From the IMG/VR virus record IMGVR_UViG_3300005613_000033, positions 19,132 through 83,131 of that record: a stretch of 64,000 nucleotides of DNA. One strand, written 5' to 3'. Shown piece by piece: positions 1 to 64,000 of this stretch. Position numbers and translations under genes: made by a program. Below the pieces are notes generated by a model, which saw only the letters and a program-made list of their open reading frames with translations, was not told where the DNA came from and did not search any database. Numbering within the stretch: position 1 is the stretch's first letter; each line of letters starts with the position of its first letter. The DNA comes from a virus. Lineage: Duplodnaviria; Heunggongvirae; Uroviricota; Caudoviricetes.

Positions 1-1214
1 TGATCCTGAAGAGGGTCAATGATACGCCAAGCTTGCTCGACTTCCTCGGCACTCGTGAAAAGACTCTGGTTGCCGTTGAACGCATCCATGAGTAAGGTCT
101 GGTACGCATCGGGAAAAGCGTCCCCATACTGGAACAACAGATTCTTGTCACCGACAGCGCCCCATCCAGGAACCTTAGCTGTAAAGTGTAGACGGATAGA
201 CTCGTCTGGCTGGAGCTTAATGACCAAGCGATTAGGTGTCGCGTTGTGGAAAATGCTATGGGGCACCTGTTTGAACTGAATCACAATCCGAGTGGTTCGC
301 TCCTTCAATTCTTTACCAGACCGCAAGTAAAACGGCACACCAGTCCACCGCCAATTGTTAATCGTAAGCTTTGCACAACTGAAGGTCGGATTCATAGAAC
401 CGGGATGTACCCCAGGCTCTTGCCGATACCCATCGTATTGACCTTGTAAAGAGTCCTTCAATTGAGGTGCATAAAGCGTCGGAATAGCCTTCAATAATTT
501 CAGTTTCTCGTCCCTAATGTCTTCTAGGCTGCTTGGGGCCTCCATTGCCACTAAAGTAAGCAGTTGAAGTAAGTGGTTTTGGAACATGTCTATCAAAACA
601 CCACTCTGATCGTAATAACCGGCCCGAGACCCGATCCCGCCTGTCTCAGCAGCGGTGATTTGCACATGATCTATATAGTCACGGGTCCAAATGGGTTCAA
701 AGATCGCGTTGGCGAATCGAAACACGAGAAGATTCTGTACAGTTTCTTTCCCCAGGTAGTGGTCGATCCGATAAAGCTGGTCCTCCCGAAAGTAGCGATG
801 AAGTTCTTTGTTCAACGCTTGTGCGGTTTCCAGGTTTGTGCCAAATGGTTTCTCGACAATCAATTTGCGTGGTACAATAGGATGCTTCACACCTTCCATT
901 ATACGGCTCGCTATGGGGCCGTAGAGGTCGGGGTTGACAGCGAGGTAGTAAACCTCACCATCGGGAATCATATCCTTAGTGGCGTCCCCAGGGCAGTAGG
1001 AAAGCAACTGAGAAAACTGTTGCCACTTAGCACCGAGGTCTTGACCTTGAGTAAGGTGTTCAATCCACTCTGCGTCTGTGAAGTTTGTACGGGATACACC
1101 AAAGATACGGATGTTTCCGAGTTTGTTGTTTAACCATAGGTTATACAATGCCGGAATCAATTTGCGGCGTGTTAAATCGCCCGATGCACCAAAGATAACA
1201 ATGTTTCTAGGCAT
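1..1214 (-). CDS. zwf: glucose-6-phosphate dehydrogenase, 3' partial (runs off window start)
   Basis: Hand translation of the minus strand from the ATG at 1214-1212 gives MPRNIVIFGASGDLTRRKLIPALYN (G6PD NADP-binding motif) and later RIDHYLGKE (G6PD active-site signature). The frame stays open to position 1, where the sequence ...EEVEQAWRIIDPLQD is still G6PD-like. Absent from the ORF track because there is no stop in the window. Confidence 0.85.
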   Translation of the reverse strand, partial: MPRNIVIFGASGDLTRRKLIPALYNLWLNNKLGNIRIFGVSRTNFTDAEWIEHLTQGQDLGAKWQQFSQLLSYCPGDATKDMIPDGEVYYLAVNPDLYGPIASRIMEGVKHPIVPRKLIVEKPFGTNLETAQALNKELHRYFREDQLYRIDHYLGKETVQNLLVFRFANAIFEPIWTRDYIDHVQITAAETGGIGSRAGYYDQSGVLIDMFQNHLLQLLTLVAMEAPSSLEDIRDEKLKLLKAIPTLYAPQLKDSLQGQYDGYRQEPGVHPGSMNPTFSCAKLTINNWRWTGVPFYLRSGKELKERTTRIVIQFKQVPHSIFHNATPNRLVIKLQPDESIRLHFTAKVPGWGAVGDKNLLFQYGDAFPDAYQTLLMDAFNGNQSLFTSAEEVEQAWRIIDPLQD

Positions 1215-1689
1215 ATAGCCGCCTTTTTTTCCATTCGATGTACCGTTTATGTGGTAAAACCGCAATATCGAGCGGAATTCCTTCTGCAATCCGGTATGCA
1301 AGGGTTCGATAGACAACTCCACAGCGAGGATCGTCAGCTATGTCTTTGATTCGTAAGTAATCGGTGCCCCAAACATTGTAGACCTTTACAGTCGTGGGGA
1401 CTTCACGTACCGCGTCATACAACGGTATGTCGTCGTACACACGGCGTCGAAGTTTCTCAAAGCTAACCTCACATCGCGCGTCGTTAGCGACATCTTTCAA
1501 GGTGGGATAAGTTTCGTCCCAGACTTGATACCATGAGATATCCGACGCGGTGCGCGCAGCGTCATGGGGCGACCACCCATAAATACGAATCCGTGTCCAG
1601 AGGGTTCGATATGAGACAGCGCAACGCGGGTCACCAGCAAGAGACTGGATTGACCTGTAATTTTGTCCAAAAGCTTGTACGCGGTTCAT
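1207..1689 (-). CDS. small DNA-binding protein with three tandem HTH (NUMOD1-like) repeats
   Basis: 160 aa. Three repeats of the form I/L-x-D/S-[LVI]-A-x-D-[PA]-R-C-x-V-[SV]-[YF]-[RE]-[TK]-L-x-x-R-[IV]. RBS GAGAGGAGC before the ATG at 1689. Its TAG stop (1209-1207) lies 5 nt inside zwf, whose ATG is at 1214. Confidence 0.55.
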   Translation of the reverse strand: MNRVQAFGQNYRSIQSLAGDPRCAVSYRTLWTRIRIYGWSPHDAARTASDISWYQVWDETYPTLKDVANDARCEVSFEKLRRRVYDDIPLYDAVREVPTTVKVYNVWGTDYLRIKDIADDPRCGVVYRTLAYRIAEGIPLDIAVLPHKRYIEWKKRRLYA

Positions 1690-1823
1690 AGGCTCCTCTC
1701 AAAGCTCTACTACAAGTATATCAGATAAAAGCTCAAAAGTCAAGGGATTCTTGGGGAATTTTGAAGAAAAAATGGCATTTTTGTCGGCTAGGACAATGTA
1801 AATCTGTATACAAATCTACCGAA

Positions 1824-1912
1824 GATTGCAATAAAAGTTGCAATCCATGTAGTTTTCCGAATTTTTTCTCGGTTTATAACGATTATTCCGATAGGAGTAT
1901 AAGAAGGAGAAA
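1824..1912 (+). promoter_or_regulatory. conserved upstream cassette copy A (core TTGCAATCCATGTAGTT at 1838-1854, with ...CCGATAGGAGTATAAGAAGGA)
   Basis: ~85 nt element repeated near 57241-57330, 57426-57442 and 57751-57823. It ends 5 nt before the ATG of the gene at 1917. Confidence 0.5.
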
Positions 1913-1916
1913 CTTT

Positions 1917-2456
1917 ATGGGTATACCGAGCCCCGAAAAACGCTGTCAACACGTCAATGACGACGCCCAATGCCCCCTCGAACGGGTAGAAGGGTCAATT
2001 TATTGCCACACTCACGATAGACATGCGCTCAAGCGTCTGGAAGACCAAAAGGTCCGCCAGTACCTCTTGACTGAAGCTCAATACTCGAATCGTCTGGCCG
2101 CCCTCTCGGACCACGACGACATCAAATCACTCCGCGAAGAAATCGCTTTTGCTCGAATGCTCGTCGAGAAGCGATTCAATATGATCCATGACGACGGGGA
2201 TTTGCTCGCGGCTTGCGGTACACTCAATACCCTACTCCTTACAGTCGAGCGTCTGGTAAAGTCCTGCAACCTAGTTGAACGAAATCTCGGCACCCTACTC
2301 TCAAAATCATCAGTCTTGAATCTGGGTCGAGATATCATCCATATCATCGTAGATGAACTCGAAGAGGTTGAAGATAAAGACGAAATTATTGATCGTATTG
2401 GTGACCGCATTATTGCCATCATCATAGAAGCCGGTAAGGACCAGAAGATAGAATAA
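1917..2456 (+). CDS. hypothetical early protein, Cys/His-rich N-terminus (possible zinc ribbon), acidic C-terminus
   Basis: ATG at 1917 preceded by AAGGAG. N-terminus CQHVNDDAQCPLERVEGSIYCHTHDRH. The longer ORF-track start at 1761 only translates the repeated promoter cassette. Confidence 0.55.
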   Translation: MGIPSPEKRCQHVNDDAQCPLERVEGSIYCHTHDRHALKRLEDQKVRQYLLTEAQYSNRLAALSDHDDIKSLREEIAFARMLVEKRFNMIHDDGDLLAACGTLNTLLLTVERLVKSCNLVERNLGTLLSKSSVLNLGRDIIHIIVDELEEVEDKDEIIDRIGDRIIAIIIEAGKDQKIE

Positions 2457-2683
2457 TGACGCCAGACTTAGATTTAGTACCTACTGAAGACCTTTTGAAT
2501 GCTTTGAAGCAGCGTTTTGATGTTTTTGCAATGGTTGGTTTGTTTAATCGCGGTGAAGTCTTAAAAACTGAAGATGTATCTTATGCTTTTCGTGGCGAAC
2601 CGTTTGCTTGTTTGGGGGCGACTCAGTTCCTAGGGGCAAAAATTGAACACTACCTTATGCAAAATATCCAAAACAATGAATAA
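2456..2683 (+). CDS. hypothetical protein (75 aa)
   Basis: ORF with TAATG overlap onto the upstream gene. Confidence 0.4.
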   Translation: MTPDLDLVPTEDLLNALKQRFDVFAMVGLFNRGEVLKTEDVSYAFRGEPFACLGATQFLGAKIEHYLMQNIQNNE

Positions 2684-3050
2684 ACTCTGTGATCTCTTTG
2701 TATTAACCGTTGATCTCTTTTTATTAACCGTTGTAGTCAGTGTCATTATGGCTATTTCAGTTGATTTGCAAGCCAACTTAAATACAAATAGTGCACCAGC
2801 TAGTACGAACATAAGTATTGATCTGCCATCCGACTTCCCAGGGGATTTAAGGGAAAACGGATGGCACTTTTACATTTATAAGGAATCGCGTGGCATTCTT
2901 TGCTACGGAAACCAATGTTTAATAGCACTCCAAATTAACGATTACTATGTTACACCCTGGGGCAACTGTTATTGGCATGCAACAACAGGTTGGCAATTCC
3001 ATGCTGCCAAAGGGCCGATTGGCAATAAACTTGAGGTAGGGGATCTATGA
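2676..3050 (+). CDS. small secreted/membrane Cys-rich protein, paralogue of the next gene
   Basis: ATG at 2676. N-terminal hydrophobic helix LFVLTVDLFLLTVVVSVIMAI. Shares NDYYVTPWGNCYW with NDYMRTPWGNLYW in the 3047 gene. Confidence 0.5.
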   Translation: MNKLCDLFVLTVDLFLLTVVVSVIMAISVDLQANLNTNSAPASTNISIDLPSDFPGDLRENGWHFYIYKESRGILCYGNQCLIALQINDYYVTPWGNCYWHATTGWQFHAAKGPIGNKLEVGDL

Positions 3051-3448
3051 GAAAAGCACTAATGATTTTGACACTCTTAACGGGTTTAGTCACAGTCAGT
3101 GACACCAGCAATGGTGTTGTATGCACTACTACACCGATCATCTACGCAATGGATATCTCCCGCACCTATGAGAGGGGAAATTGGAAGCATTACATTCAAC
3201 ACCTTGTACCACCTGGCGACAGATATCTCTATCAAGGTCATTTGTATTACAAAGGGCGTGAGGTCCAAGATGCAAGGAACTACAATGATTACATGAGGAC
3301 CCCATGGGGGAACTTGTACTGGGTAGGGAAAACACGAGTAACTCGGTATGGTTCACAAGGATGGGTGCGAACACCCAACCTTCGATTTCCCATTGGGCAG
3401 GAAGTATTCCCTACGGAAAACGATTACAACTTTACAGAAAGAGACTAA
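3047..3448 (+). CDS. small secreted protein with signal peptide, paralogue of the previous gene
   Basis: N-terminus MRKALMILTLLTGLVTVS is signal-peptide-like. Shares the TPWGN(C/L)YW motif. ATGA overlap with the previous gene. Confidence 0.55.
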   Translation: MRKALMILTLLTGLVTVSDTSNGVVCTTTPIIYAMDISRTYERGNWKHYIQHLVPPGDRYLYQGHLYYKGREVQDARNYNDYMRTPWGNLYWVGKTRVTRYGSQGWVRTPNLRFPIGQEVFPTENDYNFTERD

Positions 3449-3519
3449 GCCATGCGTCTGACTGGCATTAGTATCATTCTGTTAAGATGGCACAATAATC
3501 CATAATGAAAGGGTAAACA

Positions 3520-3756
3520 ATGGCAGCATATGATCTTACACCTCAAGCGGAAGCGGAAGCGGAAGTTCCTGAGAAGTCTTGGTTCCAGTCCAAGATTATC
3601 TGGGTAAATGGCTTAACGTTGGTGGCTGGTATTATCGGCTACTTAGCTGGTCATGACCTGATTGCAAATAACACAGCTTTAGTTGCTGGTTTAGTCGCAA
3701 TACAAGGTCTTGTAAATACCGGCTTACGATTTGTGACTTACACGAAGATTAGTTAA
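3520..3756 (+). CDS. small two-TM membrane protein (holin-like topology, function unknown)
   Basis: 78 aa with two hydrophobic helices (LTLVAGIIGYLAGHDLI and ALVAGLVAIQGLV). RBS AAAGGG. Confidence 0.45.
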   Translation: MAAYDLTPQAEAEAEVPEKSWFQSKIIWVNGLTLVAGIIGYLAGHDLIANNTALVAGLVAIQGLVNTGLRFVTYTKIS

Positions 3757-3928
3757 GTTAAACAGCAACAATGACCCCTAGTAGGACTACTAATAACATG
3801 GCAGAAGACTCTAATAAAACTACTGACGAACAAGAAAAGAAAAACCTGAAGCGACAAAAGATTCGCTTTGCTCGAAATGATGAGCGTAAACCCCGACGAG
3901 AGCGTCCACGACCCGAAGGAAAGTAACC

Positions 3929-4120
3929 ATGGCTAAAAAGAAGCCAAAGAAATGGATTCAAAAAGCGGGGCTCAAGGAAGGTGCTTTAACTAAACAAGCT
4001 AAAGCGGCCGGATTTTCTAGTTGGAAGGCATATTGTGACCAACCAGCAGAAAAACTTAGCACAACAGCTAAACGACGCTGCAATCTTGCTCGAACTTTAG
4101 GTAAACTAGGAGAGAGATAA
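3929..4120 (+). CDS. small basic protein (63 aa)
   Basis: N-terminus MAKKKPKKW..., lysine-rich. RBS GGAAAG. Followed by a GC hairpin. Confidence 0.4.
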   Translation: MAKKKPKKWIQKAGLKEGALTKQAKAAGFSSWKAYCDQPAEKLSTTAKRRCNLARTLGKLGER

Positions 4121-4141
4121 GCCCTGGATGGGCATGTAGGT

Positions 4142-4173
4142 GGGCGGGTAGCCTTGCCCCAGGCTACCCGCCC
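4142..4173 (+). other. 12-bp GC-rich stem-loop without a U-tract
   Basis: GGGCGGGTAGCC..(8 nt)..GGCTACCCGCCC, immediately after the 3929 gene. Confidence 0.35.
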
Positions 4174-4200
4174 CGGAATGAAACTAGCGAGGGAAAAATC

Positions 4201-5034
4201 ATGTTTAATCGGAAACGCAAACTTATGATGACTGGGATAGCCAGCCTCGTTATTATGGCAGTGCTTGGCTTTTTCAGTTTTCAATATGTTTCAGATCAAT
4301 TTGAGACACCGCCTGTGGTTACCACATCAGTAATGGCACAGAAGAATGTTACAATCTACAGTGGGTTAACGCAGAACCTTGCCGGTGATGAAGCCGAAGT
4401 GATTATTGCAGCACCCGCTGAAGTTAAAATAGGGAAGTTAGTTGTCTTGGATGTTTCTCAGTCTGTTGGCAACAAATTTGAATGGATGGTTGTACCCGAA
4501 ACAGAAGACTTCTTAGTCATTGATGAAGGCCGACGTGCGGTTTTTAGTTCTGGTGTACCTGGTGAATTCATGTTCATCGTGGCCTGCGCTGTAAATGATA
4601 GTGTGAATGTTAAGCGACATGTAGTTCGAGTAATTGGTTCTACACCACCACCCCCAACTCCCGACCCTGAGCCGCCTGTACCACCGGGGCCGGCTACTAC
4701 TTTAAGCAAGAAAATAGGGACATGGTGTACTGGAATACAATCCCCATCTCGATCCAATGATGCAGTTAAGTTAGCTGGTGCCTTCGAGAGTATTGCTGCA
4801 CAAATCGACGCTGGGACATTAACACAGCCTTACGATATTATTACAGCTACAACAGAAGCCAATCGCGCCGCCTTAGGTGAACAACTTCAAGCTTGGATTC
4901 CATTTTTACGGTCCCTGCAAGCGGAGCTAGAACAACGTGCCAACAATGGGCTACTGGTTACACAATCCCAGCATTCGGCCGTGTGGAAGGAGGTTGCTAA
5001 AGGGTTGCGATATTTTGCAACTAGCAAGCAGTAA
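4201..5034 (+). CDS. membrane-anchored protein with Pro-rich linker
   Basis: N-terminal TM segment IASLVIMAVLGFFSF. Linker PPPPTPDPEPPVPPGP. RBS GAGGGAAAAA. Confidence 0.5.
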   Translation: MFNRKRKLMMTGIASLVIMAVLGFFSFQYVSDQFETPPVVTTSVMAQKNVTIYSGLTQNLAGDEAEVIIAAPAEVKIGKLVVLDVSQSVGNKFEWMVVPETEDFLVIDEGRRAVFSSGVPGEFMFIVACAVNDSVNVKRHVVRVIGSTPPPPTPDPEPPVPPGPATTLSKKIGTWCTGIQSPSRSNDAVKLAGAFESIAAQIDAGTLTQPYDIITATTEANRAALGEQLQAWIPFLRSLQAELEQRANNGLLVTQSQHSAVWKEVAKGLRYFATSKQ

Positions 5035-5065
5035 ATCCGCATAAGTAGCATATGGAGATAAGGTA

Positions 5066-8000
5066 ATGTTAAGGCGGGATTTTTTGAAATGGGGATTGGG
5101 TACCACGGCTGGCCTTTCAATGGGCTCGGGCCTTTGGATACCCCCCTGGTTGCAAGCAGCGGATGATACAATTCCAACAGCCGTGCAGGGCGGGTGGATT
5201 GATGACCCCATTATACGAGACCGTTGGGTAAGAACGCAAATAAAACCATATCTAACACAACAAAATAAACAAATCCTCAATACTGGAAAAGGTAAACTTG
5301 TTTGCCTTTGGAAGTATTTTGAGGAAGTGACTGAGTCCCCTCTAGTTCCACACCTTCAAGAAATTGGCGATTGTAAGCAAGCTGGAACCTTGGTTACTAT
5401 GGCAGATGGTAATCGCAAAGAAATTGAACGAATCAAAGTTGGAGAATATGTTTTAAGTCATCTAGGACGACCCCAACGGGTTACTAGAACTATACGTAAA
5501 CCGTTTAAGAAAAGCATGATTCGATTTCAAGCTAAAGGAACTTTTGAAGATGTTGTTTGTACCCCTGACCATCTGATTTTTGTGGGTGGGGGGAAATGGA
5601 AACCAGCAGGGGAGCTTAGTCTCGACGACCATGTCTTTATTCAAAGTTATCGAGGTTCTACAATAAGCAAAACATACGATCTCCTTGATATATGTCCCGA
5701 TGCTGAAATTAGAGACAATAAACTACGAGCCAAACAGAGTTCAAAATGGGTAAATCGTTTTGTACATCTGGATGACCGACTTGCTTATGTTATTGGAGCG
5801 TATCTTGCAGAAGGTGGTTGTAGTAGAGCCCAGGGACCTGAATGGAAGCCTGGTCAATGGTGTAAAGTTGATTTTAACTTAGGACATACTGAAGAAAAAT
5901 TTGCTAATACAATCGCAACTCTTATGCAACAAATCTTTGGTATCGAGTGCCAGGTATATTCAGTACCAAGTAAACCAACTGTAAAGTATGTAAGATGCCA
6001 AAACAAAGCGGTCGCCATGTTTTTCAAGCATCTTATACCAGGTAATACTTATACTAAGGAAGTACCTAAGGATATTCTAGTAGCGTCTAAAGAAATTCAA
6101 CTCAAATGTTTATTTGGATGGTTAGAAGGCGATGGCAGTTGCCCCGGCCGAAAACAATGTAAATCCTTAAAGAAACGTGGTCCATGTTGTTCTGGTACCA
6201 GTGTATCGCGTGAACTTGTTACAGGTATGTTTCGACTTGCTAATACTTGTGGTTTTAATCCAACCATGTCGTTTATAAAAGTTCAAGGGGAGCGGGCTCA
6301 AGCTCAAACTCTTTATTTGGGGGTCGCTGACACAGCCAAATTGTATCCAGGAATATCGAATAAAGTTTATACATACCCTGAAGCTAATCCATATGGATTA
6401 AAACGTAAACTACAATCTGTTTCAACTATCTCAAGAGTAGCTACAACTGTATATTGTATTGATGTTGAAGAAGATCATTCCTTTATAGCCAATGGTTACA
6501 GTGTACATAATTGTGTTAGCCATGCTTTTGGACTAGGTGTGGACATTTTAACCGCAGTTCAGATGCTCATGCTTGGTAAGCCTGAGCGTTGGATTGCTAA
6601 AGCTGCTACTGAGATCATTTATGCCGGTAGTCGCCACGAAGTTGGCGGCGGTAGGATCAAGTACAGTGATGGTTCTATGGGAACTTGGGCCGCAGATTTC
6701 ATCTCACAATGGGGCGTATTACAACGCAAGCGATATCTTGGTGGGCAATACGACTACACAGAATATTCAGGACGGGTAGCTCGCGAACTCGGCAAAAAGG
6801 GAGTCCCCGACCCCTTGGAGCCGCTTTGCAGATTACACCCGGTAAAGACCGTTTCGATCTGTAGGTCATGGAATGAATGCCGCGATGCGATAGCAAACGG
6901 ACACCTCGTTTGCATGTGTAGCAATGTGGGATTCAAGACCCGAGGAGGACGAGATAAAGATGGATTCTTGGCCCCGAGCAGACGACCCTGGATGCACGCG
7001 ATGCTTATCGCAGGTGTGGATGATGCTTTTAAGCGCCCAGGCGGTCTTATAATTAATAGTTGGGGTTGCTTTGATGAACAAACCGAAATTCTTACAGACG
7101 AAGGATGGAAGCTGTTCAAAGACTTAAATGAATCTGAAAAAATAGCTACTTTGAATCAAGAAACACATGAACTTGAATATCAAACCCCCACCTGCTACCA
7201 TCGGTATCCATACAATAGTTATTTATGGCATCATAAATCCAGAGATATAGATTTGGCTATTACACCTAATCATAATTTATATGTGGCTAAACGTGATAAG
7301 CCAGAGAACTGGTTTTTAACTCGGGCTGATGAGTGCCTTCAAACTATTAAAATGAAAAAGGATGCTAATAATTCACGACCCGACAAAGAGATTCATCAAG
7401 TAGGTGATGCTAAAATTCCAATGGACTTGTGGTTAGAATTTCTTGGTTACTTTTTATCCGAAGGGTATACTAGTAAAAATCAATCATATCACCAAGGTGC
7501 AAAAAATGGGATACAGAGAATAGTAGGTATTTGTCAAACTAATCAAGTTAACTACAAGATCATTCGTGCTTGCTTGGACCAATTACCTTTTGATTTTAAT
7601 TCCCATGCCAAATTATTTCTAAATCACACAAGCAAGGATTTACTCACAGAATTACTACCTTTTGGTAAAGCCCATGAAAAATATATCCCTGATTATGTTT
7701 GGGAATGTTCTGCCCGCCAATTGAAAATATTGTATGATGCTTTGATGCTAGGGGATGGATCCATTAGTCAAGGTGATACAGGAATAAAACGAACTTATTA
7801 CACTTCGTCCAAGCAATTGGCTGATGATTTTCAACGTTTACTATTGCATTGTGGTTTCGCTGGTGACATTTCGTATACAGATCGGCGAGGACGTGATAAC
7901 GGAACAGGCGGAATTACTCGACATATTGAGTATCGAATAGGCATTAAGATAAAAGCACTAGAGCAAAATATAACTTACAAACCTATTTTATTACCTTATC

Positions 8001-8239
8001 GAGGTGAAGTATTCTGTGTGACCGTTCCGAATCAAGTTATCTATGTACGTAGAAACGGGCGTGCAGTTTGGGCTGGTAATTCTAACTGGGTTTACGGCCC
8101 AAAACGACACGGGCAACCAGAGGGTTCCTTCTGGGCAGATGCTAGTGTCATTGATCGTGGTTTGAGACAAGGGGACAGTATAGCAATGAGTGCTTACCTT
8201 GGATATCCACGTCTTGATCTGGATTATCGTTTTTGGTAA
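5066..8239 (+). CDS. Tat-signal papain-like (C1-type) cysteine peptidase precursor interrupted by two inteins
   Basis: N-terminus MLRRDFLKWGLGTTAGLSMGSG is a twin-arginine signal (RRxFLK). Extein motifs: QEIGD-[intein1]-CVSHAFG (Gln then Cys, oxyanion/catalytic arrangement) and HAMLIAGVDD...GGLIINSWG-[intein2]-SNW (His and Asn-Ser-Trp-Gly of C1 peptidases). The spliced product would be about 339 aa. Confidence 0.7.
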   Translation: MLRRDFLKWGLGTTAGLSMGSGLWIPPWLQAADDTIPTAVQGGWIDDPIIRDRWVRTQIKPYLTQQNKQILNTGKGKLVCLWKYFEEVTESPLVPHLQEIGDCKQAGTLVTMADGNRKEIERIKVGEYVLSHLGRPQRVTRTIRKPFKKSMIRFQAKGTFEDVVCTPDHLIFVGGGKWKPAGELSLDDHVFIQSYRGSTISKTYDLLDICPDAEIRDNKLRAKQSSKWVNRFVHLDDRLAYVIGAYLAEGGCSRAQGPEWKPGQWCKVDFNLGHTEEKFANTIATLMQQIFGIECQVYSVPSKPTVKYVRCQNKAVAMFFKHLIPGNTYTKEVPKDILVASKEIQLKCLFGWLEGDGSCPGRKQCKSLKKRGPCCSGTSVSRELVTGMFRLANTCGFNPTMSFIKVQGERAQAQTLYLGVADTAKLYPGISNKVYTYPEANPYGLKRKLQSVSTISRVATTVYCIDVEEDHSFIANGYSVHNCVSHAFGLGVDILTAVQMLMLGKPERWIAKAATEIIYAGSRHEVGGGRIKYSDGSMGTWAADFISQWGVLQRKRYLGGQYDYTEYSGRVARELGKKGVPDPLEPLCRLHPVKTVSICRSWNECRDAIANGHLVCMCSNVGFKTRGGRDKDGFLAPSRRPWMHAMLIAGVDDAFKRPGGLIINSWGCFDEQTEILTDEGWKLFKDLNESEKIATLNQETHELEYQTPTCYHRYPYNSYLWHHKSRDIDLAITPNHNLYVAKRDKPENWFLTRADECLQTIKMKKDANNSRPDKEIHQVGDAKIPMDLWLEFLGYFLSEGYTSKNQSYHQGAKNGIQRIVGICQTNQVNYKIIRACLDQLPFDFNSHAKLFLNHTSKDLLTELLPFGKAHEKYIPDYVWECSARQLKILYDALMLGDGSISQGDTGIKRTYYTSSKQLADDFQRLLLHCGFAGDISYTDRRGRDNGTGGITRHIEYRIGIKIKALEQNITYKPILLPYRGEVFCVTVPNQVIYVRRNGRAVWAGNSNWVYGPKRHGQPEGSFWADASVIDRGLRQGDSIAMSAYLGYPRLDLDYRFW
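5372..6511 (+). mobile_element. intein 1 (380 aa) with LAGLIDADG homing endonuclease
   Basis: Block A CKQAGTLVTMADG, block B TPDHLIF, LAGLIDADG motifs LAYVIGAYLAEGG and LFGWLEGDGS, block F VYCIDVEEDHSFIANG, block G SVHN followed by +1 Cys. In frame with the host ORF. Confidence 0.85.
7067..8080 (+). mobile_element. intein 2 (338 aa) with LAGLIDADG homing endonuclease
   Basis: Block A CFDEQTEILTDEG, block B ITPNHNLYV, LAGLIDADG motifs LGYFLSEGY and LYDALMLGDGS, block F VFCVTVPNQVIYVRRNG. Ends ...WAGN (penultimate Gly, not His) with +1 Ser, so the C-terminal boundary is less certain than for intein 1. Confidence 0.7.
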
Positions 8240-8292
8240 GTGTTACGTGAGGAGTAGTTTGACGACTATTACCTTAGGTGCGAGGAAAATAG

Positions 8293-8991
8293 ATGCGAAT
8301 TTTAGTGGCAATTTTACTTATTCTAACGGTGGGTTTGTACCATGCTGAAGCTAATGAGAAAGGTAATAAGTCTGTTTTGGGGTCTTTGGCGATCCTGGAC
8401 AAAGGGACAGAAAATAGATCTCCCAGAGACAGTGGAGAAGGTAACCGATTTGGGGGAAACTTACTTGGATCATTCCGGCGTACCGCAGCTAGACTCCAAG
8501 AATACGATGGACTCACTCCCAATGGAAACTTCGAGCGAGATGGACTCGACTGGACTCGCAGACCAATTGGCCGACAAACTGGCCCAAAGGAAAGAGGAGC
8601 GAAGGTTGAGGCGCGAGCGAAGGAAATCTGGGAGTGGTCCCAAAAAAAGATCGTAGTCCCTGATTCTGTGAAGAATTATATGATATTCTTCACGATGGAG
8701 GGGTGTGGTGGTTGCAAGCAAATGTATCCTCACATCAAAGATTTACAGAGTCAAGGGTACAAGATTTTTGTTATCTACAACAACGCAAACCAGAAATTGA
8801 TACGGGAACATGCAGTAACAAGCTACCCAACAATGGTTATTTATGATGAGGGGCAGCAAGTTAAAAGATACCGAGGTCCAGTAGCGACAGAAGCCATCAC
8901 CCGATACCTAAATAAGCCTGAAACACCAGACGACCCTGACCGTATACACTATGATTTTGTAGATGGTCCTAACAAATACAAACTGTGGTAA
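8293..8991 (+). CDS. secreted thioredoxin-fold protein
   Basis: Signal peptide MRILVAILLILTVGLYHAEA. Trx-like core FFTMEGCGGCKQMYP ... SYPTMVIYDEGQ (CxxC and cis-Pro loop). RBS GAGGAAAA. Confidence 0.6.
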   Translation: MRILVAILLILTVGLYHAEANEKGNKSVLGSLAILDKGTENRSPRDSGEGNRFGGNLLGSFRRTAARLQEYDGLTPNGNFERDGLDWTRRPIGRQTGPKERGAKVEARAKEIWEWSQKKIVVPDSVKNYMIFFTMEGCGGCKQMYPHIKDLQSQGYKIFVIYNNANQKLIREHAVTSYPTMVIYDEGQQVKRYRGPVATEAITRYLNKPETPDDPDRIHYDFVDGPNKYKLW

Positions 8992-8995
8992 ATAT

Positions 8996-9559
8996 ATGAG
9001 CGACGATCTACAACAATCTGAAGACTTAGAGGTTACAGAACTCTCACGTCGCGAAGTTCGACAGCTTCGGCGCCAGAGACATTTTAATGATTCTGTAGAA
9101 GAGATTAATGAACCTCAAGTCGAAGAAATTGAACAACCAGTTGAACAACTGGTTGTCCTAACCGACGATGAAGTTTTAATGGATGGCGCGGGAGACGAAG
9201 GTTTTCTTCAACATGCCCTCCAATTTAAGGACCGACCTGACCGATATCATGGCGATTTCAAGTTCATTACACGACTTGCCGCCCGACGTGCTCGTCGGCG
9301 TAACCAAATTACCGCTGCGGAACATGAACAAGTTCTCAGCCTAATCAGAAAACCTATACGATTGCATAAGGAAACACGTAAACCATTTAACGCTTGGGGT
9401 GAATTTGAAAATCAAGTTCGAGCCCAAATGCCAAAGGAAATGGCAGCAAAGAGTGGTTTTGATTGGTCAACTCTATGGAAACAGATAGTAGAATGGCTCA
9501 AAGAAAATTGGATGACCGTTCTCAAAATTGCCCTGTCAGTTCTCCTTATGGTGATCTAA
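8996..9559 (+). CDS. hypothetical protein with C-terminal TM helix
   Basis: Start chosen at ATG 8996 (MSDDLQQSEDLEV...). Acidic N-terminal half, RRARRRNQ segment, C-terminal MTVLKIALSVLLMVI. Confidence 0.4.
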   Translation: MSDDLQQSEDLEVTELSRREVRQLRRQRHFNDSVEEINEPQVEEIEQPVEQLVVLTDDEVLMDGAGDEGFLQHALQFKDRPDRYHGDFKFITRLAARRARRRNQITAAEHEQVLSLIRKPIRLHKETRKPFNAWGEFENQVRAQMPKEMAAKSGFDWSTLWKQIVEWLKENWMTVLKIALSVLLMVI

Positions 9560-9580
9560 ATACTCGGGAGGGTATAACTA

Positions 9581-10135
9581 ATGTTGCAACTTCCAATGAC
9601 ACCGATAGGGACATTTAAGCTTGTCCTCGAAATCCATGAGGATAAGGGCTATAATCGAATCGAGATGTTGCCTCGTCCACAACTTGATCTTCAGGGGAAG
9701 CCCAATTTGATTATCTATCAAGCAATTGATAGTAATAGTAAAATCTTGGCTACCTTGGCCCATGAAGGTAAAGAGTGGGTTGAATTCGATGCCAGACGCC
9801 ATCGACCAGAAAACTTCCTCAAGCCAAAGCCAGAAGCTTTGAAATCAGAGGTTACTTTAGAGTCGACGCCCGTGGTTGAGCCAACACCTAAGCTTGAATC
9901 TACGCCTCAGCCAAAAAGGGAACGACGCCGAAATGTCCGAAAACGAAAACCTATTCCTAAAGTCGGTCCAGACTCGGTTCGAGTCGAAACTGAACCAAAT
10001 GAAAAGGGTGGCAAAGTAATGATGGCAAAGGTCTCGAACCATGTGGAACCCAAGCAGGGTATAACTGCACCCGCTAAGGTTAAAACATTGCCTTTACCTC
10101 CGAAACCCAAACCGGAAGACAGTAACCCAGAGTAA
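9581..10135 (+). CDS. hypothetical protein with basic Pro/Lys-rich C-terminal tail (small terminase candidate by position only)
   Basis: RBS GGGAGGG. C-terminus KRERRRNVRKRKPIPK... Lies immediately upstream of the large terminase. Confidence 0.4.
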   Translation: MLQLPMTPIGTFKLVLEIHEDKGYNRIEMLPRPQLDLQGKPNLIIYQAIDSNSKILATLAHEGKEWVEFDARRHRPENFLKPKPEALKSEVTLESTPVVEPTPKLESTPQPKRERRRNVRKRKPIPKVGPDSVRVETEPNEKGGKVMMAKVSNHVEPKQGITAPAKVKTLPLPPKPKPEDSNPE

Positions 10136-10137
10136 AA

Positions 10138-10238
10138 CGAGATCGCTCTTGATGAAACGCCTCCTAATCCCCTCTGACCACCTGACTACTGAACTAGGTC
10201 GTTAGAGTCAAACATGCACACCAGAGCGATCTCTTCTA
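10138..10238. repeat. 12-nt inverted repeat pair (11-12 nt matched; GAGATCGCTCTT / AGAGCGATCTC) flanking ~70 nt, just upstream of the terminase start
   Basis: Seen directly in the sequence. Could be a cos/pac-associated site or another structured element. Confidence 0.4.
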
Positions 10239-10244
10239 AAATGA

Positions 10245-11912
10245 ATGAGCAATTTACTAAACGAGCTTGGATTATCTATAGCCGAAGGCTTACGCAGCAA
10301 GACTATTTCAAGCTGTACCAAATGGGCCTCACGACGGCGAATCATGGGCGAAGAGACAGACTTTCCAGGTCCGTTTTCCTTCGATTATCATCCATGGTGC
10401 AAGGAGATTTCCGATTCAACAGCATCGTTCAACACGGCTATGAAGGGAGCGCAATTAGGCGTCACCGAAATCGCTATCAATCGAGCCTTTTATACAATCG
10501 ATGTATTGAAGAAAGCAGTTCTATATGTACTGCCAACTCAAAACAATGCGTCCGACTTTTCAAAGACTCGATTCAATGGGGCATTGCACAATTCCGAATA
10601 CTTAAAGTCCATGTTCACGGATACGAACACAATTGGACTCAAGCAAGCGGGAGCCGTTCCACTATACATCAGAGGATCACGCGGCGACAGCAACCTAAAA
10701 TCCATTCCAGTCTCATATCTGATTTTAGACGAAATGGACGAAATGGATCAACGAGCTATTTGGCTCGCTTTAGAGCGTTTATCTGGTCATATGGAAAAAA
10801 GTGTTTTTGCAATCAGCACACCCACACTTCCAAAGTACGGGATTCACAAGTTATTTCTTAAAGGTACAATGGAAGAATGGACATTCATATGTCCGCACTG
10901 CAATAAATGGACCGAATTAACGTGGCCTGATTGCATTGAGATCCATGGAGAAGACGTAAATGATCCCAAGTGCTCACAATCATTTTTGAAATGTAAAGAG
11001 TGTCAACACCGTTTAGATCATATGATAAAACCTGAGTGGCTTAAAAGTGCGAAATGGCATGTTACAAACCCCGAAGCAGACGACGATCACCGGAGTTTCC
11101 ATGTCAACCAAATGTATTCGTACACTGTATCCCCAGGTGAGCTTGTTGTTGCTTATTTTCGTGGTTTAGGTGATGAAGCAGCGAATGTTGAATTCCATAA
11201 CTCAAAACTTGGTTTGCCATACATCCCAGAAGGTGGGCAAATTACCGATGACATACTCGATAATTGTATATCTAACTACACTACACAAGAGACACGCCCC
11301 TTAGAGAGTGGTCGGTTGATCGTGATGGGAGTTGACCAAGGTAAGTGGCATAACATTGAGATTACGGAATACTTTTTCGATACCTATTCACATGATCTCA
11401 ATGTAGCCGCGACAGCCAAGATTTTATGGACGGGGAAGATATTAGAAGATGAGTTTCCCAGATTAGATGAACTGATGCGTGAGTGGCAAGTCATGCACTG
11501 TGTAATCGACCCAGACCCACAAATCAATGACGCTCGACGCTTTGCCCGTAGATTCCCAGGTTATGTAACTCTTTGTCGATACAGGCGAGGGCAAACTGGA
11601 AAAGAGATTTCGATTCAAGAGGACGAACTAGGGACGCCGATGGCGACTGTAGATCGAACGAATTGGTTAGACGCGGCTTTAGGACGATTTCGATCAAAAC
11701 GAATACTACTGCCACGAGACATTTCCAGAGAATACCGGGAACAACTAAAAGCCCCAATTAGAACATACGAGAGGGACGAAATTGGCAACCCAATTGCAAA
11801 ATACGTGGAAACAGGTCCCGACCACTTTGCTCAAGCACGTTGCTACGCAGAAATTGCATTACCCTTAGCAGCATCGTATGTAACTAACAAGGACATAGCT
11901 GCATTTCTATAA
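10245..11912 (+). CDS. terminase large subunit, lambda GpA-like
   Basis: AMKGAQLGVTEIAIN aligns with the lambda gpA KSARVGYSK ATPase motif. Walker-B-like LILDEMDEMD. Cys cluster CPHCNKW...CKECQHRL. 555 aa. The overlapping frame 10214-10861 is spurious. Confidence 0.7.
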   Translation: MSNLLNELGLSIAEGLRSKTISSCTKWASRRRIMGEETDFPGPFSFDYHPWCKEISDSTASFNTAMKGAQLGVTEIAINRAFYTIDVLKKAVLYVLPTQNNASDFSKTRFNGALHNSEYLKSMFTDTNTIGLKQAGAVPLYIRGSRGDSNLKSIPVSYLILDEMDEMDQRAIWLALERLSGHMEKSVFAISTPTLPKYGIHKLFLKGTMEEWTFICPHCNKWTELTWPDCIEIHGEDVNDPKCSQSFLKCKECQHRLDHMIKPEWLKSAKWHVTNPEADDDHRSFHVNQMYSYTVSPGELVVAYFRGLGDEAANVEFHNSKLGLPYIPEGGQITDDILDNCISNYTTQETRPLESGRLIVMGVDQGKWHNIEITEYFFDTYSHDLNVAATAKILWTGKILEDEFPRLDELMREWQVMHCVIDPDPQINDARRFARRFPGYVTLCRYRRGQTGKEISIQEDELGTPMATVDRTNWLDAALGRFRSKRILLPRDISREYREQLKAPIRTYERDEIGNPIAKYVETGPDHFAQARCYAEIALPLAASYVTNKDIAAFL

Positions 11913-11923
11913 GGAGCGACATA

Positions 11924-12247
11924 ATGAATAATATTGAACGACGACGAGCCCTACAAGCATGGTGGAAAGAACATAAACCTATCCGAACCTTTCTCAAGCA
12001 TCTGCTTGCGGTAACGACTTTTGGTTGGGACTTTCCAGTCTTGAAGGAATTGATTAAATGGTGGGGAAGTCGGCCACGAGTTCAGGATAGAATCCAACGA
12101 AGGCATGCCGCCTATCGTTACTTTTACCGCTTAATTCAACTGTCGATACGCTTATCAATTCGACTCATGGTTAAAGCTATAACATTAGGCAAGTATCCAA
12201 AGCGTCCATTCCTATGGGATAAGGAACTTTGGACTCGTGAAGACTAA
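11924..12247 (+). CDS. hypothetical protein between terminase and portal (head-tail joining candidate by position)
   Basis: Strong RBS AAGGAG. 107 aa, basic, Trp-rich. Confidence 0.45.
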   Translation: MNNIERRRALQAWWKEHKPIRTFLKHLLAVTTFGWDFPVLKELIKWWGSRPRVQDRIQRRHAAYRYFYRLIQLSIRLSIRLMVKAITLGKYPKRPFLWDKELWTRED

Positions 12248-12261
12248 AACTGAGGTGTACA

Positions 12262-14109
12262 ATGGCCACCCCTGCTGCAACCTTTCAAAACTTGGTTTCT
12301 GCTAGGCACCCAGTCTACTTACGTGATTTTGGGCACTGGCAACTTTGGCGAAATACCTACGAGTCTGGTGAATACTATGTGAGTAATTACTTACAAAAGT
12401 TTACCACTCGTGAAGATGATGAGGCTTTCACGGCGAGAAAGTCCATCACTCCGATTCCCGCCTTTGCTAAAGCAGCAATCAATGACGTTCGGAATTCAAT
12501 TTTCCAACGACTACGCGATGCTCTCCGTAAAGGAGGTTCACAGACCTACAAATATTCTGTCCAAGGTTTGGAAGGTGGCGTTGATATGCGTGGTTCCAGT
12601 ATGGACAAGTTTATGGGTGTCGATATCTTAACAGAATTACTTGTTATGGGGCGAGTAGGTTGTTATGTAGATATGCCCGTAGCTACCCCTAGCTTTTCTG
12701 TTGAGGCTAGTCTTGCCGATACCATGGAACAACGCCCGTATCTCTATATGTACCCAGTCGAAGATATTCTTTCTTGGACATGTAGTAATCCCAGTAAACC
12801 AGAGGAATTTCAATCATTATTACTGCGTGATCGTTGCACGACTTTCAAACAACCAGGTGGTTATCAAGTTCGTATCCCCGATGGTAATTATGAACGATTT
12901 AGATTGGTTTGGATCAATCAAGAAACAGGAAGGGTCAATGTTCAATTTTTTGATCCTCAGGGGATGCCTATTGATAGGGACACTGGTTTACCAACAGCCG
13001 ACGAACCTATTGAACTCGAATTAACTAAAATCCCGTTCTGTCTTTTAGATATAGGTGATAGCCTACTGAAAGACGTTTGTAGACACCAAATTGCGTTATT
13101 GAATTTAGGTTCAAGTGATGTAGCATACGCATTGAAAGCGAATTATCCTTTTTATATTGAGCAACGAGATTTACGCGCTGTCGGAGACCATCTTAAACAT
13201 GCAACTAATCCTGATGGTACGGCAACAGCCGGTGGTCAAGGGGCTAAAGATGAAGAGATTCAAGTAGGGGCGACTCAGGGCCGTGCTTACGATATGAAGA
13301 TGGAAGCTCCATCATTTATTCATCCGTCCCCAGAGCCATTAGAGGCATCAATAAAGTTGCAAGAAAAACTTGAGGACGATATTCGTAAATTGGTCCAACT
13401 TGCTATTCAAAATAAAGTAGGTAAACGAGTATCTCCCGAATCAAAAGAAATGGATAATCAAGGTTTGGAAGCTGGATTATCTTTTATTGGGCTTATACTT
13501 GAAGGAGCCGAAAGACGGTTAGCTGAATTCTGGGCGGCTTACGAAGAACGTAAGCCACGTAAACGCCTTATCGCCACAATAAAATATCCTGATCGGTATA
13601 GTCTAAAGACTGACAGGGATCGTATTGAAGAAGCTACAAAAGTTGCTGAACTCATGTATACTGTGCCAGGAGCTACAGTTAAACGTGAACTAGCAAAGAA
13701 CATTGTAGAAACTCTTTTAAGTGGAAAAACTACCGTTGAAACTTTAGACAAAATCTATAGGGAAGTATCTACCGCTAATTATACAACTAGTGACCCCGAT
13801 ACCGTTATTAGGGCCATGGAGGCAGGGTTGTGTGGGGAGCAGACTGCGTCAATAGCCCTTGGATTCAGTGAGAATGAATACCTCCAGGCTCGAAAGGATC
13901 ACATGGAACGTATTCTACGTATTAAAGAAGCCCAATCATCTGGCGATGAGGAGGACAATATACGGGAGGGAGCCCGTGGTGTAAACGACTTATCTGCTGA
14001 TCCGGCCCACGAAGGTAGGGAAGAAAAAGAAGAAAGTCGTGACACAACCCTGAGTGATTCTGTAGACAAACCCGTTCGCGGTAAAGGCCGCGACAAGCAA
14101 ACTGATTAG
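12262..14109 (+). CDS. putative portal protein
   Basis: 615 aa, immediately after the terminase region. Acidic C-terminal tail. RBS GAGGTG. Called from position and size only. Confidence 0.5.
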   Translation: MATPAATFQNLVSARHPVYLRDFGHWQLWRNTYESGEYYVSNYLQKFTTREDDEAFTARKSITPIPAFAKAAINDVRNSIFQRLRDALRKGGSQTYKYSVQGLEGGVDMRGSSMDKFMGVDILTELLVMGRVGCYVDMPVATPSFSVEASLADTMEQRPYLYMYPVEDILSWTCSNPSKPEEFQSLLLRDRCTTFKQPGGYQVRIPDGNYERFRLVWINQETGRVNVQFFDPQGMPIDRDTGLPTADEPIELELTKIPFCLLDIGDSLLKDVCRHQIALLNLGSSDVAYALKANYPFYIEQRDLRAVGDHLKHATNPDGTATAGGQGAKDEEIQVGATQGRAYDMKMEAPSFIHPSPEPLEASIKLQEKLEDDIRKLVQLAIQNKVGKRVSPESKEMDNQGLEAGLSFIGLILEGAERRLAEFWAAYEERKPRKRLIATIKYPDRYSLKTDRDRIEEATKVAELMYTVPGATVKRELAKNIVETLLSGKTTVETLDKIYREVSTANYTTSDPDTVIRAMEAGLCGEQTASIALGFSENEYLQARKDHMERILRIKEAQSSGDEEDNIREGARGVNDLSADPAHEGREEKEESRDTTLSDSVDKPVRGKGRDKQTD

Positions 14110-14120
14110 GAGTAAAACTT

Positions 14121-14822
14121 ATGGCTATTCCCGTTAATGTTGTAGAAGGGACAATCGAAACTGTCGTTGAAGTGGGAAATATCGAAAATATAACCCAAGT
14201 TAACGAAGTTGTCAACGTCCAAGAGGTTGCAAATGTAGCTAACGTAGCTGAGGTTGCTAACGTAGCTGAGGTTGCTAACGTAGCTAACGTAGCTGAAGTT
14301 GCTAATGTAGCTGAAGTTGCTAACGTAGCTGAGGTTGCTAACGTAGCTGAGGTTGCTAACGTAGCTAACGTAGCTGAAGTTGCTAATGTAGCTGAAGTTG
14401 CTAATGTAGCTAACGTAGCTGAGGTTGCTAACGTAGCTGAGGTTGCTAACGTAGCTGAGGTTGCTAACGTAGCTGAGGTTGCTAATGTAGCTGAAGTTGC
14501 TAACGTTGAGAGTGTAGCGGCATTGGTTAAGGAAACGACAGCATTTACCACTGTTGTGACAGCTAATTCCGAGACAGCTAACACAGCCAAGCAGTTACAT
14601 GCCGATACAGCCGCGAACAAGTTCGTGATGGTTCGGTCGCGTGACGATAACAGCACTACTAACCCATTGTGGGTTGGTAAGTCCACAGTTGATGCCCAAA
14701 ACAGTGCTAATGGTTATCCGTTGGACGCTGGTGAAAGTATCACTCTTCCAGTTGAGAACGCTAACGAAGTGTATGTAGACTCGGTCTCTGCGAATCAGAA
14801 TTATACATACGTCGTAGTCTAA
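14121..14822 (+). CDS. structural protein with ~32 tandem Val-Ala-Asn / Val-Ala-Glu tripeptide repeats (9-nt codon period, 18-nt DNA unit)
   Basis: Protein (VANVAE)n region across residues 35-130. RBS TAGGAG. The C-terminal ~100 aa is non-repetitive. Confidence 0.55.
   Translation: MAIPVNVVEGTIETVVEVGNIENITQVNEVVNVQEVANVANVAEVANVAEVANVANVAEVANVAEVANVAEVANVAEVANVANVAEVANVAEVANVANVAEVANVAEVANVAEVANVAEVANVAEVANVESVAALVKETTAFTTVVTANSETANTAKQLHADTAANKFVMVRSRDDNSTTNPLWVGKSTVDAQNSANGYPLDAGESITLPVENANEVYVDSVSANQNYTYVVV
14226..14513 (+). repeat. in-frame tandem DNA repeat, unit GTAGCTGAGGTTGCTAAC (18 bp, ~16 copies with synonymous variants)
   Basis: Read directly. The antisense ORF 13922-14686 (TSATLA repeats) is its mirror and is not coding. 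Confidence 0.85.
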
Positions 14823-14890
14823 ACGAATTTCCTAATTAACTACCCCTTCGGGGGCAGTTAAATTAGTACAAATAACTGGAGTTCGGGCTG

Positions 14891-15205
14891 ATGAGCATTC
14901 CAACACGGGTAAAGAGTGGTGTCATCTCAATTCAAGATGCACCTTTAGTGCCGAAGGGTTACCAACAACTAACCCCATCTACGGCAACAGGACTAACAGT
15001 CCCCGCTGGTGCTACAATGGCCCTCATTCAAGCCGTGACACAGAACGTTCGATGGCGTGATGATGGCACGTCCCCAGCAGCAGGTGTAGGGATGCGAATT
15101 TCTGCTGGGGAAGAATTTTGGTACACTGGAGACTTAGACGCAATTGAATTTATTGAAGAAGTAGCCAGTACCCAACTCAATGTATCCTATTATTCAACTG
15201 AATAA
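14891..15205 (+). CDS. hypothetical structural protein (104 aa)
   Basis: ORF in the morphogenesis module. Confidence 0.4.
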   Translation: MSIPTRVKSGVISIQDAPLVPKGYQQLTPSTATGLTVPAGATMALIQAVTQNVRWRDDGTSPAAGVGMRISAGEEFWYTGDLDAIEFIEEVASTQLNVSYYSTE

Positions 15206-15216
15206 GGAGTTAACCT

Positions 15217-15540
15217 ATGGCTGATCGCCTAAGAATTACCGAGACTAGCGATTCCGATATGAAGGAACGCTATTGGGACAAGTTCTATCGTCCCCAACGG
15301 CAACAGGTTGGTCCTTTAACAGCCGAGCGAGAGGTCGCTTGGGGAGTTCTTCGTTTGACCAGTGGTAATAACCAAGATGATCTTGCCACTATTGAAACAG
15401 CAATTGAAGCCGTAAATGGCGTTGATGATTGCGAGTTGGTTGTTAGTGGACAAGTTCCGACTGCGAATGATATTCCGGCTGACTACGAAGTTTATGCTAC
15501 TGTTGAGGGTCGATTCGTACTGCAAGAAAATGCAGTCTAA
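15217..15540 (+). CDS. hypothetical structural protein (107 aa)
   Basis: RBS TAAGGAG. Followed by a terminator. Confidence 0.45.
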   Translation: MADRLRITETSDSDMKERYWDKFYRPQRQQVGPLTAEREVAWGVLRLTSGNNQDDLATIETAIEAVNGVDDCELVVSGQVPTANDIPADYEVYATVEGRFVLQENAV

Positions 15541-15550
15541 TTTTAACAAT

Positions 15551-15589
15551 CCCGACAGTCGGGGGATGTTCCCGACTGTCGGATCTTTT
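15551..15589 (+). terminator. rho-independent terminator
   Basis: CCCGACAGTCGGG..CCCGACTGTCGG stem followed by ATCTTTT. Confidence 0.6.
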
Positions 15590-15631
15590 CACTTGTTACA
15601 AGTTTGAGCAGCAACAGAGTGGAGCAAGCAG

Positions 15632-18600
15632 ATGGCTACGTATTACTGGAGATCGTCGGTCAATAACACCTGGACCTCAAATAACTGGTCAACTACTGAC
15701 GGTGGTCCACTTAGTGGAACTTATCCACAGGCTGGCGATACAGCTATTTTCAAAGCTTCTAGCGGGCAAGGTAATTGCGGGCTGGATGCTAATGTTTCCA
15801 TAACAAAATTGGACATGCGCTCTGATTACACAGGGACGCTAAGTGGTAATACGTACAATTTCACGACAACTGGTGACATGATTATCGCCGGTACACAGAT
15901 CATAGCGGGTAGTGGTACCTGGACAACCGCAGGTCATTTGAACTATGTAAATGTGGGGACGTTTACGCCAAATGCCTCAAAATTCATAATGACCGGGACA
16001 GGAAAAACACTAACCAATAGTGCCGCAAATCGATACTTTTATGATCTTGAAATCAATGGGACAATTTCTGCCGTGGGGGCTGTCTTGTGGCATAATTCGC
16101 TTACGATTAAAACAGACAAATCATTGACACTAACCGACACCGATGCTGGAAACTACAACCTTGGTGGGACTTGTATCTCGAAATTGTACTTGGAATCCGG
16201 GGCAGATTTTGATCTAGGTGGACACCAAATTAATTGGTTTACTCCTGGTACAGGTGGTGTCCAGTCGATGGCGTCTACGGCTCGTATTCGTAATGGATCG
16301 ATTCGTTGTCTCTACCCCTCAACAACTACAGGTGTAGGGGTTTGGGATTTTGGGGCTACTTATGGTTGGGAAGTTAACTTCCGTGTGTTTGGACCTTCAG
16401 GTAACGATGGACATTTTACATTCCCGAATAAGGTATGTAAGATTGGTGGTTATTTTCGTGCTGAGATTCGTTCTTGGTATCCGAATGGTAGTCTCACACT
16501 CCATGCGGCCGGTAGCTCAACTGACGTGCAAATTAGTGGCTATTTTGCCACTCTCTCCGATACAGTTAATATTGGGTCTGTCAATGTCGATAACACAGGG
16601 GTGACTGGAAATAAATGGACGTTCAACAGTCATGTATATGATTGGATGGAAACGGCAAATGGTGCATCACGAGGGTGGACAAAGAATGCTGAATCCTGTT
16701 ACGCCAGTAGCGCAGTTGCCAGGGATTGGGACTTTACGAACTGGACAGTCCAAACCATTCAAATCTATGCTTCCAGTGGCACAGTCACTATGAATTCGGA
16801 TGTTAATTGTGTAAACTTCGACGTTAGTCAAGGTACATTCGATGCCAATGATTATGATCTCTATGTGCAAGGAAACTTCTTTGTTCGGACAAATGCCACT
16901 TGGACATTAAGTTCCAGCACCATTATCAATCTTACTGGTTCTGCTGCATCACAAATTGAAGCAGTCCCACGAGTCGATCCTATTACATTAAATCGAACTG
17001 GTGCTGGTGGTATGACGCAATCTGGGAATGTTCATACATCAAATCTAGTACTAACAGATGGGTTTTGGACTGGGGTTTCCTATGATCTTGAAACTCACGC
17101 TGGGTTGTCAAAAGGGGCTAGTGCCGGCCCTATCGACCTTGGAACTGGTGATATTACAGGTTGGGGCGATATCGATATCACAAGCATGGATGCGACAGGG
17201 TGTCAAATTATCTTTGCAGCATCTAAAACTCTAACCTATACCAATTGGCAATACCTAGATAGACTACAAATTATCAATAGTTCGACATGTTCATTGATGG
17301 CGGGTACGGACATAGTGATTAACATCACTGGTTCTGTGGATCTTCAAGCTAATTCGACATTCGATACTAAAGACCAACGTGTTTATTGCTGGACTGATGC
17401 AAGGGTTTGGATTCGGACAAATGCCCTGTGGACTGGTACACGTCAGCAATCACTACTATTCTATAATACTACATCAGGTAATGGATTGGTACTGAATGAC
17501 GGAATCTACGCTGGTTACGAGCTTCGATTCTATCAATGTACAGCGGGGACGCGATGGGCACCAGGGGTTTATAATCAGATTACTACTTACATTTATGGTG
17601 GTAATGATTGCTATATAAAACCCGACGCGGGAACTTTTTACCTCGCCAATCATCTGAGATTAAACAATATTAGTGGTAACGCCGTTTACATAGACATGAC
17701 AAATAATCCCACTTTCCAAATAGGAGGAGATTGTCTGTACGGCGGTGGTATTACGTCTGCCGATATTTTTTGGACTGTTAACGATGAGACATTTGAATTC
17801 GTTGGGTCAGCTAATCAGGAGTATGAATGGGCCCATGAAATTGGAAACGTTGTAGTAGATAATTCGGGTACAGGTAGTGATCTCTTCTTGAATCTTGGTT
17901 ATGGAGCCCACTTACATTGTAAAAATTTAACTGGTACTGATGGTGGAATTAACTGTGACTCACATCAAGTTACTGTTGAAGGAGATTGTGTCCTTGATTT
18001 CGATAACTTGACAACAGGTGGTGCAGATTGGAATTTATATGGTCATTTTGATTGGAAAGATGTGACAACTTGGTCAGTAGATTCTAGTCAAAAGTTCATA
18101 ATGAATGGGGTTGACAAGTATCTATTGGGAGGTGGTACAAAAGCCCTTCCATATCTGACGATTCCGGCAGGCAAATCAGCTTATATTCATGCTAGTACAA
18201 GCGTGGCAGTTGATATTAATTCTGCGGCTACTATTGCTGGTACTTTAACTGTCGATGGCACTGTTGATTTTCGACTTTATAGTGCTAATCTAACAGTTGA
18301 AACAACTGGCACCGTAACAGGTACTAGTGATGTTATCTTTTATCTGGCTGGTAGCAACACCGGGCTTATCCTAAATGGTTCTTACACCTATAGCCCCGCT
18401 CGAACATACTTTGTTGATCCAGACACAACCTCATTGATCCCAGCAGGAACTTATGGTGGGCATATTCGAGTTCATTCTACAAGTGGTGTCAAAACATGGC
18501 AACCTGATACCGGGACTTATGATATTTCTGGATATCTACTCTTTGAAGCTGAAGATGGGGATACATTGAATGTAGATTGCCGATCCTCACAACCTGTTTT

Positions 18601-21600
18601 TAATGTTGGAAGTCTTCTGTTCTTGCGGTCTGGGGCGACATCAGGTGGTTTGAATGTCTATTGTAACCACCCAACTCTGGATATTGACTGGACTATCAAT
18701 GGTACTTCATCCTATCACTTCGCTACCAATAATTGGTTCAAGGGTTCAGGCACCATTACTTTCAACGGTGGGGATACCCGTGAAATTGACTTCTATGATA
18801 ATGAAGTTGAAAATATCATCATAAATAAAACAGGTGGTACGGATATCTCGTTAGCTTACGAGTTGAAGTGTGATAGTCTTACAATCAATTCCGGCGATTT
18901 TGACGCATCAACATACGATGTAACAGTTGGTGACCTTACTTTAACAGGAACGGGTGCAATAGACTGGGGTGATAATACCTGGGAAATCTCAGGTAATATC
19001 TCTACCACTGGCCAAAGTGGAACTTGGATAGGAGGAGGTACAACTTGGAATCTATCAGGTTCGGGGAAAACATGGACGCAACGAGACAATATGGTCATCG
19101 CCAATACCTGGATCAAATCGGGCGCTAGCTACAATTGTTCGGGTATTATTATACCGGTCTATGGTTCTGGAAGTACCTTTATAATAGATGGTACAATCAC
19201 TGGGATTGCTAGCTTCCGGTGTTACTATGGTGAAATACATCTAAATTCGACAGGTGTATTTCAAGCTAACTTTATACGTTCGTATCTGGCACAAGATGGT
19301 GGTGGATTTACTACCTGGGATGGTGATTATGATTCATTGAGTGGCTTGCTCCACCTACGAGAGTGGCACACAGCGGGGGTTATGGTTCCGGCTGATTACT
19401 CGGCCCATAACTTAGAAGTTCGTATAGAGTCCCGATTGCATAATGGTGATATGGTGTTTAGCAGCGGTACCTACACATTCCATCATTTAACATGCCAAGC
19501 AATATATGCTGGTTATACCACAGCTATCAATACAACCAACAATCCTGATATAATTATTAAGGGTAACCTTAATAGCGACGTAACATTGGGGACCTTAACT
19601 TGGACAAAGGGTACTGGTACAATTACTATGGATTCCACAGGCGACTATATCATTGGGATGGGTGGCCTAGAATTAGAAAATATGGTGATTGATAAAAATA
19701 GTAGTATCACCTTAACAGCGGACCTCGATGTAACTAGCCTCGAAATTAGCAGCGGTGACTTTGATGCGGCAGGATATAATGTCACAATAAGTTCTGATGC
19801 TCTGGATATCTCAACATCTGGAACCGTAGACTGTGGAAGCGGTGACTGGACGTGTTGGGGTGACGTAATTATCGACGGTATAGGTACCTATAATGTTGAC
19901 ACCGCCAATTTCTATCTCAAAGGTACAAGTAAAGGGATTGCTACAGCCACAGATTATTGGGGTTTTGAAAATCTTTATGTCACGGGGTCGTACACTGCCA
20001 ATGGTTTAGGGGATGCGGATAACGTTTACGTCGCAGGTATCTTGGATATCACTGGAACATTTATTACAGGTAACACAAACACAGGTGGGCTAACACTTGC
20101 TGTCAATACTGATCTTCGTATACAAACAGGCGGGACTCTAACCGGTGGTGGGGCAACGACGGGTGAGATACGATGGTACTTCCCAGAAGTAGGTATCACA
20201 GTCTTAGATGGAACTTGGAGTAATTGGATTACACAAATTTACTACCCTAATACCGCAGCGAATTGGGTACCAGGAACGTATGATTGCCGTATCGAGTGGA
20301 TAACCAGCCCTGATGTTGCATGTGTTGTTAATTTTGACGCAGGTACTTACAACTTTACAGGTGGTTTAATTCAATTCCGTGTAGGTATCAGTGGGAATAT
20401 TCACGATGAAGATTTGACTGTCAATCTAAATGCCGGTACGGTCTTCAATACTAGTAATGATACTGCGTTCGGATTTGCAATGACTGAATCAACCAGTACA
20501 GGTGATCTATATTTTAATTGCAATAATGCAAACTTCAATTTTAGTGGCAACGTTTTCCTAAATGACTCCTCACCCGGTAGTGATGTGATCTATACTAAAG
20601 GTACAGGGACTATCACATTTGAGGGTGACGTAAATCAATTTGTTAATATGCCGTATTCATTGGAAGACATTGTAGTCAATAAATCAGCTAATACAGTAGA
20701 TTTTGTGAGTGCTATCACATGTGAGACCTATACCCTAACCTCTGGCGGGGCCGATTTCAATGACGATGCCACGACTGGTGTTGTTAGTATCACAGGCGGT
20801 ACTCAGAGTATGACTGGGACTAACAAGACCTGGACTTGTCCATCTTTCACCGTAAATGCAGGTGTGTCAGCCACAGTTGATGTGAATGACAACAATGTGA
20901 CGATCACCGGGGCTGGTGATCTGTCCTTTCTCGCGAACTGCAACATTTCATTCGGATCACGGACCTGGACTTGCAATGGTGATTTCTTTGCCACCGGTGA
21001 CACTGTAGTCTTCACCCGTGATACAAGCACATTGAGGCTTACAGGTACGGGTAACTTTACTTGTACAGGGAGCCTTTCAACAAAGTATCTCTATAGTATT
21101 GAAATTCCAGTTGGTGCAGTACGTACTGTACTTGCCGGAAGCAACATGTGTAGCTACAATACTGTTGGAACAGATGCAAGCATAGACGTTGATGGGACTC
21201 TCACTTTGAACGGGAGCGGTAGAGCTTTCTACCACTCAAAAATCAATCTCAATACTGGCGGTATAATTAACGGTAGTTCATTTCTCCAATGTTATGCTAA
21301 TGATAATGGTGGTGGACTTACGACATTAGATGGTACGCTGACACCTGGAACATTCTATCTGGATTACCCAACTGCTACCGCTATCTGTGTGTCAGGAACA
21401 TACGACTGTACTGTCTATGTTCAATGTAATGATTCTTCAAACAGCGTGTGGCAACTTTCCGCTGGCACCTACATTTACAACTATTCGGTGTATTATCAAG
21501 CTACGGATGCGGCTGGAAGTTTGACAATTAATGGAAGTGTCAACAATCCGGATCATGTCTACAAGCAACATGTCTTCTGGACCAATACAGGTGATGTTTT

Positions 21601-23140
21601 CTGGACGGCTGGAACTGGTACAATTACGTTCGATGACATTGGAGACTACGAAATTGACTTTGGTAACGAACTCATTGAAGACGTCCATATTGAAAAAGAT
21701 AGCCCGGGTAAAATAACTCTGAGAAATGATAACTTTTCAGCGGGTTCGCTTACTATCACAACTGGGGAATTTGATGCAAATGACCATGATGTTACCTTGA
21801 CTGGTGACTTTTATCAAGCCGATCTCACTAAATGTTATGCGGGTACAGGAACATGGACTATTAGTGGTGGGTTTGATAATTCATCTATTACAGCCGGTAA
21901 TAATTATTGGTTGGCTGAAGGTGGTGAAGTTAAGCTGGTAGGTACCGGTAATCTGAAATCCGAAGGTTGGAATTGGCAGAATGAATTTCATAAATTGACC
22001 ATTGAAGGTGACTATACAATCCCAGCTACTTCAAATGCGGTAACGGTATACGATGGTGCAGATGGTTGGTTGAAAATTGTAAATGGTGCGTCTTTAGTAG
22101 TAGATAATTCTGAAGGAGCTTGGGTTCGTGGTGATAATAATTTAATTGTTGAAAATGGCGGAACTCTCACAGTCACTGGCGGATTTTATGCGTTCCGACC
22201 AGGTATAGGTTATGGTGTAACTAATGATGGTATCATTAATGGGACTGGTAGATTCCGATTCTATGAGTATCAAGCTGGTGCTATAGCTACATCAGGAAAC
22301 TATAGTGTTCGATATCTTCAAATTTATTATGGTAGTAAATTTGAAATGGGGGCGGGGACTTGGATTACTGATAATATATATTTTGGTGCCTCTGATCAAA
22401 ATCTTATTATTGATATGAATTCTAATGATCCTATTATTAACACTTCTGGAGATGTAACCTTTAGAAACTTCTCTAATCACCAACTGACAATTAACCGTTC
22501 AGGAACTGCTAATGACTGGACAATTGAAGAAGATTTTACACGCAATGATACTGGATCATTTGTGTATACGAAAGGTGATGCTAATCTTTGTTTTGAAGGT
22601 GGTGGTACTCAAGTATACGACTGCGATGGTTTTGATGTAGAAGATATTATTATTGAGAAGTCAGGCGGTACTATGACACTGGAATCTGAATTAACTTGTG
22701 ATAGCTTGACACTTTTAGAGGGTGAATTTGATTTCAACGGACAAACAGTACAAACAACGGGTGACTTCATAATCAATGCAGCTAATGGTACGGATGCCAC
22801 AATTGTATCGGATGCCGATGCAATGAATGCAGCAAACATTACAGTAGGGAATGATTTTTATGTTTCTAACATTACGTTTAATGCAACTAATACATGGTAC
22901 TTAGACGTTCAGGGTGTAAATGCTCATGCTTATGACGTATCAGTACGATATAGCGATGCAAATGCAGGTACGACTATCGACGCGACGGCTCCAGGTAACA
23001 CAGATTTAGGCGTGAATTACAATTGGGACTTTGGACAATTACCGGGTGGAGCAGTAAGTAGTATTCACTCATTATCGTTCCACTGTTTCCCATGGACTCG
23101 GCACACTAATAGACATGTTCGCGGTAATCGCCGCATCTAA
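15632..23140 (+). CDS. giant 2502-aa modular Gly/Thr/Asn/Trp-rich protein (beta-helix-like fibre or adhesin candidate)
   Basis: About eight diverged ~300-aa modules, each containing GTGTITF(D/E)G ... N/EKxGG(T) ... L(T)IxSG(D/E)FDAx(x)YDVT. Examples: LTINSGDFDASTYDVTV, LEISSGDFDAAGYNVTI, LTITTGEFDANDHDVTL, LTLLEGEFDFNGQTVQT. No TM segment. Confidence 0.6.
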   Translation: MATYYWRSSVNNTWTSNNWSTTDGGPLSGTYPQAGDTAIFKASSGQGNCGLDANVSITKLDMRSDYTGTLSGNTYNFTTTGDMIIAGTQIIAGSGTWTTAGHLNYVNVGTFTPNASKFIMTGTGKTLTNSAANRYFYDLEINGTISAVGAVLWHNSLTIKTDKSLTLTDTDAGNYNLGGTCISKLYLESGADFDLGGHQINWFTPGTGGVQSMASTARIRNGSIRCLYPSTTTGVGVWDFGATYGWEVNFRVFGPSGNDGHFTFPNKVCKIGGYFRAEIRSWYPNGSLTLHAAGSSTDVQISGYFATLSDTVNIGSVNVDNTGVTGNKWTFNSHVYDWMETANGASRGWTKNAESCYASSAVARDWDFTNWTVQTIQIYASSGTVTMNSDVNCVNFDVSQGTFDANDYDLYVQGNFFVRTNATWTLSSSTIINLTGSAASQIEAVPRVDPITLNRTGAGGMTQSGNVHTSNLVLTDGFWTGVSYDLETHAGLSKGASAGPIDLGTGDITGWGDIDITSMDATGCQIIFAASKTLTYTNWQYLDRLQIINSSTCSLMAGTDIVINITGSVDLQANSTFDTKDQRVYCWTDARVWIRTNALWTGTRQQSLLFYNTTSGNGLVLNDGIYAGYELRFYQCTAGTRWAPGVYNQITTYIYGGNDCYIKPDAGTFYLANHLRLNNISGNAVYIDMTNNPTFQIGGDCLYGGGITSADIFWTVNDETFEFVGSANQEYEWAHEIGNVVVDNSGTGSDLFLNLGYGAHLHCKNLTGTDGGINCDSHQVTVEGDCVLDFDNLTTGGADWNLYGHFDWKDVTTWSVDSSQKFIMNGVDKYLLGGGTKALPYLTIPAGKSAYIHASTSVAVDINSAATIAGTLTVDGTVDFRLYSANLTVETTGTVTGTSDVIFYLAGSNTGLILNGSYTYSPARTYFVDPDTTSLIPAGTYGGHIRVHSTSGVKTWQPDTGTYDISGYLLFEAEDGDTLNVDCRSSQPVFNVGSLLFLRSGATSGGLNVYCNHPTLDIDWTINGTSSYHFATNNWFKGSGTITFNGGDTREIDFYDNEVENIIINKTGGTDISLAYELKCDSLTINSGDFDASTYDVTVGDLTLTGTGAIDWGDNTWEISGNISTTGQSGTWIGGGTTWNLSGSGKTWTQRDNMVIANTWIKSGASYNCSGIIIPVYGSGSTFIIDGTITGIASFRCYYGEIHLNSTGVFQANFIRSYLAQDGGGFTTWDGDYDSLSGLLHLREWHTAGVMVPADYSAHNLEVRIESRLHNGDMVFSSGTYTFHHLTCQAIYAGYTTAINTTNNPDIIIKGNLNSDVTLGTLTWTKGTGTITMDSTGDYIIGMGGLELENMVIDKNSSITLTADLDVTSLEISSGDFDAAGYNVTISSDALDISTSGTVDCGSGDWTCWGDVIIDGIGTYNVDTANFYLKGTSKGIATATDYWGFENLYVTGSYTANGLGDADNVYVAGILDITGTFITGNTNTGGLTLAVNTDLRIQTGGTLTGGGATTGEIRWYFPEVGITVLDGTWSNWITQIYYPNTAANWVPGTYDCRIEWITSPDVACVVNFDAGTYNFTGGLIQFRVGISGNIHDEDLTVNLNAGTVFNTSNDTAFGFAMTESTSTGDLYFNCNNANFNFSGNVFLNDSSPGSDVIYTKGTGTITFEGDVNQFVNMPYSLEDIVVNKSANTVDFVSAITCETYTLTSGGADFNDDATTGVVSITGGTQSMTGTNKTWTCPSFTVNAGVSATVDVNDNNVTITGAGDLSFLANCNISFGSRTWTCNGDFFATGDTVVFTRDTSTLRLTGTGNFTCTGSLSTKYLYSIEIPVGAVRTVLAGSNMCSYNTVGTDASIDVDGTLTLNGSGRAFYHSKINLNTGGIINGSSFLQCYANDNGGGLTTLDGTLTPGTFYLDYPTATAICVSGTYDCTVYVQCNDSSNSVWQLSAGTYIYNYSVYYQATDAAGSLTINGSVNNPDHVYKQHVFWTNTGDVFWTAGTGTITFDDIGDYEIDFGNELIEDVHIEKDSPGKITLRNDNFSAGSLTITTGEFDANDHDVTLTGDFYQADLTKCYAGTGTWTISGGFDNSSITAGNNYWLAEGGEVKLVGTGNLKSEGWNWQNEFHKLTIEGDYTIPATSNAVTVYDGADGWLKIVNGASLVVDNSEGAWVRGDNNLIVENGGTLTVTGGFYAFRPGIGYGVTNDGIINGTGRFRFYEYQAGAIATSGNYSVRYLQIYYGSKFEMGAGTWITDNIYFGASDQNLIIDMNSNDPIINTSGDVTFRNFSNHQLTINRSGTANDWTIEEDFTRNDTGSFVYTKGDANLCFEGGGTQVYDCDGFDVEDIIIEKSGGTMTLESELTCDSLTLLEGEFDFNGQTVQTTGDFIINAANGTDATIVSDADAMNAANITVGNDFYVSNITFNATNTWYLDVQGVNAHAYDVSVRYSDANAGTTIDATAPGNTDLGVNYNWDFGQLPGGAVSSIHSLSFHCFPWTRHTNRHVRGNRRI

Positions 23141-23150
23141 GGAGTAAACT

Positions 23151-23675
23151 ATGGCTATTACAGAAAATAGGTATTACGGAACGCTTTGCGAAGCCAACGA
23201 ATACTTTACAAACCGACTCCATGAAGAAGCGTGGTTTAGTTCCAACCCTAATGACCGCCCTAAAGCATTATTAAGAGCTACTCAATGTATGGATGCTTTG
23301 AACTATAAAGGTAATAAGCATAGTGTTTGGGAACTATTAGAACTTGATGAAGATGCGAGTGACGAAGAAATTCGAGAAGCGGAAACTGAACAATCACTTG
23401 AATTTCCGCGTGGAAGTGACACAGTCGAGCCAGAGGTCATTAAGATCGCGTGTTTTGAATGTGCTCATGCCCTATTGGACGGCGTTGATCCTGATTCTGA
23501 ACTTGAACAACTCTCAGTAGTTAGTCAAGGTGTAGCATCAGTACGGACAACCTACAACCGTAACCAAAAACCGATCGAACATTTACTTCATGGAATTCCT
23601 AGCGCAACTGCCTGGAGATTCATTAAGCCGTTCTTGCGGGATAGTGACAAAATTAAAGTAAGTAGGGTTTCATAA
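23151..23675 (+). CDS. hypothetical head protein (174 aa, acidic)
   Basis: RBS TAAGGAG. Position only. Confidence 0.4.
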   Translation: MAITENRYYGTLCEANEYFTNRLHEEAWFSSNPNDRPKALLRATQCMDALNYKGNKHSVWELLELDEDASDEEIREAETEQSLEFPRGSDTVEPEVIKIACFECAHALLDGVDPDSELEQLSVVSQGVASVRTTYNRNQKPIEHLLHGIPSATAWRFIKPFLRDSDKIKVSRVS

Positions 23676-23740
23676 TTAACCTCTGCCGTAGACCGCAGGC
23701 GGCAGGTATAGGGTGTAGCAGCGGGTCTAGGAGAAATCCA

Positions 23741-24652
23741 ATGAATTTTGATCTTTATCTTTCGACAATTGAATTCGGTCTGTATGATAGTGATAATCCA
23801 GCAGGTGATCTGGCAGCGAGTGATCCAGCAGGTGATTTAGCAGGTAGTGAGCCAGCAGGCGCGCCCTCGGGGGCTCCGGCCGGAGGTTCGGTACCTATTG
23901 ACCCTAGTGCTGGGGCTAGCGATGGCACTGGTGGAAAGGTATTTTCACAAGACGATGTAAACCGTATTGTACAAGACCGTCTCGCTAAGGACAGAAAGAC
24001 ACAAGAACAGAAATACCGAGACTTGGAAGGGGAATACAAAACACTTTTGGAAAATCAGTCACTTTCGACCGATCAACGTGAGAAGTTGGAGAGTGAACTG
24101 GAAGATATCCAAAAGCGATTCCGTACCAAGGAACAACAACTAGCACATGAAAAGAGACAGATCGAAGAGCGCCTGTCGGGCGAACTTGAAACCTATAAGA
24201 CCGCCGCAATCGAATGGGAGAACAAGTACAAGACATCTGTAACTGATCGTGCTTTAATCGACGCGGCAACTGGTGGCGAAGCTTTCAACCCCACTCAAGT
24301 AGTGGCCCTTCTTCGTCCTATGACGAAGATGATGGAAGCAAAGGGACCAGATGGTCAGCCAACAGGGCAATTAGTTCCTATGCTCGACTTCCCAGACGTG
24401 AATGAGGCAGGGGAACCAGTGATGACACAACGAACCCCAGATGAAGCTGTTAAGAGGATGAAAGAAATACCTGAACAGTATGGAAATCTCTTCAAATCTA
24501 ATGTCGTTAGCGGCATCGGAGCGGGTTCCGCTACCGGGGGCGTTACTCCGGGTTCTGCTGGACGGATTGATGTACGGAAGCTCACACCTGAGCAATACAT
24601 GAAGATTAGGAAGGAAAACCCAAGCCTTCTTGGTCTGAAGCCGAGCAGCTAA
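23741..24652 (+). CDS. putative scaffolding protein
   Basis: Low-complexity Ala/Gly/Pro N-terminus, long predicted coiled coil (EQKYRDLEGEYKTLLENQ...KRQIEERLSGELETYK), directly upstream of the major capsid gene. RBS AGGAG. Confidence 0.5.
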   Translation: MNFDLYLSTIEFGLYDSDNPAGDLAASDPAGDLAGSEPAGAPSGAPAGGSVPIDPSAGASDGTGGKVFSQDDVNRIVQDRLAKDRKTQEQKYRDLEGEYKTLLENQSLSTDQREKLESELEDIQKRFRTKEQQLAHEKRQIEERLSGELETYKTAAIEWENKYKTSVTDRALIDAATGGEAFNPTQVVALLRPMTKMMEAKGPDGQPTGQLVPMLDFPDVNEAGEPVMTQRTPDEAVKRMKEIPEQYGNLFKSNVVSGIGAGSATGGVTPGSAGRIDVRKLTPEQYMKIRKENPSLLGLKPSS

Positions 24653-24709
24653 ACATTGGGGTATTCGTTTAACTACAAATCTGTAACTAACTCCTACAGG
24701 AGACCTAAG

Positions 24710-26113
24710 ATGAATTTTTATCTTTCACAAGCAATGGTCGCCTTGTATGACAACGACAACAGCGCTTTCATTCCCGAGCTTTGGGCGATGGAAGGTCTGC
24801 ATATTCTCGAAGAGAATATGGTAATGGCAAATTTGGTCCGTCGTGACTTTTCGCCCAAGATTGCCAACTATGGTGACGTTGTAAATACTCGTCGACCGGG
24901 AACTTTCGCTACACGGCGTAAGACCGACTCGGATTCAATCGAGCTTCAAGATGCTCGTGCGACTAACGTGCAGGTTCCTCTGAATCAGCACATGTACATC
25001 TCCTTCACCATCAAAGACGGTGAAGCAAGTAAATCCTTCCAGGAACTCGTGGATATCTACCTGTTGCCAGGTATGATGGGTATCGCTCGTGGTATTGATC
25101 GTGCTATTCTCGGTGCAGCTCCCGATTTCTTGGCCAACAAGGTTGGTAAACTTGGTGCTCTGAGTGCGCTCAATGCCAAGGATTACTTACTGGAAGCCCG
25201 TGAGACGATGAATGAGAATCTCGCGTTCCCAGAAAGCCGCAACTGCGTACTGGCCCCGTCTGCTGAGACGGCAATGCTCAAGACAGAAATGTTCTTGAAG
25301 GCCAACGAGCGTGGTGATGGTGGTCGTGCTCTGCGTGAAGCGGCCCTCGGTCGTGTACTCGGATTCGATACGTGGATGGATCAGAACGTTTCTGGTCTGA
25401 ATGCTGTTGATCTTGACACAGCACCGGGTGAATTGACAACCGGTTACGCGGCAGGTCATGCTGCAAACATGGCGATTGATCTGGACCCTGATTATATCGC
25501 CAGCGTAGGCGAGTTCTGTGTAATCTCCAGCGACGGTCAGCCGACTGCTCTGTCGGTTGCATCGTCTAATGCAGGCGACACTGACGTGATCGCCCTGGAC
25601 GCTGCTTTGAAGTATGCGGTTTCCGCTAATGATCCTATCACCGTATACAAGAAGTGTGCGATTGATAACGTTGGTGGTTACGCGGCTGGTTGGACCAAGG
25701 GAATTAACCTTGATTCCTTCACGGCTGGCAAGCATCCTCGCGTTGGTCAAATCCTCAAGATCGGTGCGGCAACGTATGTCGTAATCGAGTCCGAGGATAA
25801 TAGTGGTGACCGTATGGTCTGGCTAGATCGTCCTCTGGAAGCTGCTGTACTTGACGGTGCGGACGTATTTCCAGGCCCCGCTGGTTCATTTAACCTTTGC
25901 TTCCATCGCGATGCTATCGCTCTGGTCAGTCGTCCGTTGGCTCTGCCTGCTGGCGCACTCGGCGTGCGTTCGCAGGTTGGTGTGTACAACAATGTTGCAA
26001 TGCGTGTTACCATGCAATACGACATTACCTCTCAAGGTACCGTTGTCACACTCGACATTCTGTGTGGTGTGAAGACATTGGATGAGCGCCTCGGTTGCGT
26101 GCTGCTTGGTTAA
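24710..26113 (+). CDS. putative major capsid protein
   Basis: 467 aa. ATG at 24710 with RBS CAGGAG. Follows the scaffold-like gene and is followed by the strongest terminator in the window. The ORF-track start at 24656 lacks an RBS. Confidence 0.55.
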   Translation: MNFYLSQAMVALYDNDNSAFIPELWAMEGLHILEENMVMANLVRRDFSPKIANYGDVVNTRRPGTFATRRKTDSDSIELQDARATNVQVPLNQHMYISFTIKDGEASKSFQELVDIYLLPGMMGIARGIDRAILGAAPDFLANKVGKLGALSALNAKDYLLEARETMNENLAFPESRNCVLAPSAETAMLKTEMFLKANERGDGGRALREAALGRVLGFDTWMDQNVSGLNAVDLDTAPGELTTGYAAGHAANMAIDLDPDYIASVGEFCVISSDGQPTALSVASSNAGDTDVIALDAALKYAVSANDPITVYKKCAIDNVGGYAAGWTKGINLDSFTAGKHPRVGQILKIGAATYVVIESEDNSGDRMVWLDRPLEAAVLDGADVFPGPAGSFNLCFHRDAIALVSRPLALPAGALGVRSQVGVYNNVAMRVTMQYDITSQGTVVTLDILCGVKTLDERLGCVLLG

Positions 26114-26127
26114 ACCAAGTCTATTAT

Positions 26128-26158
26128 GGGTGCCCAGCCTTCGGGCTGGGCCCTTTTT
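26128..26158 (+). terminator. rho-independent terminator
   Basis: GGGTGCCCAGCC-TTCG-GGCTGGGCCC followed by TTTTT. Confidence 0.75.
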
Positions 26159-26182
26159 CTAACACGTAAAAGAGGACACAAC

Positions 26183-26491
26183 ATGGACTTAATGCTTTTT
26201 TCACAGGTAGACCCATTGATTTGGACTAATCTACTCTCCCAGTATGGTCCATTGATTGGCGTTGTTCTTTTCTTTATTTGGAGGGATTGGAAACGAGAAG
26301 ATAAGCTCAGTGAGCGTATCAATTCATTAGAAGACTATCAAAAAGAGACGCTAGCGGAACTTGTATCACAGTCAACGGTAGCTTTGACACATAGTGCTGA
26401 TTGCATGAAATGGGTCGGAGCAGTCATGTCGAAAGTCTGTGATCGTTGTCCTGAGTTAGATGGTTGTCCAAAACCACCAGAGAATAAGTAA
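26183..26491 (+). CDS. small membrane protein (102 aa) with C-terminal CxxC...C cluster
   Basis: ATG at 26183 with RBS AAGAGGA. TM helix LIGVVLFFIW. The ORF-track start at 26126 lies inside the terminator hairpin. Confidence 0.45.
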   Translation: MDLMLFSQVDPLIWTNLLSQYGPLIGVVLFFIWRDWKREDKLSERINSLEDYQKETLAELVSQSTVALTHSADCMKWVGAVMSKVCDRCPELDGCPKPPENK

Positions 26492-26506
26492 TCGCTGGAT
26501 ATTACT

Positions 26507-29500
26507 ATGAGCTATCAAGAACGCCGCTACCGACGAATGGTACGACAAGTCCTCTATGGACTGAAGCGTCAATATGGCGCAGATATTGCCGTATACAAGC
26601 TGCTGGATGCTGATACAGACTATACAACTGGTCTCAAAACCATTCATAAGCTAAGTGAAGAGTTGGAAGCAGTCGTTATACCTACTAAGATAGCACGTGA
26701 AGCCATACAATCCATCTCCCAAATTTCCGCTAATAAGGCGATGGTGTATGGTGGAACTTTCGATAGTTTGAGTAAGACATTTGTAATTGATTCGCGTGAT
26801 TTATCAGATAATTGGACGTTTACAAATGACGATTGGATTGTCTACAATCAACAACGTTTTGAAATTAAGGCTATAGAACGATTAGATTTCCATGCCGGTT
26901 GGATTATTGATGCAAAGGCTATTGCAGGTCAACATGCAGAACAAATCTTTCATTTAGAGGCGTGGAACAGATTATGTGACTTAACTCATTTTGCGGAAGT
27001 AGTACCGTGGTCAGCACATCATCCTAGTCAGGATATTCCTATTGACCATAATGTCTCAGTCCAAAAGATAATGTACCGCAGTGCGGAGAATACATTAACC
27101 TTGGGGCATTCTGTTTTCCTTGGGCAAGCTGAAAGTTTTGCAGCAGGAAATACTTTGACGTTGGGACAATCTGTTGATAAACAGAGAGTAATGTTTTTCC
27201 ATATTATCGAAGATGGCTTAGTCTTTAATACTCTCGGGCAAGGTATTGAAATTATCAAAGTTATTCAACGCATATTCGGGCATGAAAAAAGTGAAATTGA
27301 ACTTCAGCATGCGGTTAGCTTAGCAGGAAGTGTTTGGAATAGGCAAGCCGAATCCAATCTAACCTTAGATCACAGTGTCGATGTTTCGGGTGTCTGGAAT
27401 CGTCATCCTGAAAGTCAAATTGATTTAGATCATACTGCTGATCCATCTGGAAGTATCTACAACCGATCTGCCGAGAATACTCTAACACTTACTCACGAAG
27501 TTAGCACTGCTGGCACCTCGCTTGGAACACCAGTTGAATCAGAACTTGATTTGGACCAGGTGGTTAGTTACTCTGCCGTCTTCAATCGGGGTGCAAGTTC
27601 TGAGATTGGTATTGACCAAGAGGTCAATATCGAAGGAAGTATTTGGTATCGAGATGCTGAATCTGATATCAGTATTGACCACGGTGCTAGTATTGTTCAT
27701 ATACTCCATGCTAATGCTAAGAATACATTAACCTTAGGTCAATATGTTGCTGCTACCTATGTCCAGTATGCTACGGCCCAATCTAGCCTTAGTTTAGGGC
27801 AAGATGTTGAGTCTCAAAAAGTAATTTATCGTACTGCTGAATCTAATCTTGGGTTAGATGCGTTTAGTCAGTACGTTTTAGTGAGTACACATCGTGATTT
27901 AAGTGCTTCATCAAGTATTAGTCTTGGTCAAGATGTAAGTACAGAAGGTAGTATTTGGAATCGTAATCCAGATAATGAGTCATTTGAGGGGTCAACACTC
28001 ACATTAGATCACACAGCTTCTACAGAGGGAAGTATCTGGAATCGGGGTCCTGATAATACACTTACTCTAACACAGGATGTAATTAGCTCCGGTAGCATCT
28101 TCAATCGAGACCCACAATCAGATATTGATCTCGATCAAGATGTTGCAAAAACACGAGCCCAAAATGATGGATCATCCTCTGAACTTGAATTAGATCATGG
28201 GACTGGCGTTCTAGTCGTACGACCACGTAGCGCTCAGAATGATATTAGTGTAGACCATGGTGTAATTGTTCAAAAGGTCATGTATGCGTCAGCGCAATCT
28301 GATTTAAGTTTGGTTGGAGTTTGCAATTATCAAGTTGGGTCAGAAGGTAACGGTATAAGCACGTTGACTTGCGGGCACAGCGTAAGTCTGGAAGGAAGCA
28401 TTTGGAATAGGGGCCCAGATAATAACACCTTGGACGGTAACACTCTCACCCTTGGACAGACTACCCAACTGTCCGTAATTCGTCAAAGAGATGCCCAATC
28501 GACTCTGTCCTTGAGCCAAGAAGCAAGTGCGGCTGGAAGCATCTATAATCGAGGGGCAGAGAATACTCTAACCTTATCGCAAGATGTAATTAGTTCTGGT
28601 AGCATCTTCAATCGTGATTTGCAATCAGATATTGATCTCGATCAAGATGTTGCAAAAACACGAATAGCAAGTGATGGTTCGTCATCTGAACTTGAATTAG
28701 ATCATGGAACTGGCGTCCAAATTATTCGTTCACGTAGTGCTCAGAATGATCTTAACATAGACCATGATATCACTGTTCAGAAGGTGATATATGTATCAGC
28801 ACAATCTGATTTGAGTTTGACCGGTATTTGTAATTATCAAGTCGGAACCGAAGCCAATGGCGTAAGTACGTTGACTTGCGGGCACAGCGTAAGTCTGGAA
28901 GGAAGCATTTGGAATAGGGGCCCAGATAATAACACCTTGGACGGTAACACTCTCACCCTTGAGCAGACTATCCAACTGTCCGTAATTCGTCAAAGAGATG
29001 CCCAATCGACTCTGTCCTTGAGCCAAGAAGCAAGCGCGGCTGGAAGCATCTATAATCGAGGGGCAGAGAATAGTTCACTAGAAGAGTCAACATTAACCCT
29101 CACACAAAATACCAGCTCTACGGGCAGCATCTACAATCGTGGCCCCGATAATAACACCCTTGAGGGCTCTCAGTTGGCCCTTACGCAGCAAGTAGACGTA
29201 CAGGCCATTCTGAGTCGGGGTGCCAGTAGCACGCTCTCTATGGGCCACACAGCGTCCGTATTGGTGTATCGTGGACAGGCAGTTGGTAACACATTGTCAT
29301 TAGACCACGATGTGACTGCCCAGAAAACAATGAGCCGTGACGCGGAAAGTACACTCAGTATCCTTGACGCGGCAAACGTACAGAAGATTATCCACAAGTC
29401 AGCTAGTTCACCACTCAGCTTGGCACAACAAGTTGGACTCTCGATTATCCGAGAACTGTCGGCCAGCAACCAGCTTATGCTATATCACGATGCACTGGTC

Positions 29501-31432
29501 TCAGCAGTATATAATCGTGGTGCTATTTCAACACTTGATCTGGACCAAACGACTCATGCCTCGCATGTCGCCATGCGGGCTGCTACGTCGGTCTTAACCT
29601 TGGGGCATAATGTCACTGTTTCGAGAGTAACCGAGCAAGTAGCCCAGTCTGATCTTTCGTTAGATCAAGCAACGTCTGTGATCCATGTCTTCAACAAGAC
29701 AGCAGACAATACACTCACCCTTTCGCATGATACAACTGTTCAAAAGATAATAACCCGAGCCGCCACAAATACCCTCACCATATCACACGATGTGGGATTA
29801 TCTGTCATTCGAGAGTTGGCGGCTCAATCTGATTTGACTTTGAGTCAAGATGTCGGTTTATCGGTGGTTAGAGAGCTTGGGGCAAGCTCGGAATTAACCC
29901 TGGACCACACGGCAAGCTATCAAGGAACGTTCCAACGTGGTGCTCAGAGTGATTTGAGTATATCACATGACGCCAGTGCGGCTGGTAGCGTTTGGAATCG
30001 TGCGGTTCAATCGGACGTCGGGGTTACTCAGGATGTTGGTTTGCAACACGCCCATGGGCGTGCTGCCCAATCAAACTTGACCATCACATCCGATGTAATC
30101 AGTTCGGGTAATATCTTCAACCGTTCATTAGAAGACTCAATGAGTATTACTCATATTGCGGATGGTGGGCCGACATTTGGACGTGTTGGTGATAGTACAT
30201 TACAAGTTGAACAATCTGTTAGTGTCTCCGCAATCCGGCCACGAGATGGTGACTCTAATCTAACCTTAGATCAAACCGTTACGAGTCAAAAGATCATGTC
30301 ACGAGTAAGTGACAGTGATATTGGGGTAGACCATGATGTATCACATCAACGTTTGGCATTCCAAAATCCCGATTCTGATATCGATGTAGACCATGATGTA
30401 ACAGTCGCAGCGACCCGAAACCATGATGCTGACAACGATATCAACATAGACCATGAAGTAGCTCTGTCGGCTATTCGAGACCGAGATGCTGATTCAGACA
30501 TTGATATAGACCACGATGTGGCATATCAAGGAATCTTTAATCGGGCTGGTAGTAATACATTGGCCTTGATACAGGATGCGACTTTTTCAGCAGTATTCAA
30601 TCAAGATGGTAGTTCAACACTAGTCTTAGATCACGACGTTGATTACGAATTAGTCCATGAAATACCTGAACAATCTGCCAACAATGATATTGGAATTGAC
30701 CATAATGTAAATATCCAGAGGATTATCTACGCTAATGCCAGTAGCACTGTTGGAATCGACCACGAAGTTAGTCTCCTTGCCACCGCATTAACGGCGGCAT
30801 GGCATTTGAATGAAACAAGCGGTGTTCGTTACGACTCATGGGATGCGCATGACTTAACTGATTGGAATACGGTTGGTTATGGAGCAGGTATAACAGGCAA
30901 TGCTGTGGTCTTTGTTGCCGATAATGACGAACAATTGATTGCGGCGAACCATGCTGAATTACAAGCTGGAGGTAGGGGCTTTGAGCTTACAGGTTGGTTT
31001 AAGACCACTGATCCCAGTAATGTTCAAATCATCTTTGGAAAATGGTATAAGAGCACGAAGGATCGGGAATTTAAGGCCCACATCAAGAATAATACGGCCC
31101 AATTTACCGTCTCCAGAAATGGTAATGCCAAAACAACAGTAACCAGTACCGTCACCCTTTTGGCCAACACTTGGTACTTCATAGATGTATGGCATGATGC
31201 TGTCAATAATGAAATTGGTATTGCTATTGATAACGGGACACCAAATACCTTAGCTCACACTACGGGTGTTTTTGCTGGGCGCGGTGATTTTACTATCAGT
31301 GGTGACCACGGTTTGAATGATCTATTCGATGGTTCAGTAGATGCTTTACATTACTGGCAACGTGTCTTGTCCAGTGAAGAACGAACATGGCTATACAATA
31401 GTGGAAATGGTAGAGAAGTTCCACCATTTTAA
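26507..31432 (+). CDS. 1641-aa repeat protein with C-terminal LamG/ConA-like domain (fibre or decoration candidate)
   Basis: About 50 copies of a ~27-aa unit (..L-x-L-x-H-x-V-x-x-x-G-S-I-[WYF]-N-R-x-A-E-S-x-L-x-L..). C-terminal ~200 aa AAWHLNETSGVRYDSW ... FDGSVDALHYWQRVLSSEERTWLYNSGNGREV has a LamG-like pattern. Confidence 0.55.
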   Translation: MSYQERRYRRMVRQVLYGLKRQYGADIAVYKLLDADTDYTTGLKTIHKLSEELEAVVIPTKIAREAIQSISQISANKAMVYGGTFDSLSKTFVIDSRDLSDNWTFTNDDWIVYNQQRFEIKAIERLDFHAGWIIDAKAIAGQHAEQIFHLEAWNRLCDLTHFAEVVPWSAHHPSQDIPIDHNVSVQKIMYRSAENTLTLGHSVFLGQAESFAAGNTLTLGQSVDKQRVMFFHIIEDGLVFNTLGQGIEIIKVIQRIFGHEKSEIELQHAVSLAGSVWNRQAESNLTLDHSVDVSGVWNRHPESQIDLDHTADPSGSIYNRSAENTLTLTHEVSTAGTSLGTPVESELDLDQVVSYSAVFNRGASSEIGIDQEVNIEGSIWYRDAESDISIDHGASIVHILHANAKNTLTLGQYVAATYVQYATAQSSLSLGQDVESQKVIYRTAESNLGLDAFSQYVLVSTHRDLSASSSISLGQDVSTEGSIWNRNPDNESFEGSTLTLDHTASTEGSIWNRGPDNTLTLTQDVISSGSIFNRDPQSDIDLDQDVAKTRAQNDGSSSELELDHGTGVLVVRPRSAQNDISVDHGVIVQKVMYASAQSDLSLVGVCNYQVGSEGNGISTLTCGHSVSLEGSIWNRGPDNNTLDGNTLTLGQTTQLSVIRQRDAQSTLSLSQEASAAGSIYNRGAENTLTLSQDVISSGSIFNRDLQSDIDLDQDVAKTRIASDGSSSELELDHGTGVQIIRSRSAQNDLNIDHDITVQKVIYVSAQSDLSLTGICNYQVGTEANGVSTLTCGHSVSLEGSIWNRGPDNNTLDGNTLTLEQTIQLSVIRQRDAQSTLSLSQEASAAGSIYNRGAENSSLEESTLTLTQNTSSTGSIYNRGPDNNTLEGSQLALTQQVDVQAILSRGASSTLSMGHTASVLVYRGQAVGNTLSLDHDVTAQKTMSRDAESTLSILDAANVQKIIHKSASSPLSLAQQVGLSIIRELSASNQLMLYHDALVSAVYNRGAISTLDLDQTTHASHVAMRAATSVLTLGHNVTVSRVTEQVAQSDLSLDQATSVIHVFNKTADNTLTLSHDTTVQKIITRAATNTLTISHDVGLSVIRELAAQSDLTLSQDVGLSVVRELGASSELTLDHTASYQGTFQRGAQSDLSISHDASAAGSVWNRAVQSDVGVTQDVGLQHAHGRAAQSNLTITSDVISSGNIFNRSLEDSMSITHIADGGPTFGRVGDSTLQVEQSVSVSAIRPRDGDSNLTLDQTVTSQKIMSRVSDSDIGVDHDVSHQRLAFQNPDSDIDVDHDVTVAATRNHDADNDINIDHEVALSAIRDRDADSDIDIDHDVAYQGIFNRAGSNTLALIQDATFSAVFNQDGSSTLVLDHDVDYELVHEIPEQSANNDIGIDHNVNIQRIIYANASSTVGIDHEVSLLATALTAAWHLNETSGVRYDSWDAHDLTDWNTVGYGAGITGNAVVFVADNDEQLIAANHAELQAGGRGFELTGWFKTTDPSNVQIIFGKWYKSTKDREFKAHIKNNTAQFTVSRNGNAKTTVTSTVTLLANTWYFIDVWHDAVNNEIGIAIDNGTPNTLAHTTGVFAGRGDFTISGDHGLNDLFDGSVDALHYWQRVLSSEERTWLYNSGNGREVPPF
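28060..29075 (+). repeat. recent in-frame tandem duplication of a 507-bp (169-aa) block inside the 1641-aa gene
   Basis: The block starting ggtagcatcttcaatcg recurs at 28091 and 28598 (offset 507 = 3 x 169). The two copies share >100-nt identical stretches, for example the segment encoding SLEGSIWNRGPDNNTLDGNTLTL. The stated span is approximate and covers both copies. Confidence 0.8.
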
Positions 31433-31442
31433 GGAGTAGATG

Positions 31443-33134
31443 ATGGCAGTAGATATTGATGCCACATTGATCGCAGTTGATGCAGAAATTGTCACTTACT
31501 ATCAAGATATTCTTGATATGCAGTCGTCTTATTATACGACTAATAGTAAGTATGCACAGGGCCTCCCGACTCATGCTGTCTTACCTGAGGATGGTTTGGA
31601 GGCTGCACCTACAGAATTGGCTCAATCACCGACCGACCAAGCTGAGTCTTGGAACGATCTAATTACGCTTCCGAGCACATTGAAAGCAGCAATTGAAATC
31701 GATATCTATCAAACACCAACTGGTTGGGGCTACATTATAACTTTCAGATTACTCATAAATGGAATTGAATGGGTTAAGAGTATTGACGAAGGACCGACTG
31801 GTAGAGATCGAGATTGGTACCCTTTATCTGATGATACGTGGGAAGAGGATGTTGTTAGCTATTGGCCATTCAATGAGACTAGTGGAACTCGATACGACCA
31901 GGCTGATGATAACCACTTTACAACGTATAATACACCTCATTACACTGCAAATGGTATGTTTGATAATGCGCTTTGGTGTCAATGTAGCAGTGATGAATAT
32001 ATAAAAACTTCAATGAGTGACGAACTCGCTAATGATAGTAGTTGGACGTTTACTGGTTGGGTTTATATAGACGATAATGGGGATGGTGGACAATGGTTCT
32101 TTAGACTATTAGATAGTGAGGGATGGAATCCAGGTCTCCTTTTCTACAATTCAGGTGGAAGCTTTGAAGGTTATTGGGAGTGGTGGTTGTTTGGTTCAGG
32201 TTTAGGTTTTGATTACGTAACTGATTACGGTAACAAAAGATGGTATTTTATAGAAGTTTTTTATGACGCTGATACACAAAAAACAGGATTAGCCATTGAT
32301 AATTCCGTTCCGATTGAAGTATCCACCACCTATACAGAAAATGAACTTAAAAGTGTTTATTTTGGTGGAACTTTATCAGACGGTGGGGACGCGCAATTAG
32401 ACCAATGGCGATTTTTTAATAGACGGTTAACTCGTGCAGAAGCATTAGCACTATTTGAAGAACCGCAAATTGAAGATGATGTTGCAGCAACAGTTTATAA
32501 TGATTTACGTGCAGCTTGGCACATGGAAGAAGTTAGTGATACACGATATGATTCCATCAATGATTTTGATTTAACACCTGCAGGTTCCGTCGATAGAATA
32601 GCTGGTAAATTAGGTTATGCTGCTAATTTTGACGCCAGCAATAATGAAGAATTAGTCATGTCCTATGACGGACCGTCAAGTTGGTGGTCAACCGATTGGT
32701 CGATGGGTATGTGGTTGAGAATAAATTGCAATTATGGGCAGAAAGTCTGGAATCTCAAAAATGGTCTTTTCTATTGTGGTTTTCTCCAATATAATTCCGA
32801 TATCAATGAAATTTGTTTCGAGTATGGTTCAGCTATTCAAAGTGGTTTGTATGCTTTGACACCATCAGGTTTTGATGATGACGAATGGCATTGGGTATAT
32901 TGGCAATATGATGCTACAGCTAACGATATTGGGATTAGTGTAGATGATGGCCCCCTGCAAACGCGGACTCAAGTAGGTAGTTTACCAATCGGCACAGATT
33001 TGATAAAATTTGGTTGTAGGTATAGCTATGGGGATGACTGTGACATAGATGCCGCACATTGGTGGGGTAAATTACTTACACAAGCAGAGCGTGAATATAT
33101 GTATTACCAAGGTATTGGACGGGAGCTTGAATAA
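31443..33134 (+). CDS. protein with two LamG/ConA-like domains and an N-terminal domain shared with the next gene
   Basis: YWPFNETSGTRYDQ... and AAWHMEEVSDTRYDS...YYQGIGREL both resemble the C-terminus of the 26507 protein. N-terminus MAVDIDATLIAV...LPTHAVLPEDG resembles MAVDVPTQLAIA...LRSHTTVPENG of 33134-33544. Start chosen at the second ATG (31443), 6 nt after AAGGAG. Confidence 0.55.
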   Translation: MAVDIDATLIAVDAEIVTYYQDILDMQSSYYTTNSKYAQGLPTHAVLPEDGLEAAPTELAQSPTDQAESWNDLITLPSTLKAAIEIDIYQTPTGWGYIITFRLLINGIEWVKSIDEGPTGRDRDWYPLSDDTWEEDVVSYWPFNETSGTRYDQADDNHFTTYNTPHYTANGMFDNALWCQCSSDEYIKTSMSDELANDSSWTFTGWVYIDDNGDGGQWFFRLLDSEGWNPGLLFYNSGGSFEGYWEWWLFGSGLGFDYVTDYGNKRWYFIEVFYDADTQKTGLAIDNSVPIEVSTTYTENELKSVYFGGTLSDGGDAQLDQWRFFNRRLTRAEALALFEEPQIEDDVAATVYNDLRAAWHMEEVSDTRYDSINDFDLTPAGSVDRIAGKLGYAANFDASNNEELVMSYDGPSSWWSTDWSMGMWLRINCNYGQKVWNLKNGLFYCGFLQYNSDINEICFEYGSAIQSGLYALTPSGFDDDEWHWVYWQYDATANDIGISVDDGPLQTRTQVGSLPIGTDLIKFGCRYSYGDDCDIDAAHWWGKLLTQAEREYMYYQGIGRELE

Positions 33135-33544
33135 TGGCTGTCGATGTACCCACACAACTAGCAATAGCTAACACACGAATTGCTTTCTACTGGCCTCGAA
33201 TCTGGCTGTTGCAAAAGTATGTTTGGAGTAATTTTGGATTCTATGTCCAAGGTTTACGTTCTCACACTACTGTTCCTGAGAATGGAAACTTAGAAGTTCC
33301 TGATTTTCCTAATTTAACAACGGAGGATCAACCTTTTGGTTGGGGACCTTTTTTAGGTTATTTTCCACCTAGTATGATGACAGCGCTGAGTGTAACTCCT
33401 TATCTATACCCAGGACACCAGCCGGGGTTCATGTGCAAATTTGAAATGCGACTGAATGGCGACCTATATGAAAAGCGCATCGCTTATGGTCCAGATTCAG
33501 ATAGTGAAACATTCGACTGGATAAAGATTAAGGAGAATGAATAA
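33134..33544 (+). CDS. paralogue of the N-terminal domain of the 31443 protein (136 aa)
   Basis: Shared motifs listed above. TAATG overlap. Confidence 0.5.
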   Translation: MAVDVPTQLAIANTRIAFYWPRIWLLQKYVWSNFGFYVQGLRSHTTVPENGNLEVPDFPNLTTEDQPFGWGPFLGYFPPSMMTALSVTPYLYPGHQPGFMCKFEMRLNGDLYEKRIAYGPDSDSETFDWIKIKENE

Positions 33545-34053
33545 TGGCTGCTAATCCCAATTGGCCACGATGGATATTCTCTTCCTTAGCCGTACATTTT
33601 AAGGGTATAGCCGATGGACTAAATTTACCTATATTGACGGAAGGTATTGATGAACGTGAACCCGAGAAGATGGAAGTAGATAGATGTGAATTACGAATAA
33701 ATGGCCCGTACATACGAGAAGTGAGTAAAAACTATTGGCGAATTTGGATTAACGTAAATATACTGTTGACGGACTACATGGAGGGACAGGGAGAGAACAC
33801 GTACAAACTCATGAACTGGGGTGGTGCGTTTCTTGAAGGCATGAACTTGCCGATCCCAATATACAAATATGGTCCTGATGTGGGTGGTATAGACGATCAA
33901 ACGCTCTTGGGTTGTCTAACCATGTTGCGAGGGAATAGGATCGAGAGCATTAGGTTGATCCATTTCGGACAGATTGGAAGCGAGGAACGCATCCGACAGG
34001 CCGCAGTGGATGGTAGATTTGAGATGTACCTTAACTTTCCAAATGGAGGCTAA
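33544..34053 (+). CDS. hypothetical structural protein (169 aa)
   Basis: RBS AAGGAG. TAATG overlap. Confidence 0.45.
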   Translation: MAANPNWPRWIFSSLAVHFKGIADGLNLPILTEGIDEREPEKMEVDRCELRINGPYIREVSKNYWRIWINVNILLTDYMEGQGENTYKLMNWGGAFLEGMNLPIPIYKYGPDVGGIDDQTLLGCLTMLRGNRIESIRLIHFGQIGSEERIRQAAVDGRFEMYLNFPNGG

Positions 34054-34058
34054 GAATT

Positions 34059-34796
34059 ATGGCCCGAATTGAACTCCGTGACGCGCTGATCTATATTCAG
34101 GACGGTCTCAGCGGCAATGCCACGATTGATGAGGCAACGCCCGGTGCGAACGACACCGATGTGGATATCAGCAGTCCAGTGTTAAACACTGACGACACGG
34201 CTTTGGTGCCCGTTGGTGCGAGGTTTGAAGTTAGCACAGCTAACAACGATACCACGTACACCGTCACAGCCCGTACTCCTACGAGTGTGAGTCCGACGAC
34301 CAACATCGCATTCTCGCCTGCCTGGGGTACCCCCACGCCCGCCAACGCAGATACGATTACTTTTTTGCCTCAGCGGATTGAGGTTAAGATTGGTGAAGGT
34401 AATGTAACCTACACCGAGAGTAAAGAATATGACTATCTGTTGGACCGTGGAGACCTTGACACAGTGCGAGAAGGTGACCAACAGCCGATGGATGTGTCTA
34501 TCGACTTTGTGTATGAGCATGTCACCACTGGAACCAGTGAAGACATTACAGTCGTAGACGCTCTGAAGCGACAAAGTGATGCCAGCGAATGGGTGTCGTC
34601 ATCTGACGACCTTTGTGAGCCCTATGCCGTCGATATTGTAATCGACCACGTTACACCGTGTGGTAGTGAAGAGAACGAATTGACAACATTACCGGATTAC
34701 CGGTATGAGTCGCTGGAATTTGATCTTGGTGAAGCCACTATCTCGACCTCTGGTCGATGCAATGTAGTGGAAGCCTCTGTGTCACGTTACAGTTAA
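34059..34796 (+). CDS. putative major tail (tube) protein
   Basis: 245 aa, RBS GGAGG. Lies upstream of the chaperone and tape measure and is followed by a terminator. Called from position only. Confidence 0.4.
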   Translation: MARIELRDALIYIQDGLSGNATIDEATPGANDTDVDISSPVLNTDDTALVPVGARFEVSTANNDTTYTVTARTPTSVSPTTNIAFSPAWGTPTPANADTITFLPQRIEVKIGEGNVTYTESKEYDYLLDRGDLDTVREGDQQPMDVSIDFVYEHVTTGTSEDITVVDALKRQSDASEWVSSSDDLCEPYAVDIVIDHVTPCGSEENELTTLPDYRYESLEFDLGEATISTSGRCNVVEASVSRYS

Positions 34797-34810
34797 TGAG
34801 AGTTTTTCTA

Positions 34811-34846
34811 AGGGGGTTGGATCTCCTGACCCCCTACCTTTTTAAT
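34811..34846 (+). terminator. rho-independent terminator
   Basis: AGGGGGT..(11 nt)..ACCCCCT followed by ACCTTTTTAATCCTTTT. Confidence 0.6.
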
Positions 34847-34869
34847 CCTTTTGGCAAGGAGTCAAACAA

Positions 34870-35370
34870 ATGAAAATCGGTGGGATTGAAGTGAAAGGTC
34901 CGAATGAGGTACTTTTAGTGCTTCCCCGGGGCGATGAGCAGATTGTTATCCGTGCGCGTGCAGTTCTGGATATGGAAGAGTTTGAAGAACTTTGCCCAGT
35001 ACCTAAGCCGCCGGGCCGACAAACTAAAGATGGTTATGTGCAAGACGTAGATGATCCTGGCTACAAGCAGCAAATGGAGAATCACAACGAACGTCAATTA
35101 GGTTACTTGGTTGTTAAATCTCTGGAGCCCAGTGGAATTGAATGGGACCTAGTGGATATTAACAAGCCCAGTACCTTTACCAAGTGGCAAGAAGATTTCC
35201 AAGCCGCTGGACTTTCGACTATCGAAGTCAATCGCATTATGCAAGTAGTGATGGAAGCCAATGCCTTGGATGAAAGTAAGCTTGAATCGGCGCGGCAGGT
35301 TTTTCTACGTGGTCAGCGTCAGGTTCCAAGCGTATCCTCTGGCCCCCGTACCGAACAACCGAGTTCGTAA
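34870..35370 (+). CDS. putative tail assembly chaperone
   Basis: 166 aa, RBS AAGGAG. N-terminus MKIGGIEVKGPNEVLLVLP...AVLDMEEFEEL fits the G-type chaperone pattern. Lies upstream of the tape measure. Confidence 0.45.
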   Translation: MKIGGIEVKGPNEVLLVLPRGDEQIVIRARAVLDMEEFEELCPVPKPPGRQTKDGYVQDVDDPGYKQQMENHNERQLGYLVVKSLEPSGIEWDLVDINKPSTFTKWQEDFQAAGLSTIEVNRIMQVVMEANALDESKLESARQVFLRGQRQVPSVSSGPRTEQPSS

Positions 35371-35422
35371 TATGGCGAGCATGTGAAAGGCTTGATATTC
35401 TTCCACCCGGTATCAAGTCTAC

Positions 35423-36085
35423 ATGGGACGACAATGGTGTGTGGCAACAAGCTCTGATTCTTGGCTACCACCAGACCCGAGAGGACGACGAGATGAAAGA
35501 AATGGAAGCTATGGCTGGGGCATGGATGCCTGGCACGTCAAAACGGAGACGTTGACCGTGAAAATCAAACTGAAATTAGAGTTGATTAAATTCAATGCTG
35601 CCAGATACCAAGAGTTTTTTGACGATTGGATGATGGAGATATTGAGCACCATGGGTGCGGCTTATTTACAAGCTACCGCAATCAATGTAATTGCGGGGCA
35701 GGATGGTAATTATCGTGTATGGTCGGGTGCATCAGCGGCAACGTTTTTACATCTAGCTGACGCGATTAAATTCCGAGTGCCGATTACAGGTGGTAACAGT
35801 ACCGGAATCGCCTATGGTAGGCGACATAGTGGTGGAGGCGTAGAAATTGGCAAAGGGGTTGGCCGTTTCTTTTATACGGCGGATTTAGCACATTTGATTT
35901 GGAACGAATACCATAACGCGAATGTAGATCGTGATTCGGGGATTTTTTCGCAACTGAGACACCCCGGCCCCTACCAATTTCAAGAACAAGGATTAGCTGC
36001 CGTGCGAAACGCAATGGCTGAAAATACGGTTGGGCTCCCAGACCCAGCGTTAGCTACGAGAGTTCAACGAGTAAAGGTGAGCTAA
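35423..36085 (+). CDS. hypothetical tail protein (start uncertain)
   Basis: No RBS at 35423 and later ATGs are possible. This frame is closed by TGA at 35393-35395, so it is not a frameshift extension of the 34870 gene. Confidence 0.4.
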   Translation: MGRQWCVATSSDSWLPPDPRGRRDERNGSYGWGMDAWHVKTETLTVKIKLKLELIKFNAARYQEFFDDWMMEILSTMGAAYLQATAINVIAGQDGNYRVWSGASAATFLHLADAIKFRVPITGGNSTGIAYGRRHSGGGVEIGKGVGRFFYTADLAHLIWNEYHNANVDRDSGIFSQLRHPGPYQFQEQGLAAVRNAMAENTVGLPDPALATRVQRVKVS

Positions 36086-36086
36086 C

Positions 36087-39000
36087 ATGGCCGACGACAT
36101 TAGGCAGGAATTTGTATTTGATGCTGCTCAGGCTCTCAAGACACTTGAGACATTGACAACGCAGTATGAAAAGCTCAATACTGTGCTTAGAACTCATGCT
36201 AAGACAGTCAAGGGTATCAATACAAGCACACGAAAGATTACTGGCAATTTAATCCAGATTAAAAACGCTGCTAAAGCTGCCGCGGATCAATTACAACGTG
36301 TGTATGGAGCCAAAGCTACAACAGCAACTCAGAAAGCTGCTAAGGCTTCTAGTGCGCCGCCTGTCGATACAGGTCAAGTCAATAAAGCCAAAGCATCCCT
36401 TCAAGAATTGGACGCGGTCGCCCGTAAAACTTTTGCGGGTGCTCCAATCAAAAATCAGAAGCTTTTCAATAGAGGTCTCAATGAATTAGTTTTGGCTTTC
36501 CATCGAAGTGGTGGATCAGTTGCAGACTTTAGAGCTAAGCTAAAATTACTTGACACACAAGTCAATGGTACGCAGACTCGTATGCGATCTGCCATGCGTA
36601 ACATTCAAAATGCTACCAAACAAGCGACTAATACGGATGTTATTCGTAACTTCACCGTATCTTGGCAAACCATGGTTCGTATTGTTACGACTCAATTGAT
36701 TGTTCGATCCTTAAATGTTCTCCGACAAGCATTACGAGACGCAATTAGTGAAGCCCTTGACTTTACTCGGGCAGTAGCAGAAGTTGGTACCATTGCTAAT
36801 AATGCATATGGTGGTTTAGATGACATTGCTAACATTATACGAGAAACCTCTGATGAATTTGGAAAATCTCGACTCGATGTGGCCGAAGGTTTGTATCAAA
36901 CTTTATCGAACCAAGTAGGTAATGCAACTGAGTCATTAAAGGTATTCCAAACTGCAACTAAGCTCTCTATTGCTGCCGTGGGCTCAACTGAAGACGCTGT
37001 TAATCTTTTAACAGCCGCACTTAATGGTTTTGATATTTCAACAAGCCAAGCGGAACTTGTAGCAGCTAAGTTGTTCAAAACTGTCGAGTTAGGTCGTACT
37101 CGTATGAGCGAGCTTGCTAATACTCTGGGTCGAGTTGGTCCATTAGCCAATGCTCTGGGTATTAGTCTGGATGAAACACTAGCAGCTATTGCTACAATTA
37201 CGGTCCAAGGTACTAAGTCGGCTGAAGCTTTGACCCAATTACGTGGTGTCATGCAGGGAATGATTAAACCATCCGAAGACATGAAGAAAATCTTCACGGA
37301 AATCGGTGTGGCCAATGCAGAAGCTGGTATTGCAACTTTTGGTTTCCAAGGTTTCTTGGATGAGATGACCAAGATCACAGGAAAAAGTACCTCCGAGATG
37401 GGGAAACTCATTCGGCGTGTTCGTGGTTTACTTGGTGCTGTTACTCTGGCTAGTGAAGATACCAAAAAGTTCATCGAAAATCTGGAAGAAATTGAAAACG
37501 TAAGTTCACAACTCCTTACTAAAAAGTACAAACTTGTATTTGAAACACCCGGGGAAGAATTTCGTCGGCAGCTAAATGAACTTAAAAACATACTAGTTGT
37601 AGACATTGGTACTGCGCTAGTTGAAGTCGCAAATAACGCACTCAAGTTTGGAAGAGCGTTCGCAAGCGCTCTCCCCTCTCTCAAAGCTATGGGACTCGTT
37701 CTAGCGGTAGCATTACTCCCACGACTCAAGTTAATGTTATTCTCCTTGCAAGCTTACGGAACAGCATTAGCGTTAGTTATAATCAATCATACTCGCTTCC
37801 TAGTTCACTCTATTGCAACATTGACCCCACAAATAGGATTGTGGAGGGCTTTAACAACCACCGTAGGTTTCTACAACGTAGCATTAGCGGGGGCGACTCT
37901 TGGATTAAGTCTACTCGCTGCAAGTGTAGTGGGCGCAATCTACTACTTTGACCAGCAAGAAAAAGCTGCGGAAAAATCAGCCAAAGCATTAGTCAAACTT
38001 GCTGAAGCTCAATCTGAATACCAAAAAGCTCTGGACCTCAAAGAAATTGAACTCTTCACAGACTTAGAGAAAAGATGGGCCGATACTCAAAGTCGAGAGG
38101 CGTTGCGTGTTTTAGCCGTGAGTCAAAAAAGCTACAATTCACGAATATCATCAGCTAAAGCTGCTGACCAAGAAGAGCAAGCGAGTGCGAAAGATAAGTT
38201 CAACAACATGTCCAAGTTATTGGATCAGTATGTTGCAGACTACAAAAAGGAAATCGACAATCTTGGTAAATTACGAGAAGACTCCGAACACCGTGTTGAT
38301 GGTATAGTTAGGAGCGCTGAACAAGCTCGATTTGACCGAAGCACACGGTTCCTTGGTGCCCAACAAAAATTAGATGCTCAACGTGCTCGTGGTTTGAAAT
38401 TACAGCGTGAAGCTAGTAAGTATCTGATTACTGGTGACCCAGATAAAATTCAACGTGGATTAGCGTTGTATCGAGAAGCAGGTAAAATCTTTGATGGTAT
38501 CCGAGATATTGCTTACGATCAATTAGAACCTTTGGAAACTGCATGGCGTGCCGGAAAATTATCTGCCGATCAGTTCAATAATCTCCAGAAAGCTAGGCGT
38601 GCTGACAATGCCGCAAATCAACTTGGAGTTAATCTTTCAAATGAGCAGCTAAAAGCGGAACGTGCCTTACAACAAGTTTTAGACGCCCGTGCCGCTAAGG
38701 CTAAAGCAGACGTAGAATATCAGAAACAACTCAACGCCAAACTCAAGACTCAGTTTGATATTGTCCTTGACAATATGAAAACGTTAGACGATAGTGGTCG
38801 AATCCTGGACGAGAAGGTCTTAAAAAATCAAGCTAAATCCAGAGAGGCAGCATTTGCTCGAATTCGAGAATTAGCCAGTGAAACATTAGGGGGTTTAGAT
38901 TTAGCTGACCAACTTCAATTGGCATCATTGAAAGCAGATATCGAATCAGCATTTTCCCCAACCACTATCGCACTTAATGAAGAGGCAATGAATACAGCGT

Positions 39001-40133
39001 CAGATCGTGTTCGGCAAGCCTTTTTAACTGGTATGGATGCAGCGACTCGCGAATGGTCAACTTCATTGGATCTTGCAAGAACTTTAGTCCCAGGTTTTGA
39101 TCCCTCGGAAGGATTTGGGGAAGCTCAAGAAGCCGTTGCTAAAATGACTAAGGATTATAAAGACTTAGTAGACAAAGCAAGTGAAGTTGAGCGAAAACAA
39201 GTCAAGATTCGGAAAGCTATCACTGACACGACAGCACAGCAAAGAAACATGCTAGATACCATGGTGGTCCCTAGCTTCTTTACAGACACCTATGTTGATA
39301 CCGCTGGAAGTATTTCCCAAATGCTGAATCAATTGCGAGATGCTCGCTCAGTTTCTGTAGAAATGGTTCAAAGTGGAAAACAGCTAGTTCAAACCTTCCG
39401 AGACATGGGTTTGGAATTATCAAAAGGCTCTGGATCAAGAGGTAAAATCTTAGCCTTTGCCGATATGGCTGATAACATATTAGAAGCTACACAGAATGTT
39501 GGTGTTCTAAAATCCGAATTAACTGAACTTGAAAAACAACATATTGGTCTAGGTGGTTTTGAAAGACAAGCCGCACTTGCAAAAATATTAGAAGATGGAG
39601 CTATGCAACGAACAGAGCATCTGAATCGAAACAGAGAGGCGATCCAAAAATCTTTGGGTATCACTAATCAATATGTTGTCGCAGATCAAAAATTAACAGA
39701 GTCTACTCGGAAACGAAGGGATTATCTACAAGACATAAATCGAATTAACGCGGCACAAGGTCGTATTGGTACAACGGCCAAAGCTCAAACAGAAGCAATA
39801 CAATTACGAACTCAAGGTTTTATGAAAGGTGGTTTAGTTAAAAGCTTAATGTATTTAGCGAAAGGTAATTTAGCGCGTGGTACAGATACGATTCCTGCGA
39901 TGTTAAGTCCTGGTGAATTTGTAATGAATGCCAAATCCACAAGGCGTTTTTACTCCCAACTTGTGGCAATGAACAGAGGACAAAAACCAATCTATCGCCA
40001 AGAAGGCGGTCCAGTTACAAATGTAACGGTTGGTGATGTAAATGTGCAGGGTGGAAAGAACCCAGCGCAAACAGGGAGACAAATTGTTGGTGCAATCAAA
40101 CGTGAATTGCGCCGTGGTACATCTTCGTTTTAA
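36087..40133 (+). CDS. tail tape measure protein
   Basis: 1348 aa, highly alpha-helical with coiled-coil character. Central hydrophobic segments (LVLAVALLPRLKLMLFSL..., ALAGATLGLSLLAASVVGAIYYF). Sits between the chaperone and distal tail genes. Confidence 0.8.
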   Translation: MADDIRQEFVFDAAQALKTLETLTTQYEKLNTVLRTHAKTVKGINTSTRKITGNLIQIKNAAKAAADQLQRVYGAKATTATQKAAKASSAPPVDTGQVNKAKASLQELDAVARKTFAGAPIKNQKLFNRGLNELVLAFHRSGGSVADFRAKLKLLDTQVNGTQTRMRSAMRNIQNATKQATNTDVIRNFTVSWQTMVRIVTTQLIVRSLNVLRQALRDAISEALDFTRAVAEVGTIANNAYGGLDDIANIIRETSDEFGKSRLDVAEGLYQTLSNQVGNATESLKVFQTATKLSIAAVGSTEDAVNLLTAALNGFDISTSQAELVAAKLFKTVELGRTRMSELANTLGRVGPLANALGISLDETLAAIATITVQGTKSAEALTQLRGVMQGMIKPSEDMKKIFTEIGVANAEAGIATFGFQGFLDEMTKITGKSTSEMGKLIRRVRGLLGAVTLASEDTKKFIENLEEIENVSSQLLTKKYKLVFETPGEEFRRQLNELKNILVVDIGTALVEVANNALKFGRAFASALPSLKAMGLVLAVALLPRLKLMLFSLQAYGTALALVIINHTRFLVHSIATLTPQIGLWRALTTTVGFYNVALAGATLGLSLLAASVVGAIYYFDQQEKAAEKSAKALVKLAEAQSEYQKALDLKEIELFTDLEKRWADTQSREALRVLAVSQKSYNSRISSAKAADQEEQASAKDKFNNMSKLLDQYVADYKKEIDNLGKLREDSEHRVDGIVRSAEQARFDRSTRFLGAQQKLDAQRARGLKLQREASKYLITGDPDKIQRGLALYREAGKIFDGIRDIAYDQLEPLETAWRAGKLSADQFNNLQKARRADNAANQLGVNLSNEQLKAERALQQVLDARAAKAKADVEYQKQLNAKLKTQFDIVLDNMKTLDDSGRILDEKVLKNQAKSREAAFARIRELASETLGGLDLADQLQLASLKADIESAFSPTTIALNEEAMNTASDRVRQAFLTGMDAATREWSTSLDLARTLVPGFDPSEGFGEAQEAVAKMTKDYKDLVDKASEVERKQVKIRKAITDTTAQQRNMLDTMVVPSFFTDTYVDTAGSISQMLNQLRDARSVSVEMVQSGKQLVQTFRDMGLELSKGSGSRGKILAFADMADNILEATQNVGVLKSELTELEKQHIGLGGFERQAALAKILEDGAMQRTEHLNRNREAIQKSLGITNQYVVADQKLTESTRKRRDYLQDINRINAAQGRIGTTAKAQTEAIQLRTQGFMKGGLVKSLMYLAKGNLARGTDTIPAMLSPGEFVMNAKSTRRFYSQLVAMNRGQKPIYRQEGGPVTNVTVGDVNVQGGKNPAQTGRQIVGAIKRELRRGTSSF

Positions 40134-40157
40134 CTCCTACAACATGGAGACTTTTCA

Positions 40158-40703
40158 ATGTTTGATAAACAAGCACTTATAGAAGCCCTGGACCTGGGCG
40201 GTCGATTCCAAGTGGAGCATTGGAGTGACGGTGAATTAGTCGCTACTTATGATTTCCACAATGATATTACGACTGAGGGTAAAAATGCGTTGCTGGACAT
40301 TATGTTCCACAACGACACCCAGATCGAAACTTGGTATCTGAGTCTTGTAGACGTATCTGGATTCACAGCCGTGTCTGTTAATGACGTATACGATGAAATT
40401 AACGGGACAAATGGTTGGGATGAGTTTACAGATTATGATTACAGTGCAAATAGCACGGCTCGTGCCGAGTGGCAAGAAGACGCTGCCAGTAGTGGTGCGA
40501 TTAGTAACACGACAGTTGCTACGTTCGACATTACTGGTGCTGGTTCTGTATGGGGTATTTTCCTTGGTGGCGGAGGCGCGGCCTCTGACACGCAAGGTGA
40601 CCATGCGGCTGACGGAACACTGTGGGCGACAGCCAACTTCACAGCGAACGTTACCGTAGCCAATACAGATCAATTAAAAGTGACCTACACCGTCACTGCA
40701 TAA
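40158..40703 (+). CDS. hypothetical tail protein (distal tail candidate by position)
   Basis: 181 aa. RBS GGAGAC. Confidence 0.4.
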   Translation: MFDKQALIEALDLGGRFQVEHWSDGELVATYDFHNDITTEGKNALLDIMFHNDTQIETWYLSLVDVSGFTAVSVNDVYDEINGTNGWDEFTDYDYSANSTARAEWQEDAASSGAISNTTVATFDITGAGSVWGIFLGGGGAASDTQGDHAADGTLWATANFTANVTVANTDQLKVTYTVTA

Positions 40704-40716
40704 AACTCCCTCGCCA

Positions 40717-40761
40717 AGTTGGTTAGGGAAGCCCTTGTAGGGCTTCCCGGCCAACTCTTTT
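40717..40761. terminator. bidirectional hairpin terminator between convergent genes
   Basis: GGGAAGCCC-TTGTA-GGGCTTCCC with outer GTTGG/CCAAC pairing and a T-run on the plus side. Lies between the 40158 gene (+) and the HNH gene (-). Confidence 0.55.
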
Positions 40762-41278
40762 AGTCTATATATTCCCAACCATAACCACCTGTTGTTTTAC
40801 GACGCCCATTACAAACATTCCAGATGTTACTATGCGGGCATCCAGTTTCTTCTGCCGCAATACTCATGTTAATAAATTCAACACCATCTGATCTTCTAAC
40901 AGATCGACCACCATGTGTACCATCTCGACGTTTATCAAAACCATCTTCACTTTTTGTCCCATAACAGAGATTAGAAACTGAATTATCTGATATTCCATTA
41001 GGACCATGTCGAATTACACACCCCTCAAAAGGGCCAATTAACCAAGCATTAGCGACAAGATGATGAACATAATGAGTTTTCTTAATACCTTCTTTTGATA
41101 ATCTTAATACAAGATAACCACTTGTGGCTGCGGGTATAAGCTTTAGAATTTTACCCCTCCAATTACGGAATCCACCTTTAGAGTGGCGAATAATCCGATC
41201 AACTGACCTGACACGACCTAAGTTGCTAACTTCGTAATAACCCTCATAATTAACAACATCTTTCCATTGTTCGTCCAT
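40760..41278 (-). CDS. HNH homing endonuclease (NUMOD4 N-terminus + HNH_3)
   Basis: N-terminus MDEQWKDVVNYEGYYEVSNLGRVRS (NUMOD4-like). HHLVANAWL...RHGPNG...DNSVSNL (HNH). Paralogue of 56637-57206. Opposite strand, inside the tail operon. Confidence 0.85.
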   Translation of the reverse strand: MDEQWKDVVNYEGYYEVSNLGRVRSVDRIIRHSKGGFRNWRGKILKLIPAATSGYLVLRLSKEGIKKTHYVHHLVANAWLIGPFEGCVIRHGPNGISDNSVSNLCYGTKSEDGFDKRRDGTHGGRSVRRSDGVEFINMSIAAEETGCPHSNIWNVCNGRRKTTGGYGWEYID

Positions 41279-41318
41279 ATTACAAGTATAACCTACAAAC
41301 CCTCGAAAGTCAAATCAA

Positions 41319-42362
41319 ATGCTTCGATTACTGGAAGGATTCGATTTCTACGGTGTCTCGGGCCGCACAGGTTCGGGTCTGAATACCGATATAAAAAGAC
41401 GTCACGAAGGCGGTTCTATCCTTAATGGAACTGATGGTCAGCTTATTACTGGTAGAGGAGGAGATGGTTTAGCCTTAGAATTTAATTATGATAGTGACAA
41501 CAAAGTTTATTTATCACGTTATGAACCCGGAGAATCTGATACAATAATCGTGGGGTTTGCTTTCAAATCGCCTTCAAATTATTCGACAGAATCTTCACGT
41601 AAGATATTTGAATTTGTCTATGGTCATCTAATGCTGTATTGGGTACAAGGTGCTTTGTATCTTAACAATTATGATTGGACAACTGCGATACCACTTGGTT
41701 ATGCATTGAAGCCGAATCGTTGGTATTATTTTGAATTCAAAATCTACTTTCATTCAACATTAGGAACTCTTGATGTGAAGGTGAATGGTCAAACACTATA
41801 CAGTGATACCAATATAGACACTCTCTATGACTCACAATCACACACTCTGATTACATTGCATGCACCAGAAGATAACAGCGGATTTGATGATCTTTATATC
41901 TGTGATAATACTGGCTCTGACAATAATGATTTTCTAGGTCCAATTAAAGTTGAAACCTTGCGACCGGATGGTGACGATGGTTCACAAAATTGGACACCAA
42001 GTACTGGAGGCAATCATTCCGCACTCGTAAATGCCGCAAATATGTGGGATCAAACCGATTACATTGAAGCTTCTGGAGCGAATATCGATGATCTCTGGAC
42101 CTACTCTAATTTAGCCACAATCACGGGGGCAATTTATGGCGTGCAACTGATTACAGCAGCTTGGACAGACGTAGGATTGCCGCTCATTTTACAGTCTATA
42201 TGTGACTCGGGTAGTACTGTAGAGTATTCCCCAAGTAAGGGAATTGGGGTTGATAAGCTTCCAGCGACTCATGAAATGATTTGGGAAACCGATCCGGATA
42301 CAACAAATGCGTGGACTGCAAATGGTGTTAATGGGGCTTCTTTTGGCGTAAGGAAAGTCTAA
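41319..42362 (+). CDS. tail protein paralogue 1 of 3 (347 aa)
   Basis: Shared motifs with the next two genes: L(L)EGF(D/E)xxG N-terminus, DGDDxxxxWT, YGVQL, ETDP(D/E)TxNAW...FGV C-terminus. Confidence 0.55.
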   Translation: MLRLLEGFDFYGVSGRTGSGLNTDIKRRHEGGSILNGTDGQLITGRGGDGLALEFNYDSDNKVYLSRYEPGESDTIIVGFAFKSPSNYSTESSRKIFEFVYGHLMLYWVQGALYLNNYDWTTAIPLGYALKPNRWYYFEFKIYFHSTLGTLDVKVNGQTLYSDTNIDTLYDSQSHTLITLHAPEDNSGFDDLYICDNTGSDNNDFLGPIKVETLRPDGDDGSQNWTPSTGGNHSALVNAANMWDQTDYIEASGANIDDLWTYSNLATITGAIYGVQLITAAWTDVGLPLILQSICDSGSTVEYSPSKGIGVDKLPATHEMIWETDPDTTNAWTANGVNGASFGVRKV

Positions 42363-43417
42363 TGGCATTACGTGGAATAGAGGGTTGGAGTGGGTATACA
42401 GGACTCACGTATACCACATTTGAAAATATCCTTCAGGCTAAATGGCCTGGAAGTTATTGGATGGACGATTCAACTGTGAGTACAGATAGTGACCGCTTTC
42501 CCAGTGAAGATGTTTGGCGACCAACAGACAGCGGTAGTGAAGCTTGGGTTTTTGATCTACTTGATAATCCGGAAGAAATTGCTTGTGGTCTGTATCTTAA
42601 AAGCAATTCTGGTAGTAGTAGCCGAAATAATTTCTACCCCATCATTACAATCAATAACGGTAGTTATGCACATATTCAAATTGAGGCTAGTCCAATAGAC
42701 ATTCGCGTCAAACTTCTCCATAGCAGCACTGTCGTTGCTACTTTTTACTCAGTCTTGGAGGCACGGCGGTGGAATCTAATTGAACTTAAAGCTAAGGTCC
42801 ATGATACAACGGGGTATTGGGAAATATACGTTAATGGTGTACTGATTGGGTCTAACACAGGTATCGACACCAAATACAGTACCTATAATGTGAATCAAGT
42901 CCGGTTTCATGGCGGACTTGCCTATAATAAAATAGGCGATACTTATTGTTGTGACTTAACTGGTAGTAAGAATAATGATGTATTAGGACCATTTCATATT
43001 CAAGGTATTCTACCTAATGCTAATGGAGATGATAGTGATTGGACTCCTAGTGCCAACGCCGATAATTACACAATGGTCAATGATGTAACAGCCAATGAGA
43101 GCGATTACGTTGAATCAGGGACTCCAGCAGATCAAGACTTGTACAATTATGAAAATTTGAGTGGGACATGGGACGAGATTTTTGGTCTTCAAATCAATAC
43201 ACGACTCTTCATGGATAGTGCTAATTCCGAGACTATTGCAGTCCTTTGTTCATCAAATAGTACAGAGGATAGTGCAAACTTTACTGCAAATAATGATTCA
43301 GTGGGGATGGGTGATGAAGCCCAATTTATGCGAATCTTAGAAAATGATCCAGATACATCAAATGCCTGGGACCCAACAGATATTGATAGTGCCCAATTTG
43401 GTGTCAAGTTTATCTAA
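42362..43417 (+). CDS. tail protein paralogue 2 of 3 (351 aa)
   Basis: Same motif set (NGDDSDWTPS, FGLQI, ENDPDTSNAWDPTDIDSAQFGV). TAATG overlap. Confidence 0.55.
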   Translation: MALRGIEGWSGYTGLTYTTFENILQAKWPGSYWMDDSTVSTDSDRFPSEDVWRPTDSGSEAWVFDLLDNPEEIACGLYLKSNSGSSSRNNFYPIITINNGSYAHIQIEASPIDIRVKLLHSSTVVATFYSVLEARRWNLIELKAKVHDTTGYWEIYVNGVLIGSNTGIDTKYSTYNVNQVRFHGGLAYNKIGDTYCCDLTGSKNNDVLGPFHIQGILPNANGDDSDWTPSANADNYTMVNDVTANESDYVESGTPADQDLYNYENLSGTWDEIFGLQINTRLFMDSANSETIAVLCSSNSTEDSANFTANNDSVGMGDEAQFMRILENDPDTSNAWDPTDIDSAQFGVKFI

Positions 43418-43432
43418 TTGAGGGAGTTAGAT

Positions 43433-44461
43433 ATGGCGGGTTTGCTTTTTATGGAAGGTTTTGAAACCTTCGGTGCGAATGGTGACACCGGGAGTGCGTT
43501 GCAAGATGTAATACGAACCAAATGGCCTCAAGTCACTCTGAGTTCCAGTGCTAAACTTAGTGATGATGCCTATGAAAGTCAAGGACTTTGTCTTGACGGC
43601 GTCAGTGGTAGCTCATCGTATCGCCTTACCTACAATCATCATACCGCTACCAACGAACTGATTGTAGGGTTTGCTTGGTACACGGGTACACTTTCATCAT
43701 ATTACTTGTACCAGGCTATAAGTCTGAATTCCCAATTTAGGTTATATGCGTATAGTGATGGACATTTTCGTATTTACCATGGGTCAACTAACACTGATAC
43801 AGGTATACTATTTTCTGCCAATACTTGGTATTATGTTGAAGTCAAATTCAAAGTGGATAGTTCACCCAATGGATATTGGGAACTTTATTTGGATGGTGAT
43901 CTAAAAGCATCTGAAACAGGAGTCGCTACATGGTCAACTTCATATCCAAAAGAAGTCTCCTCCCACAACTGGATTCCAAGAAATGTAGGTTGTCGTTTTG
44001 ATGATATATACATCTACGATAACACCGGAGATGTTCAAGAGCCCTTCGGCCCTGTGAAGATACGTGCGTTGCTTCCTGACGGTGATGATACAACTGATTG
44101 GACTTCAACGGGGGCTAATCACTATGATCAAGTAAACGATGTTCCTGTTGATACAGCCAACTACGTAGAAAGTAATACGGCAAATGATGTAGATTTGTTT
44201 ACTTTTGCTAACGCACCTGACCCATCGAATTGGCCAATATACGGTGTGCAGCTAAATCTCTATGCTGCCGTCACCGATGTTGGTCTTTTTACATTAGAGG
44301 GTATTACGGACTCGAATGGTTATCAAGATACAGCTAACGAAACTATCATTGACCATTTAGGCGGTCAGTATGCATTCATTTTTGAAACTGATCCTGAAAC
44401 CTCGAACGCTTGGACAATAGATCAACTTAATGATGCTAAATTTGGCGTAGGAGTAGAGTAA
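43433..44461 (+). CDS. tail protein paralogue 3 of 3 (342 aa)
   Basis: ATG at 43433 with RBS GAGGGAG. DGDDTTDWTS, YGVQL, ETDPETSNAWTIDQLNDAKFGV. Confidence 0.55.
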   Translation: MAGLLFMEGFETFGANGDTGSALQDVIRTKWPQVTLSSSAKLSDDAYESQGLCLDGVSGSSSYRLTYNHHTATNELIVGFAWYTGTLSSYYLYQAISLNSQFRLYAYSDGHFRIYHGSTNTDTGILFSANTWYYVEVKFKVDSSPNGYWELYLDGDLKASETGVATWSTSYPKEVSSHNWIPRNVGCRFDDIYIYDNTGDVQEPFGPVKIRALLPDGDDTTDWTSTGANHYDQVNDVPVDTANYVESNTANDVDLFTFANAPDPSNWPIYGVQLNLYAAVTDVGLFTLEGITDSNGYQDTANETIIDHLGGQYAFIFETDPETSNAWTIDQLNDAKFGVGVE

Positions 44462-46083
44462 TGGCCAATGCTAGGCTATCTCGACAGCAAGTAGAAGTCA
44501 TTGGACGATTAACTTCCAAACTTCGGGTTGGTGGTCAAAGTCTCATGGTGGCTGGTGCTGCACAGAATGGAAAGTTGCGTGTCCATGGGGTCACTCTGGA
44601 ATACATGACTAAAATCCTTCCTGAAGAAGCCAGTAGTGATATAGGTGTTGACCAGGGCATAGTTGTGTCTCATGTGGCCCAGAGAGGGGCTGTGAGCGAT
44701 CTCAGTGGCACTTTAGGGCAAGTGGTCGCACTGAACGGGAGTGTCTACAACAAGGCCCCTGGGGACACAATAGGGCCTACTGAGTCTGGAATTGAACATT
44801 CGGTACAAGTGAGTGTAGTTCGCAATCTTTCAGCTAATAATGCTCTCTCCTTAGACCAAGATGCTTTTATACAGCAGCCCACGTTTAGTGATATTGGAAT
44901 TGACCATTCGGTTCAAGTCAGTGTTGTTCGCAATTTATCAATTGGGAATACAGTAGGCGTAGGCCAAGGAACGGGTACAAACCAACACATAGAAAGTGCT
45001 AACAGTGATCTAGTAGGTTTAGATTCAGAAGCTACTACTATCCAAGCTTTCAGTCGCTCTGCTAATAGCAATTTAGCAGCGACACTCGACCATAGTTCCA
45101 CTGTAATTGTTGCAAAAACCGCTCAAAATACTATTGGGATTAGCCAGACTGTTGAAGGTTACAGAGTACTATCCTTCAATGTTGAAAATGAATTAAATTT
45201 GCAACAAATCCCCTTCCCGGTATCACATCCATTTGCTAGCAGTGATATTGGTATAGACCATAGTGTCAGTGTTCAAAAGATTCTCCATAGATCCCTTTCA
45301 CATGATATTGGAATCTCTCACAATTTTGTTAGGACAGGCAACCTACGAGTCGGCGCATTTAATGTTTTGTCAGGTTGGAGTTGGGTGTGGAATCCATCAA
45401 CCAAAACGTATGAAGAGACGTGGGTTCAAATGACATCGACGGCTGAAGTTGAATATGTAAAGGGTGTAGATCAGATTTGGGAATCCGCTAGTAGTCAAAT
45501 AGAACTTGGCCAATCAGTTTCTTACCAGGCCATATTCAATCAAGCCCCAGCAACAGATATTAATATCAAACAAACGCTTGGATACTCATTTATTCAAGAT
45601 ACAACATTCTGTGATTATGATCCATCTGTTGGATGGACTTCAAATACATATGCGCCATTACCACCACCAGTAACACCACCAGTTCTTGAGCCAGAATTAT
45701 ATGACGGTGTGCAGCTTTCCTATCCATCTACTACGCCCACAGATGTAATTTATCTGCGAGGCCCAGAGCTAGGGAACGTCGATCAATTTAATACCCAACG
45801 TATCAATCGTGAGTCTCGGGGTGGTCATCTAGTTGTTTTCCGAGATTTCTATTGGCCCCGAACTAAGACAATGCGATTTTCATTCACAGGATTAACTGAA
45901 CAAGAAGGACAAGAGGTTCTCGATTTCGTTGAAACCTCTGTAGGTAAGGAAGTTAAACTTCGAGATTGGGAAGGTCGAGAATGGTTGGGTGTAATTACTT
46001 CAACTAACGAACCTGTAGTGCGTAAACAAGATAGTTGTAATCTCACCACTGATCTAGAATTTGAACTCACAGATGGAACTTAA
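44461..46083 (+). CDS. 540-aa fibre-like protein with the same ~27-aa repeat family as the 26507 gene
   Basis: Units such as SDIGIDHSVQVSVVRNLSANNALSLD and SSDIGIDHSVSVQKILHRSLSHDIGISH. PPPVTPPV linker, then a C-terminal globular part. Confidence 0.5.
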   Translation: MANARLSRQQVEVIGRLTSKLRVGGQSLMVAGAAQNGKLRVHGVTLEYMTKILPEEASSDIGVDQGIVVSHVAQRGAVSDLSGTLGQVVALNGSVYNKAPGDTIGPTESGIEHSVQVSVVRNLSANNALSLDQDAFIQQPTFSDIGIDHSVQVSVVRNLSIGNTVGVGQGTGTNQHIESANSDLVGLDSEATTIQAFSRSANSNLAATLDHSSTVIVAKTAQNTIGISQTVEGYRVLSFNVENELNLQQIPFPVSHPFASSDIGIDHSVSVQKILHRSLSHDIGISHNFVRTGNLRVGAFNVLSGWSWVWNPSTKTYEETWVQMTSTAEVEYVKGVDQIWESASSQIELGQSVSYQAIFNQAPATDINIKQTLGYSFIQDTTFCDYDPSVGWTSNTYAPLPPPVTPPVLEPELYDGVQLSYPSTTPTDVIYLRGPELGNVDQFNTQRINRESRGGHLVVFRDFYWPRTKTMRFSFTGLTEQEGQEVLDFVETSVGKEVKLRDWEGREWLGVITSTNEPVVRKQDSCNLTTDLEFELTDGT

Positions 46084-46085
46084 CC

Positions 46086-46823
46086 ATGGTCAAACACCAC
46101 GCTCAAGGTAAATTTCGTCAGCGACGTGCCCCGTTGGATATACATCCAAATTGTGAAGCCCCACCGTATATTTCATACAACGAGGCAGTACCATTAAAAC
46201 CACAAGATCCATTTATCTTTCTATGGATGCCTAAAGTAGCTGGTATGAGCATTAGTACAGCTCTAAAACATAATTACGGTCAAACTTACTTGGCTTTAGA
46301 GAATGCCCCCAATCGTTGGCACACTCAGTTAAGGGGTGTGACATTTTACCATAGTCATATTCCAGCATTGGTAGAAGCTGGACAAATTCCAGGCCCTTGG
46401 GTAGACAAAGCTTTTAAGTTTGCTTTCGTAAGAAATCCGTGGGATCGAATGGTCTCTTTGTATCACTGGTTACAATGGGATAAGAAGGGGATGAGCTTTA
46501 ACGAGTTTATTCAAGGAATCTCGCTTGGAAACTATAATCTACCTGGAACAAAGAATGTTCGTGGTTTGTATCAAGCTAATCGTTTAGTTGATTGGTTACG
46601 ACCAAATGGTATTTGGTACCCTCAATGGATAGGGCGATTTGAAAATCTCACAGAAGATTGGAAAATCATTCAAAAGATTTTAGGATTTATGGGCAGTCTT
46701 CCTAAATCTAATGCTTCAAAGCATACACATTATCGAGACTACTATGATCTCCATACCAGAGAGTTAGTAGCAAAAAGATTTGAAGAAGATATCGACCTCT
46801 TTAAGTATACCTTCGAGGCTTAA
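46086..46823 (+). CDS. sulfotransferase-family protein
   Basis: 5'-PSB-like PKVAGMS, 3'-PB-like RNPWDRMVSLYHW, C-terminal SNASKHTHYRDYYD. These are the PAPS-binding motifs of the sulfotransferase fold. Confidence 0.55.
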   Translation: MVKHHAQGKFRQRRAPLDIHPNCEAPPYISYNEAVPLKPQDPFIFLWMPKVAGMSISTALKHNYGQTYLALENAPNRWHTQLRGVTFYHSHIPALVEAGQIPGPWVDKAFKFAFVRNPWDRMVSLYHWLQWDKKGMSFNEFIQGISLGNYNLPGTKNVRGLYQANRLVDWLRPNGIWYPQWIGRFENLTEDWKIIQKILGFMGSLPKSNASKHTHYRDYYDLHTRELVAKRFEEDIDLFKYTFEA

Positions 46824-46824
46824 A

Positions 46825-47220
46825 ATGAGTGTATTATTCGGCGCAATCTACCCAGAGATACAGACAACAACGTTGCTTCCTAATCCTGTATTAGGGGATT
46901 CAGAAGCTTCAACAGTTGAAGTACAAACGCGGCGGGCATTAGATGGTACATTGTATACTTACACAAAGACAAAATTAGGACGCCGTCGTCTAGTACTGAA
47001 TTTTCGAGTTACTAGAATGAAGGGTTTAGAATTCTATGAATTTATTAGGTCTTACCATGGGTATCAAATAAAGTATCAAGATCATCTTGATCGAGTTTGG
47101 ATCGGATATATTGTCAACAATCCATTTGAGTTTACTACATCCGAACGCTGGCGATCCAGACGTTATCCTCATGGGGAAATGATGGAATTCACTGTCGAAT
47201 TTGAGGGGGTTCAACAATGA
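46825..47220 (+). CDS. hypothetical tail protein (131 aa)
   Basis: ATG at 46825 with RBS GAGG. The ORF-track start at 46780 overlaps the previous gene by 44 nt. Confidence 0.45.
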   Translation: MSVLFGAIYPEIQTTTLLPNPVLGDSEASTVEVQTRRALDGTLYTYTKTKLGRRRLVLNFRVTRMKGLEFYEFIRSYHGYQIKYQDHLDRVWIGYIVNNPFEFTTSERWRSRRYPHGEMMEFTVEFEGVQQ

Positions 47221-49895
47221 GAACACTATCAGCCAACGCAACAACAGCATTAGCTGAAAATCTGGGTACAGAACCCATTTACATTATCAATGTTCAGTGG
47301 CGTGATGAGGCTGGTGTCTATCGATATGCAGATCGACCCATTCCGGTACTAGGTATTGAGTGGTTGATTCAAGAGGCCAGTGATCTGGATGCTGTTATTA
47401 CATCTACATCTGACTCACAACAAGTGAATGTAACTTTAGATGATAGTCTTGGTATAATCAAGAATTTGATGGATTACTATGATCTTCATAAACGACCTGT
47501 ATGGGTTTATCAATGGTTTGATGGATTCAGTCAAGGTGATGCAATTCTTCTTTTCAAAGGTGAAGTCAACTCTCCAATTACTTGGAGTGCATCAAATCAA
47601 ACAGTCTCTTTTGATATTGTGACAAAGATTGAAGACAAAGAACTCGGATTTTCACCTGAGGAGGGTGAATTTAGCTTCATTGCGAATGAACTAATTGGGG
47701 AACCATGGCCTTTGTGTTTTGGAACAGTCGTGAATAGTAAAACATTAAAGCTTACCAAACCAGCTATTGGTATAACTGCCGATGGTATAGCAATAGCTGA
47801 TCCTGCAATATATGCAAGAATGGAGGCACTACGAGTTCAAATTGAAATGTTTCAAGCTCAACAAGAAGAATATGTTTACTATGCAGCTTTAGCTCGACTT
47901 GATGGTAACGAGGCTGCCGCTGAATATAATCAAGGAATTGCTGATGATTCAGCAGAATCATGGCAAAATCGTCAACGAGAATACAATGAACTAGAAGAAA
48001 AATATCGTGAGCAATTAGCTACTGTAGTATCGTCTTTTAGGATGTTTAATGCGGACGACTTTCCTAGTGGTACTGTAGATGTTCGAGTAGGGGAAATATA
48101 TTTCACAGGATATAAATCTGGTTCGGATTTCATTATCACTAGTATGACGCACCCAAAGTTGATTCAAGACTCTACAGCAATATTACCTTACTGTGATGGA
48201 TTCTATACCTCTTATTCCTACACCGGGGGTTGGGAAACATATCGTGGTCCAGATGATGGCAACCCTGCGTGGCAACCCACTGCATGGATTAAAGGCGATA
48301 ATGACTGGGGTTACTACTATGAAAATCCCGGTAGTAATGTATACTTAGTTACGAATGAACCTCAACAATACATTGTGAGTCTTGTCCCAGGTACTATTCA
48401 TAATGTAAGCACTTTACTTCAACGTGAAGGTCAGAAATTTTTAGCTGAAGTACCATCAAATAAATGGTCCCAATCCTGGAGGGATTTCGGACCGGTTGGG
48501 GCTGTAACTTTGGATATAACTGATGCATTATCTAAGGAAGTAGATGTTGGTTATAGTGATGAACTTTACGTCACATTTACTTCTAGTGTAGGACCTAACA
48601 CTGTTGATATCTTGAAATGGGTTATTGATAACTACACTGAATTTAGTTATGATACTACTAGTTTCGATCATGTTGAAACTCGACTTGCAGACTATCCAAG
48701 CCATTTTTCTATTGCGGAAAAATTCAACGTAATGGATTTTCTCCATGACGTAGCTTGGCAGGCTCGTTGTAGTATTCGGTTAATCAATGATGTGTTCTTT
48801 CTTACCTATTTACCGGAAATTCCAACATCTGTCGCAACTATTACTGAATCTGAAATTGACGTAGGAAGTTTTGAGCTTGACCACACGGCTACCGAGAATC
48901 TTACAACTAAAATGGTTTGTAATTGGTGGGCTACAGGTGTTCAAGAGAAACCTAATCGTGCAATTCTTCGGCATAATGTTGCCAAGTACGGTATCCATGA
49001 ATCAACCTATGATTTTTTTATCTATACAAAACTAGATTTAGTGCTTAAAAGTGCTACATTTTGGATGATTCGCTATGCTAACACATGGAAGATTGCTCGA
49101 TTTACAACACCCCTTAAACTCTTGGGTGTTGAAACTCAAGACGGTGTAACATTAGATTTTTCAGTACCATTTCAATATATTGCCAATGGACCTATTGTCG
49201 CTTTAGTTGAAGAAGCAAGCTATAATTCAGCAGATCGTAGTATTCAATTTCAATGTTGGACAGGTGTTAAAGCGGGGCAGATGGAACAATATGATTTTGC
49301 GTATCCAGCCGATGTAGATTCAACATTGACTTTCCCAACATCTGAAGAAATCGAAGCTGGATATGATGGTGGGTGGGGTAATAACAAATCAGCCAACGGG
49401 ACATTAGGTTCAGTAGAGTTAGAAGATCGTGTTAATCGTATTGAATATACTATTGGTGATTCCTTCAATATGGGTTCTCGACGTTACAATGATAGAGGTA
49501 ACCCTACACCCTCAGATAGTAACGATAGTAGTGCCGGTTCTCCAGTAATTACTGCTGCGCCTATTTTATCAGTAGCAAATCCCGGCCCTTATCTAACTGA
49601 TATTACCGAATTTAGTACACCTGACCCTGTATCAGCAACACAGGGTGGAATTACACGAATTGATTTACATGACACACTAATTTATGATAGTGAAACAGGT
49701 TTAACAACGACTCTGGATACCTTTTTCTCTAAAATTGATGCGGCCTATGATAAATCTGGTAACCATCTCCATGCAAGAACGGACGCCTCTTGGGCTGGTG
49801 ATGGTGCGGAAGATGGTCGTCAATTTATATTCCAGTATGATACAGATTTAGGTATTTATGGAGCCGGATTAGCTTATATATACGATGACGACTAA
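47217..49895 (+). CDS. large tail protein (892 aa; tip, fibre or hub candidate)
   Basis: ATGA overlap. Called from position in the tail module and size. Confidence 0.45.
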   Translation: MRTLSANATTALAENLGTEPIYIINVQWRDEAGVYRYADRPIPVLGIEWLIQEASDLDAVITSTSDSQQVNVTLDDSLGIIKNLMDYYDLHKRPVWVYQWFDGFSQGDAILLFKGEVNSPITWSASNQTVSFDIVTKIEDKELGFSPEEGEFSFIANELIGEPWPLCFGTVVNSKTLKLTKPAIGITADGIAIADPAIYARMEALRVQIEMFQAQQEEYVYYAALARLDGNEAAAEYNQGIADDSAESWQNRQREYNELEEKYREQLATVVSSFRMFNADDFPSGTVDVRVGEIYFTGYKSGSDFIITSMTHPKLIQDSTAILPYCDGFYTSYSYTGGWETYRGPDDGNPAWQPTAWIKGDNDWGYYYENPGSNVYLVTNEPQQYIVSLVPGTIHNVSTLLQREGQKFLAEVPSNKWSQSWRDFGPVGAVTLDITDALSKEVDVGYSDELYVTFTSSVGPNTVDILKWVIDNYTEFSYDTTSFDHVETRLADYPSHFSIAEKFNVMDFLHDVAWQARCSIRLINDVFFLTYLPEIPTSVATITESEIDVGSFELDHTATENLTTKMVCNWWATGVQEKPNRAILRHNVAKYGIHESTYDFFIYTKLDLVLKSATFWMIRYANTWKIARFTTPLKLLGVETQDGVTLDFSVPFQYIANGPIVALVEEASYNSADRSIQFQCWTGVKAGQMEQYDFAYPADVDSTLTFPTSEEIEAGYDGGWGNNKSANGTLGSVELEDRVNRIEYTIGDSFNMGSRRYNDRGNPTPSDSNDSSAGSPVITAAPILSVANPGPYLTDITEFSTPDPVSATQGGITRIDLHDTLIYDSETGLTTTLDTFFSKIDAAYDKSGNHLHARTDASWAGDGAEDGRQFIFQYDTDLGIYGAGLAYIYDDD

Positions 49896-49916
49896 TCACT
49901 TTTGGCGAGGTGAAAA

Positions 49917-50474
49917 TTGGAAGCTTTTGCATGGCTGTCTGAGATATTCAATGGGCTCTTGAGCTTCATCCCGAGGCCGGTCATTGTCCGTGCTACACAC
50001 GGCGGTGTCAAATGGCGATTCGGAAAAAAAGCTCGTGAAATGAAACCTGGATGGCACTGGTATTGGCCATTCACGACAGAGATAGAAGTTATCGTCACGG
50101 CCCGTCAAACACATGATCTACCGACGCCACAAGCGGTAGAAACACGAGACGGTGTAGCGGTTGCTGTAGGATCACTGATTGTGTATTCAATCAATGATGT
50201 TGTACAAGCAATCGGCGAGCGAAATTGGGATGTTGATTCCACTGTGAATGATATTACCAAAGCCGCGATAGTCGGAGTTGTAAGTCAATGGGACTACAGT
50301 GACCTCCGTGACGAACTGACTGAACAAGTAGAAAAAGAATTGACAGAGATGTGCAGAAAACATCTCCGTCAATTTGGAGTTTATGTACATCGTTGTGCTG
50401 TTTCTGATTTCAGTCACACGACAGTACGAATGCTCTTTGGAATGCAAAATATGAATCAATTTGGGGATGAATAA
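49917..50474 (+). CDS. SPFH/band-7 domain protein (short)
   Basis: TTG start with RBS GAGGTGA. Hydrophobic N-terminus then PVIVRATHGGVKWRFGK...PGWHWYWPF...IEVIVTARQ, matching the SPFH entry pattern. Confidence 0.45.
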   Translation: MEAFAWLSEIFNGLLSFIPRPVIVRATHGGVKWRFGKKAREMKPGWHWYWPFTTEIEVIVTARQTHDLPTPQAVETRDGVAVAVGSLIVYSINDVVQAIGERNWDVDSTVNDITKAAIVGVVSQWDYSDLRDELTEQVEKELTEMCRKHLRQFGVYVHRCAVSDFSHTTVRMLFGMQNMNQFGDE

Positions 50475-51457
50475 TGTCAGTACCATTCACTAGAGAGCGT
50501 TGGAATATACTAACAAGGGCTCTTATTGAATATAGAGATCATGCATATGGGAATCATATACCAAAAGGACTCCCACAAGCCTTTCACGATCGATTACATT
50601 GGTATCGATATAAATGGACTAAGACATGGTTAACTCCTATTGGTCTTAGTCTAACAACATCATTAGAAGATGAACGTGAATGGATAACACCAGCATTTAA
50701 TATGCTAGGCTATAACCCTTTTACAAATAACCAACTTAATACATTTCAATATAATAATAATCAAATTTGGAATGCATCTCATCCTTCAAGTTATGCATCA
50801 TTACCACCTGGCATTTCAGCCCCTGGTGTTATACCTCTACCAGCTCCCGAAATAACAGAAAACAATCGTATCAATAAAACTATGACACAGGACATTATGA
50901 AATCTGTCCATTGGAGTCCTCGTCACTTTCCATATTTTTATAGAACTGATTTGTATGACAATTATGAAACTATAAGCACCGGTTATAGATCCTGGATGGA
51001 TGGCCTTTATGAAACTCAAGTTACCCACGTACCCATAGGCGGCCCCAATATCATTATGAGTACATACACTACACGACTTGAGACTAATGTACAAGGTTTA
51101 GCACAAATTTTTGAACCCAACCTTATTCACGGTGCTAAATTACAATGGATTGCACAAGCCTATAGGAGGGATTTGAATATTTCTTGTACCTCTGAAGACA
51201 GTCAAGAAGACTTGATTCAATATGCACCTCTATACCCTCAATATGGATCTTGGGGTTATACAGTTATTTATGAGATTGATATTGATGATGATGGAACTTG
51301 TTATTTACCACACTTGATTAGCGCCCCATTTCAGTATACAAGCATTCGATCTATTTCAGAAAGCTATAATTTGTATTCATATATTGAATCAGGCATATCA
51401 ACCAATGAAAAATGGCATGCTTGGGTCTTAAATCTAGATAATGCGGAGTTTATTTAA
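50474..51457 (+). CDS. hypothetical protein (327 aa)
   Basis: ATGA overlap. Aromatic-rich. Confidence 0.4.
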   Translation: MSVPFTRERWNILTRALIEYRDHAYGNHIPKGLPQAFHDRLHWYRYKWTKTWLTPIGLSLTTSLEDEREWITPAFNMLGYNPFTNNQLNTFQYNNNQIWNASHPSSYASLPPGISAPGVIPLPAPEITENNRINKTMTQDIMKSVHWSPRHFPYFYRTDLYDNYETISTGYRSWMDGLYETQVTHVPIGGPNIIMSTYTTRLETNVQGLAQIFEPNLIHGAKLQWIAQAYRRDLNISCTSEDSQEDLIQYAPLYPQYGSWGYTVIYEIDIDDDGTCYLPHLISAPFQYTSIRSISESYNLYSYIESGISTNEKWHAWVLNLDNAEFI

Positions 51458-51726
51458 TGAAGCCTCGTCTATTACCAAATGGTGAAGTTCACTATACCCA
51501 AAAAGGAAAAGAACCCCCGCCAGATATACGGGGGTTCAAGAGAAAGAGTAATATCCAAGCTAGTCCGGACGCTTGGAAATTTGTCCCAATATTCCCACCA
51601 TGTGTACATAGAACCACACATCTTTATCAGCGTGGGTGTGGAAGCACAGGGGTACATTTAGTCTGTAATCTGACTAAGGCCATCTGTACACACGAGGCTT
51701 GGAATCCTTGTCAGGATATAGCTTAA
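51457..51726 (+). CDS. small Cys-rich hypothetical protein (89 aa)
   Basis: ATGA overlap. Last gene of the plus-strand block. Confidence 0.35.
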   Translation: MKPRLLPNGEVHYTQKGKEPPPDIRGFKRKSNIQASPDAWKFVPIFPPCVHRTTHLYQRGCGSTGVHLVCNLTKAICTHEAWNPCQDIA

Positions 51727-51731
51727 CAATT

Positions 51732-51759
51732 CTGCTTATTCAAAGCAGTTTGGCTTTTT
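51732..51759. terminator. terminator hairpin between convergent blocks
   Basis: CTGCTT-ATTCA-AAGCAG followed by TTTGGCTTTTT, with A-rich flank on the other side. Confidence 0.55.
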
Positions 51760-51806
51760 CCTTGCGCATCTAAGGCAAAAATCTCACGTACTTGGTGATG
51801 ATTTCA

Positions 51807-52427
51807 TCAATCATCCAGAAACATTAACAGCAAAGCTCTATAGACAGCCGCTTCCGCGCGTGCATCACTTAAAGCATCGTGAGGATTTTCATTTCGTATC
51901 TTAAAATACTTACACAAGCGTGAAAGTCCAACGTAATTGAAATACACATCTCCGCCCCTCATCGCAATTCTGTCATTAAGACTCAATGCAAAGAGCATCG
52001 AGTCTCTTGGATGCGGATGAAAGAAGTGTCCGAACGATTCAAGCCCGAGCCACGCCTTCAAAAATCCCGCCTCAAAAGCCCAGTTATGCGCCAATGGCAT
52101 AATGCTCTTTCGGAACGGCAAATCAAGTCGCTGGAACCAGTCGTCGAGTAGATCGGCAACTTTCCATTTATCGGGAGCGTGCATTAAATCAGTGTATTCC
52201 AACCGATGCACAGCCGATGCTGCAGTCTCAGCCCGATCAGGGTGTTCTGGTTTGATCGTCGTATAGAACGGTCGAACATCCGTAGAAGGTTGTAAATCAG
52301 CGTCGAGTGGTTGAATACCAATCTGAACGATCTCGTGAAATCCAGGTTCTCGACCCGTCGTTTCAACATCGATCGCACACATGAGATTCCCATTGAGATG
52401 AATAAATCCTGGATATTGTGTTGTCAT
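51807..52427 (-). CDS. DEDDh 3'-5' exonuclease (DnaQ-like)
   Basis: Exo I AIDVETTG, Exo II HNWAFEAGFL, Exo III HDALSDARA. ATG at 52427 with RBS GGGAGATAAG. The ORF-track TTG at 52445 is less likely. Confidence 0.75.
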   Translation of the reverse strand: MTTQYPGFIHLNGNLMCAIDVETTGREPGFHEIVQIGIQPLDADLQPSTDVRPFYTTIKPEHPDRAETAASAVHRLEYTDLMHAPDKWKVADLLDDWFQRLDLPFRKSIMPLAHNWAFEAGFLKAWLGLESFGHFFHPHPRDSMLFALSLNDRIAMRGGDVYFNYVGLSRLCKYFKIRNENPHDALSDARAEAAVYRALLLMFLDD

Positions 52428-52428
52428 C

Positions 52429-53115
52429 TTATCTCCCTGTCTCAAGAACCGGTAAAGATAATGGAAGTTGAAAATTCATTATTGTTCTCATAAAATGAGG
52501 AGCTTCATTTTTGAGAGCTTGTAATAGCTTCCGTTTAGGCATCTCATATTCTAAATCAAACACTCGTATGATAGTTGTAGGATAACCACCTAAGTAAGGG
52601 CAACTCTTTCGCTGGTTTGCCATGTGACACCAATGTGTTAAATTGGGTACTGTATATTCATCCGAATCCCTGTTATGAATTAAAAGCTGTGACCCTCTTA
52701 CGTATCTCTCAAGTCGTTCTGCGTTAGCACGATCAGATACACAATCGCACAATTCTTCGAGGTAACAAAAAACTGCACCTTCTAATTCTTCATTACAGCC
52801 TATCTTATTATAGATAGCATGGTCTGCTTGAACACTGCTAGTTTTGAAAAGAATATCCACAGCCTCACGAAATGTTGATTTTCCACAATTCTGATTTCCG
52901 TAGAAAAATAAATATGGAAGAGGTGTTTCAGGATTACGAATCATACTCGCTATCCAGGATGTAAGGTAATCTTGTCCTGTAAAAATATCATAGTCTTCCA
53001 ACCCATTCTCACTCAACAAATTATCCAAGTCTCGCCCACAATGTCCTAATATATCATCCCAAGTTGGGTGTTGTGGGTATAGAGTTCTTTCAGCTTCATA
53101 TTTCATAACCGTCAT
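52429..53115 (-). CDS. standalone P-loop NTPase, paralogue of the C-terminal domain of the primase-helicase
   Basis: PLPYLFFYGNQNCGKSTFREA matches PLPYLFFFGNQNCGKSIFREA in the 912-aa protein. Shared THWC(H/Q)MAN and EAPHFMRT motifs. Confidence 0.65.
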   Translation of the reverse strand: MTVMKYEAERTLYPQHPTWDDILGHCGRDLDNLLSENGLEDYDIFTGQDYLTSWIASMIRNPETPLPYLFFYGNQNCGKSTFREAVDILFKTSSVQADHAIYNKIGCNEELEGAVFCYLEELCDCVSDRANAERLERYVRGSQLLIHNRDSDEYTVPNLTHWCHMANQRKSCPYLGGYPTTIIRVFDLEYEMPKRKLLQALKNEAPHFMRTIMNFQLPLSLPVLETGR

Positions 53116-53354
53116 TCAGGGTCTCCTAATTTGTTCATCTTGCAAGCTCGTCTCCAAGATTGCAGATTACCTTGTTGTGTATTGAAGTTTCTTTCGGCTG
53201 CCCATTCATTGAAAGCAGCTACGAGTTTATCACGCTGGTATCCACCTCCTATGATAATAGGAGATGGTGACTCAATCAAATGAAGTAATAAGTCTGCAAA
53301 CCCGCCCGCTATAAACTGTCTCTCATCATCCTGGAGTTTATCCTCCATTACCAA
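53112..53354 (-). CDS. hypothetical protein (80 aa)
   Basis: ORF with 4-nt overlap, inside the replication operon. Confidence 0.35.
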   Translation of the reverse strand: MVMEDKLQDDERQFIAGGFADLLLHLIESPSPIIIGGGYQRDKLVAAFNEWAAERNFNTQQGNLQSWRRACKMNKLGDPE

Positions 53355-53886
53355 TCTCCTCCATGACCATATCTACCAGTTGAATCAATCCACTTCTCTC
53401 TGAATCATCAGGATAGGATTCCTTGATTCCCAGCGGATTGGATTTTATATCCAGTGGGTTGAAAGGTAGATCATTTAATGTTTCGGGTAACAACCCTTCC
53501 TCAATCCGCATCCGTGTCTCAATAAGACATAGGAAATTCCAACAGGCCATTGCATCATGTGGCTCATCACGATCCCCACGCAGGTACTTATAGGCATGCC
53601 GCATACTACTGTCAAAGAATCGAGATAATGGAATACCCTTCTCCCAGTTCCTAGAGGCGTATTTCTTGGCACCTTCCTCAAATACTTTGGCTACTTCAAA
53701 CAAGGCTCTGGTTGGCAGTAAATCCATCCGTCCTTTTCCCTCTTGAGTATCCCTAACAGCCCCCGTCCCAAATTCTGAACGAGTCCCTGAGTCTTTGAAT
53801 TTGCTTTCACCATTATCACCCGACATATCTTCAACCTCTTCAGTTCTTGTTTGTGTAATCATCGCCCGCCGCCTCCGACGTTTCAT
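53338..53886 (-). CDS. hypothetical protein with KYxxxNW motif (possible nucleotide pyrophosphohydrolase-like)
   Basis: RBS GGGGGAG. DLLPTRALFEVAKVFEEGAKKYASRNWEKG. Arg-rich N-terminus. ATGA overlap with the upstream gene. Confidence 0.3.
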   Translation of the reverse strand: MKRRRRRAMITQTRTEEVEDMSGDNGESKFKDSGTRSEFGTGAVRDTQEGKGRMDLLPTRALFEVAKVFEEGAKKYASRNWEKGIPLSRFFDSSMRHAYKYLRGDRDEPHDAMACWNFLCLIETRMRIEEGLLPETLNDLPFNPLDIKSNPLGIKESYPDDSERSGLIQLVDMVMEEIGNGG

Positions 53887-56621
53887 TCTTTCTCCCCCAC
53901 ATAAATCAACTTTTTGTCCTGGAGAAATAGACGTGGTGTTTTAGAAGGTGTATTGTCCCAACTAAGATTCCCAACGAATCGCTTGTTACCTGAACTAGTC
54001 CCAATTGGGTATTCAGGTGGCATGTTTGCAGCCACTTTCCGCTTTGGCCAAAACGTCTTTTCCCAACCTTGCAATGAGTCATGGAATCGCATATAGAATT
54101 CTTTGAACTCAATCTTAGCACCTGGGATATGATGAGTATTGTCTTCCAGGAAGACTTCCAATGCATCCCGTCCTGCCTCTTCTGCCGCTTCTTTACTACT
54201 CGTTGTAATAATCGGCAAACGTAACCGCCCAGTAGTCGGCGGAATCTGTAAGTCTATTAGTGTCCTCATAAAATGAGGAGCTTCTTCCTTCAAACGTGTT
54301 AACAAAAGTCTCTTCGGAATTTCTTCCATCAAATCGGCAACGTGCATAATAATGATACGGGTGTCGTTAGGGAAGATGGGAAGACTATCCCGAGAGTTAG
54401 CCATTTGACACCAGTGTGTGGTATTCGGGGCCATAAACGGCTGCATGAATTTCATGTGAACTGAAATCTGGTCGTTTGTCACAAACTCTTTGATCCGATT
54501 GTAAGCGGTCGAGCCTGCTTTAGAGAGGTCTACTTCCTCAACGTAACATAACACAGCTTCATATAGTTCCCCATTAAACCCTGAGGCATTTTGCAAGGCT
54601 TGATCCGCTTGAACACAGCCTTTAGTACACAATAATTCAATAGCCTCACGAAAGATTGACTTACCACAATTCTGATTCCCAAAGAAGAACAGATAAGGTA
54701 ATGGCTCGTAAGGTTCTCGAATCATGCACGCTATCCACATGATAAGAAAGTCTCGTCCAGAAAGGATACCATGCTTCTTAGCCCAAGGCGAAGCCTTAAT
54801 CTGAGTGTCCAAGTCTCGACCACAGTGTGCCATGACTCTATCCCAATGTGGATGTTTGATCTCAGCAGGTTCCACATCGGTTGGCGTGTACCGCAGTTGT
54901 GCGGCGTCTTTATTCCATTCTCGATTGCCAGGATATTCCGGCCCAAATGGGATATTGATTTTAGTCCAAGCTCGATATGAACTGTCACCTAAAATCCTAT
55001 CAGCCTCCTCTGACTTGTACCTACGAGATTTTAGGTAATTCTTAGCCACATTCATAGGTGTATGAATCCATTCCCCTGAAATATGTTTTAACATATACCC
55101 TGCACTCTCGTTATTAGGTGTATTGATGGCACGTACTTCACCATCTACATCATCTAACTCGGGTGCAACAGCACTCGTATCTTTGATTCGAGTTTGTACG
55201 TTATAGATTTGCTCCCACTTCTTACCCTTCTCCAAAATCCAACCATTCATCCGCATCTCGGATTCAGTATCATTCTCCATTTGAGGCATGGTAGCAATCA
55301 GGCGGCCATCTTTATGAGACTTGAATGCAATTTTTCGATCTTCAAAAGCATCAGGTAATTTTAATCTAGATCCAAGATGCCCGATAGCTTCTTGGGCTGC
55401 CTTAATATTCTCAAATTCGTATCCACGACCTGTAGATTCAATAGCATCACATGCAAAGGACGCCATCGCAAGGTCGGGAACACGATTAAAGAAACACCAT
55501 GTCCAGTTCTCTTTATCATGTTGCCAAGTATTTGATTCAGCAACACCTCGACCAAACCGAACAACTTTCCAAGCCCCATTTTCCATCGGAAAACAAAAAC
55601 AATTAGGTTTTTGCTTATCCCCACCTCTACTAGACGTAGTAAAGAAACCACGAATAGGATCATTCCGAGACTTTCGGAAAATTGCATAATCTACCAAAGC
55701 ACACGTATGTGTCTGGAGACAATGATGATCTGGGTTCCAAATAGCTATATAATCTGTATGACCACTCTCAACAAACTCGATCATAGCTTTATGAATATCA
55801 TCCAATGGTTCACGCTTTCGAGCATTAGACAATGTGTTGAAAGAAGGTTCATCCGCTGTTTCGACACCGGATAAACTGACACGCTGTCTCTTGCGTGTGA
55901 TAACTGGTAAGTGATCTTTCCAGTTGAGAGGGTAATCAACCAACTCATATTCATGTTGCTTGATTACTTTGAGACCTTCATTGGTCTCTGATATTTTGGT
56001 GTGCCAAATCCACATGTTGCTTCCACAAACATCCAGTCTTGACTGGAAATCGAACCCAGCTTCAGCCGACATCATTCCAAGAATGGCTCGTGCTAAAGCA
56101 GCGTGCTCGTTGTGGTTTTGTGTGGCAGGTGGCTTGGCATTATTGAGATACACGTACAAGTGCAATCCACCACCACCAGTAGACTTTCTTACTTGAATCC
56201 AAGGAATCTGCTTTGCTTTCTCTGCAACCTCAATCAGGTCATTCTCTTCAATACCGATACCCTTGGCGTGTTCAGTAATATTGTCAAAGTCATACGCAAC
56301 CCATCGTGAAATTCGATGTTCCCAGTCCCAACCAGTCATCCCGATACCGTCCGCATAGAGTTCCAATGGCCATTTGATCTTCCAATCATTGTGCTCTGGA
56401 ACACTCATGGCCTTCTTAGGCACACGGAAGTTGAACCATTGCACGGTGCCATTCGTATATACGTTTCGAGCGTCCGTGCTTAAAGTCCCGTCTCCAGGAT
56501 GTACATTCACCTGCGTTTCCATTGCTCGTGAATATAAGTTGACTAAATCTGCATTGTATTGATTCTTCGTGTGTTGTAAAAACTTCTCAATTGCTGTTGT
56601 TACAATTGGATAATTCGGCAT
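53883..56621 (-). CDS. primase-helicase: N-terminal AEP/PrimPol-like domain fused to D5/P4-type NTPase
   Basis: VAYDFDN (DxD-like) and STGGGGLHLYVY (sGxGxH-like) in the N-terminus. Walker A FGNQNCGKS in the C-terminal domain. 912 aa. Confidence 0.7.
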   Translation of the reverse strand: MPNYPIVTTAIEKFLQHTKNQYNADLVNLYSRAMETQVNVHPGDGTLSTDARNVYTNGTVQWFNFRVPKKAMSVPEHNDWKIKWPLELYADGIGMTGWDWEHRISRWVAYDFDNITEHAKGIGIEENDLIEVAEKAKQIPWIQVRKSTGGGGLHLYVYLNNAKPPATQNHNEHAALARAILGMMSAEAGFDFQSRLDVCGSNMWIWHTKISETNEGLKVIKQHEYELVDYPLNWKDHLPVITRKRQRVSLSGVETADEPSFNTLSNARKREPLDDIHKAMIEFVESGHTDYIAIWNPDHHCLQTHTCALVDYAIFRKSRNDPIRGFFTTSSRGGDKQKPNCFCFPMENGAWKVVRFGRGVAESNTWQHDKENWTWCFFNRVPDLAMASFACDAIESTGRGYEFENIKAAQEAIGHLGSRLKLPDAFEDRKIAFKSHKDGRLIATMPQMENDTESEMRMNGWILEKGKKWEQIYNVQTRIKDTSAVAPELDDVDGEVRAINTPNNESAGYMLKHISGEWIHTPMNVAKNYLKSRRYKSEEADRILGDSSYRAWTKINIPFGPEYPGNREWNKDAAQLRYTPTDVEPAEIKHPHWDRVMAHCGRDLDTQIKASPWAKKHGILSGRDFLIMWIACMIREPYEPLPYLFFFGNQNCGKSIFREAIELLCTKGCVQADQALQNASGFNGELYEAVLCYVEEVDLSKAGSTAYNRIKEFVTNDQISVHMKFMQPFMAPNTTHWCQMANSRDSLPIFPNDTRIIIMHVADLMEEIPKRLLLTRLKEEAPHFMRTLIDLQIPPTTGRLRLPIITTSSKEAAEEAGRDALEVFLEDNTHHIPGAKIEFKEFYMRFHDSLQGWEKTFWPKRKVAANMPPEYPIGTSSGNKRFVGNLSWDNTPSKTPRLFLQDKKLIYVGEKE

Positions 56622-56636
56622 TAGTGAACCTCTCCT

Positions 56637-57206
56637 CTACTTCTCTTCATTAACATACTCCCATCCATAACCACCCCCAGTGTGTTGTCGTCCATTACAA
56701 GTACCCCAGATACTTTGAACTTGACAACCTGTTTCTTTGGCCGCAAGAGTCATATTGATAAATTCAACACCATCGCTACGTCTAACATGTCTGCCATTAT
56801 AGGTACCATCCCTACGCCTATCAAGTTGGTCTTGACTTTTAGTACCATAACAAAGGTTAGATATAGAATTGTCCAATTTACCATTAGACCCATGGCGAAC
56901 TTGCTGACCATCGGGGCACGGACCAATCCACGCCGCTGCTACAAGCCTATGAACCGTAAAAGTTCTTCGTGTACCTCTTTTGTACAAATTCACTGAGAGA
57001 TGCCCATAAATATTGTTAGGTATAGCTGACAAGATTAAATCTTTTCGCCTATACTTCCTTCCACCTATCGAACGAACGCGACCGAGATTGGAGACAGCAT
57101 AATAGTCTTCATACCCAGGAATATCTCGCCATCGTTCATCTAGGTCCATATTTAAGCGGGCGACAACTTCAATGTCTTGCCAGATTTCTTCTTGAATTGT
57201 GTCCAT
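56637..57206 (-). CDS. HNH homing endonuclease (paralogue of 40760-41278)
   Basis: RWRDIPGYEDYYAVSNLGRVRS (NUMOD4-like). C-terminal half is near-identical to the other copy (RHGSNGKLDNSISNLCYGTKSQD...RRSDGVEFINM...GGYGWEYV). Confidence 0.85.
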   Translation of the reverse strand: MDTIQEEIWQDIEVVARLNMDLDERWRDIPGYEDYYAVSNLGRVRSIGGRKYRRKDLILSAIPNNIYGHLSVNLYKRGTRRTFTVHRLVAAAWIGPCPDGQQVRHGSNGKLDNSISNLCYGTKSQDQLDRRRDGTYNGRHVRRSDGVEFINMTLAAKETGCQVQSIWGTCNGRQHTGGGYGWEYVNEEK

Positions 57207-57240
57207 AATAGTCTCATGCTGGTTATGTCCCGGCGCACCG

Positions 57241-57330
57241 ACCGGTCCTTCTTATACTCCTATCGGAAATATCGTCTCTAATCGAGAGAAAATTCCACGA
57301 ACTACATGGATTGCAACAAAAGTGGCAATC
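57241..57330 (-). promoter_or_regulatory. conserved upstream cassette copy C (core at 57300-57316 on minus strand, plus CCGATAGGAGTATAAGAAGGA)
   Basis: Reverse-complement of the copy A/B consensus. A GC hairpin (CCGGTCGGTGCGCCGGG) lies between it and the HNH ATG. Confidence 0.5.
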
Positions 57331-57425
57331 TTCTACAATTGAATCAAAATGATGACACTTTTTGATGAATTGAATCATTGAAAAATAACTCAAAATTCGC
57401 TGAATTTTTTCTGAGAAATTCCGAA

Positions 57426-57442
57426 AACTACATGGATTGCAA
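57426..57442 (-). promoter_or_regulatory. conserved core copy D (TTGCAATCCATGTAGTT on minus strand, followed by TTCGGAATTT)
   Basis: In tandem with copy C on the minus strand. Confidence 0.4.
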
Positions 57443-57750
57443 GAATAGTTGCATCGGCGTTGTAGCCCGCCCGAAACTGTAGTCAAATTGACTACACTGA
57501 ATGATTCGCGAAATCGGCGATTTTAGTTAGTTTTGAATCAGGTGCTAACTCGTTTTTAACTCGCCCAAACCTCTTGTTTTCTCGACTCAAAGTGGTTTTG
57601 TAGTTAGGAAGTTAGTGTTATTTTTTTCAAGAGATAAATTCTCAAAGCTATTATTTAGTAAAAAATAGTCTATATATAATAAGGGTTTGGGACAGTGTAA
57701 CTAACTAATTCACTCGACATTCCCTCACCGGAGGGGTAGTGCGCCGGATT

Positions 57751-57823
57751 TGTTGCAATCCATGTAGTTCTCCGAATTTTTTCTCGATTTAAGCCGTTTT
57801 TTCCGATAGGAGTATAAGAAGGA
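57751..57823 (+). promoter_or_regulatory. conserved upstream cassette copy B (core 57753-57769)
   Basis: Matches copy A across ~70 nt through AAGAAGGA. Ends 7 nt before the ATG of 57831. Confidence 0.5.
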
Positions 57824-57830
57824 CAGTGAT

Positions 57831-58781
57831 ATGCACGACGAAGTCAAGAACATCCCGATTCAGGATATCGTTGAACCAACGATTCTAATGAGGCTTGTGG
57901 ACACAGGTTCACTTGACTACTTGGAGATGTATTACTCAATGCAAGATGTTGGGTTTTTGAATTCAGTCAGCGTGCGGCCGTCAAAGAAGACCCCTGGCAA
58001 GTATGAACTTATAGACGGGTTATGGCGGTATACGGTGGCCCGGCATCTCAAGCTAGAGATGGTGCCCTGTATTGTTAAGAATATAGACGAAGACACGGAC
58101 GTATTATTCCTTCAGATTGCAGCAAACGCCATACGGCCTGTTACGAAGCCCTGTGAGTACGCAGAACATCTGGATAGAATACTGAAGTCAGATCCAGAGA
58201 TGACGCTGGTGACGCTTGCAGGCCGCTTAAAGAAGGAATTACTGTGGATTCGAGAAACCCTGAATCTGAATCGGCTTTTGCCGGTGATAAAGAAAAGTGT
58301 CAACCGGGGTGAAATACCGGTAAAATCGGCACGACTGTTATCCAAGATTCCACAGTCTTGGCAGGAACAATTCTTTTCACAAGCTAAGTTGTTGACATAC
58401 CAGGACTTCTCGCCGTTAGCGAGACGGGCAATCAAGGATTTCAAGGAGGCCAAACGTCAAGGAACGATGAAGCGGTTTTATGAAACCCAGTATACACCGC
58501 ATCCTTATCTTAGAACAATGCGAGATTTAGTAAATGAGATGGAGCATTGTGAGGAAGGTGCCATGTATTTGGTTAATGAGGATTGGACACCTATTGAAGC
58601 ATGGCAAAAAGCCGTACAATGGTGTCTACACATGGACCCAAAAGGGGTAAAGGAACAGACGAGACGTTACGCAGGGATGCTGGACAAGCCTAAAATTGAT
58701 GCAAAAAGGAGACGAATCGATAGACGAAAGTTGCAAGAGTTAGAAAATTGTGGATTTGATTTGACAAACCAAGAAAAGTAA
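57831..58781 (+). CDS. ParB N-terminal-domain (ParB/Srx-like) protein
   Basis: NIPIQDIVEPT...YELIDGLWRYTVARHL is a ParB-like box (DGxxR). 316 aa. Confidence 0.55.
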   Translation: MHDEVKNIPIQDIVEPTILMRLVDTGSLDYLEMYYSMQDVGFLNSVSVRPSKKTPGKYELIDGLWRYTVARHLKLEMVPCIVKNIDEDTDVLFLQIAANAIRPVTKPCEYAEHLDRILKSDPEMTLVTLAGRLKKELLWIRETLNLNRLLPVIKKSVNRGEIPVKSARLLSKIPQSWQEQFFSQAKLLTYQDFSPLARRAIKDFKEAKRQGTMKRFYETQYTPHPYLRTMRDLVNEMEHCEEGAMYLVNEDWTPIEAWQKAVQWCLHMDPKGVKEQTRRYAGMLDKPKIDAKRRRIDRRKLQELENCGFDLTNQEK

Positions 58782-58802
58782 TGTAAGATTGAGGTATGAG
58801 AC

Positions 58803-59531
58803 ATGAGTGATGAACTTCAAGTTTGGCAAGGTGAACAACTTCCGAGTTGCGATATAGGATTGGACGTTTTTGAGAGTTTGACCAAGAGTTCGGACTTTCT
58901 GCAACGTATTCAACTTTATACAAAGGGTCGTATGATTGACAAGGGAATCATTGGTTCCGGTCGATATGGAGTACCACAAGGTGAAGACGAGGTGGTTGAT
59001 CTTGGTGACGAAGTGGATGTTATTCCCTTCGCGTGGCGTCCTAAGGCGCTCGATACCAGTGATCGAGACGCCATTATTGAGGTATATGACCCCTGCTCTG
59101 AGGAGTTTCAGCGTATCCAAGCTGCTGCACAGGAGAAGGACTCAGGCTGTATGTATGGCCCGACCTTTTTGGTCTTTGAGCGGAGCACCGGGAAGTTCTA
59201 TGAACTCTTCTGTGGCAATGCCTCTGGCCGGATTTCCTCTCGCAGCATTATGCCGTATTGTCCCATTTCAGAGGGTGGGGCCGCTAAACAAACTGAGCAA
59301 ACGGGCAAGATGGTTGAAGCCCATGGGCCGGAAATGTGTACGCTTGGTGTCAAGTATACACAGAAGAAAACTTATGGTTGGCACGTTATCGTTGTGCATC
59401 GTTGCTCAACACCGTTTGATAACCTTCCTGCACAGGAAGTGATCTTGGAAGAGGTCAATCGCTTCCTCGCCCGTGAAGGATCTGGGGTGGAACGTGTAAC
59501 TGAAGATGTAACGGGCGGACGGGCTCGTTAA
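58803..59531 (+). CDS. hypothetical protein (242 aa, Cys-containing)
   Basis: RBS GAGGT. Confidence 0.4.
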   Translation: MSDELQVWQGEQLPSCDIGLDVFESLTKSSDFLQRIQLYTKGRMIDKGIIGSGRYGVPQGEDEVVDLGDEVDVIPFAWRPKALDTSDRDAIIEVYDPCSEEFQRIQAAAQEKDSGCMYGPTFLVFERSTGKFYELFCGNASGRISSRSIMPYCPISEGGAAKQTEQTGKMVEAHGPEMCTLGVKYTQKKTYGWHVIVVHRCSTPFDNLPAQEVILEEVNRFLAREGSGVERVTEDVTGGRAR

Positions 59532-59641
59532 TGAGGATACGATTAGGGGCGAGGTAACCCCTCGCCCCAATTATTAACTAAACCTTTTTAGCCGGATGTT
59601 CCTGCTTAACTTTTTGTTTCTCGTTTTTTGGAGATTATGTG

Positions 59642-60535
59642 ATGCGTATGAAGTCCACTGTACTTCTGTGTGTGGTTGGTGTTGTGACGTTGTTTCTTTT
59701 GATTTTCGGTATGAACTGCTTCAAGACTGTTGATGCTGGGCATGTGGCTGTGGCCTCGTTGTTCGGTAACGTGGTCGATGATGTTTACACTGAAGGGCTA
59801 CAGTTCCCTGTGAATCCATTATATGCGTGGTCCGAATATGATATTCGGGAAAAGAACTTGGATGTTCCGAAGGTGCCGATTCCTACTAAGGATCAGCAAA
59901 CTTCGTTTATCGACGTTAGTGTGATCTATCGGATCAATCCAACATCCTGTCCGGCCGCGAAGTCCGATGTAGGGTTGGCTGAGGACATTGTGAATGTGAA
60001 GCTCGCGCCAAATTTGCGTTCACAGTTGCGTTCCGAAGGTAAAGCTGTCGTGCGTTGTGAGGAACTGTTTAACGAAACTATTCAGGCAACGATGCAGGCA
60101 AATCTTCAGACTCGTCTTCAGGCCAAGGTTGGCAAGTATGCCACGATTACGTCGGTCTTGATTCGCAATATTGAGTTGCCTGGCCATATTCGGGATGCGA
60201 TCAAGAATAAGAAGGTACGTGAGCAGTTGGCCGAACAGCAAAAGGCAGAACTCCTCCGGTTTAAGACCGAGATGGAGCAGAAGGCTGTTCAAGCTGCTGC
60301 TGAGAAGGCGGCTGCTACCGAGGAAGCTGAACAGGTTAGGATTCTTGCAGACGCACAGGCTTATGAGATCGAAGCGATCAATAATGCTGTAGCAAATAGT
60401 CCTGCGTACATCCAGTTGGAAGCCTTGAAGACTCTTAGTGAGATTTCTAAGGACCCGGCCTCGAAGATGTACTTCATGGACGGCAATTCGTCGATGCCCT
60501 TGCCTCTTCTGCACATGGGTGACGGCGTCAAGTAA
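59642..60535 (+). CDS. SPFH/prohibitin-family membrane protein
   Basis: N-terminal TM LLCVVGVVTLFLLIFG. SPFH core VDAGHVAVASLFGNVV...TKDQQTSFIDVSVIYRINP. C-terminal coiled coil EQQKAELLRFKTEMEQKAVQAAAEKAAATEEAEQ. Confidence 0.65.
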   Translation: MRMKSTVLLCVVGVVTLFLLIFGMNCFKTVDAGHVAVASLFGNVVDDVYTEGLQFPVNPLYAWSEYDIREKNLDVPKVPIPTKDQQTSFIDVSVIYRINPTSCPAAKSDVGLAEDIVNVKLAPNLRSQLRSEGKAVVRCEELFNETIQATMQANLQTRLQAKVGKYATITSVLIRNIELPGHIRDAIKNKKVREQLAEQQKAELLRFKTEMEQKAVQAAAEKAAATEEAEQVRILADAQAYEIEAINNAVANSPAYIQLEALKTLSEISKDPASKMYFMDGNSSMPLPLLHMGDGVK

Positions 60536-60596
60536 GGGAGCATTGGTGAGGGTGGACAAATGGGGAAGGAAGATACATTTGTCTTGTTGTTGCTCC

Positions 60597-60630
60597 GAGG
60601 AACTGGTTTAATCGCCAGTTCCTCTCTTTT
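60597..60630 (+). terminator. rho-independent terminator
   Basis: GAGGAACTGG-TTTAATCG-CCAGTTCCTC followed by TCTTTTCC. Confidence 0.65.
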
Positions 60631-60638
60631 CCATATAG

Positions 60639-60711
60639 AGTGGGATAGAGCAGTGGTTAGCTCGGCGGCCTCATAAGTCGCAGGTCGAGGGTTCAAATCC
60701 CTCTCCCACCA
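60639..60711 (+). tRNA. tRNA with CAU anticodon (Met or Ile2-type)
   Basis: Hand-folded cloverleaf: D arm GAGC/AGUGGUUA/GCUC, anticodon loop CUCAUAA, T arm GAGGG/UUCAAAU/CCCUC. No encoded CCA. 1:72 apparently unpaired, so the boundaries are approximate. Confidence 0.65.
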
Positions 60712-60722
60712 TTTCGATTTAT

Positions 60723-60795
60723 AGCGGGGTGGAGCAGTGGTTAGCTTGTCGGTCTCATACGCCGAAGGTCGGAGGTTCAAATCCTTCCCCCGCAA
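60723..60795 (+). tRNA. second tRNA with CAU anticodon
   Basis: Anticodon arm UCGGU/CUCAUAC/GCCGA, T loop UUCAAAU. Boundaries approximate. Confidence 0.6.
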
Positions 60796-60845
60796 CTTAT
60801 CGTGTCCATGTTAAGCTAGTCCTGACGCAGAGGAGAAGGAATAAG

Positions 60846-61160
60846 ATGGCTGAAACGACAAAGTTTGTTATTGAAGGTGATGTGACGCTGGCCTATTTTA
60901 CAGGTCATTATAACCCGAGACAGGTAATCCTTAATGCCCCACCAATAGTCGATGATGATCCTTCGGTATCGGAGGGGTGTGAGTGTGAACGGCTGGAAAG
61001 CAAAATCGCTCAGGAACTTGGATTCCCTAACGAGGGGGAATTTGACGCAATGTTTGCGAAGTTAGACGAACTTCGTGCGCAAGGTTTACGGCCCGCCAAG
61101 GGTGAGCCGGATTTGCTTCGTGAAGGTACGAAGTTACGTATAACAGTTGAGGTATTGTAA
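60846..61160 (+). CDS. hypothetical protein (104 aa)
   Basis: ATG at 60846 with strong RBS AGGAGAAGG. The ORF-track start at 60729 overlaps the tRNA and is rejected. Confidence 0.5.
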   Translation: MAETTKFVIEGDVTLAYFTGHYNPRQVILNAPPIVDDDPSVSEGCECERLESKIAQELGFPNEGEFDAMFAKLDELRAQGLRPAKGEPDLLREGTKLRITVEVL

Positions 61161-61342
61161 TGAGTTACGTTACTGTTGAATCAATGCTTGAGAATTATGG
61201 GGGCGCATTAAATATTGCAATTATGTGGTTGCGGCATCAATTAACCCCCGAGGAGGAAGGCATAGTTGAGGATATCGTAACTCCGACGACGATTGCGGCA
61301 GCACAAGCCCGCATCGAATTACGGGGACAAAATTTAATCTAA
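61160..61342 (+). CDS. hypothetical protein (60 aa)
   Basis: ATGA overlap. Confidence 0.35.
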   Translation: MSYVTVESMLENYGGALNIAIMWLRHQLTPEEEGIVEDIVTPTTIAAAQARIELRGQNLI

Positions 61343-61354
61343 AAGGTGAATTGA

Positions 61355-61987
61355 ATGAAGACGGAAATTGTAGTAGTAATGGACCGTTCAGGGTCAATGC
61401 AGAGAGTATGTGAAGCTGCGATGGGTGGTTTCAATTCTTTCGTGGAAGACCAAAAAACTTGTGAGGGTGAAGCCAAGTTAACGCTGATCCAATTTTCAAC
61501 AGACTATGAAATTGTCTATAATGGCGTACCACTCCAGGATGTTAAACCTTTGACACCGGAGACTTATCGCCCACGCGGCTGGACAGCAATGCTTGATGCG
61601 ATTATTCGTGCAATTGACGAAGTGGGTGAGCGATTGCATACCACCCCCGAGGCCGATAGGCCAGACAAGGTAATCTTTGTTATCTTAACAGATGGTGAAG
61701 AGAACTCCAGTAAAGAATATCCTCGCCCTGGTGGGTTTCAGGTATGCAAAGATAAAGTGCAGCATCAGACTAATGTGTACAATTGGGACTTTATCTTTCT
61801 GTCGGCAAATCAGGATGCTGTATTGGCGGGTGGTGCTATTGGTGTCGCACCATCATTTACCAAGCAGTATACTGACAGTTGGTTTGGTACACGCTCAGCA
61901 TATGGTTGCTCCAGTGAGGCTGTGAAGTCTCTACGGATGGGTGGCGATGTGAACACTGTTGCGGCTGCGCTTAAGGGTGTAGAATAA
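61355..61987 (+). CDS. von Willebrand factor A (vWA) domain protein
   Basis: MIDAS-like VVMDRSGSM, TAMLDAI, VILTDGEEN. RBS AAGGTG. Confidence 0.65.
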   Translation: MKTEIVVVMDRSGSMQRVCEAAMGGFNSFVEDQKTCEGEAKLTLIQFSTDYEIVYNGVPLQDVKPLTPETYRPRGWTAMLDAIIRAIDEVGERLHTTPEADRPDKVIFVILTDGEENSSKEYPRPGGFQVCKDKVQHQTNVYNWDFIFLSANQDAVLAGGAIGVAPSFTKQYTDSWFGTRSAYGCSSEAVKSLRMGGDVNTVAAALKGVE

Positions 61988-62013
61988 AGGTATGCTTCTT
62001 TTAATTTAAGCAG

Positions 62014-62046
62014 GGCCGTCCCGAGTAATGGCGGCTCGGGACGGTC
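62014..62046 (+). other. 12-bp GC-rich stem-loop (11/12 paired) without a U-tract
   Basis: GGCCGTCCCGAG..(9 nt)..CTCGGGACGGTC. Same style as the 4142 hairpin. Confidence 0.35.
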
Positions 62047-62049
62047 TGG

Positions 62050-62541
62050 ATGGAATCCATGAATAAGTTGATCTTAACTATTGGTCTACCACGTAGTGGA
62101 AAGTCAACTTGGGCCCTGAAGCAAGGTTGTCCTATTGTTGCGTCCGATGCTCTGCGGCTTTCGATTTTTGGGAAATTGTGGTGGCCACCGGGTGAGCAGC
62201 AAATTATGGTAACTGCGCGTTCCATGGTACGAGCCCTATTCTTTGCAGGTCATGACACTGTAATCTTTGACTCCATCAGTCTGACAAGGGAAGCTCGACA
62301 GTTTTGGCTTCCTACTTCTGATTGTTCTTGGATCTTAGAATACATGGTCATACAAACGCCAGAGGCGGTCTGCATTGAACGAGCCATATCTAATGACCAA
62401 GAATACTTGGTTCCAGTAATTCAGCATGGGGCTGAGATACTCGGCGATCATATTATGCTTGAGAACTTCACTGACCAAACAAAGGATGAATGGAATGAGG
62501 AAGATTTCATAGGGTGTAGACATAAGAAAGGTGATAGATGA
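62050..62541 (+). CDS. P-loop kinase resembling the T4 polynucleotide kinase (Pnk) kinase domain
   Basis: KLILTIGLPRSGKSTWA resembles the T4 Pnk N-terminus KIILTIGCPGSGKSTWA. Walker B VIFDSISL. No phosphatase domain. Alternative start at 62059. Confidence 0.55.
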   Translation: MESMNKLILTIGLPRSGKSTWALKQGCPIVASDALRLSIFGKLWWPPGEQQIMVTARSMVRALFFAGHDTVIFDSISLTREARQFWLPTSDCSWILEYMVIQTPEAVCIERAISNDQEYLVPVIQHGAEILGDHIMLENFTDQTKDEWNEEDFIGCRHKKGDR

Positions 62542-62885
62542 GTAGCAAAGCTAAAGTAGTTGAAAAACCCATAGTGGAAGTGGAGGAATCAGAAGGATTC
62601 GATATTGGTGATAAAAAATGGTCCGACCCAACAGCCCACCAGGCTGTAAGTCGCAACGCTGAAGTAGTCGAAAAACAAATAACGGGAGTGGAGGAATCAG
62701 AAGTGTTAGGTATTGGTAAGAAGAAATGGTCCGATACAATAGCCCTCCAGGCTGTAAGTGCATCATATGAGATTTTGAAAGTTGGTGGTGATCTATCCCC
62801 TGAAGACATTATGGGGATGACGGTGCAAAAGTTACTGGAAATGGTAACACCTAACAAACTACGTTTGAAGTTGGAGAAAATCTAA
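62538..62885 (+). CDS. hypothetical protein with internal ~35-aa duplication
   Basis: AKVVEKPIVEVEESEGFDIGDKKWSDPTAHQAVS and AEVVEKQITGVEESEVLGIGKKKWSDTIALQAVS. Matching ~100-bp DNA direct repeat. ATGA overlap. Confidence 0.45.
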   Translation: MSSKAKVVEKPIVEVEESEGFDIGDKKWSDPTAHQAVSRNAEVVEKQITGVEESEVLGIGKKKWSDTIALQAVSASYEILKVGGDLSPEDIMGMTVQKLLEMVTPNKLRLKLEKI

Positions 62886-63223
62886 TGACAGTTCAAGATT
62901 TGCTGGATTGTTTAGCCCTATATACCGCTAATTTGGACGTGTGTGTTCAAATTGACGGGGGTGACTTTGATTACGATCTTACTATTGAGGAATATCCAGC
63001 CGAGACCCCAACGGAAGCACGTATCAGTGCTAACGGTGACACATCAAAATCATCTGTGTCAGATGTTATTACTGACCTGGAAGCTTTAACGGCTAACTTG
63101 CCAGTAGTAGCTCAAGTTAATGGTAGTCAATGGGGTGACGTAGTCGGAGCCCAAGAGATTCCAGATGGGGCAGAAACAGATGTATTGATAACCGCTTTTT
63201 ATGAGGCACCAGATCCAGAATGA
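62885..63223 (+). CDS. acidic hypothetical protein (112 aa)
   Basis: TAATG overlap. N-terminus MTVQDLLDCL resembles the start of the 63419 gene. Confidence 0.4.
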   Translation: MTVQDLLDCLALYTANLDVCVQIDGGDFDYDLTIEEYPAETPTEARISANGDTSKSSVSDVITDLEALTANLPVVAQVNGSQWGDVVGAQEIPDGAETDVLITAFYEAPDPE

Positions 63224-63418
63224 CCGTATCAGAATTGATTAAGGTATTGGTGGAATTTTAGTCCAGCCTCTGAGGTTAAGGTCTTACTGTCATTGGATAG
63301 TTGTGGGTAGATGGGTGTGTAATTTATTAAAGGGAAGTGGTCTTTATTGTACGAAAGGCATCAGAGCAATGACTGTTGCTGTATTGAGAGAACTTTTTTT
63401 ATATGGGGAGAAGCTAAC

Positions 63419-63589
63419 ATGACAGTCAAGGAACTGATGGAACGGCTTAAGAATTTCCCTGAGGGCGCGGACATGAGGGTTGAAGTTGGTTGTAGCTATG
63501 GAACGGTTATAGACCTCGAACTTGAAGATGCTAGCAAATATGGCGAGGGGCTAGAGTTTGTTTATATCATTGCAAAGGATGATAGATAA
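63419..63589 (+). CDS. small hypothetical protein (56 aa)
   Basis: ATG at 63419 with RBS GGGGAGAAG. N-terminus MTVKELMERLKNFPEGADMRVEV. The ORF-track start at 63347 lacks an RBS. Confidence 0.45.
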   Translation: MTVKELMERLKNFPEGADMRVEVGCSYGTVIDLELEDASKYGEGLEFVYIIAKDDR

Positions 63590-63670
63590 TGCTACAGTAA
63601 TGGTGATTTGCTTATACTGTCAAGGGTGAAATAGTGGGTGAGGATGTAAGTATTGTAGAAAGTATTATTG

Positions 63671-63746
63671 GCCGGTGTAACTCAATTGGTAGAGTACCAG
63701 TTTTGTAAATTGGATGTTAAGGGTTCAAGTCCCTTCACCGGCTCCA
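63671..63746 (+). tRNA. tRNA-Thr (UGU), CCA encoded
   Basis: Perfect 7-bp acceptor stem GCCGGUG/CACCGGC. D arm ACUC/AAUUGGUA/GAGU. Anticodon arm CCAGU/UUUGUAA/AUUGG. T arm AAGGG/UUCAAGU/CCCUU. Discriminator U then CCA. Confidence 0.7.
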
Positions 63747-63768
63747 AAATAGAAGTCGAAAGGCAATA

Positions 63769-64000
63769 ATGAGTGTACCAGAAATGATTGATGTAGTAGG
63801 TCAAGCGATTAGTCCCATGGATTGTCGGGACATGTTAAAGCTTTGTTACCAGCAAGCGAAAAACTTTAGCGACGACCCGAATACACGTAATGGTGCGATT
63901 GTAGTAAATCAACGTGGTGTGATTATCGGTGTTGGGGCAAACCGAATGCCACATACATCGTTGGCTACCCCTGAAACCTTACAAGCCCCAGCAAAGAACA
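63769..64000 (+). CDS. dCMP deaminase-like protein, 5' part (runs off window end)
   Basis: SDDPNTRNGAIVVNQRGVIIGVGANRMP resembles the dCMP/cytidine deaminase N-terminal motif. RBS GAAAGG. Open to the window end. Confidence 0.5.
   Translation, partial: MSVPEMIDVVGQAISPMDCRDMLKLCYQQAKNFSDDPNTRNGAIVVNQRGVIIGVGANRMPHTSLATPETLQAPAKN

Follow-up and report, generated by a model that had tools for sequence, protein, structure and literature searches.

The left end of the 64,000-nt stretch of viral DNA analysed here (the window) lies within a gene for a glucose-6-phosphate dehydrogenase (G6PD; zwf), which follows a small repeat-containing gene. Does zwf belong to the phage or to a host chromosome, and what might the two genes do together? 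Virus-encoded zwf is a textbook case of how phages redirect the carbon metabolism of their hosts. Its role in NADPH and dNTP supply is established for cyanophages and reported in phages of purple sulfur bacteria (PMC11041744; PMC4053976). The following features were annotated at the locus:

1..1214, (-) strand: 5' part of zwf (G6PD), 404 of 436 codons; translation, Pfam, TIGR00871
1207..1214, (-) strand: start/stop overlap ATGCCTAG of the repeat gene and zwf; sequence, conserved in relatives
1207..1689, (-) strand: gene for the 160-aa repeat protein; ORF list, repeat alignment, repeat HMM
1689..1531, (-) strand: repeat R1, aa 1-53
1530..1381, (-) strand: repeat R2, aa 54-103
1380..1210, (-) strand: repeat R3, aa 104-160, followed by the stop codon at 1209..1207

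The gene at the window edge encodes a compact G6PD

The initial annotation called this gene zwf-like on the strength of an active-site motif, RIDHYLGKE, and ascribed its absence from the ORF list to truncation; both statements hold. Translation of 1..1214 gave 404 stop-free codons with the N-terminus MPRNIVIFGASGDLTRRKLIPALY, and the gene is missing from the list because its reading frame, open at the left end, runs off the window edge, past which the remaining 32 codons lie. The Pfam domains G6PD_N (2e-45) and G6PD_C (8.4e-93) follow each other in the expected order in the window part. The complete enzyme of 436 aa is encoded by a contig identical to the window (L001:5843-7153), and this full-length protein scored 479.1 bits against TIGR00871 zwf, exceeding the equivalog cut-off of 400.6 bits.

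In the translation, RIDHYLGKE occupies aa 149-157 (window 770..744), and the GASGDL dinucleotide fingerprint (GxxGDL), EKPFG (EKPxG) and the His of QNHLLQ were also found; aligning the protein with cellular G6PDs and with those of solved structure gave the same picture. GVSRT aligned to GFARR of 9emm, and the NADP 2'-phosphate-binding Arg that follows beta-2 is present. The L006 and L008 variants have ALD in place of SRT at this 2'-phosphate site. Compared with cellular enzymes, the phage G6PD lacks the C-terminal tail and a number of surface loops. It is compact and, from its motifs, predicted to be catalytically complete.

zwf is a phage-borne gene

A host zwf lying where a prophage meets the chromosome, a possibility raised by the initial annotation, or a chimeric assembly would fit with a window that ends inside zwf, and with the GC contents of zwf (48.6%) and the repeat gene (49.9%) as against 43.5% for the window. 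Extension of the sequence leftwards argues against both. A contig 100% identical to window 1..7056 (L001) continues for 8.8 kb further left with co-oriented genes of phage and metabolic type, encoding a short-chain dehydrogenase-like protein (SDR), an XPRT-like protein, a GMP reductase (NF003470, 467.9 bits; cut-off 397), an HNH+HTH_38 protein, that is, an HNH endonuclease, and an NT5C-like protein. No integrase, tRNA-att site, host chromosome or housekeeping gene was found in these 8.8 kb, and the outcome that the initial annotation had named as refuting its reading did not occur there. Assemblies made independently from several samples show the same synteny, as does a 61-kb IMG/VR contig; a search of 185,579 reference species genomes returned no copy of the repeat-gene/zwf pair and no prophage copy, and no cellular enzyme is more than about 51% identical to the G6PD. 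We therefore regard a junction or chimera as extremely improbable.

Genes for terminase, portal, scaffold, P22-type coat, tape measure and primase lie to the right of zwf in the window, so that viral genes flank zwf on both sides within the contigs covered. Together with conservation among related viruses under purifying selection, this identifies zwf as a viral auxiliary metabolic gene.

The phage enzyme belongs to a second lineage of viral zwf

The phage G6PDs share 66-85% identity within their clade, about 51% with the nearest cellular enzymes, mainly from Planctomycetota, and about 42% with cyanophage Zwf; in its affinity the enzyme is thus closer to Planctomycetota than to cyanophages. 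Because of these values, the clade constitutes, as judged by identity, a second viral zwf lineage, which was likely acquired separately from cyanophage zwf. A common origin with cyanophage Zwf was considered, since both enzymes are compact, and was rejected: the two have only some of their deletions in common, and the phage enzyme is less similar to cyanophage Zwf than to Planctomycetota enzymes. The alignments favour independent streamlining of the two. As the nearest cellular GMP reductases (56-62% identical) are also mainly from Planctomycetota, the host of this tailed phage is probably a member of that phylum.

The view that phage pentose-phosphate genes are known mainly from cyanophages, expressed in the initial annotation, is borne out in that the viral G6PD genes we found were mostly of cyanophage type, but it needs qualifying, as non-cyanophage zwf had already been reported (PMC11041744). 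A scan of viral contigs with a single G6PD query returned no relative, and one with a G6PD alignment returned one. The phage enzyme resembles that of T4-like cyanomyoviruses such as S-SM2 in having all catalytic motifs while being shorter than its cellular homologues, and its presumed effect is likewise to strengthen the oxidative pentose-phosphate pathway and provide more NADPH to nucleotide synthesis. In S-SM2, zwf lies beside gnd. Here, in agreement with the initial annotation, no gnd was detected in the window or its relatives by tblastn with S-SM2 Gnd; with neither an adjacent gnd nor a close cyanophage zwf, the locus is unlike a cyanophage pentose-phosphate cassette, and its operon partners are instead the repeat protein, SDR, XPRT-like and GMP reductase genes. 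The phage itself, with lambda-gpA-type terminase domains, a P22-type coat and a tape-measure protein, also differs from a T4-like myovirus.

A closer parallel comes from phages with purple sulfur bacteria as predicted hosts, whose G6PD is likewise non-cyanophage, falls short of the host enzyme in length and groups with the phylum of the presumed host (PMC11041744). The host phylum and G6PD lineage differ from those proposed here, and that report describes no repeat-protein partner (PMC11041744).

The 160-aa protein consists of three repeats of an unnamed family

The 160-aa protein is basic (pI 9.25) and, as the initial annotation had recognised, built from three repeats. These are ~50 aa each and share invariant A..D.RC.V....L..R...A positions in the repeat alignment, and a repeat HMM found three domains (i-E about 1e-26 each). 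AlphaFold predicted a beta-hairpin and three helices in each repeat. Repeats in the same position of orthologues are 72% identical, versus 27-35% for sister repeats.

The description of the repeats as NUMOD1-like helix-turn-helix units fared less well. Pfam, NUMOD1 (PF07453) included, gave no match to the 160-aa protein or to single repeats even at E<=10, and NUMOD1 matched neither ten relatives (E<=1) nor any of 89 relatives (E<=0.001). Neither phmmer nor profile searches hit any PDB sequence, no fold match was obtained, and an HTH fold could not be demonstrated. In 50,697 GenBank phages, tblastn with the 160-aa protein also gave no match, and a word-index homologue search returned one relative with the protein and none with the repeat profile.

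Only an exhaustive HMMER search exposed the family, with 1064 representatives carrying 2-25 tandem copies, some fused to GIY-YIG, REase or Cse1 domains. Among the 89 relatives, GIY-YIG was present in six and REase_MTES_1575 was also seen; in P0050 and P0144, GIY-YIG lies at the N-terminus and is followed by the repeats. The module thus recurs attached to homing-endonuclease catalytic domains. PHROGs annotated as HNH or homing endonuclease matched up to 70/89 relatives, and the repeat appears to be the shared element of PHROGs 1065, 3377, 3190, 4160 and 201 (77, 70, 60, 27 and 27 of the 89, respectively), whose labels are unknown function, 'HNH endonuclease' or PVL ORF50-like. The window protein itself matches phrog_1065 weakly (E = 0.00099). 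These families are named after a nuclease domain or uncharacterised, and none is zwf-linked.

On these comparisons, the repeats are a distinct, unnamed family, not Pfam NUMOD1, that often accompanies GIY-YIG/HNH nucleases, and the term 'nuclease-associated DNA-binding module' suits them in spirit only. They resemble NUMOD1/I-TevI-type modules in their short, predicted hairpin-then-helices unit, their tandem arrangement and their attachment to GIY-YIG/HNH domains, and differ in having a D-P-R-C-x-V loop and a third helix and, here, in lacking a nuclease domain. I-TevI doubles as a transcriptional autorepressor.

The repeat gene and zwf overlap and are under purifying selection

The zwf ATG (1214..1212) and the repeat-gene TAG (1209..1207) share an 8-nt overlap, ATGCCTAG, with the A of the ATG 5 nt ahead of the T of the TAG, exactly as first described. 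Since stop and start overlap in this way, the repeat protein and G6PD are taken to be co-translated. Orthologues of the repeat protein occur in seven contigs besides that of the window, and the overlap is kept in all eight distinct metagenomic contigs, including one two-repeat variant, and in every member of the phage G6PD clade. It reads ATGCCTAA in L003 and L005, and spans 16 nt in L006, L007 and L008 and 8 nt in L011.

Both genes are under purifying selection. For zwf, dN was 0.10-0.27 with dS > 1.4; for the repeat gene, dN was about 2.5 times that of zwf, and dN/dS was about 0.13-0.22 in the less saturated pairs.

A conserved promoter-like site precedes the operon

Three further features were identified upstream of the repeat gene:

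1715..1745, (-) strand: sigma-70-like promoter CCTTGACT-17 nt-(TG)-TATACT of the leftward operon; promoter scan
1693..1700, (-) strand: purine-rich, Shine-Dalgarno-like GAGAGGAG; read from the sequence
1690..1916, no strand: candidate divergent intergenic control region; alignments, inverted repeats

The promoter has 10/12 matches plus the TG extension, and the window contains no other match to its pattern, against an expectation of 0; its TTGAC and TAnAnT were conserved in 5/5 aligned relatives. GAGAGGAG lies directly upstream of the repeat-gene ATG (1689..1687) and recurs as GAGAGG in L003. The proposed operon of zwf and the repeat gene is upheld: the two genes overlap by 8 nt, one conserved promoter-like site precedes them, and no terminator-like site was found.

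The intergenic region separates the leftward metabolic operon from a rightward operon leading to the structural genes, and has a mean column identity of 89% with L003. Its conserved blocks include a near-palindrome around GTATAC (1798-1819) and another block at about 1861-1900. No set of three direct repeats that might serve as an operator was found in 1640-1960. A palindrome flagged as terminator-like, GATTGCAA-N6-TTGCAATC (1824-1845), was dropped, as it is not conserved in L003 or L005.

Possible roles of the repeat protein

We favour, with moderate confidence, a model of a tailed phage in which one early operon yields two co-translated proteins, a regulator that binds DNA and a G6PD that makes NADPH and feeds purine salvage. 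Window 1..1916 would then mark where this early/metabolic operon, read leftward, begins in the genome of a tailed dsDNA phage, and the sigma-70-type promoter (1745..1715) would drive the 160-aa protein. This protein, three copies of a module that in GIY-YIG/HNH homing endonucleases makes up the non-catalytic part, may bind DNA and (auto)regulate the divergent control region. By oxidising glucose-6-phosphate, G6PD would divert carbon of the host to the oxidative pentose-phosphate pathway; the products would be NADPH and, through host enzymes, ribose-5-phosphate/PRPP. Also encoded in this operon are an NADPH-dependent GMP reductase, a PRPP-using XPRT-like phosphoribosyltransferase and a nucleotidase. 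Because these three are present, and the window includes a gene for a thioredoxin-domain protein, the likely purpose would be to fuel and rebalance the supply of the purine nucleotides from which phage DNA is made.

The 160-aa ORF might instead be a decaying, functionless remnant of a homing endonuclease that lacks its nuclease domain and overlaps zwf incidentally. The repeat is, after all, typical of GIY-YIG/HNH endonucleases, HNH endonucleases and inteins abound in these phages, L003 and L005 carry variable insertions right after zwf, and both the two-repeat variant and the faster evolution of the repeat gene would be in keeping with decay. A decaying gene is difficult to reconcile with a frame that is intact in 8/8 contigs, down to 45% amino-acid identity, with the constraint indicated by dN/dS, or with the conservation of the N- and C-terminal segments, the repeat order, the promoter, the Shine-Dalgarno-like sequence and the overlap. 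Moreover, similar stand-alone arrays of <=200 aa make up 18/150 of the best family representatives. We consider a remnant unlikely.

Strict coupling in every member of the G6PD clade would also favour stoichiometric co-production, and, with the loops and tail missing from the phage G6PD, would be in keeping with a protein that, functionally like cyanobacterial OpcA, acts as a partner or regulator of the enzyme rather than binding DNA. We found no similarity of the 160-aa protein to OpcA or another known family, and the repeat was absent from 79 other viral G6PD loci (0/79). Outside this lineage, family members are nuclease-fused, or stand alone beside unrelated genes with no zwf. A G6PD partner is thus, in our estimate, unlikely, and we retain the DNA-binding regulator as the preferred reading.

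A bolder proposal, which we put forward as a speculation with a small chance of being correct, is that the 'AFGxxYxS...DPRCxV...L..R...GW..E.A' unit is an uncharacterised DNA-reading repeat that targets homing endonucleases and has been deployed, nuclease-free, as a zwf-coupled regulator, or alternatively binds and controls G6PD. If so, each of the 2-25 tandem copies would read one short sub-site, and the coupled regulator would let the phage set the dose of its NADPH/purine-supply module.

Implications

The earlier report of a non-cyanophage viral zwf lowers the surprise of finding another (PMC11041744). Almost all known viral zwf cases are from T4-like cyanophages, and the present one belongs to a tailed phage of another type, where it lies among XPRT-like purine-salvage, GMP reductase and SDR genes and not photosynthesis or Calvin-cycle genes. 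This setting suggests that NADPH and PRPP supply may be a general viral need and not a cyanophage speciality. Two of the acquired genes suggest a tie to Planctomycetota, from which very few phages are known, and the partner protein highlights a large unnamed repeat family (>1000 representatives) that is possibly a modular DNA-binding unit.

A phage-borne G6PD gene at the left end of the window

The left end of the window holds 404 stop-free codons on the minus strand (1..1214), whose translation begins MPRNIVIFGASGDLTRRKLIPALY and contains EKPFG, QNHLLQ and the RIDHYLGKE motif reported in the initial annotation (aa 149-157; window 770..744, minus strand). This part matches Pfam G6PD_N (2e-45) and G6PD_C (8.4e-93), and phrog_4941 'dehydrogenase' (3.3e-130). 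The gene is absent from the ORF list because it continues past the left window edge, as had been proposed. We took the missing end from L001, an ENA contig 100% identical to window 1..7056; the complete G6PD is 436 aa long and reaches 479.1 bits against TIGR00871 zwf, an NCBIfam equivalog (cut-off 400.6). The best match among solved structures is 9emm (E = 2.6e-113), and the two align at the Arg contacting the NADP 2'-phosphate. The G6PDs of two related contigs (L006:3978-5267 and L008:1249-2544) have GMALD/GTALD in place of the GVSRT segment with this Arg. Changes of this type shift Rossmann enzymes towards NAD; a cofactor switch inside the phage clade is possible.

The window is DNA of a tailed phage, with these genes to the right of zwf:

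10245-11912: large terminase with lambda gpA-type domains
12262-14109: portal
23741-24652: scaffold protein
24656-26113: P22-type coat protein
36087-40133: tape measure
53883-56621, minus strand: primase

An exonuclease, a NUMOD4-HNH endonuclease and a ParB-like protein are also encoded. The initial annotation had allowed for a prophage-host junction at zwf, to be checked by leftward extension. L001 continues 8.8 kb beyond the window, where zwf is followed by an SDR epimerase/dehydratase, small ORFs, an XPRT-like phosphoribosyltransferase and GMP reductase (NF003470, 467.9 bits; cut-off 397), and then by an HNH+HTH_38 endonuclease, an NT5C-like nucleotidase and an R2K ATP-grasp protein, all in one orientation and tightly packed. 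We reject the junction because these 8.8 kb, which stop short of the genome end, are phage-type and lack any integrase, att-type tRNA or housekeeping gene, because synteny on both sides of zwf is kept in contigs from other samples (L003, 50 kb; L005; L006; L007; L008; and L010/L097, a 61-kb IMG/VR contig), and because the repeat protein encoded upstream of zwf had no copy in a pattern scan that covered 185,579 species with one genome apiece. With phage structural and replication genes on the right and co-oriented phage-type genes on the left, the G6PD is very probably a phage-borne metabolic gene.

A distinct viral G6PD lineage and its probable host phylum

The proteins nearest to the phage G6PD are five metagenomic enzymes of 429-436 aa (66-85% identity), all on related phage contigs. 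Next come cellular enzymes of ~484 aa (48-51% identity), whose named sources are mostly Planctomycetota (Pirellulales, Thermoguttaceae, Botrimarina, Aureliella) with a few Chloroflexi. Cyanophage Zwf is only ~42% identical, and of at least 580 G6PD-bearing IMG/VR contigs just one falls in the phage clade; the other 79 of the best 80 lie at 39-43% identity. Aligned with the Planctomycetota enzymes, the phage clade retains all catalytic motifs and lacks a 7-aa loop, ~16 aa (two 8-aa gaps) between the YxxGD and YYLA strands, a few short loops and the 7-aa C-terminal tail. The cyanophage enzymes are likewise compact, but their deletions coincide just in part with these; we therefore read the clade as a probable second, independent viral acquisition that was then streamlined.

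The cellular enzymes closest to the GMP reductase of the phage (L001:10110-11129) are 56-62% identical to it and come overwhelmingly from Planctomycetota MAGs (loci L177-L256), including Isosphaeraceae, Planctomycetaceae, Pirellulaceae and Thermoguttaceae. Since zwf and GMP reductase, acquired independently, indicate the same phylum, we infer that the host of this phage probably belongs to the Planctomycetota.

The repeat gene and zwf form a conserved, overlapping pair

Directly upstream of zwf lies the gene for the 160-aa repeat protein (1207..1689, minus strand). The overlap is exactly as first described, the zwf ATG beginning 5 nt before the stop of the repeat gene, and reads ATGCCTAG:

1214..1212, minus strand: zwf ATG
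1209..1207, minus strand: TAG of the repeat gene

The repeat gene is directly upstream of, and overlaps, zwf in 8 of 8 distinct contigs of the G6PD clade. The overlap is ATGCCTAA in L003 and L005, 16 nt in L006, L007 and L008 (in L008 the gene caller made the repeat protein too short; its true ATG is at L008:773) and 8 nt in L011, whose repeat protein has just two repeats. Insertions occur after zwf (a 225-aa ORF in L003; a 218-aa ORF and a NUMOD4-HNH gene in L005), and none separates the two genes in the relatives examined. Substitution rates indicate that both genes are under purifying selection, the repeat gene evolving ~2.5 times faster than zwf.

Substitution rates of the paired genes
Repeat gene, L005 vs L003: dN 0.10, dS 0.77
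Repeat gene, L007 vs L008: dN 0.057, dS 0.257
zwf, several pairs: dN 0.10-0.27, dS above 1.4 or saturated

The link is lineage-specific: the repeat is absent from all 79 further viral G6PD loci and from all 80 viral GMP-reductase loci, and the stand-alone three-repeat proteins P0061 and P0062 lie in unrelated phage contexts. GMP reductase itself is common on viral contigs (428 relatives), with zwf within 10 kb at none of the 80 loci fetched.

The window's sole match to CCTTGAC-N16-18-TAKAMT, with zero expected by chance, lies upstream of the repeat gene:

1745..1715, minus strand: TTGACT, 17 nt, TG, TATACT

Its TTGAC and -10 element are kept in all aligned relatives and duplicated in L007/L008. 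A Shine-Dalgarno-like tract, GAGAGGAG, precedes the start codon of the repeat gene at 1689. No convincing Shine-Dalgarno precedes zwf itself in the window, L003 or L005, which fits translation by termination-reinitiation; no terminator-like site lies between the two genes, and the next gene in the relatives overlaps the zwf stop. The divergent intergenic region (227 bp) has a mean column identity of 89% when aligned with L003; the homologous segments that flank it are less similar, at 77-87% DNA identity. It contains no triple direct repeat. A perfect inverted repeat, GATTGCAA-N6-TTGCAATC (1824-1845, plus strand), is not conserved in L003/L005.

The repeat belongs to a large family associated with homing endonucleases

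The 160-aa protein is basic (pI 9.25) and consists of three repeats (aa 1-53, 54-103 and 104-160) that share invariant A..D.RC.V....L..R...A positions and are each detected by the repeat HMM (i-E ~1e-26); this HMM found no further repeat-bearing ORF in the window. Each repeat is 72% identical to its positional orthologue and 27-35% to its sister repeats, so the three units are individually constrained. The initial description of three NUMOD1-like HTH repeats thus holds for their number; the label 'NUMOD1-like HTH' fits in spirit only, since Pfam/NCBIfam searches with the whole protein and single repeats gave nothing at E<=10, NUMOD1 included, except meaningless DUF7501 matches (0.08-0.15). PDB sequence searches gave no match.

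An exhaustive HMMER search of 1.84 billion cluster representatives with the repeat profile recovered 1064 proteins at E<=1e-3 (67 at E<=1e-30), with 2 to 25 tandem copies (maximum in P0002, 1537 aa) and a median spacing of 53 aa. Of the 150 best, 18 consist of a stand-alone array no longer than 200 aa. Partner domains among 89 relatives are GIY-YIG (6), REase_MTES_1575 (3), PVL_ORF50, HTH_23, Cse1, PIN_5 and Exc, and P0050 and P0144 have the classical architecture of N-terminal GIY-YIG and C-terminal repeats. The repeat is shared with phrog_1065 (77/89 relatives), phrog_3377 'HNH endonuclease' (70/89), phrog_3190, 4160 and 201, and several 'homing endonuclease' PHROG families. It is a homing-endonuclease-associated module that presumably binds DNA. 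Family members are publicly annotated as 'hypothetical protein' and have no Pfam name. Among P0002, P0003 and P0121, family members from outside the window, are arrays of up to 25 copies and a Streptomyces protein in which the repeat is fused to the C-terminus of type I-E Cse1/CasA.

Other genes of the operon and the window

The SDR gene (L001:7314-8264, ~1.5-2.4 kb outside the left window edge) comes directly after zwf and is conserved in all relatives. Its best match, well under cut-off, is dTDP-glucose 4,6-dehydratase, and the product may act on a glucose-phosphate-derived sugar nucleotide. A 232-aa protein just upstream of the terminase region (8293-8991, plus strand), conserved in L003/L004, has a C-terminal thioredoxin domain and may draw on reducing power derived from NADPH. 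Adjoining the primase, a 182-aa protein (53338-53886, minus strand) matches PF18909 (1.2e-21), the N-terminal domain of dATP/dGTP diphosphohydrolase (MazZ-like). MazZ-like enzymes are part of purine-modification (2-aminoadenine) pathways in some phages; no PurZ-like gene was found among the ORFs scanned. Together with GMP reductase and XPRT, the predicted MazZ-like protein suggests unusual purine handling.

The phage lineage is rich in mobile endonucleases. NUMOD4+HNH_3 genes are scattered at positions that differ among related phages, one lying directly downstream of zwf in L005:

56637-57206, minus strand: NUMOD4+HNH_3 homing endonuclease, Pfam-confirmed
40760-41278, minus strand: putative NUMOD4+HNH_3 gene, by DNA similarity to the L003 HNH gene only
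L003:13576-14529; L005:6685-7206 and 13079-13594: NUMOD4+HNH_3 genes in relatives

The ORF at 5066-8239 (plus strand; 1057 aa, TAT-type signal peptide) is a 338-aa protein split by two inteins (~aa 103-482 and 668-1005; Hint/Intein_splicing and LAGLIDADG_3 matches). Its L003 orthologue (5626-6642) is intein-free, with extein segments 75-90% identical. Near the right window end (60639-60796 and 63671-63746, plus strand) are two adjacent tRNA-Met (CAT) genes and one tRNA-Thr (TGT) gene.

A proposed role for the operon

We propose that an early promoter would drive a DNA-binding regulator, built as an array of homing-endonuclease targeting modules without a nuclease and encoded beside the divergent control region much as cro or cI would be. 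I-TevI offers a precedent for autorepression by the DNA-binding domain of a homing endonuclease; that the repeat protein is a regulator is nevertheless a tentative suggestion. Co-translated with it, G6PD would increase oxidative pentose-phosphate flux, yielding NADPH and, with host enzymes, ribose-5-P/PRPP, and the same operon holds users of both products in the NADPH-dependent GMP reductase and the PRPP-using XPRT-like enzyme. The phage has a GC content of 43.5%; speculatively, were its host a planctomycete of higher GC, conversion of GMP to IMP would help to rebalance purines. On balance we lean towards this overall explanation, a phage-borne G6PD metabolic gene with a co-translated repeat regulator.

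Viral zwf is already known, well so in cyanomyoviruses. It has also been reported from phages whose predicted hosts are purple sulfur bacteria; there too the product is shorter than the host enzyme (PMC11041744). New here are the G6PD lineage, its operon context and likely the host phylum, and the gene has a conserved partner. Novelty is greatest in the large unnamed repeat family, not in zwf itself.

Follow-up and report, generated by a model that had tools for sequence, protein, structure and literature searches.

A short cassette that stands at the head of three long transcription units in a tailed-phage genome segment was found to combine a promoter-like half with a strongly conserved leader. 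We consider it about an even bet (probability roughly 0.5) that these cassettes are the promoters and leaders of the three units, activated by a co-evolving DNA-binding factor that the phage itself encodes, with the protein gp160 as the candidate. The window that was analyzed is a single stretch of 64,000 nucleotides (~43% G+C) and is part of a genome that is possibly ~100 kb in size. It encodes a GpA-type large terminase (TerL), a tape-measure protein, a primase/helicase (DUF5906) and a ParB-like protein, as well as two NUMOD4/HNH endonucleases, an intein-bearing protein and three tRNAs. Searches of cultured phages detected nothing related at the DNA level and, with the primase and TerL as protein queries, only matches of 31% identity or less. 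What appears to be new is a family of phage-specific promoters whose leader is unusually conserved, from a lineage that is uncultured; the category itself is familiar.

Copies and anatomy of the cassette

By exact search, the 17-mer TTGCAATCCATGTAGTT was located at four sites in the window (Table 1), at the positions and on the strands reported by a sequence-only reading of this DNA. When up to 3 mismatches were allowed, nothing beyond these four exact copies was detected in the 64-kb window (0.23 expected from shuffles), and the nearest non-copy sequences differed from the 17-mer at 4 or more positions. A profile search of the 64 kb likewise gave no cassette beyond copies A to D, and the search for further copies that had been proposed thus added none within the window. 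The 21-mer CCGATAGGAGTATAAGAAGGA had three exact matches (0.00 expected) and begins 50 nt past the start of the 17-mer, which is 33 nt past its end; the block earlier described as following the core in three copies is therefore identical in all three as claimed, with its distance of about 45 nt corrected to these values. Alignment of the copies resolved three full cassettes of ~78 nt (A, D and B) and one truncated copy (C). Thus, the interval 1824-1912, earlier presented as an ~85-nt cassette occurring four times, is a fair frame for a unit of ~78 nt (1833-1910) whose fourth copy is incomplete. Copy C shares just the first ~28-30 nt with the full copies; it lies 126 nt upstream of copy B and reads across iteron-like repeats. 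Among copies A, B and D, 10 to 17 differences per pair were found, with none inside the 38 block positions (P = 2.5e-4, 1e-6 and 5.8e-4 for the three full-copy pairs). Since all inter-copy differences avoid the two blocks, the conservation is block-wise and not simply that of a recent duplication.

Table 1. Cassette copies, transcription units and associated features of the window.
Feature	Position	Strand	Description
Copy A, full cassette	1833-1910	+	Exact searches and alignment; nhmmer E=7e-15
Copy A, 17-mer core	1838-1854	+	-35-like TTGCAA (1838-1843) and spacer nt 1-11
Copy A, -10-like hexamer	1860-1865	+	AATTTT, 16 nt beyond the first hexamer
Copy A, leader block (21-mer)	1888-1908	+	CGATAGGA at 1889-1896
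Copy D, full cassette	57748-57825	+	17-mer 57753-57769, AATTTT 57775-57780, 21-mer 57803-57823
Copy B, full cassette	57244-57321	-	17-mer 57316-57300, AATTTT 57294-57289, 21-mer 57266-57246
Copy C, truncated	57415-57442	-	Alignment positions 18-45 only: first hexamer, spacer and AATTTC; 17-mer 57442-57426
Central control region between cassettes	57443-57747		Palindrome, AT-rich tract, GC hairpin
Unit A	ATG 1917 to terminator 51732-51748	+	~50 kb; terminase, portal, tape measure
Unit B	57206 to 51807, terminator 51537-51511	-	HNH gene first
Unit D	From ATG 57831	+	ParB-like first gene; Band_7, tRNAs, VWA and kinase-like genes
Unit E	From 1689	-	gp160, then G6PD running off the window edge
Canonical sigma70-type promoter	1715-1743	-	TTGACT-N17-TATACT with TG extension; divergent from cassette A
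gp160	1207-1689	-	Three tandem ~48-aa beta-beta-alpha-alpha-alpha, HTH-like modules

The anatomy of the cassette was defined from 23 distinct copies, contributed by seven or more related uncultured phage lineages and alignable with hardly a gap; alignment position 1 corresponds to window position 1821. Positions 18-23 form a -35-like hexamer that reads TTGCAA in the W type (copy A), TTTCAT in the X and Y types, and CTAGAA or TTAGAA in the Z type. A 16-nt spacer separates this hexamer from a weak -10-like element, NAATTT, at positions 40-45, and falls in the 16-18 bp range of sigma70-type promoters. All 11 Z-type copies, and also W-type copy B (at 57297-57296, on the minus strand), carry the optional TG one base upstream of the -10-like element (positions 37-38); this extension occurs in the lineages with the poorest first hexamer. 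The 17-mer of copy A makes up most of the lineage-specific block (positions 18-39), and the ATG-TAG start-stop within it is not kept in other lineages. The -10-like element is followed by a T-rich stretch with TCG at its end, 15 variable nt of fixed length, CGATAGGA and a short lineage-typical tail, which in copies A and D leads into the Shine-Dalgarno sequence. The positions invariant in the 23 copies are T19, T24, A41-T43, T47, T49-G51, T54 and C69-A76.

Compared to the sigma70 consensus, the W-type hexamers match at 4/6 (TTGCAA) and 3/6 positions (AATTTT, with A2 and T6 present), a total of ~7/12, and a consensus promoter scan with a threshold of 9/12 left the cassettes uncalled. For this reason the cassette looks factor-dependent, and the family is probably delayed; the label 'early' given to it by the sequence-only reading is probably wrong, as perfect host-type sigma70 promoters belong instead to a separate leftward operon. 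Transcription would start near position 52, that is at ~1872(+) (1871-1873), ~57787(+) and ~57282(-); this start site is uncertain because an alternative -10 may lie at positions 19-24 (TAGAAT in Z types). Sequences of the form TATAAG, TATAAT or TAAAAT after CGATAGGA were rejected as the real -10: T6 is absent in the W, Y and Z types, no -35 accompanies them, and a -10 at this place would also strip the conserved Shine-Dalgarno sequence from the mRNA. Bacteroidota-type -33/-7 motifs were found to be absent from the cassette.

In the leader half, the 8-nt CGATAGGA is invariant in 23 of 23 copies from at least seven lineages and is thus constant across lineages whose ParB proteins are only 54-75% identical. 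In two of the copies, B and E (the latter in a relative described below), no start codon adjoins this block. Positions 44-52 pair imperfectly with 68-76 in a 9-bp inverted repeat of 15-nt spacing (the left arm of copy A is at 1864-1872), in which 88% of cells are paired compared to 40-58% when the partner is slid, with U-G/C-G alternation tolerated at column pair 47/75. Covariation in this repeat was limited to one compensatory cell, no better than shuffles, because its arms barely vary. The RNAalifold consensus fold reached only -2.1 kcal/mol. In Rfam searches only tRNAs attained the gathering score, and the interval 57100-57900 gave nothing relevant at E <= 5. The CGATAGGA block probably acts in transcription, perhaps as a second protein site or an early-transcript element.

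Related phages and exchange of the lineage-specific block

The sequence-only reading had suggested scanning other phages for the 17-mer. In IMG/VR the exact 17-mer had five matches, all without flanking similarity and therefore attributed to chance; what related phages have in common is the downstream half of the cassette, not the 17-mer. Related contigs were reached via homologues of the 179-aa protein encoded behind cassette A, of ParB and of gp160, and an 18-base pattern of invariant positions then recovered further copies from metagenomes. When the same pattern was run against 185,579 representative bacterial and archaeal genomes, no cassette and seven chance matches were detected. One candidate relative, L008, was rejected; its primase is 46% identical, but its organization is different and the cassette is absent.

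A common layout was found in at least seven lineages, with one cassette ahead of the 179-aa gene and a divergent pair ahead of the primase block and ParB. Some lineages carry extra copies aimed into the iteron/AT-rich center, for a total of three to four copies per genome. Core-only copies like C occur in two relatives (L018 at 9544(-) and L023 at ~2072(-)), and the truncated copies of the three lineages keep exactly positions 18-45, a piece the size of a promoter. In L018, copy E is a full cassette with no gene behind it. Based on the truncated copies and this gene-less copy, the cassette unit is not tied to a start codon.

The two halves of the cassette were found to differ in how they vary. 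The 22-nt block of hexamer plus spacer is alike at 18-22 of its 22 positions within a genome and at 6-14 of 22 between lineages. By contrast, the 15-nt loop is mostly alike at only 4-13 of 15 positions when different sites of one genome are compared; copies E and A of L018 are an outlier (core 12/22, loop 14/15). Orthologous sites show the converse: copy A of the W and X types agrees at 15/15 loop positions and 11/22 core positions, and copy D of the W and Y types at 13/15 and 6/22, respectively. By these comparisons, all copies of a genome have exchanged the 22-nt block in concert, and its flanks have descended vertically. The element is thus phage-specific, as had been proposed, in the sense that its upstream block changes together within each genome while the flanks are conserved by position. 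Whole-cassette gene conversion cannot yield such a pattern, which suggests co-evolution with a trans-acting reader encoded by the phage; the earlier idea of a phage-encoded factor is strengthened to the extent that the block behaves as would be expected of its site. No D-side protein was found whose divergence tracks the core type (L019 like L016 and unlike L022).

Transcription units, central control region and gp160

The genes of the window fall into four units, with A and D rightward and B and E leftward (Table 1). Units A, B and D are each headed by one full cassette in the correct orientation, and the head of unit E has a canonical promoter in place of the cassette; terminator-like hairpins mark the ends of units A and B. 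In the window and in all relatives, the cassettes lie upstream of, and face, the first gene of long units. Here, these genes start at ATG 1917, ATG 57831 and ATG 57206 (the last encoding a NUMOD4/HNH_3 protein), with orientations as the sequence-only reading had given them. Its view that this is conserved non-coding DNA and not a gene remnant is supported; the copies stand in the proper orientation at the heads of three large units, and ORFs 1761-2456 (TTG start), 1788-1970(-) and 57223-57486(-) are, as it supposed, spurious translations over the element. The first gene of unit A (1917-2456) encodes the 179-aa Zn-ribbon/helical protein and has the Shine-Dalgarno sequence AAGGAG after cassette A; a profile of this protein searched against the PDB was uninformative. 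In unit B, the cassette is followed by a GC hairpin, the HNH gene (ATG 57206), and genes for the primase/helicase, a dGTP diphosphohydrolase-like protein and an exonuclease.

Several other features of these units were recorded. Strong hairpins resembling intrinsic terminators occur on the coding strand within unit A at 15552-15582(+) (14 pairs, preceding a 2502-aa gene) and within unit D at 60597-60624(+) (11 pairs, preceding a tRNA pair), so that transcription of the genes downstream would call for read-through or additional promoters. The tRNAs are a tandem tRNA-Met (CAT) pair, 79% identical, and a tRNA-Thr (TGT), at 60639-60796 and 63671-63746 on the plus strand. ORF 5066-8239(+), of 1057 aa, is a function-unassigned protein of ~338 aa split by intein (Hint) and LAGLIDADG sequences; versions of 338 aa (L012), 676 aa (L010) and 1057 aa indicate that intein content varies between close strains. 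In the head module, a stretch of ~31 overlapping copies with a 9-nt period (14142-14555(+), inside ORF 14121-14822) encodes a three-residue protein repeat, and a 108-nt tandem duplication of 81% identity lies at 62541-62756(+) within ORF 62538-62885. The NUMOD4/HNH homing-endonuclease gene at 56637-57206(-) and ORF 40760-41278(-), its inferred paralog, share 74% nt identity over 175 nt; the latter interrupts the rightward structural unit. The G6PD gene (zwf, 1-1207(-)) runs off the left end of the window, and its antisense strand accounts for the artefactual ORFs 19-279, 246-449 and 573-1133 on the plus strand. Relatives carry IMPDH, epimerase, thioredoxin, ThyX, RNR and dCMP deaminase, a metabolic load that resembles that of cyanophages.

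Between the divergent cassettes, a palindrome (TGTAGTCAAATTGACTACA) is located at 57478-57496 and an AT-rich tract at 57619-57680, and related iterons of the TCAAATTGA type are found at 57330-57375, between copies C and B and thus outside the central region as delimited in Table 1. Palindrome, iterons and AT-rich tract lie near the ParB and primase genes and are kept in all relatives; together they are probably a replication origin and/or a centromere (parS). A GC-rich hairpin with a conserved GCGCCG(G/T/A) was observed at 57722-57750, upstream of copy D, where its GCGCCGG motif adjoins the copy, and at 57243-57222, downstream of copy B. The hairpin directly precedes each D copy and directly follows each B copy, including those of relatives L016, L018, L019, L022 and L023.

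The canonical promoter divergent from cassette A is predicted to drive gp160 and G6PD. Its hexamers are kept in four lineages (TTGACA/TATAAT in L013) and its spacer varies freely, which is the opposite of what was found for the cassettes. In Z-type relatives a second perfect promoter (TTGACA-N17-TATAAT or TATACT) stands in tandem at the leftward early operon adjoining cassette A (minus strand, ~5400-5460 in L013 and ~5470-5520 in L006), and the HNH gene that follows cassette B in X-type relatives has a canonical TTGACT-N17-TATACT promoter to itself.

The gp160 gene is the first behind the canonical promoter and is always divergent from cassette A. Its product evolves faster than that of the neighboring gene (62/48/47% compared to 88/71/70% identity), and its modules share the motif (W/F)G-x-x-(F/Y)-x-(S/T)-(I/L)-x-x-(I/L/V)-A-x-D-x-R-C-x-V. 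In an AlphaFold2 model (pLDDT 91), each module consists of a beta-hairpin and three helices. The closest small-domain structural matches of this model, all weak, were DNA binders: 8b6e (sCTP-23166), 1u3e (I-HmuI) and MerR. The HTH module of sCTP binds DNA (PMC10319021). More than 300 uncharacterized proteins, with up to 18 repeats each, belong to the module family. No Pfam or PDB sequence match to the gp160 module was obtained in the scans run, and Pfam scans of the module-containing proteins gave spurious or weak matches only, one of them a weak match to GIY-YIG. When gp160 and the cassette site were compared between lineages, every lineage pair was found to differ in both protein and site; in the additional genome L071, the core type is the same as in L009 and gp160 is similar. 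Pfam and PHROG searches of ~30 window proteins detected no sigma factor, RNA polymerase or classical regulator. Taken together, sequence and structural model make gp160 a candidate reader of the cassette; the true factor may lie outside the window, which covers only part of the genome.

Proposed mechanism and alternative explanations

Promoter activity, start site, activation rather than repression and the role of gp160 as reader are what we infer from sequence, in the following scheme. Positions 18-45 would form a weak promoter of sigma70 shape, followed by a leader that carries CGATAGGA and, in copies A and D, the ribosome-binding site. The first hexamer and spacer would be the recognition site of a sequence-specific DNA-binding protein of the phage. 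Most likely, the host-type promoter at 1743-1715(-) fires first and a phage protein then activates the weak cassette promoters; gp160, as the triple-HTH-like first product of the early operon, would be the best candidate for this activator. Through cassettes A, B and D, the structural, replication and ParB/nucleotide blocks would be turned on jointly, and truncated copy C would direct transcripts through the iteron/origin region.

Activator-dependent promoter sets are known from phages Mu (C at Plys, PI, PP and Pmom), P2/P4 (Ogr/delta, late) and T4 (MotA box, middle). Each such set consists of few promoters with a host-type -10 geometry, in which a shared phage-specific site overlies or takes the place of a poor -35; the promoters precede the main delayed blocks and require a protein expressed earlier from a host-type promoter. 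The cassettes are like these sets in having a phage-specific site shared between promoters at a poor -35, ahead of what would be delayed blocks. They differ in that the site is asymmetric and covers both hexamer and spacer, that the -10-like NAATTT is unusually weak, that each full copy is accompanied by a conserved ~40-nt leader with the invariant CGATAGGA, for which those sets offer no parallel, and that a single cassette is used for both replication and structural blocks. No homologue of C, Mor, Ogr or MotA/AsiA was detected.

The same lineage-specific block could instead be an immunity determinant, the operator for a phage repressor superimposed on promoters that would otherwise function, in a temperate phage (perhaps a plasmid prophage that uses ParB) in which one repressor silences all three lytic units; we regard this as unlikely. 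A site that is asymmetric and non-palindromic, identical within a genome and different between related phages has the pattern of immunity specificity, and the ParB-like gene and the iteron and palindrome repeats would suit such a lifestyle. The C1 operators of P1 are asymmetric repressor sites in multiple copies, by which one repressor silences several lytic units. Similarly, the stoperators of Cluster A mycobacteriophages are asymmetric 13-bp sites with phage-specific motifs (PMC6550527, PMC9283540). The cassette block resembles both in its oriented, non-palindromic sites of 13-17 bp that are uniform in a genome and differ between phages, and in being read, as proposed here, by a protein with more than one DNA-binding module. 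Those systems, however, contain 17-30 sites, a good number of which lie within units, and work in lysogens through repression or roadblock, whereas only three to four sites are present here, all at promoters and none inside transcription units. In addition, the promoters look intrinsically weak, which fits activation better than repression; neither an integrase nor a repressor-like protein or repressor homologue was detected in the window, itself part of the genome; and the 185,579 representative genomes, with no cassette, gave no sign of prophages or lysogeny. Quite doubtful, too, is the explanation that the cassette acts mainly as an RNA leader from an upstream start, with the hairpin of positions 44-52/68-76 and CGATAGGA loading an antitermination or processivity factor (nut/put/Q-like) or controlling translation and the phage-specific part serving a phage-specific partner as its RNA or DNA site. 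In favor of it, the inverted repeat is genuine, CGATAGGA does not vary between lineages, the block is found in copies B and E away from any adjacent start, and the two internal hairpins lie in cassette-headed units where read-through is needed. Against this weigh the lack of covariation, the marginal fold, the missing Rfam match, the hairpin-less truncated copies that three lineages conserve, and the finding that no cassette-oriented promoter-like site was flagged upstream of copy A; a loop of fixed length and free sequence is a better fit to DNA spacing. Lambdoid Q sites and nut/put sites offer the parallel of a phage-specific element at the promoter with a conserved element in the first ~25 transcribed nt, likewise ahead of very long operons with internal terminators, but typically number one or two per genome compared to three to four here, and neither a Q or N homologue nor a put/nut-like Rfam match was found in our case. 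As a long shot, the cassette might be a two-part loading site for a novel type of phage transcription factor: a tandem-HTH protein of the gp160 family would read the block and stay with, or modify, RNA polymerase at CGATAGGA, within the first 25 transcribed bases, as a Q-like antitermination switch unrelated to Q that is used at every major operon and lets transcription of the 50-kb operons resist the internal terminators at 15552 and 60597.

It is very unlikely that the copies are alike through recombination rather than function, as PeSL-like recombination points or through recent duplication or gene conversion. Copies are near-identical within a genome, and an HNH homing-endonuclease gene lies directly behind copy B in three lineages (the Z types are an exception). 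A precedent is found in T4-like phages, where promoter-early stem-loop (PeSL) cassettes, units of terminator and early promoter, are scattered in hyperplastic regions and mark breakpoints of indels and shuffling (PMC2839356, PMC4122927). Both elements are short composites of promoter and inverted repeat that are repeated and near-identical. Unlike PeSLs, the cassettes occupy the same three orthologous operon heads in every lineage and do not border variable genes; their blocks and the intervening sequence evolve independently, and the cassettes have no consensus early promoter, T-run terminator or terminator-like stem. Furthermore, the differences between copies avoid both blocks completely (P down to 1e-6), the 15-nt loop stays orthologous by position while the 22-nt block is replaced in every copy, and it is implausible for conversion tracts to leave out the middle of a 78-nt cassette. 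We consider it highly improbable that the cassettes are promoters read by the phage's own RNA polymerase (T7-like or of another kind) or its own sigma factor. A phage-specific block, a conserved A/T-rich stretch and a conserved downstream sequence would be compatible with such an enzyme, and CGATAGGA loosely resembles the T7 initiation region. A T7-like reading of CGATAGGA was rejected, as the upstream positions that this enzyme would read are the variable loop; the contiguous ~23-bp conservation of a T7-like promoter (-17 to +6) is not seen, the blocks being split by 15 variable nt. No RNA polymerase or sigma domain was detected in the tested window proteins or the Pfam-annotated neighbors in relatives, just three to four sites exist per genome, and two hexamers at 16 nt with a TG are the geometry of host sigma70.

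For phages of this lineage, the signature ATT-N3-T-N-TCG-N17-CGATAGGA could serve to find and orient operons in metagenomes, and the analysis also flags the gp160 family as an uncharacterized family of tandem DNA-binding-like modules. The seven or more lineage-specific recognition blocks set in a conserved frame are a natural specificity-swap series, which could supply orthogonal pairs of promoter and regulator. If the activator scheme is true, one short cassette and one small phage protein would control almost the whole gene program, spanning replication, nucleotide metabolism and virion genes, in a widespread, uncultured lineage whose phages carry host-like metabolic genes (for example G6PD, IMPDH and thioredoxin).

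Follow-up and report, generated by a model that had tools for sequence, protein, structure and literature searches.

Phage lysis is understood almost wholly in terms of peptidoglycan hydrolases that are released by holins or by SAR signals. The locus described here lies in a 64,000-nucleotide stretch of DNA (the window; positions 19,132 to 83,131 of the Caudoviricetes record IMGVR_UViG_3300005613_000033 in IMG/VR), and resembles a lambda-type lysis cassette (holin, endolysin and spanin) in its position upstream of the terminase, in its orientation, and in combining small membrane proteins with an enzyme predicted to be directed to the envelope. One of its proteins, an anchor with an N-terminal TM helix and a helical C-terminal domain, recalls the i-spanin. 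The lambda-type cassette differs, however, in several respects. Family models for holins, endolysins and spanins match none of the genes described here, and no o-spanin-like lipoprotein was detected. In place of a muramidase, amidase or transglycosylase there is a C1-type protease, and a thioredoxin and proteins with a domain that we call TPWG are present in addition. As for the SAR endolysin and pinholin systems (P1 Lyz, phage 21 R) and the endolysins with Sec signals (fOg44 Lys44), the enzyme is predicted to be exported before lysis and would have to be held inactive, and signal-bearing and signal-less members occur within one enzyme family, a situation comparable to that of SAR and canonical endolysins. 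In P1 Lyz, the active-site Cys is caged and isomerised, which provides a precedent for thiol control. The phage protease differs from these enzymes in that its substrate is probably a protein, that control would be exerted by separate proteins (thioredoxin, TPWG) and not by an intramolecular SAR domain, and that it carries a twin-arginine signal, which we know from no phage lysis enzyme. The host amidases AmiA and AmiC, which are Tat-exported already folded, are a precedent for envelope-remodelling hydrolases, but are zinc enzymes that act on peptidoglycan and have an unrelated fold.

A further group of relevant enzymes is formed by secreted C1 proteases such as xylellain, Legionella Lpg2622 and Clostridioides difficile Cwp84, which share the fold, the Gln-Cys-His-Asn site and the NSWG motif with the phage protease, and which after export have extracytoplasmic proteins as their substrates, as we propose for the phage enzyme. 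Sequence identity to these bacterial enzymes is only 11–20%, and unlike them, the enzyme described here is phage-encoded, lacks a Pfam Peptidase_C1 match and an I29-type propeptide, and has a Tat signal and two inteins. The presence of a cysteine protease near small proteins of a domain family linked to C1 inhibition is reminiscent of the cruzipain–chagasin and staphopain–staphostatin pairs, but as detailed below, TPWG is not homologous to chagasin, is a putative inhibitor, and among the phages is confined to a sub-lineage.

Of the roughly ten consecutive genes between positions 2676 and 9559, seven code for exported or membrane proteins, whereas the count for the rest of the window is 4 of 54 (Fisher p = 1e-5). 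A strongly hydrophobic segment is present in 8 of 11 ORFs at 2.6–9.6 kb versus 4 of 54 in the remaining window (Fisher p = 1.3e-5), where two of the eight positive ORFs are overlapping and probably spurious, and where the screen missed paralogue B and the Tat signal. The clustering of exported and membrane proteins thus exceeds chance. Signals were called from hydrophobicity, inspection of n-, h- and c-regions, the Pfam TAT_signal match and conservation of the RR pair in homologues. A first-pass annotation of the DNA had recognised the cluster, and every gene that it listed was found in place on the + strand, as are all features given below. Its assignment to an early region could not be upheld. 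The cassette heads a long structural operon on the + strand, directly upstream of and co-oriented with the terminase, portal, coat and tail genes, and its position immediately upstream of the large terminase subunit TerL (GpA type; 10245..11912; GpA_ATPase 3.7e-32, GpA_nuclease 2.2e-9) is kept in 72 of 84 related loci. In the large-genome relatives, the operon starts with a regulator-like gene, followed in order by the 2-TM protein, anchor, protease, thioredoxin and TerL.

The vicinity of terminase and portal could indicate a capsid or virion maturation protease with assembly factors as neighbours, but we find this barely credible. The protease gene lies upstream of TerL and not between portal and coat, the protein does not resemble any of the known prohead proteases in Pfam or PHROGs, and its conserved Tat signal would direct the enzyme out of the cytoplasm. 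Furthermore, the coat protein is P22-like and accompanied by a scaffold, and such systems normally do without a prohead protease.

The protease precursor is encoded at 5066..8239 in an ORF that starts with MLRRDFLK. Of the 1057-aa Tat-signal protease first proposed, the protease and its signal stand, but the real extein comprises 339 aa, and two-thirds of the ORF is intein. Pfam detects Intein_splicing (43.8 bits; cut-off 35.8) and LAGLIDADG_3 (44.8 bits) in the ORF. Intein 1 (5372..6511, 380 aa, LAGLIDADG type) is inserted at GD/C, which makes the catalytic Cys its +1 residue, and intein 2 (7067..8080, 338 aa, LAGLIDADG type; LAGLIDADG_3 1.5e-11) at NSWG/S, directly after the catalytic Asn motif; the junctions are GD/C...HN/C and WG/C...GN/S. 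From their Hint blocks and the collinearity obtained on their removal, both inserts are assigned as inteins. The spliced extein aligns end-to-end with intein-less homologues of 338 aa at 87% identity, and the breakpoints are visible in the DNA against the related locus L001, which lacks intein 2. Intein 2 is present in locus L005, and the intein 1 site also holds mini-inteins in P0046, P0075, P0085, P0089 and P0100. As an exported enzyme whose catalytic motifs are split by two inteins, the protease is an unusual intein host protein.

An AlphaFold2 model of the protease (pLDDT 88.6) predicts a papain (C1, clan CA) fold, in which the Cys sits on a helix of the L-domain and the His and Asn on the β-barrel of the R-domain. 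The top Foldseek matches in the PDB are xylellain (E = 2e-9), cathepsins S, B and K, and Legionella Lpg2622, and the resemblance is to C1A enzymes and not to CHAP or NlpC/P60. Residues Gln98, Cys103, His264, Asn284, Ser285 and Trp286 (extein numbering), the last three within the NSWG motif, are invariant in 52 sequences, and from this conservation the Gln-Cys-His-Asn catalytic site is predicted to be intact. Searches of the extein against Pfam, NCBIfam and PDB sequences returned TAT_signal only, with no match to Peptidase_C1 or C1_2, which places the protease in a distant, unclassified C1-like family. Phage proteins annotated as Peptidase_C1 in BFVD match the protease at E = 5e-9, and BFVD also contains phage proteins in which a C1-like domain is annotated as joined to a muramidase or peptidoglycan-binding module.

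The predicted twin-arginine signal peptide (5066..5158; MLRRDFLKWGLGTTAGLSMGSGLWIPPWLQA followed by A) has an RRDFLK motif and the c-region WLQA/A. The Pfam TAT_signal score of 17.7–19.6 bits is under the cut-off of 22.7, but the RR pair is kept in at least 90% of the 52 protease homologues, and a Tat motif occurs in 55 of 85 untruncated ones, so that Tat export is predicted. Inteins in an exported enzyme fit this route: splicing ahead of export would be possible with Tat alone, since Tat carries proteins that are already folded. About 20 of the 85 homologues are without any signal, and in sister lineages the protease has none while its partners keep theirs. Signal-less cellular homologues are found in ordinary chromosomal surroundings in Mucilaginibacter and Balneolaceae, which argues that the family is not intrinsically one of lysis enzymes; further cellular homologues come from MAGs of Pirellulaceae and Planctomycetia. 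The first-pass reading of the encoded proteins as exported is in part qualified by these proteases and by some thioredoxins without signal, although none of them has a known cytoplasmic function.

The conserved core of the locus is formed by the anchor, the protease and the thioredoxin, in this order. The anchor (4201..5034, 277 aa) has a basic N-terminus, a TM helix at about residues 8–24, a disordered spacer, an Ig/PKD-like β-sandwich (about 65–145), and a Pro-rich linker (STPPPPTPDPEPPVPPGP) that leads to a helical bundle (167–275), in agreement with its initial description as a TM-anchored Pro-linker protein. Identification as a spanin was considered because of the TM helix and the helical C-terminal domain, and was rejected, as there is no embedded or adjacent lipobox ORF and no Pfam Rz match. 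The thioredoxin-fold protein (8293..8991), likewise recognised at the outset as signal-bearing, consists of a predicted Sec signal (MRILVAILLILTVGLYHAEA followed by N; AEA/N), a low-complexity spacer of about 100 aa, and a thioredoxin domain with CGGC and the cis-Pro motif YPT (Pfam Thioredoxin 1.1e-11, 45.1 bits; cut-off 23.5), for which the PDB sequence matches are PDI a-domains and thioredoxins. Among the 70 related loci with enough flank, the anchor gene immediately precedes the protease gene in 60, the thioredoxin is downstream of the protease in 55, and the full triad is present in 53, including lineages without TerL nearby. The genes can thus be regarded as a module in the sense of an evolutionarily conserved set of exported and membrane proteins around a thioredoxin and a cysteine protease with a Tat signal. 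The term disulfide-dependent, which had been applied to it, goes beyond what was shown: the thioredoxin is the sole argument, the paralogue family discussed below is not Cys-rich, and 22 related loci have short thioredoxins without a signal, which indicates that the compartment of this protein varies among lineages.

These observations also bear on the view that there is no single functional unit, but inherited neighbours of one phage lineage, with a protease that has another role (for instance cytoplasmic processing, like the cellular homologues) and a thioredoxin that serves nucleotide metabolism or DNA replication, like many phage thioredoxins, glutaredoxins and NrdH proteins. Most of the loci derive from one TerL/portal lineage, which makes synteny alone weak evidence, PHROGs places the thioredoxin in nucleotide metabolism, this protein has short signal-less forms, and the signal-less cellular proteases stand alone. 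On the other hand, the cluster shows a strong enrichment of exported proteins, a separate line of evidence connects TPWG with inhibition of C1 proteases, and the triad recurs with different neighbours: in L076 and L078 it is kept without an adjacent TerL, with a signal-bearing thioredoxin, and two further hydrolases that are exported, one a trypsin-like protease and the other an SNase, lie with it. Considering both sides, we judge a mere neighbourhood to be rather improbable.

The triad is often found together with two small proteins, one with two TM helices and one that has a hydrophobic helix at its C-terminus. The former (3520..3756, 78 aa), noted at the outset as a two-TM mini-protein, has Gly/Ala-rich TM helices (Kyte–Doolittle segments 26–44 and 47–65) and the conserved motifs SKxxWVN...N..LR..T..PI. 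Its homologues occupy the identical position in 28–30 related loci, and no match was obtained in Pfam, PHROG, NCBIfam or cultured phages. The C-terminus is only weakly charged and no holin family was matched; the protein is a candidate holin- or pinholin-like protein. The latter is represented by a charged protein at 8963..9559 (true start probably the ATG at 8996) with a near-C-terminal hydrophobic helix (WMTVLKIALSVLLMVI) that is kept in 44 of 62 distinct homologues. It is possibly a tail-anchored membrane protein, and its membership in the module is uncertain. A basic 63-aa protein (3929..4120; phrog_20603, of unknown function) is kept in 17 loci, has no hydrophobic segment, and is probably a cytoplasmic conserved neighbour.

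The cassette begins with the TPWG-domain proteins A and B. Protein A (2676..3050, 124 aa) consists of a signal or anchor at the N-terminus and a single TPWG domain of about 85 aa (NDYYVTPWGNCYW). The ATG at 2676 is taken as the start, since homologues begin with MNK(L/I)KD; the N-terminus is long and hydrophobic, and the signal region holds a 21-nt tandem duplication (2690–2733). Protein B (3047..3448, 133 aa), the start of which overlaps the stop of A (ATGA), has a predicted Sec-type signal and one TPWG domain (NDYMRTPWGNLYW). A lipoprotein assignment for B was rejected, because the residues around its Cys (NGVVC) do not make up a lipobox. The proposal that A and B, which lie in tandem and share the motif TPWGNxYW, are paralogues was confirmed by 33% identity across 75 aa (pairwise E = 2e-7) and by the fusion of A-like and B-like domains into a single two-domain protein in P0155, P0156 and L005. 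To call both Cys-rich was an overstatement, since several Cys residues are found in one paralogue only, B has one, and the family consensus has none. The paralogues do not belong to the core: among phage relatives they are limited to the closest ones, and most of the phages with the protease lack them.

TPWG is a hitherto undescribed domain family. In 35 of 120 cellular relatives, the domain is fused to chagasin (I42), where the next commonest partner occurs three times, and TPWG–chagasin proteins occur in Phycisphaerae. Chagasins inhibit C1 proteases only (bioRxiv 10.64898/2026.06.02.729523). Because of this association, A and B are probably exported regulators or inhibitors of the protease, and TPWG is a candidate new cysteine-protease inhibitor or regulator. 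Homology between TPWG and chagasin, the Ig-like I42 domain of which is marked by NPTTG, GxGG and RPW loops, was considered and rejected: hhalign of the TPWG profile with the I42 profile gave a probability of 0.5%, and Pfam I42 does not match A or B. Judged from the sequences, the link is one of domain association only.

Paired genes for a protease and its cognate inhibitor are typical of bacterial secreted cysteine proteases. The locus could accordingly be read as a secreted effector serving the infected or lysogenic host, i.e., an exoprotease with maturation factor and inhibitor that is merely carried by the phage, cf. the streptopain and staphopain operons, and the secreted bacterial C1 enzymes xylellain and Lpg2622 are indeed among the top structural neighbours. 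A fixed place within the structural operon, in more than 70 phage loci, makes this very unlikely. Furthermore, no integrase and no moron-like promoter or terminator features were seen, and Tat alone delivers to the periplasm only.

Based on the late position, the predicted export and the C1-type active site, our preferred but tentative interpretation, to which we assign a probability of roughly 40%, is that the cassette is a late-expressed envelope-proteolysis set that acts in lysis or egress. The initial idea of a host-envelope effector or lysis set thereby remains the best reading, although the module is neither early nor proven to be disulfide-dependent. In this scheme, the precursor would fold in the cytoplasm, where splicing of both inteins would rebuild the catalytic Cys and Asn motifs, and the folded protease would then be exported via Tat. 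In the periplasm, the anchored partner may position or control the protease, the thioredoxin may set its thiol/disulfide state, and in this sub-lineage, exported TPWG proteins may restrain it as stoichiometric inhibitors. The 2-TM protein would be a timing holin or pinholin, and the occurrence of signal-less proteases with signal-bearing partners in sister lineages is the pattern expected under holin release. A likely target would be an envelope protein, e.g., outer-membrane-to-wall tethers, S-layer or wall proteins; the C1A-type active site favours a protein over peptidoglycan stem peptides. C1A-type enzymes are not known to hydrolyse peptidoglycan, and a separate endolysin may therefore sit outside the window, which begins within a G6PD gene, so that the genome continues beyond it. 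The earlier statement that the window has no classical endolysin is consistent with Pfam and PHROGs scans, in which muramidase, transglycosylase, amidase and peptidoglycan-endopeptidase domains were absent from the cassette proteins and from about 50 window ORFs. A papain-family N5 domain does occur in mycobacteriophage LysA (PMC3314691).

The export signals and the conserved triad would also fit remodelling of the envelope without lysis, where the exported protease trims or destroys host surface or periplasmic proteins (a receptor or uptake machinery), with the anchor, thioredoxin and TPWG proteins as helpers. Superinfection would thereby be blocked, or progeny saved from loss on cell debris. 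A C1-type active site implies protein substrates, and late expression suits destruction of a receptor ahead of release, for which Llp of phage T5 is a parallel. Such a periplasmic role before lysis is, however, a poor fit with the roughly one-quarter of protease homologues that are signal-less, the cassette is placed like a core late gene and not like a moron, PADLOC defence and exclusion models gave no match for 10 cassette proteins, and no lysogeny genes are near the cassette. We therefore regard remodelling as unlikely, albeit worth keeping in view.

Lysis by envelope proteolysis could also take a more specific form in hosts with a protein wall, which would be attacked in place of peptidoglycan. 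An exported thioredoxin would reduce the disulfide cross-links of a protein-rich envelope, the Tat-exported papain-like protease would digest this envelope, and the TPWG proteins, as a new class of C1-protease inhibitors, would set the timing. Candidates would be S-layers, or envelopes rich in Cys and Pro, as historically reported for Planctomycetes and their relatives. Protease homologues in Pirellulaceae and Planctomycetia MAGs, TPWG–chagasin proteins in Phycisphaerae and the lack of a recognised classical endolysin in the window are compatible with this version, which we nevertheless consider a long shot.

With more than 550 protease homologues in metagenomes and 200 matches in IMG/VR, none of them from a cultured phage, the clade is widespread, and no cultured relatives of it were found. 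If lysis or egress by envelope proteolysis is correct, the cassette would represent an unusual type of lysis machinery and a source of new enzymes active on envelope proteins, and would add a proteolytic, redox-linked step to the known routes by which phages open cells.

The genes for exported and membrane proteins at 2676–9559 make up the first part of a single long run of co-oriented plus-strand genes, which extends from 1761 to approximately 51.4 kb. Two paralogous genes, A (2676–3050, 124 aa) and B (3047–3448, 133 aa), overlap at the stop of A and the start of B. They are followed, on the same strand, by genes for a protein with two hydrophobic helices (2-TM; 3520–3756, 78 aa), a small basic protein (3929–4120, 63 aa), an anchored protein that has a basic N-terminus, a single TM helix, and a linker rich in proline (4201–5034, 277 aa), a protease (5066–8239, 1057 aa, N-terminus MLRRDFLK), a thioredoxin (Trx; 8293–8991, 232 aa), and a charged protein with a hydrophobic helix at its end (8963–9559). 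The thioredoxin carries a predicted Sec-type signal (…YHAEA/NEKG), a CGGC motif and the cis-proline segment YPT, and matches the Pfam Thioredoxin model (1.1e-11). The cassette is followed by a GpA-type TerL gene (10245–11912, plus strand, 3.7e-32), and further downstream by genes for portal, a scaffold-like protein, a P22-like coat protein (8.4e-28), and tape-measure protein. Because these genes come after it, the cassette heads the structural operon, and the early region assumed in the first-pass annotation does not apply. Promoter and terminator scans gave fewer sites than in shuffled sequence, and are uninformative on operon structure.

The clustering of membrane and exported proteins that had been proposed does hold, since 8 of the 11 ORFs within 2.6–9.6 kb contain a strongly hydrophobic segment vs 4 of 54 elsewhere in the window (Fisher p = 1.3e-5). 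Outside the cassette, the only predicted membrane-associated proteins are the tape-measure protein, a 121-aa ORF (26126–26491), and two SPFH/Band 7 family proteins (49917–50474 and 59639–60535), the second with a strong N-terminal TM segment. The operon opens with a gene (1761–2456) whose 231-aa product has an N-terminus rich in Cys and His; approximately 25 related loci have this gene in the same position, and the protein may bind zinc and regulate the late operon. In the structural part, a 233-aa ORF right after the portal gene contains about 15 tandem copies of an 18-nt unit (14238–14506; GCTAACGTAGCTGAGGTT, ANVAEV-like repeats), and a 2502-aa ORF that matches no Pfam model (15632–23140) is situated between the portal region and the scaffold/coat genes. 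Downstream of the tape-measure gene are three tandem paralogous genes of approximately 350 aa each (41319–44461; phrog_2448, function unknown), followed by a Pfam sulfotransferase-family gene (46086–46823).

In the protease ORF, Pfam places Intein_splicing and Hint models at residues 100–482 and LAGLIDADG_3 at residues 893–947, corresponding to two LAGLIDADG inteins on the plus strand. Intein 1 (5372–6511, 380 aa; junctions …IGD/CKQAGT…SVHN/CVSHAFG) is inserted at the catalytic cysteine (GD/C), and intein 2 (7067–8080, 338 aa; junctions …INSWG/CFDEQT…VWAGN/SNWVYG) at the catalytic asparagine motif (NSWG/S), so that the two inteins occupy exactly the two catalytic motifs of the enzyme. The spliced product of 339 aa (the extein, whose numbering is used here) aligns end to end with intein-less proteins of approximately 340 aa, with a top identity of 87%. 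At the DNA level, both inserts are absent from the close relative L001, and L005 has the second only; a mini-intein is present at the identical GD/C site in five more distant homologues. As a predicted Tat substrate, and not a DNA-metabolism protein, the protease is an unusual intein host. Two NUMOD4/HNH homing-endonuclease genes on the opposite strand (40760–41278 and 56637–57206, both minus) resemble one another in DNA sequence, and also resemble one in L001 and L005. Together with the inteins, they make this a genome rich in selfish elements.

Searches of the extein against Pfam, NCBIfam, and PDB sequences returned nothing except the Pfam TAT_signal model. An alignment of 52 homologues reveals invariant Gln98, Cys103, His264, and Asn284-Ser-Trp, and the AlphaFold model (pLDDT 88.6) matches xylellain (E = 2e-9), cathepsins S, B, and K, and Legionella Lpg2622. 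On the basis of these residues and model matches, the extein is assigned as a distant C1-like papain-fold cysteine protease with predicted activity. Besides Cys103, Cys208 and Cys238 are co-conserved (87% each), and may form a structural disulfide. The twin arginines of the Tat motif are conserved in at least 90% of the aligned homologues, and RRxFL is present in 55 of 85 untruncated ones. Tat export suits a Cys-dependent enzyme that contains inteins, since both splicing and folding have to be completed in the cytoplasm before the protein is exported. A role as capsid maturation protease, which would account for a protease gene beside structural genes, is rejected on account of the Tat signal and the gene position, and is given next to no weight.

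Related loci were compared, initially 84, of which IMG/VR supplied 80 and protein look-ups 4, with 10 from genomes added. Single-sequence searches show a recurrent one-strand order of regulator-like, 2-TM, small basic, anchored, protease, Trx, C-terminal-helix protein, TerL, and portal genes. With iterated profiles, and among 70 loci with enough flanking sequence, the anchored protein is encoded immediately 5′ of the protease in 60 and the thioredoxin 3′ of it in 55, both being present in 53. This triad is kept also in lineages where TerL does not adjoin. In two sister loci (L076 and L078), the gene downstream of the protease encodes a signal-bearing Trx/Grx-like protein (Pfam), the upstream gene retains its signal, and the triad adjoins two further exported hydrolases, one a trypsin-like protease and the other an SNase. 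That the cassette genes are merely syntenic and unrelated in function is, against this background, unlikely. The literature search turned up no account of a phage protease that has a Tat signal and is encoded with a thioredoxin module. Among 50,697 records of cultured phages, there was no hit to the extein, the anchored protein, or the 2-TM protein, and the clade has no cultured representative. In four relatives with large genomes, the rightward operon opens with exactly these cassette genes and then TerL, and the annotations within ±8–10 kb include no classical lysis domain. Two large-genome relatives with contigs of 156–178 kb (L004 and L102) have genes for a PCRF/RF-1 release factor, Thg1, NDK, and a class V aminotransferase immediately 5′ of the cassette. 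As for the remaining members, the 2-TM family has a core of approximately 60 aa (SKTxWVN…N..LR..T..PI) and matches no holin family, and the conserved part of the protein encoded at 8963 is its near-C-terminal hydrophobic helix, found in 44 of 62 distinct homologues.

Paralogues A and B are 33% identical over 75 aa (E = 2e-7), and are restricted to the closest relatives (L001, L002, L005, L044, and the loci of the homologous proteins P0155 and P0157). A profile of the two finds 121 representatives at E ≤ 1e-3 in 1.84 billion proteins; the shared unit of approximately 85 aa ([ND][YF]xxTPWGxxYW…GW) occurs in 1–7 copies per protein, has no model in Pfam or NCBIfam, and gave no match in the PDB. 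Judged by sequence, A and B define a new domain, TPWG. The description of the paralogues as Cys-rich must be abandoned for the family, as B has one cysteine and the consensus none. In the signal region of A, a 21-nt tandem duplication (2690–2733, 2.1 copies, 95% match) doubles seven residues (DLFVLTV/DLFLLTV), and thereby lengthens the hydrophobic region to an unusual extent compared with homologues. The chagasin domain Inhibitor_I42 is also present in 35 of 120 scanned TPWG members, the next commonest partner in only 3. The commonest architecture of such proteins is signal, TPWG, I42, and the owners that have a name belong to Phycisphaerae and Acidobacteriota. The inhibitory action of chagasins is reportedly confined to C1 proteases (bioRxiv 10.64898/2026.06.02.729523). 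TPWG is thus tied to C1 proteases twice, independently, by bacterial fusion to a C1 inhibitor and by phage adjacency to a C1-like protease, and we infer that TPWG proteins may be protease inhibitors or regulators. TPWG is not itself a diverged chagasin (hhalign probability 0.5%). No C1 protease was found beside cellular TPWG-I42 genes in three contexts, nor were chagasin genes found to substitute for TPWG in other phage lineages.

Among the relatives, export status is not uniform. Approximately 20 of 85 proteases have no signal whatever, yet their anchored and Trx neighbours retain theirs. The thioredoxin exists in a long form (150–290 aa) with an N-terminal signal or TM segment, and in a signal-less short form (86–107 aa), present in 22 Tat-positive loci. 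In L085, the single short-form locus examined in detail, the short Trx is preceded by a separate mini-ORF with a TM segment, which shows homology to the N-terminus of a long-form Trx. Signal-less cellular homologues of the protease are solitary in chromosomes of Mucilaginibacter and Balneolaceae, and in Planctomycetes MAGs. A secreted effector benefiting the host is very unlikely as a role for the phage protease. The MAG labels of protease homologues (Thiotrichales, Pacearchaeota, Clostridia, and Anaerolinea bins) are uninformative or unreliable for the host.

The window starts inside a glucose-6-phosphate dehydrogenase (G6PD) gene (3–1214, minus strand; N-terminal 401 aa, 81% identical to the G6PD of L001) that runs off its edge, and a plus-strand ORF at 573–1133 is spurious. 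Relatives have IMPDH and a sugar epimerase upstream as well, which look like auxiliary metabolic genes. A minus-strand gene at 53338–53886 encodes a protein with the N-terminal domain of dATP/dGTP diphosphohydrolases (MazZ-like; Pfam dGTP_diPhyd_N, 1.2e-21), which may point to a metabolism of modified DNA bases, e.g., 2-aminoadenine. Two adjacent tRNA-Met(CAT) genes (60639–60796) and one tRNA-Thr(TGT) gene (63671–63746) are also present.

We tentatively favour, with a probability of approximately 0.4, a late-infection attack on the envelope. This reading is based on the genomic position, which mirrors that of the lambda lysis genes, on the concentration of envelope-directed proteins, and on the mixture of signal-bearing and signal-less proteases, in analogy to SAR and canonical endolysins. 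It is also based on the exported hydrolases that adjoin the triad in sister lineages, and on the absence of a recognisable endolysin among approximately 50 ORFs of the 64-kb window scanned with Pfam and PHROGs, in line with the first-pass annotation. Because the genome extends past the window, a canonical endolysin may be located elsewhere. Receptor destruction or exclusion, which would also employ exported proteins, is unlikely; PADLOC found no match for the cassette proteins. Papain-fold domains do occur in phage lysins, e.g., the papain-family N5 domain of mycobacteriophage LysA (PMC3314691), and some phage C1-like proteins in BFVD have annotated muramidase or peptidoglycan-binding parts. 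Since the predicted active site is of C1A type, the expected substrate of the protease is protein (wall tethers, S-layer, or wall proteins), and not peptidoglycan stems. Trx, in a compartment that varies across lineages, probably sets the thiol/disulfide state of the protease or its partner, and the cassette would act against the host envelope late in infection.
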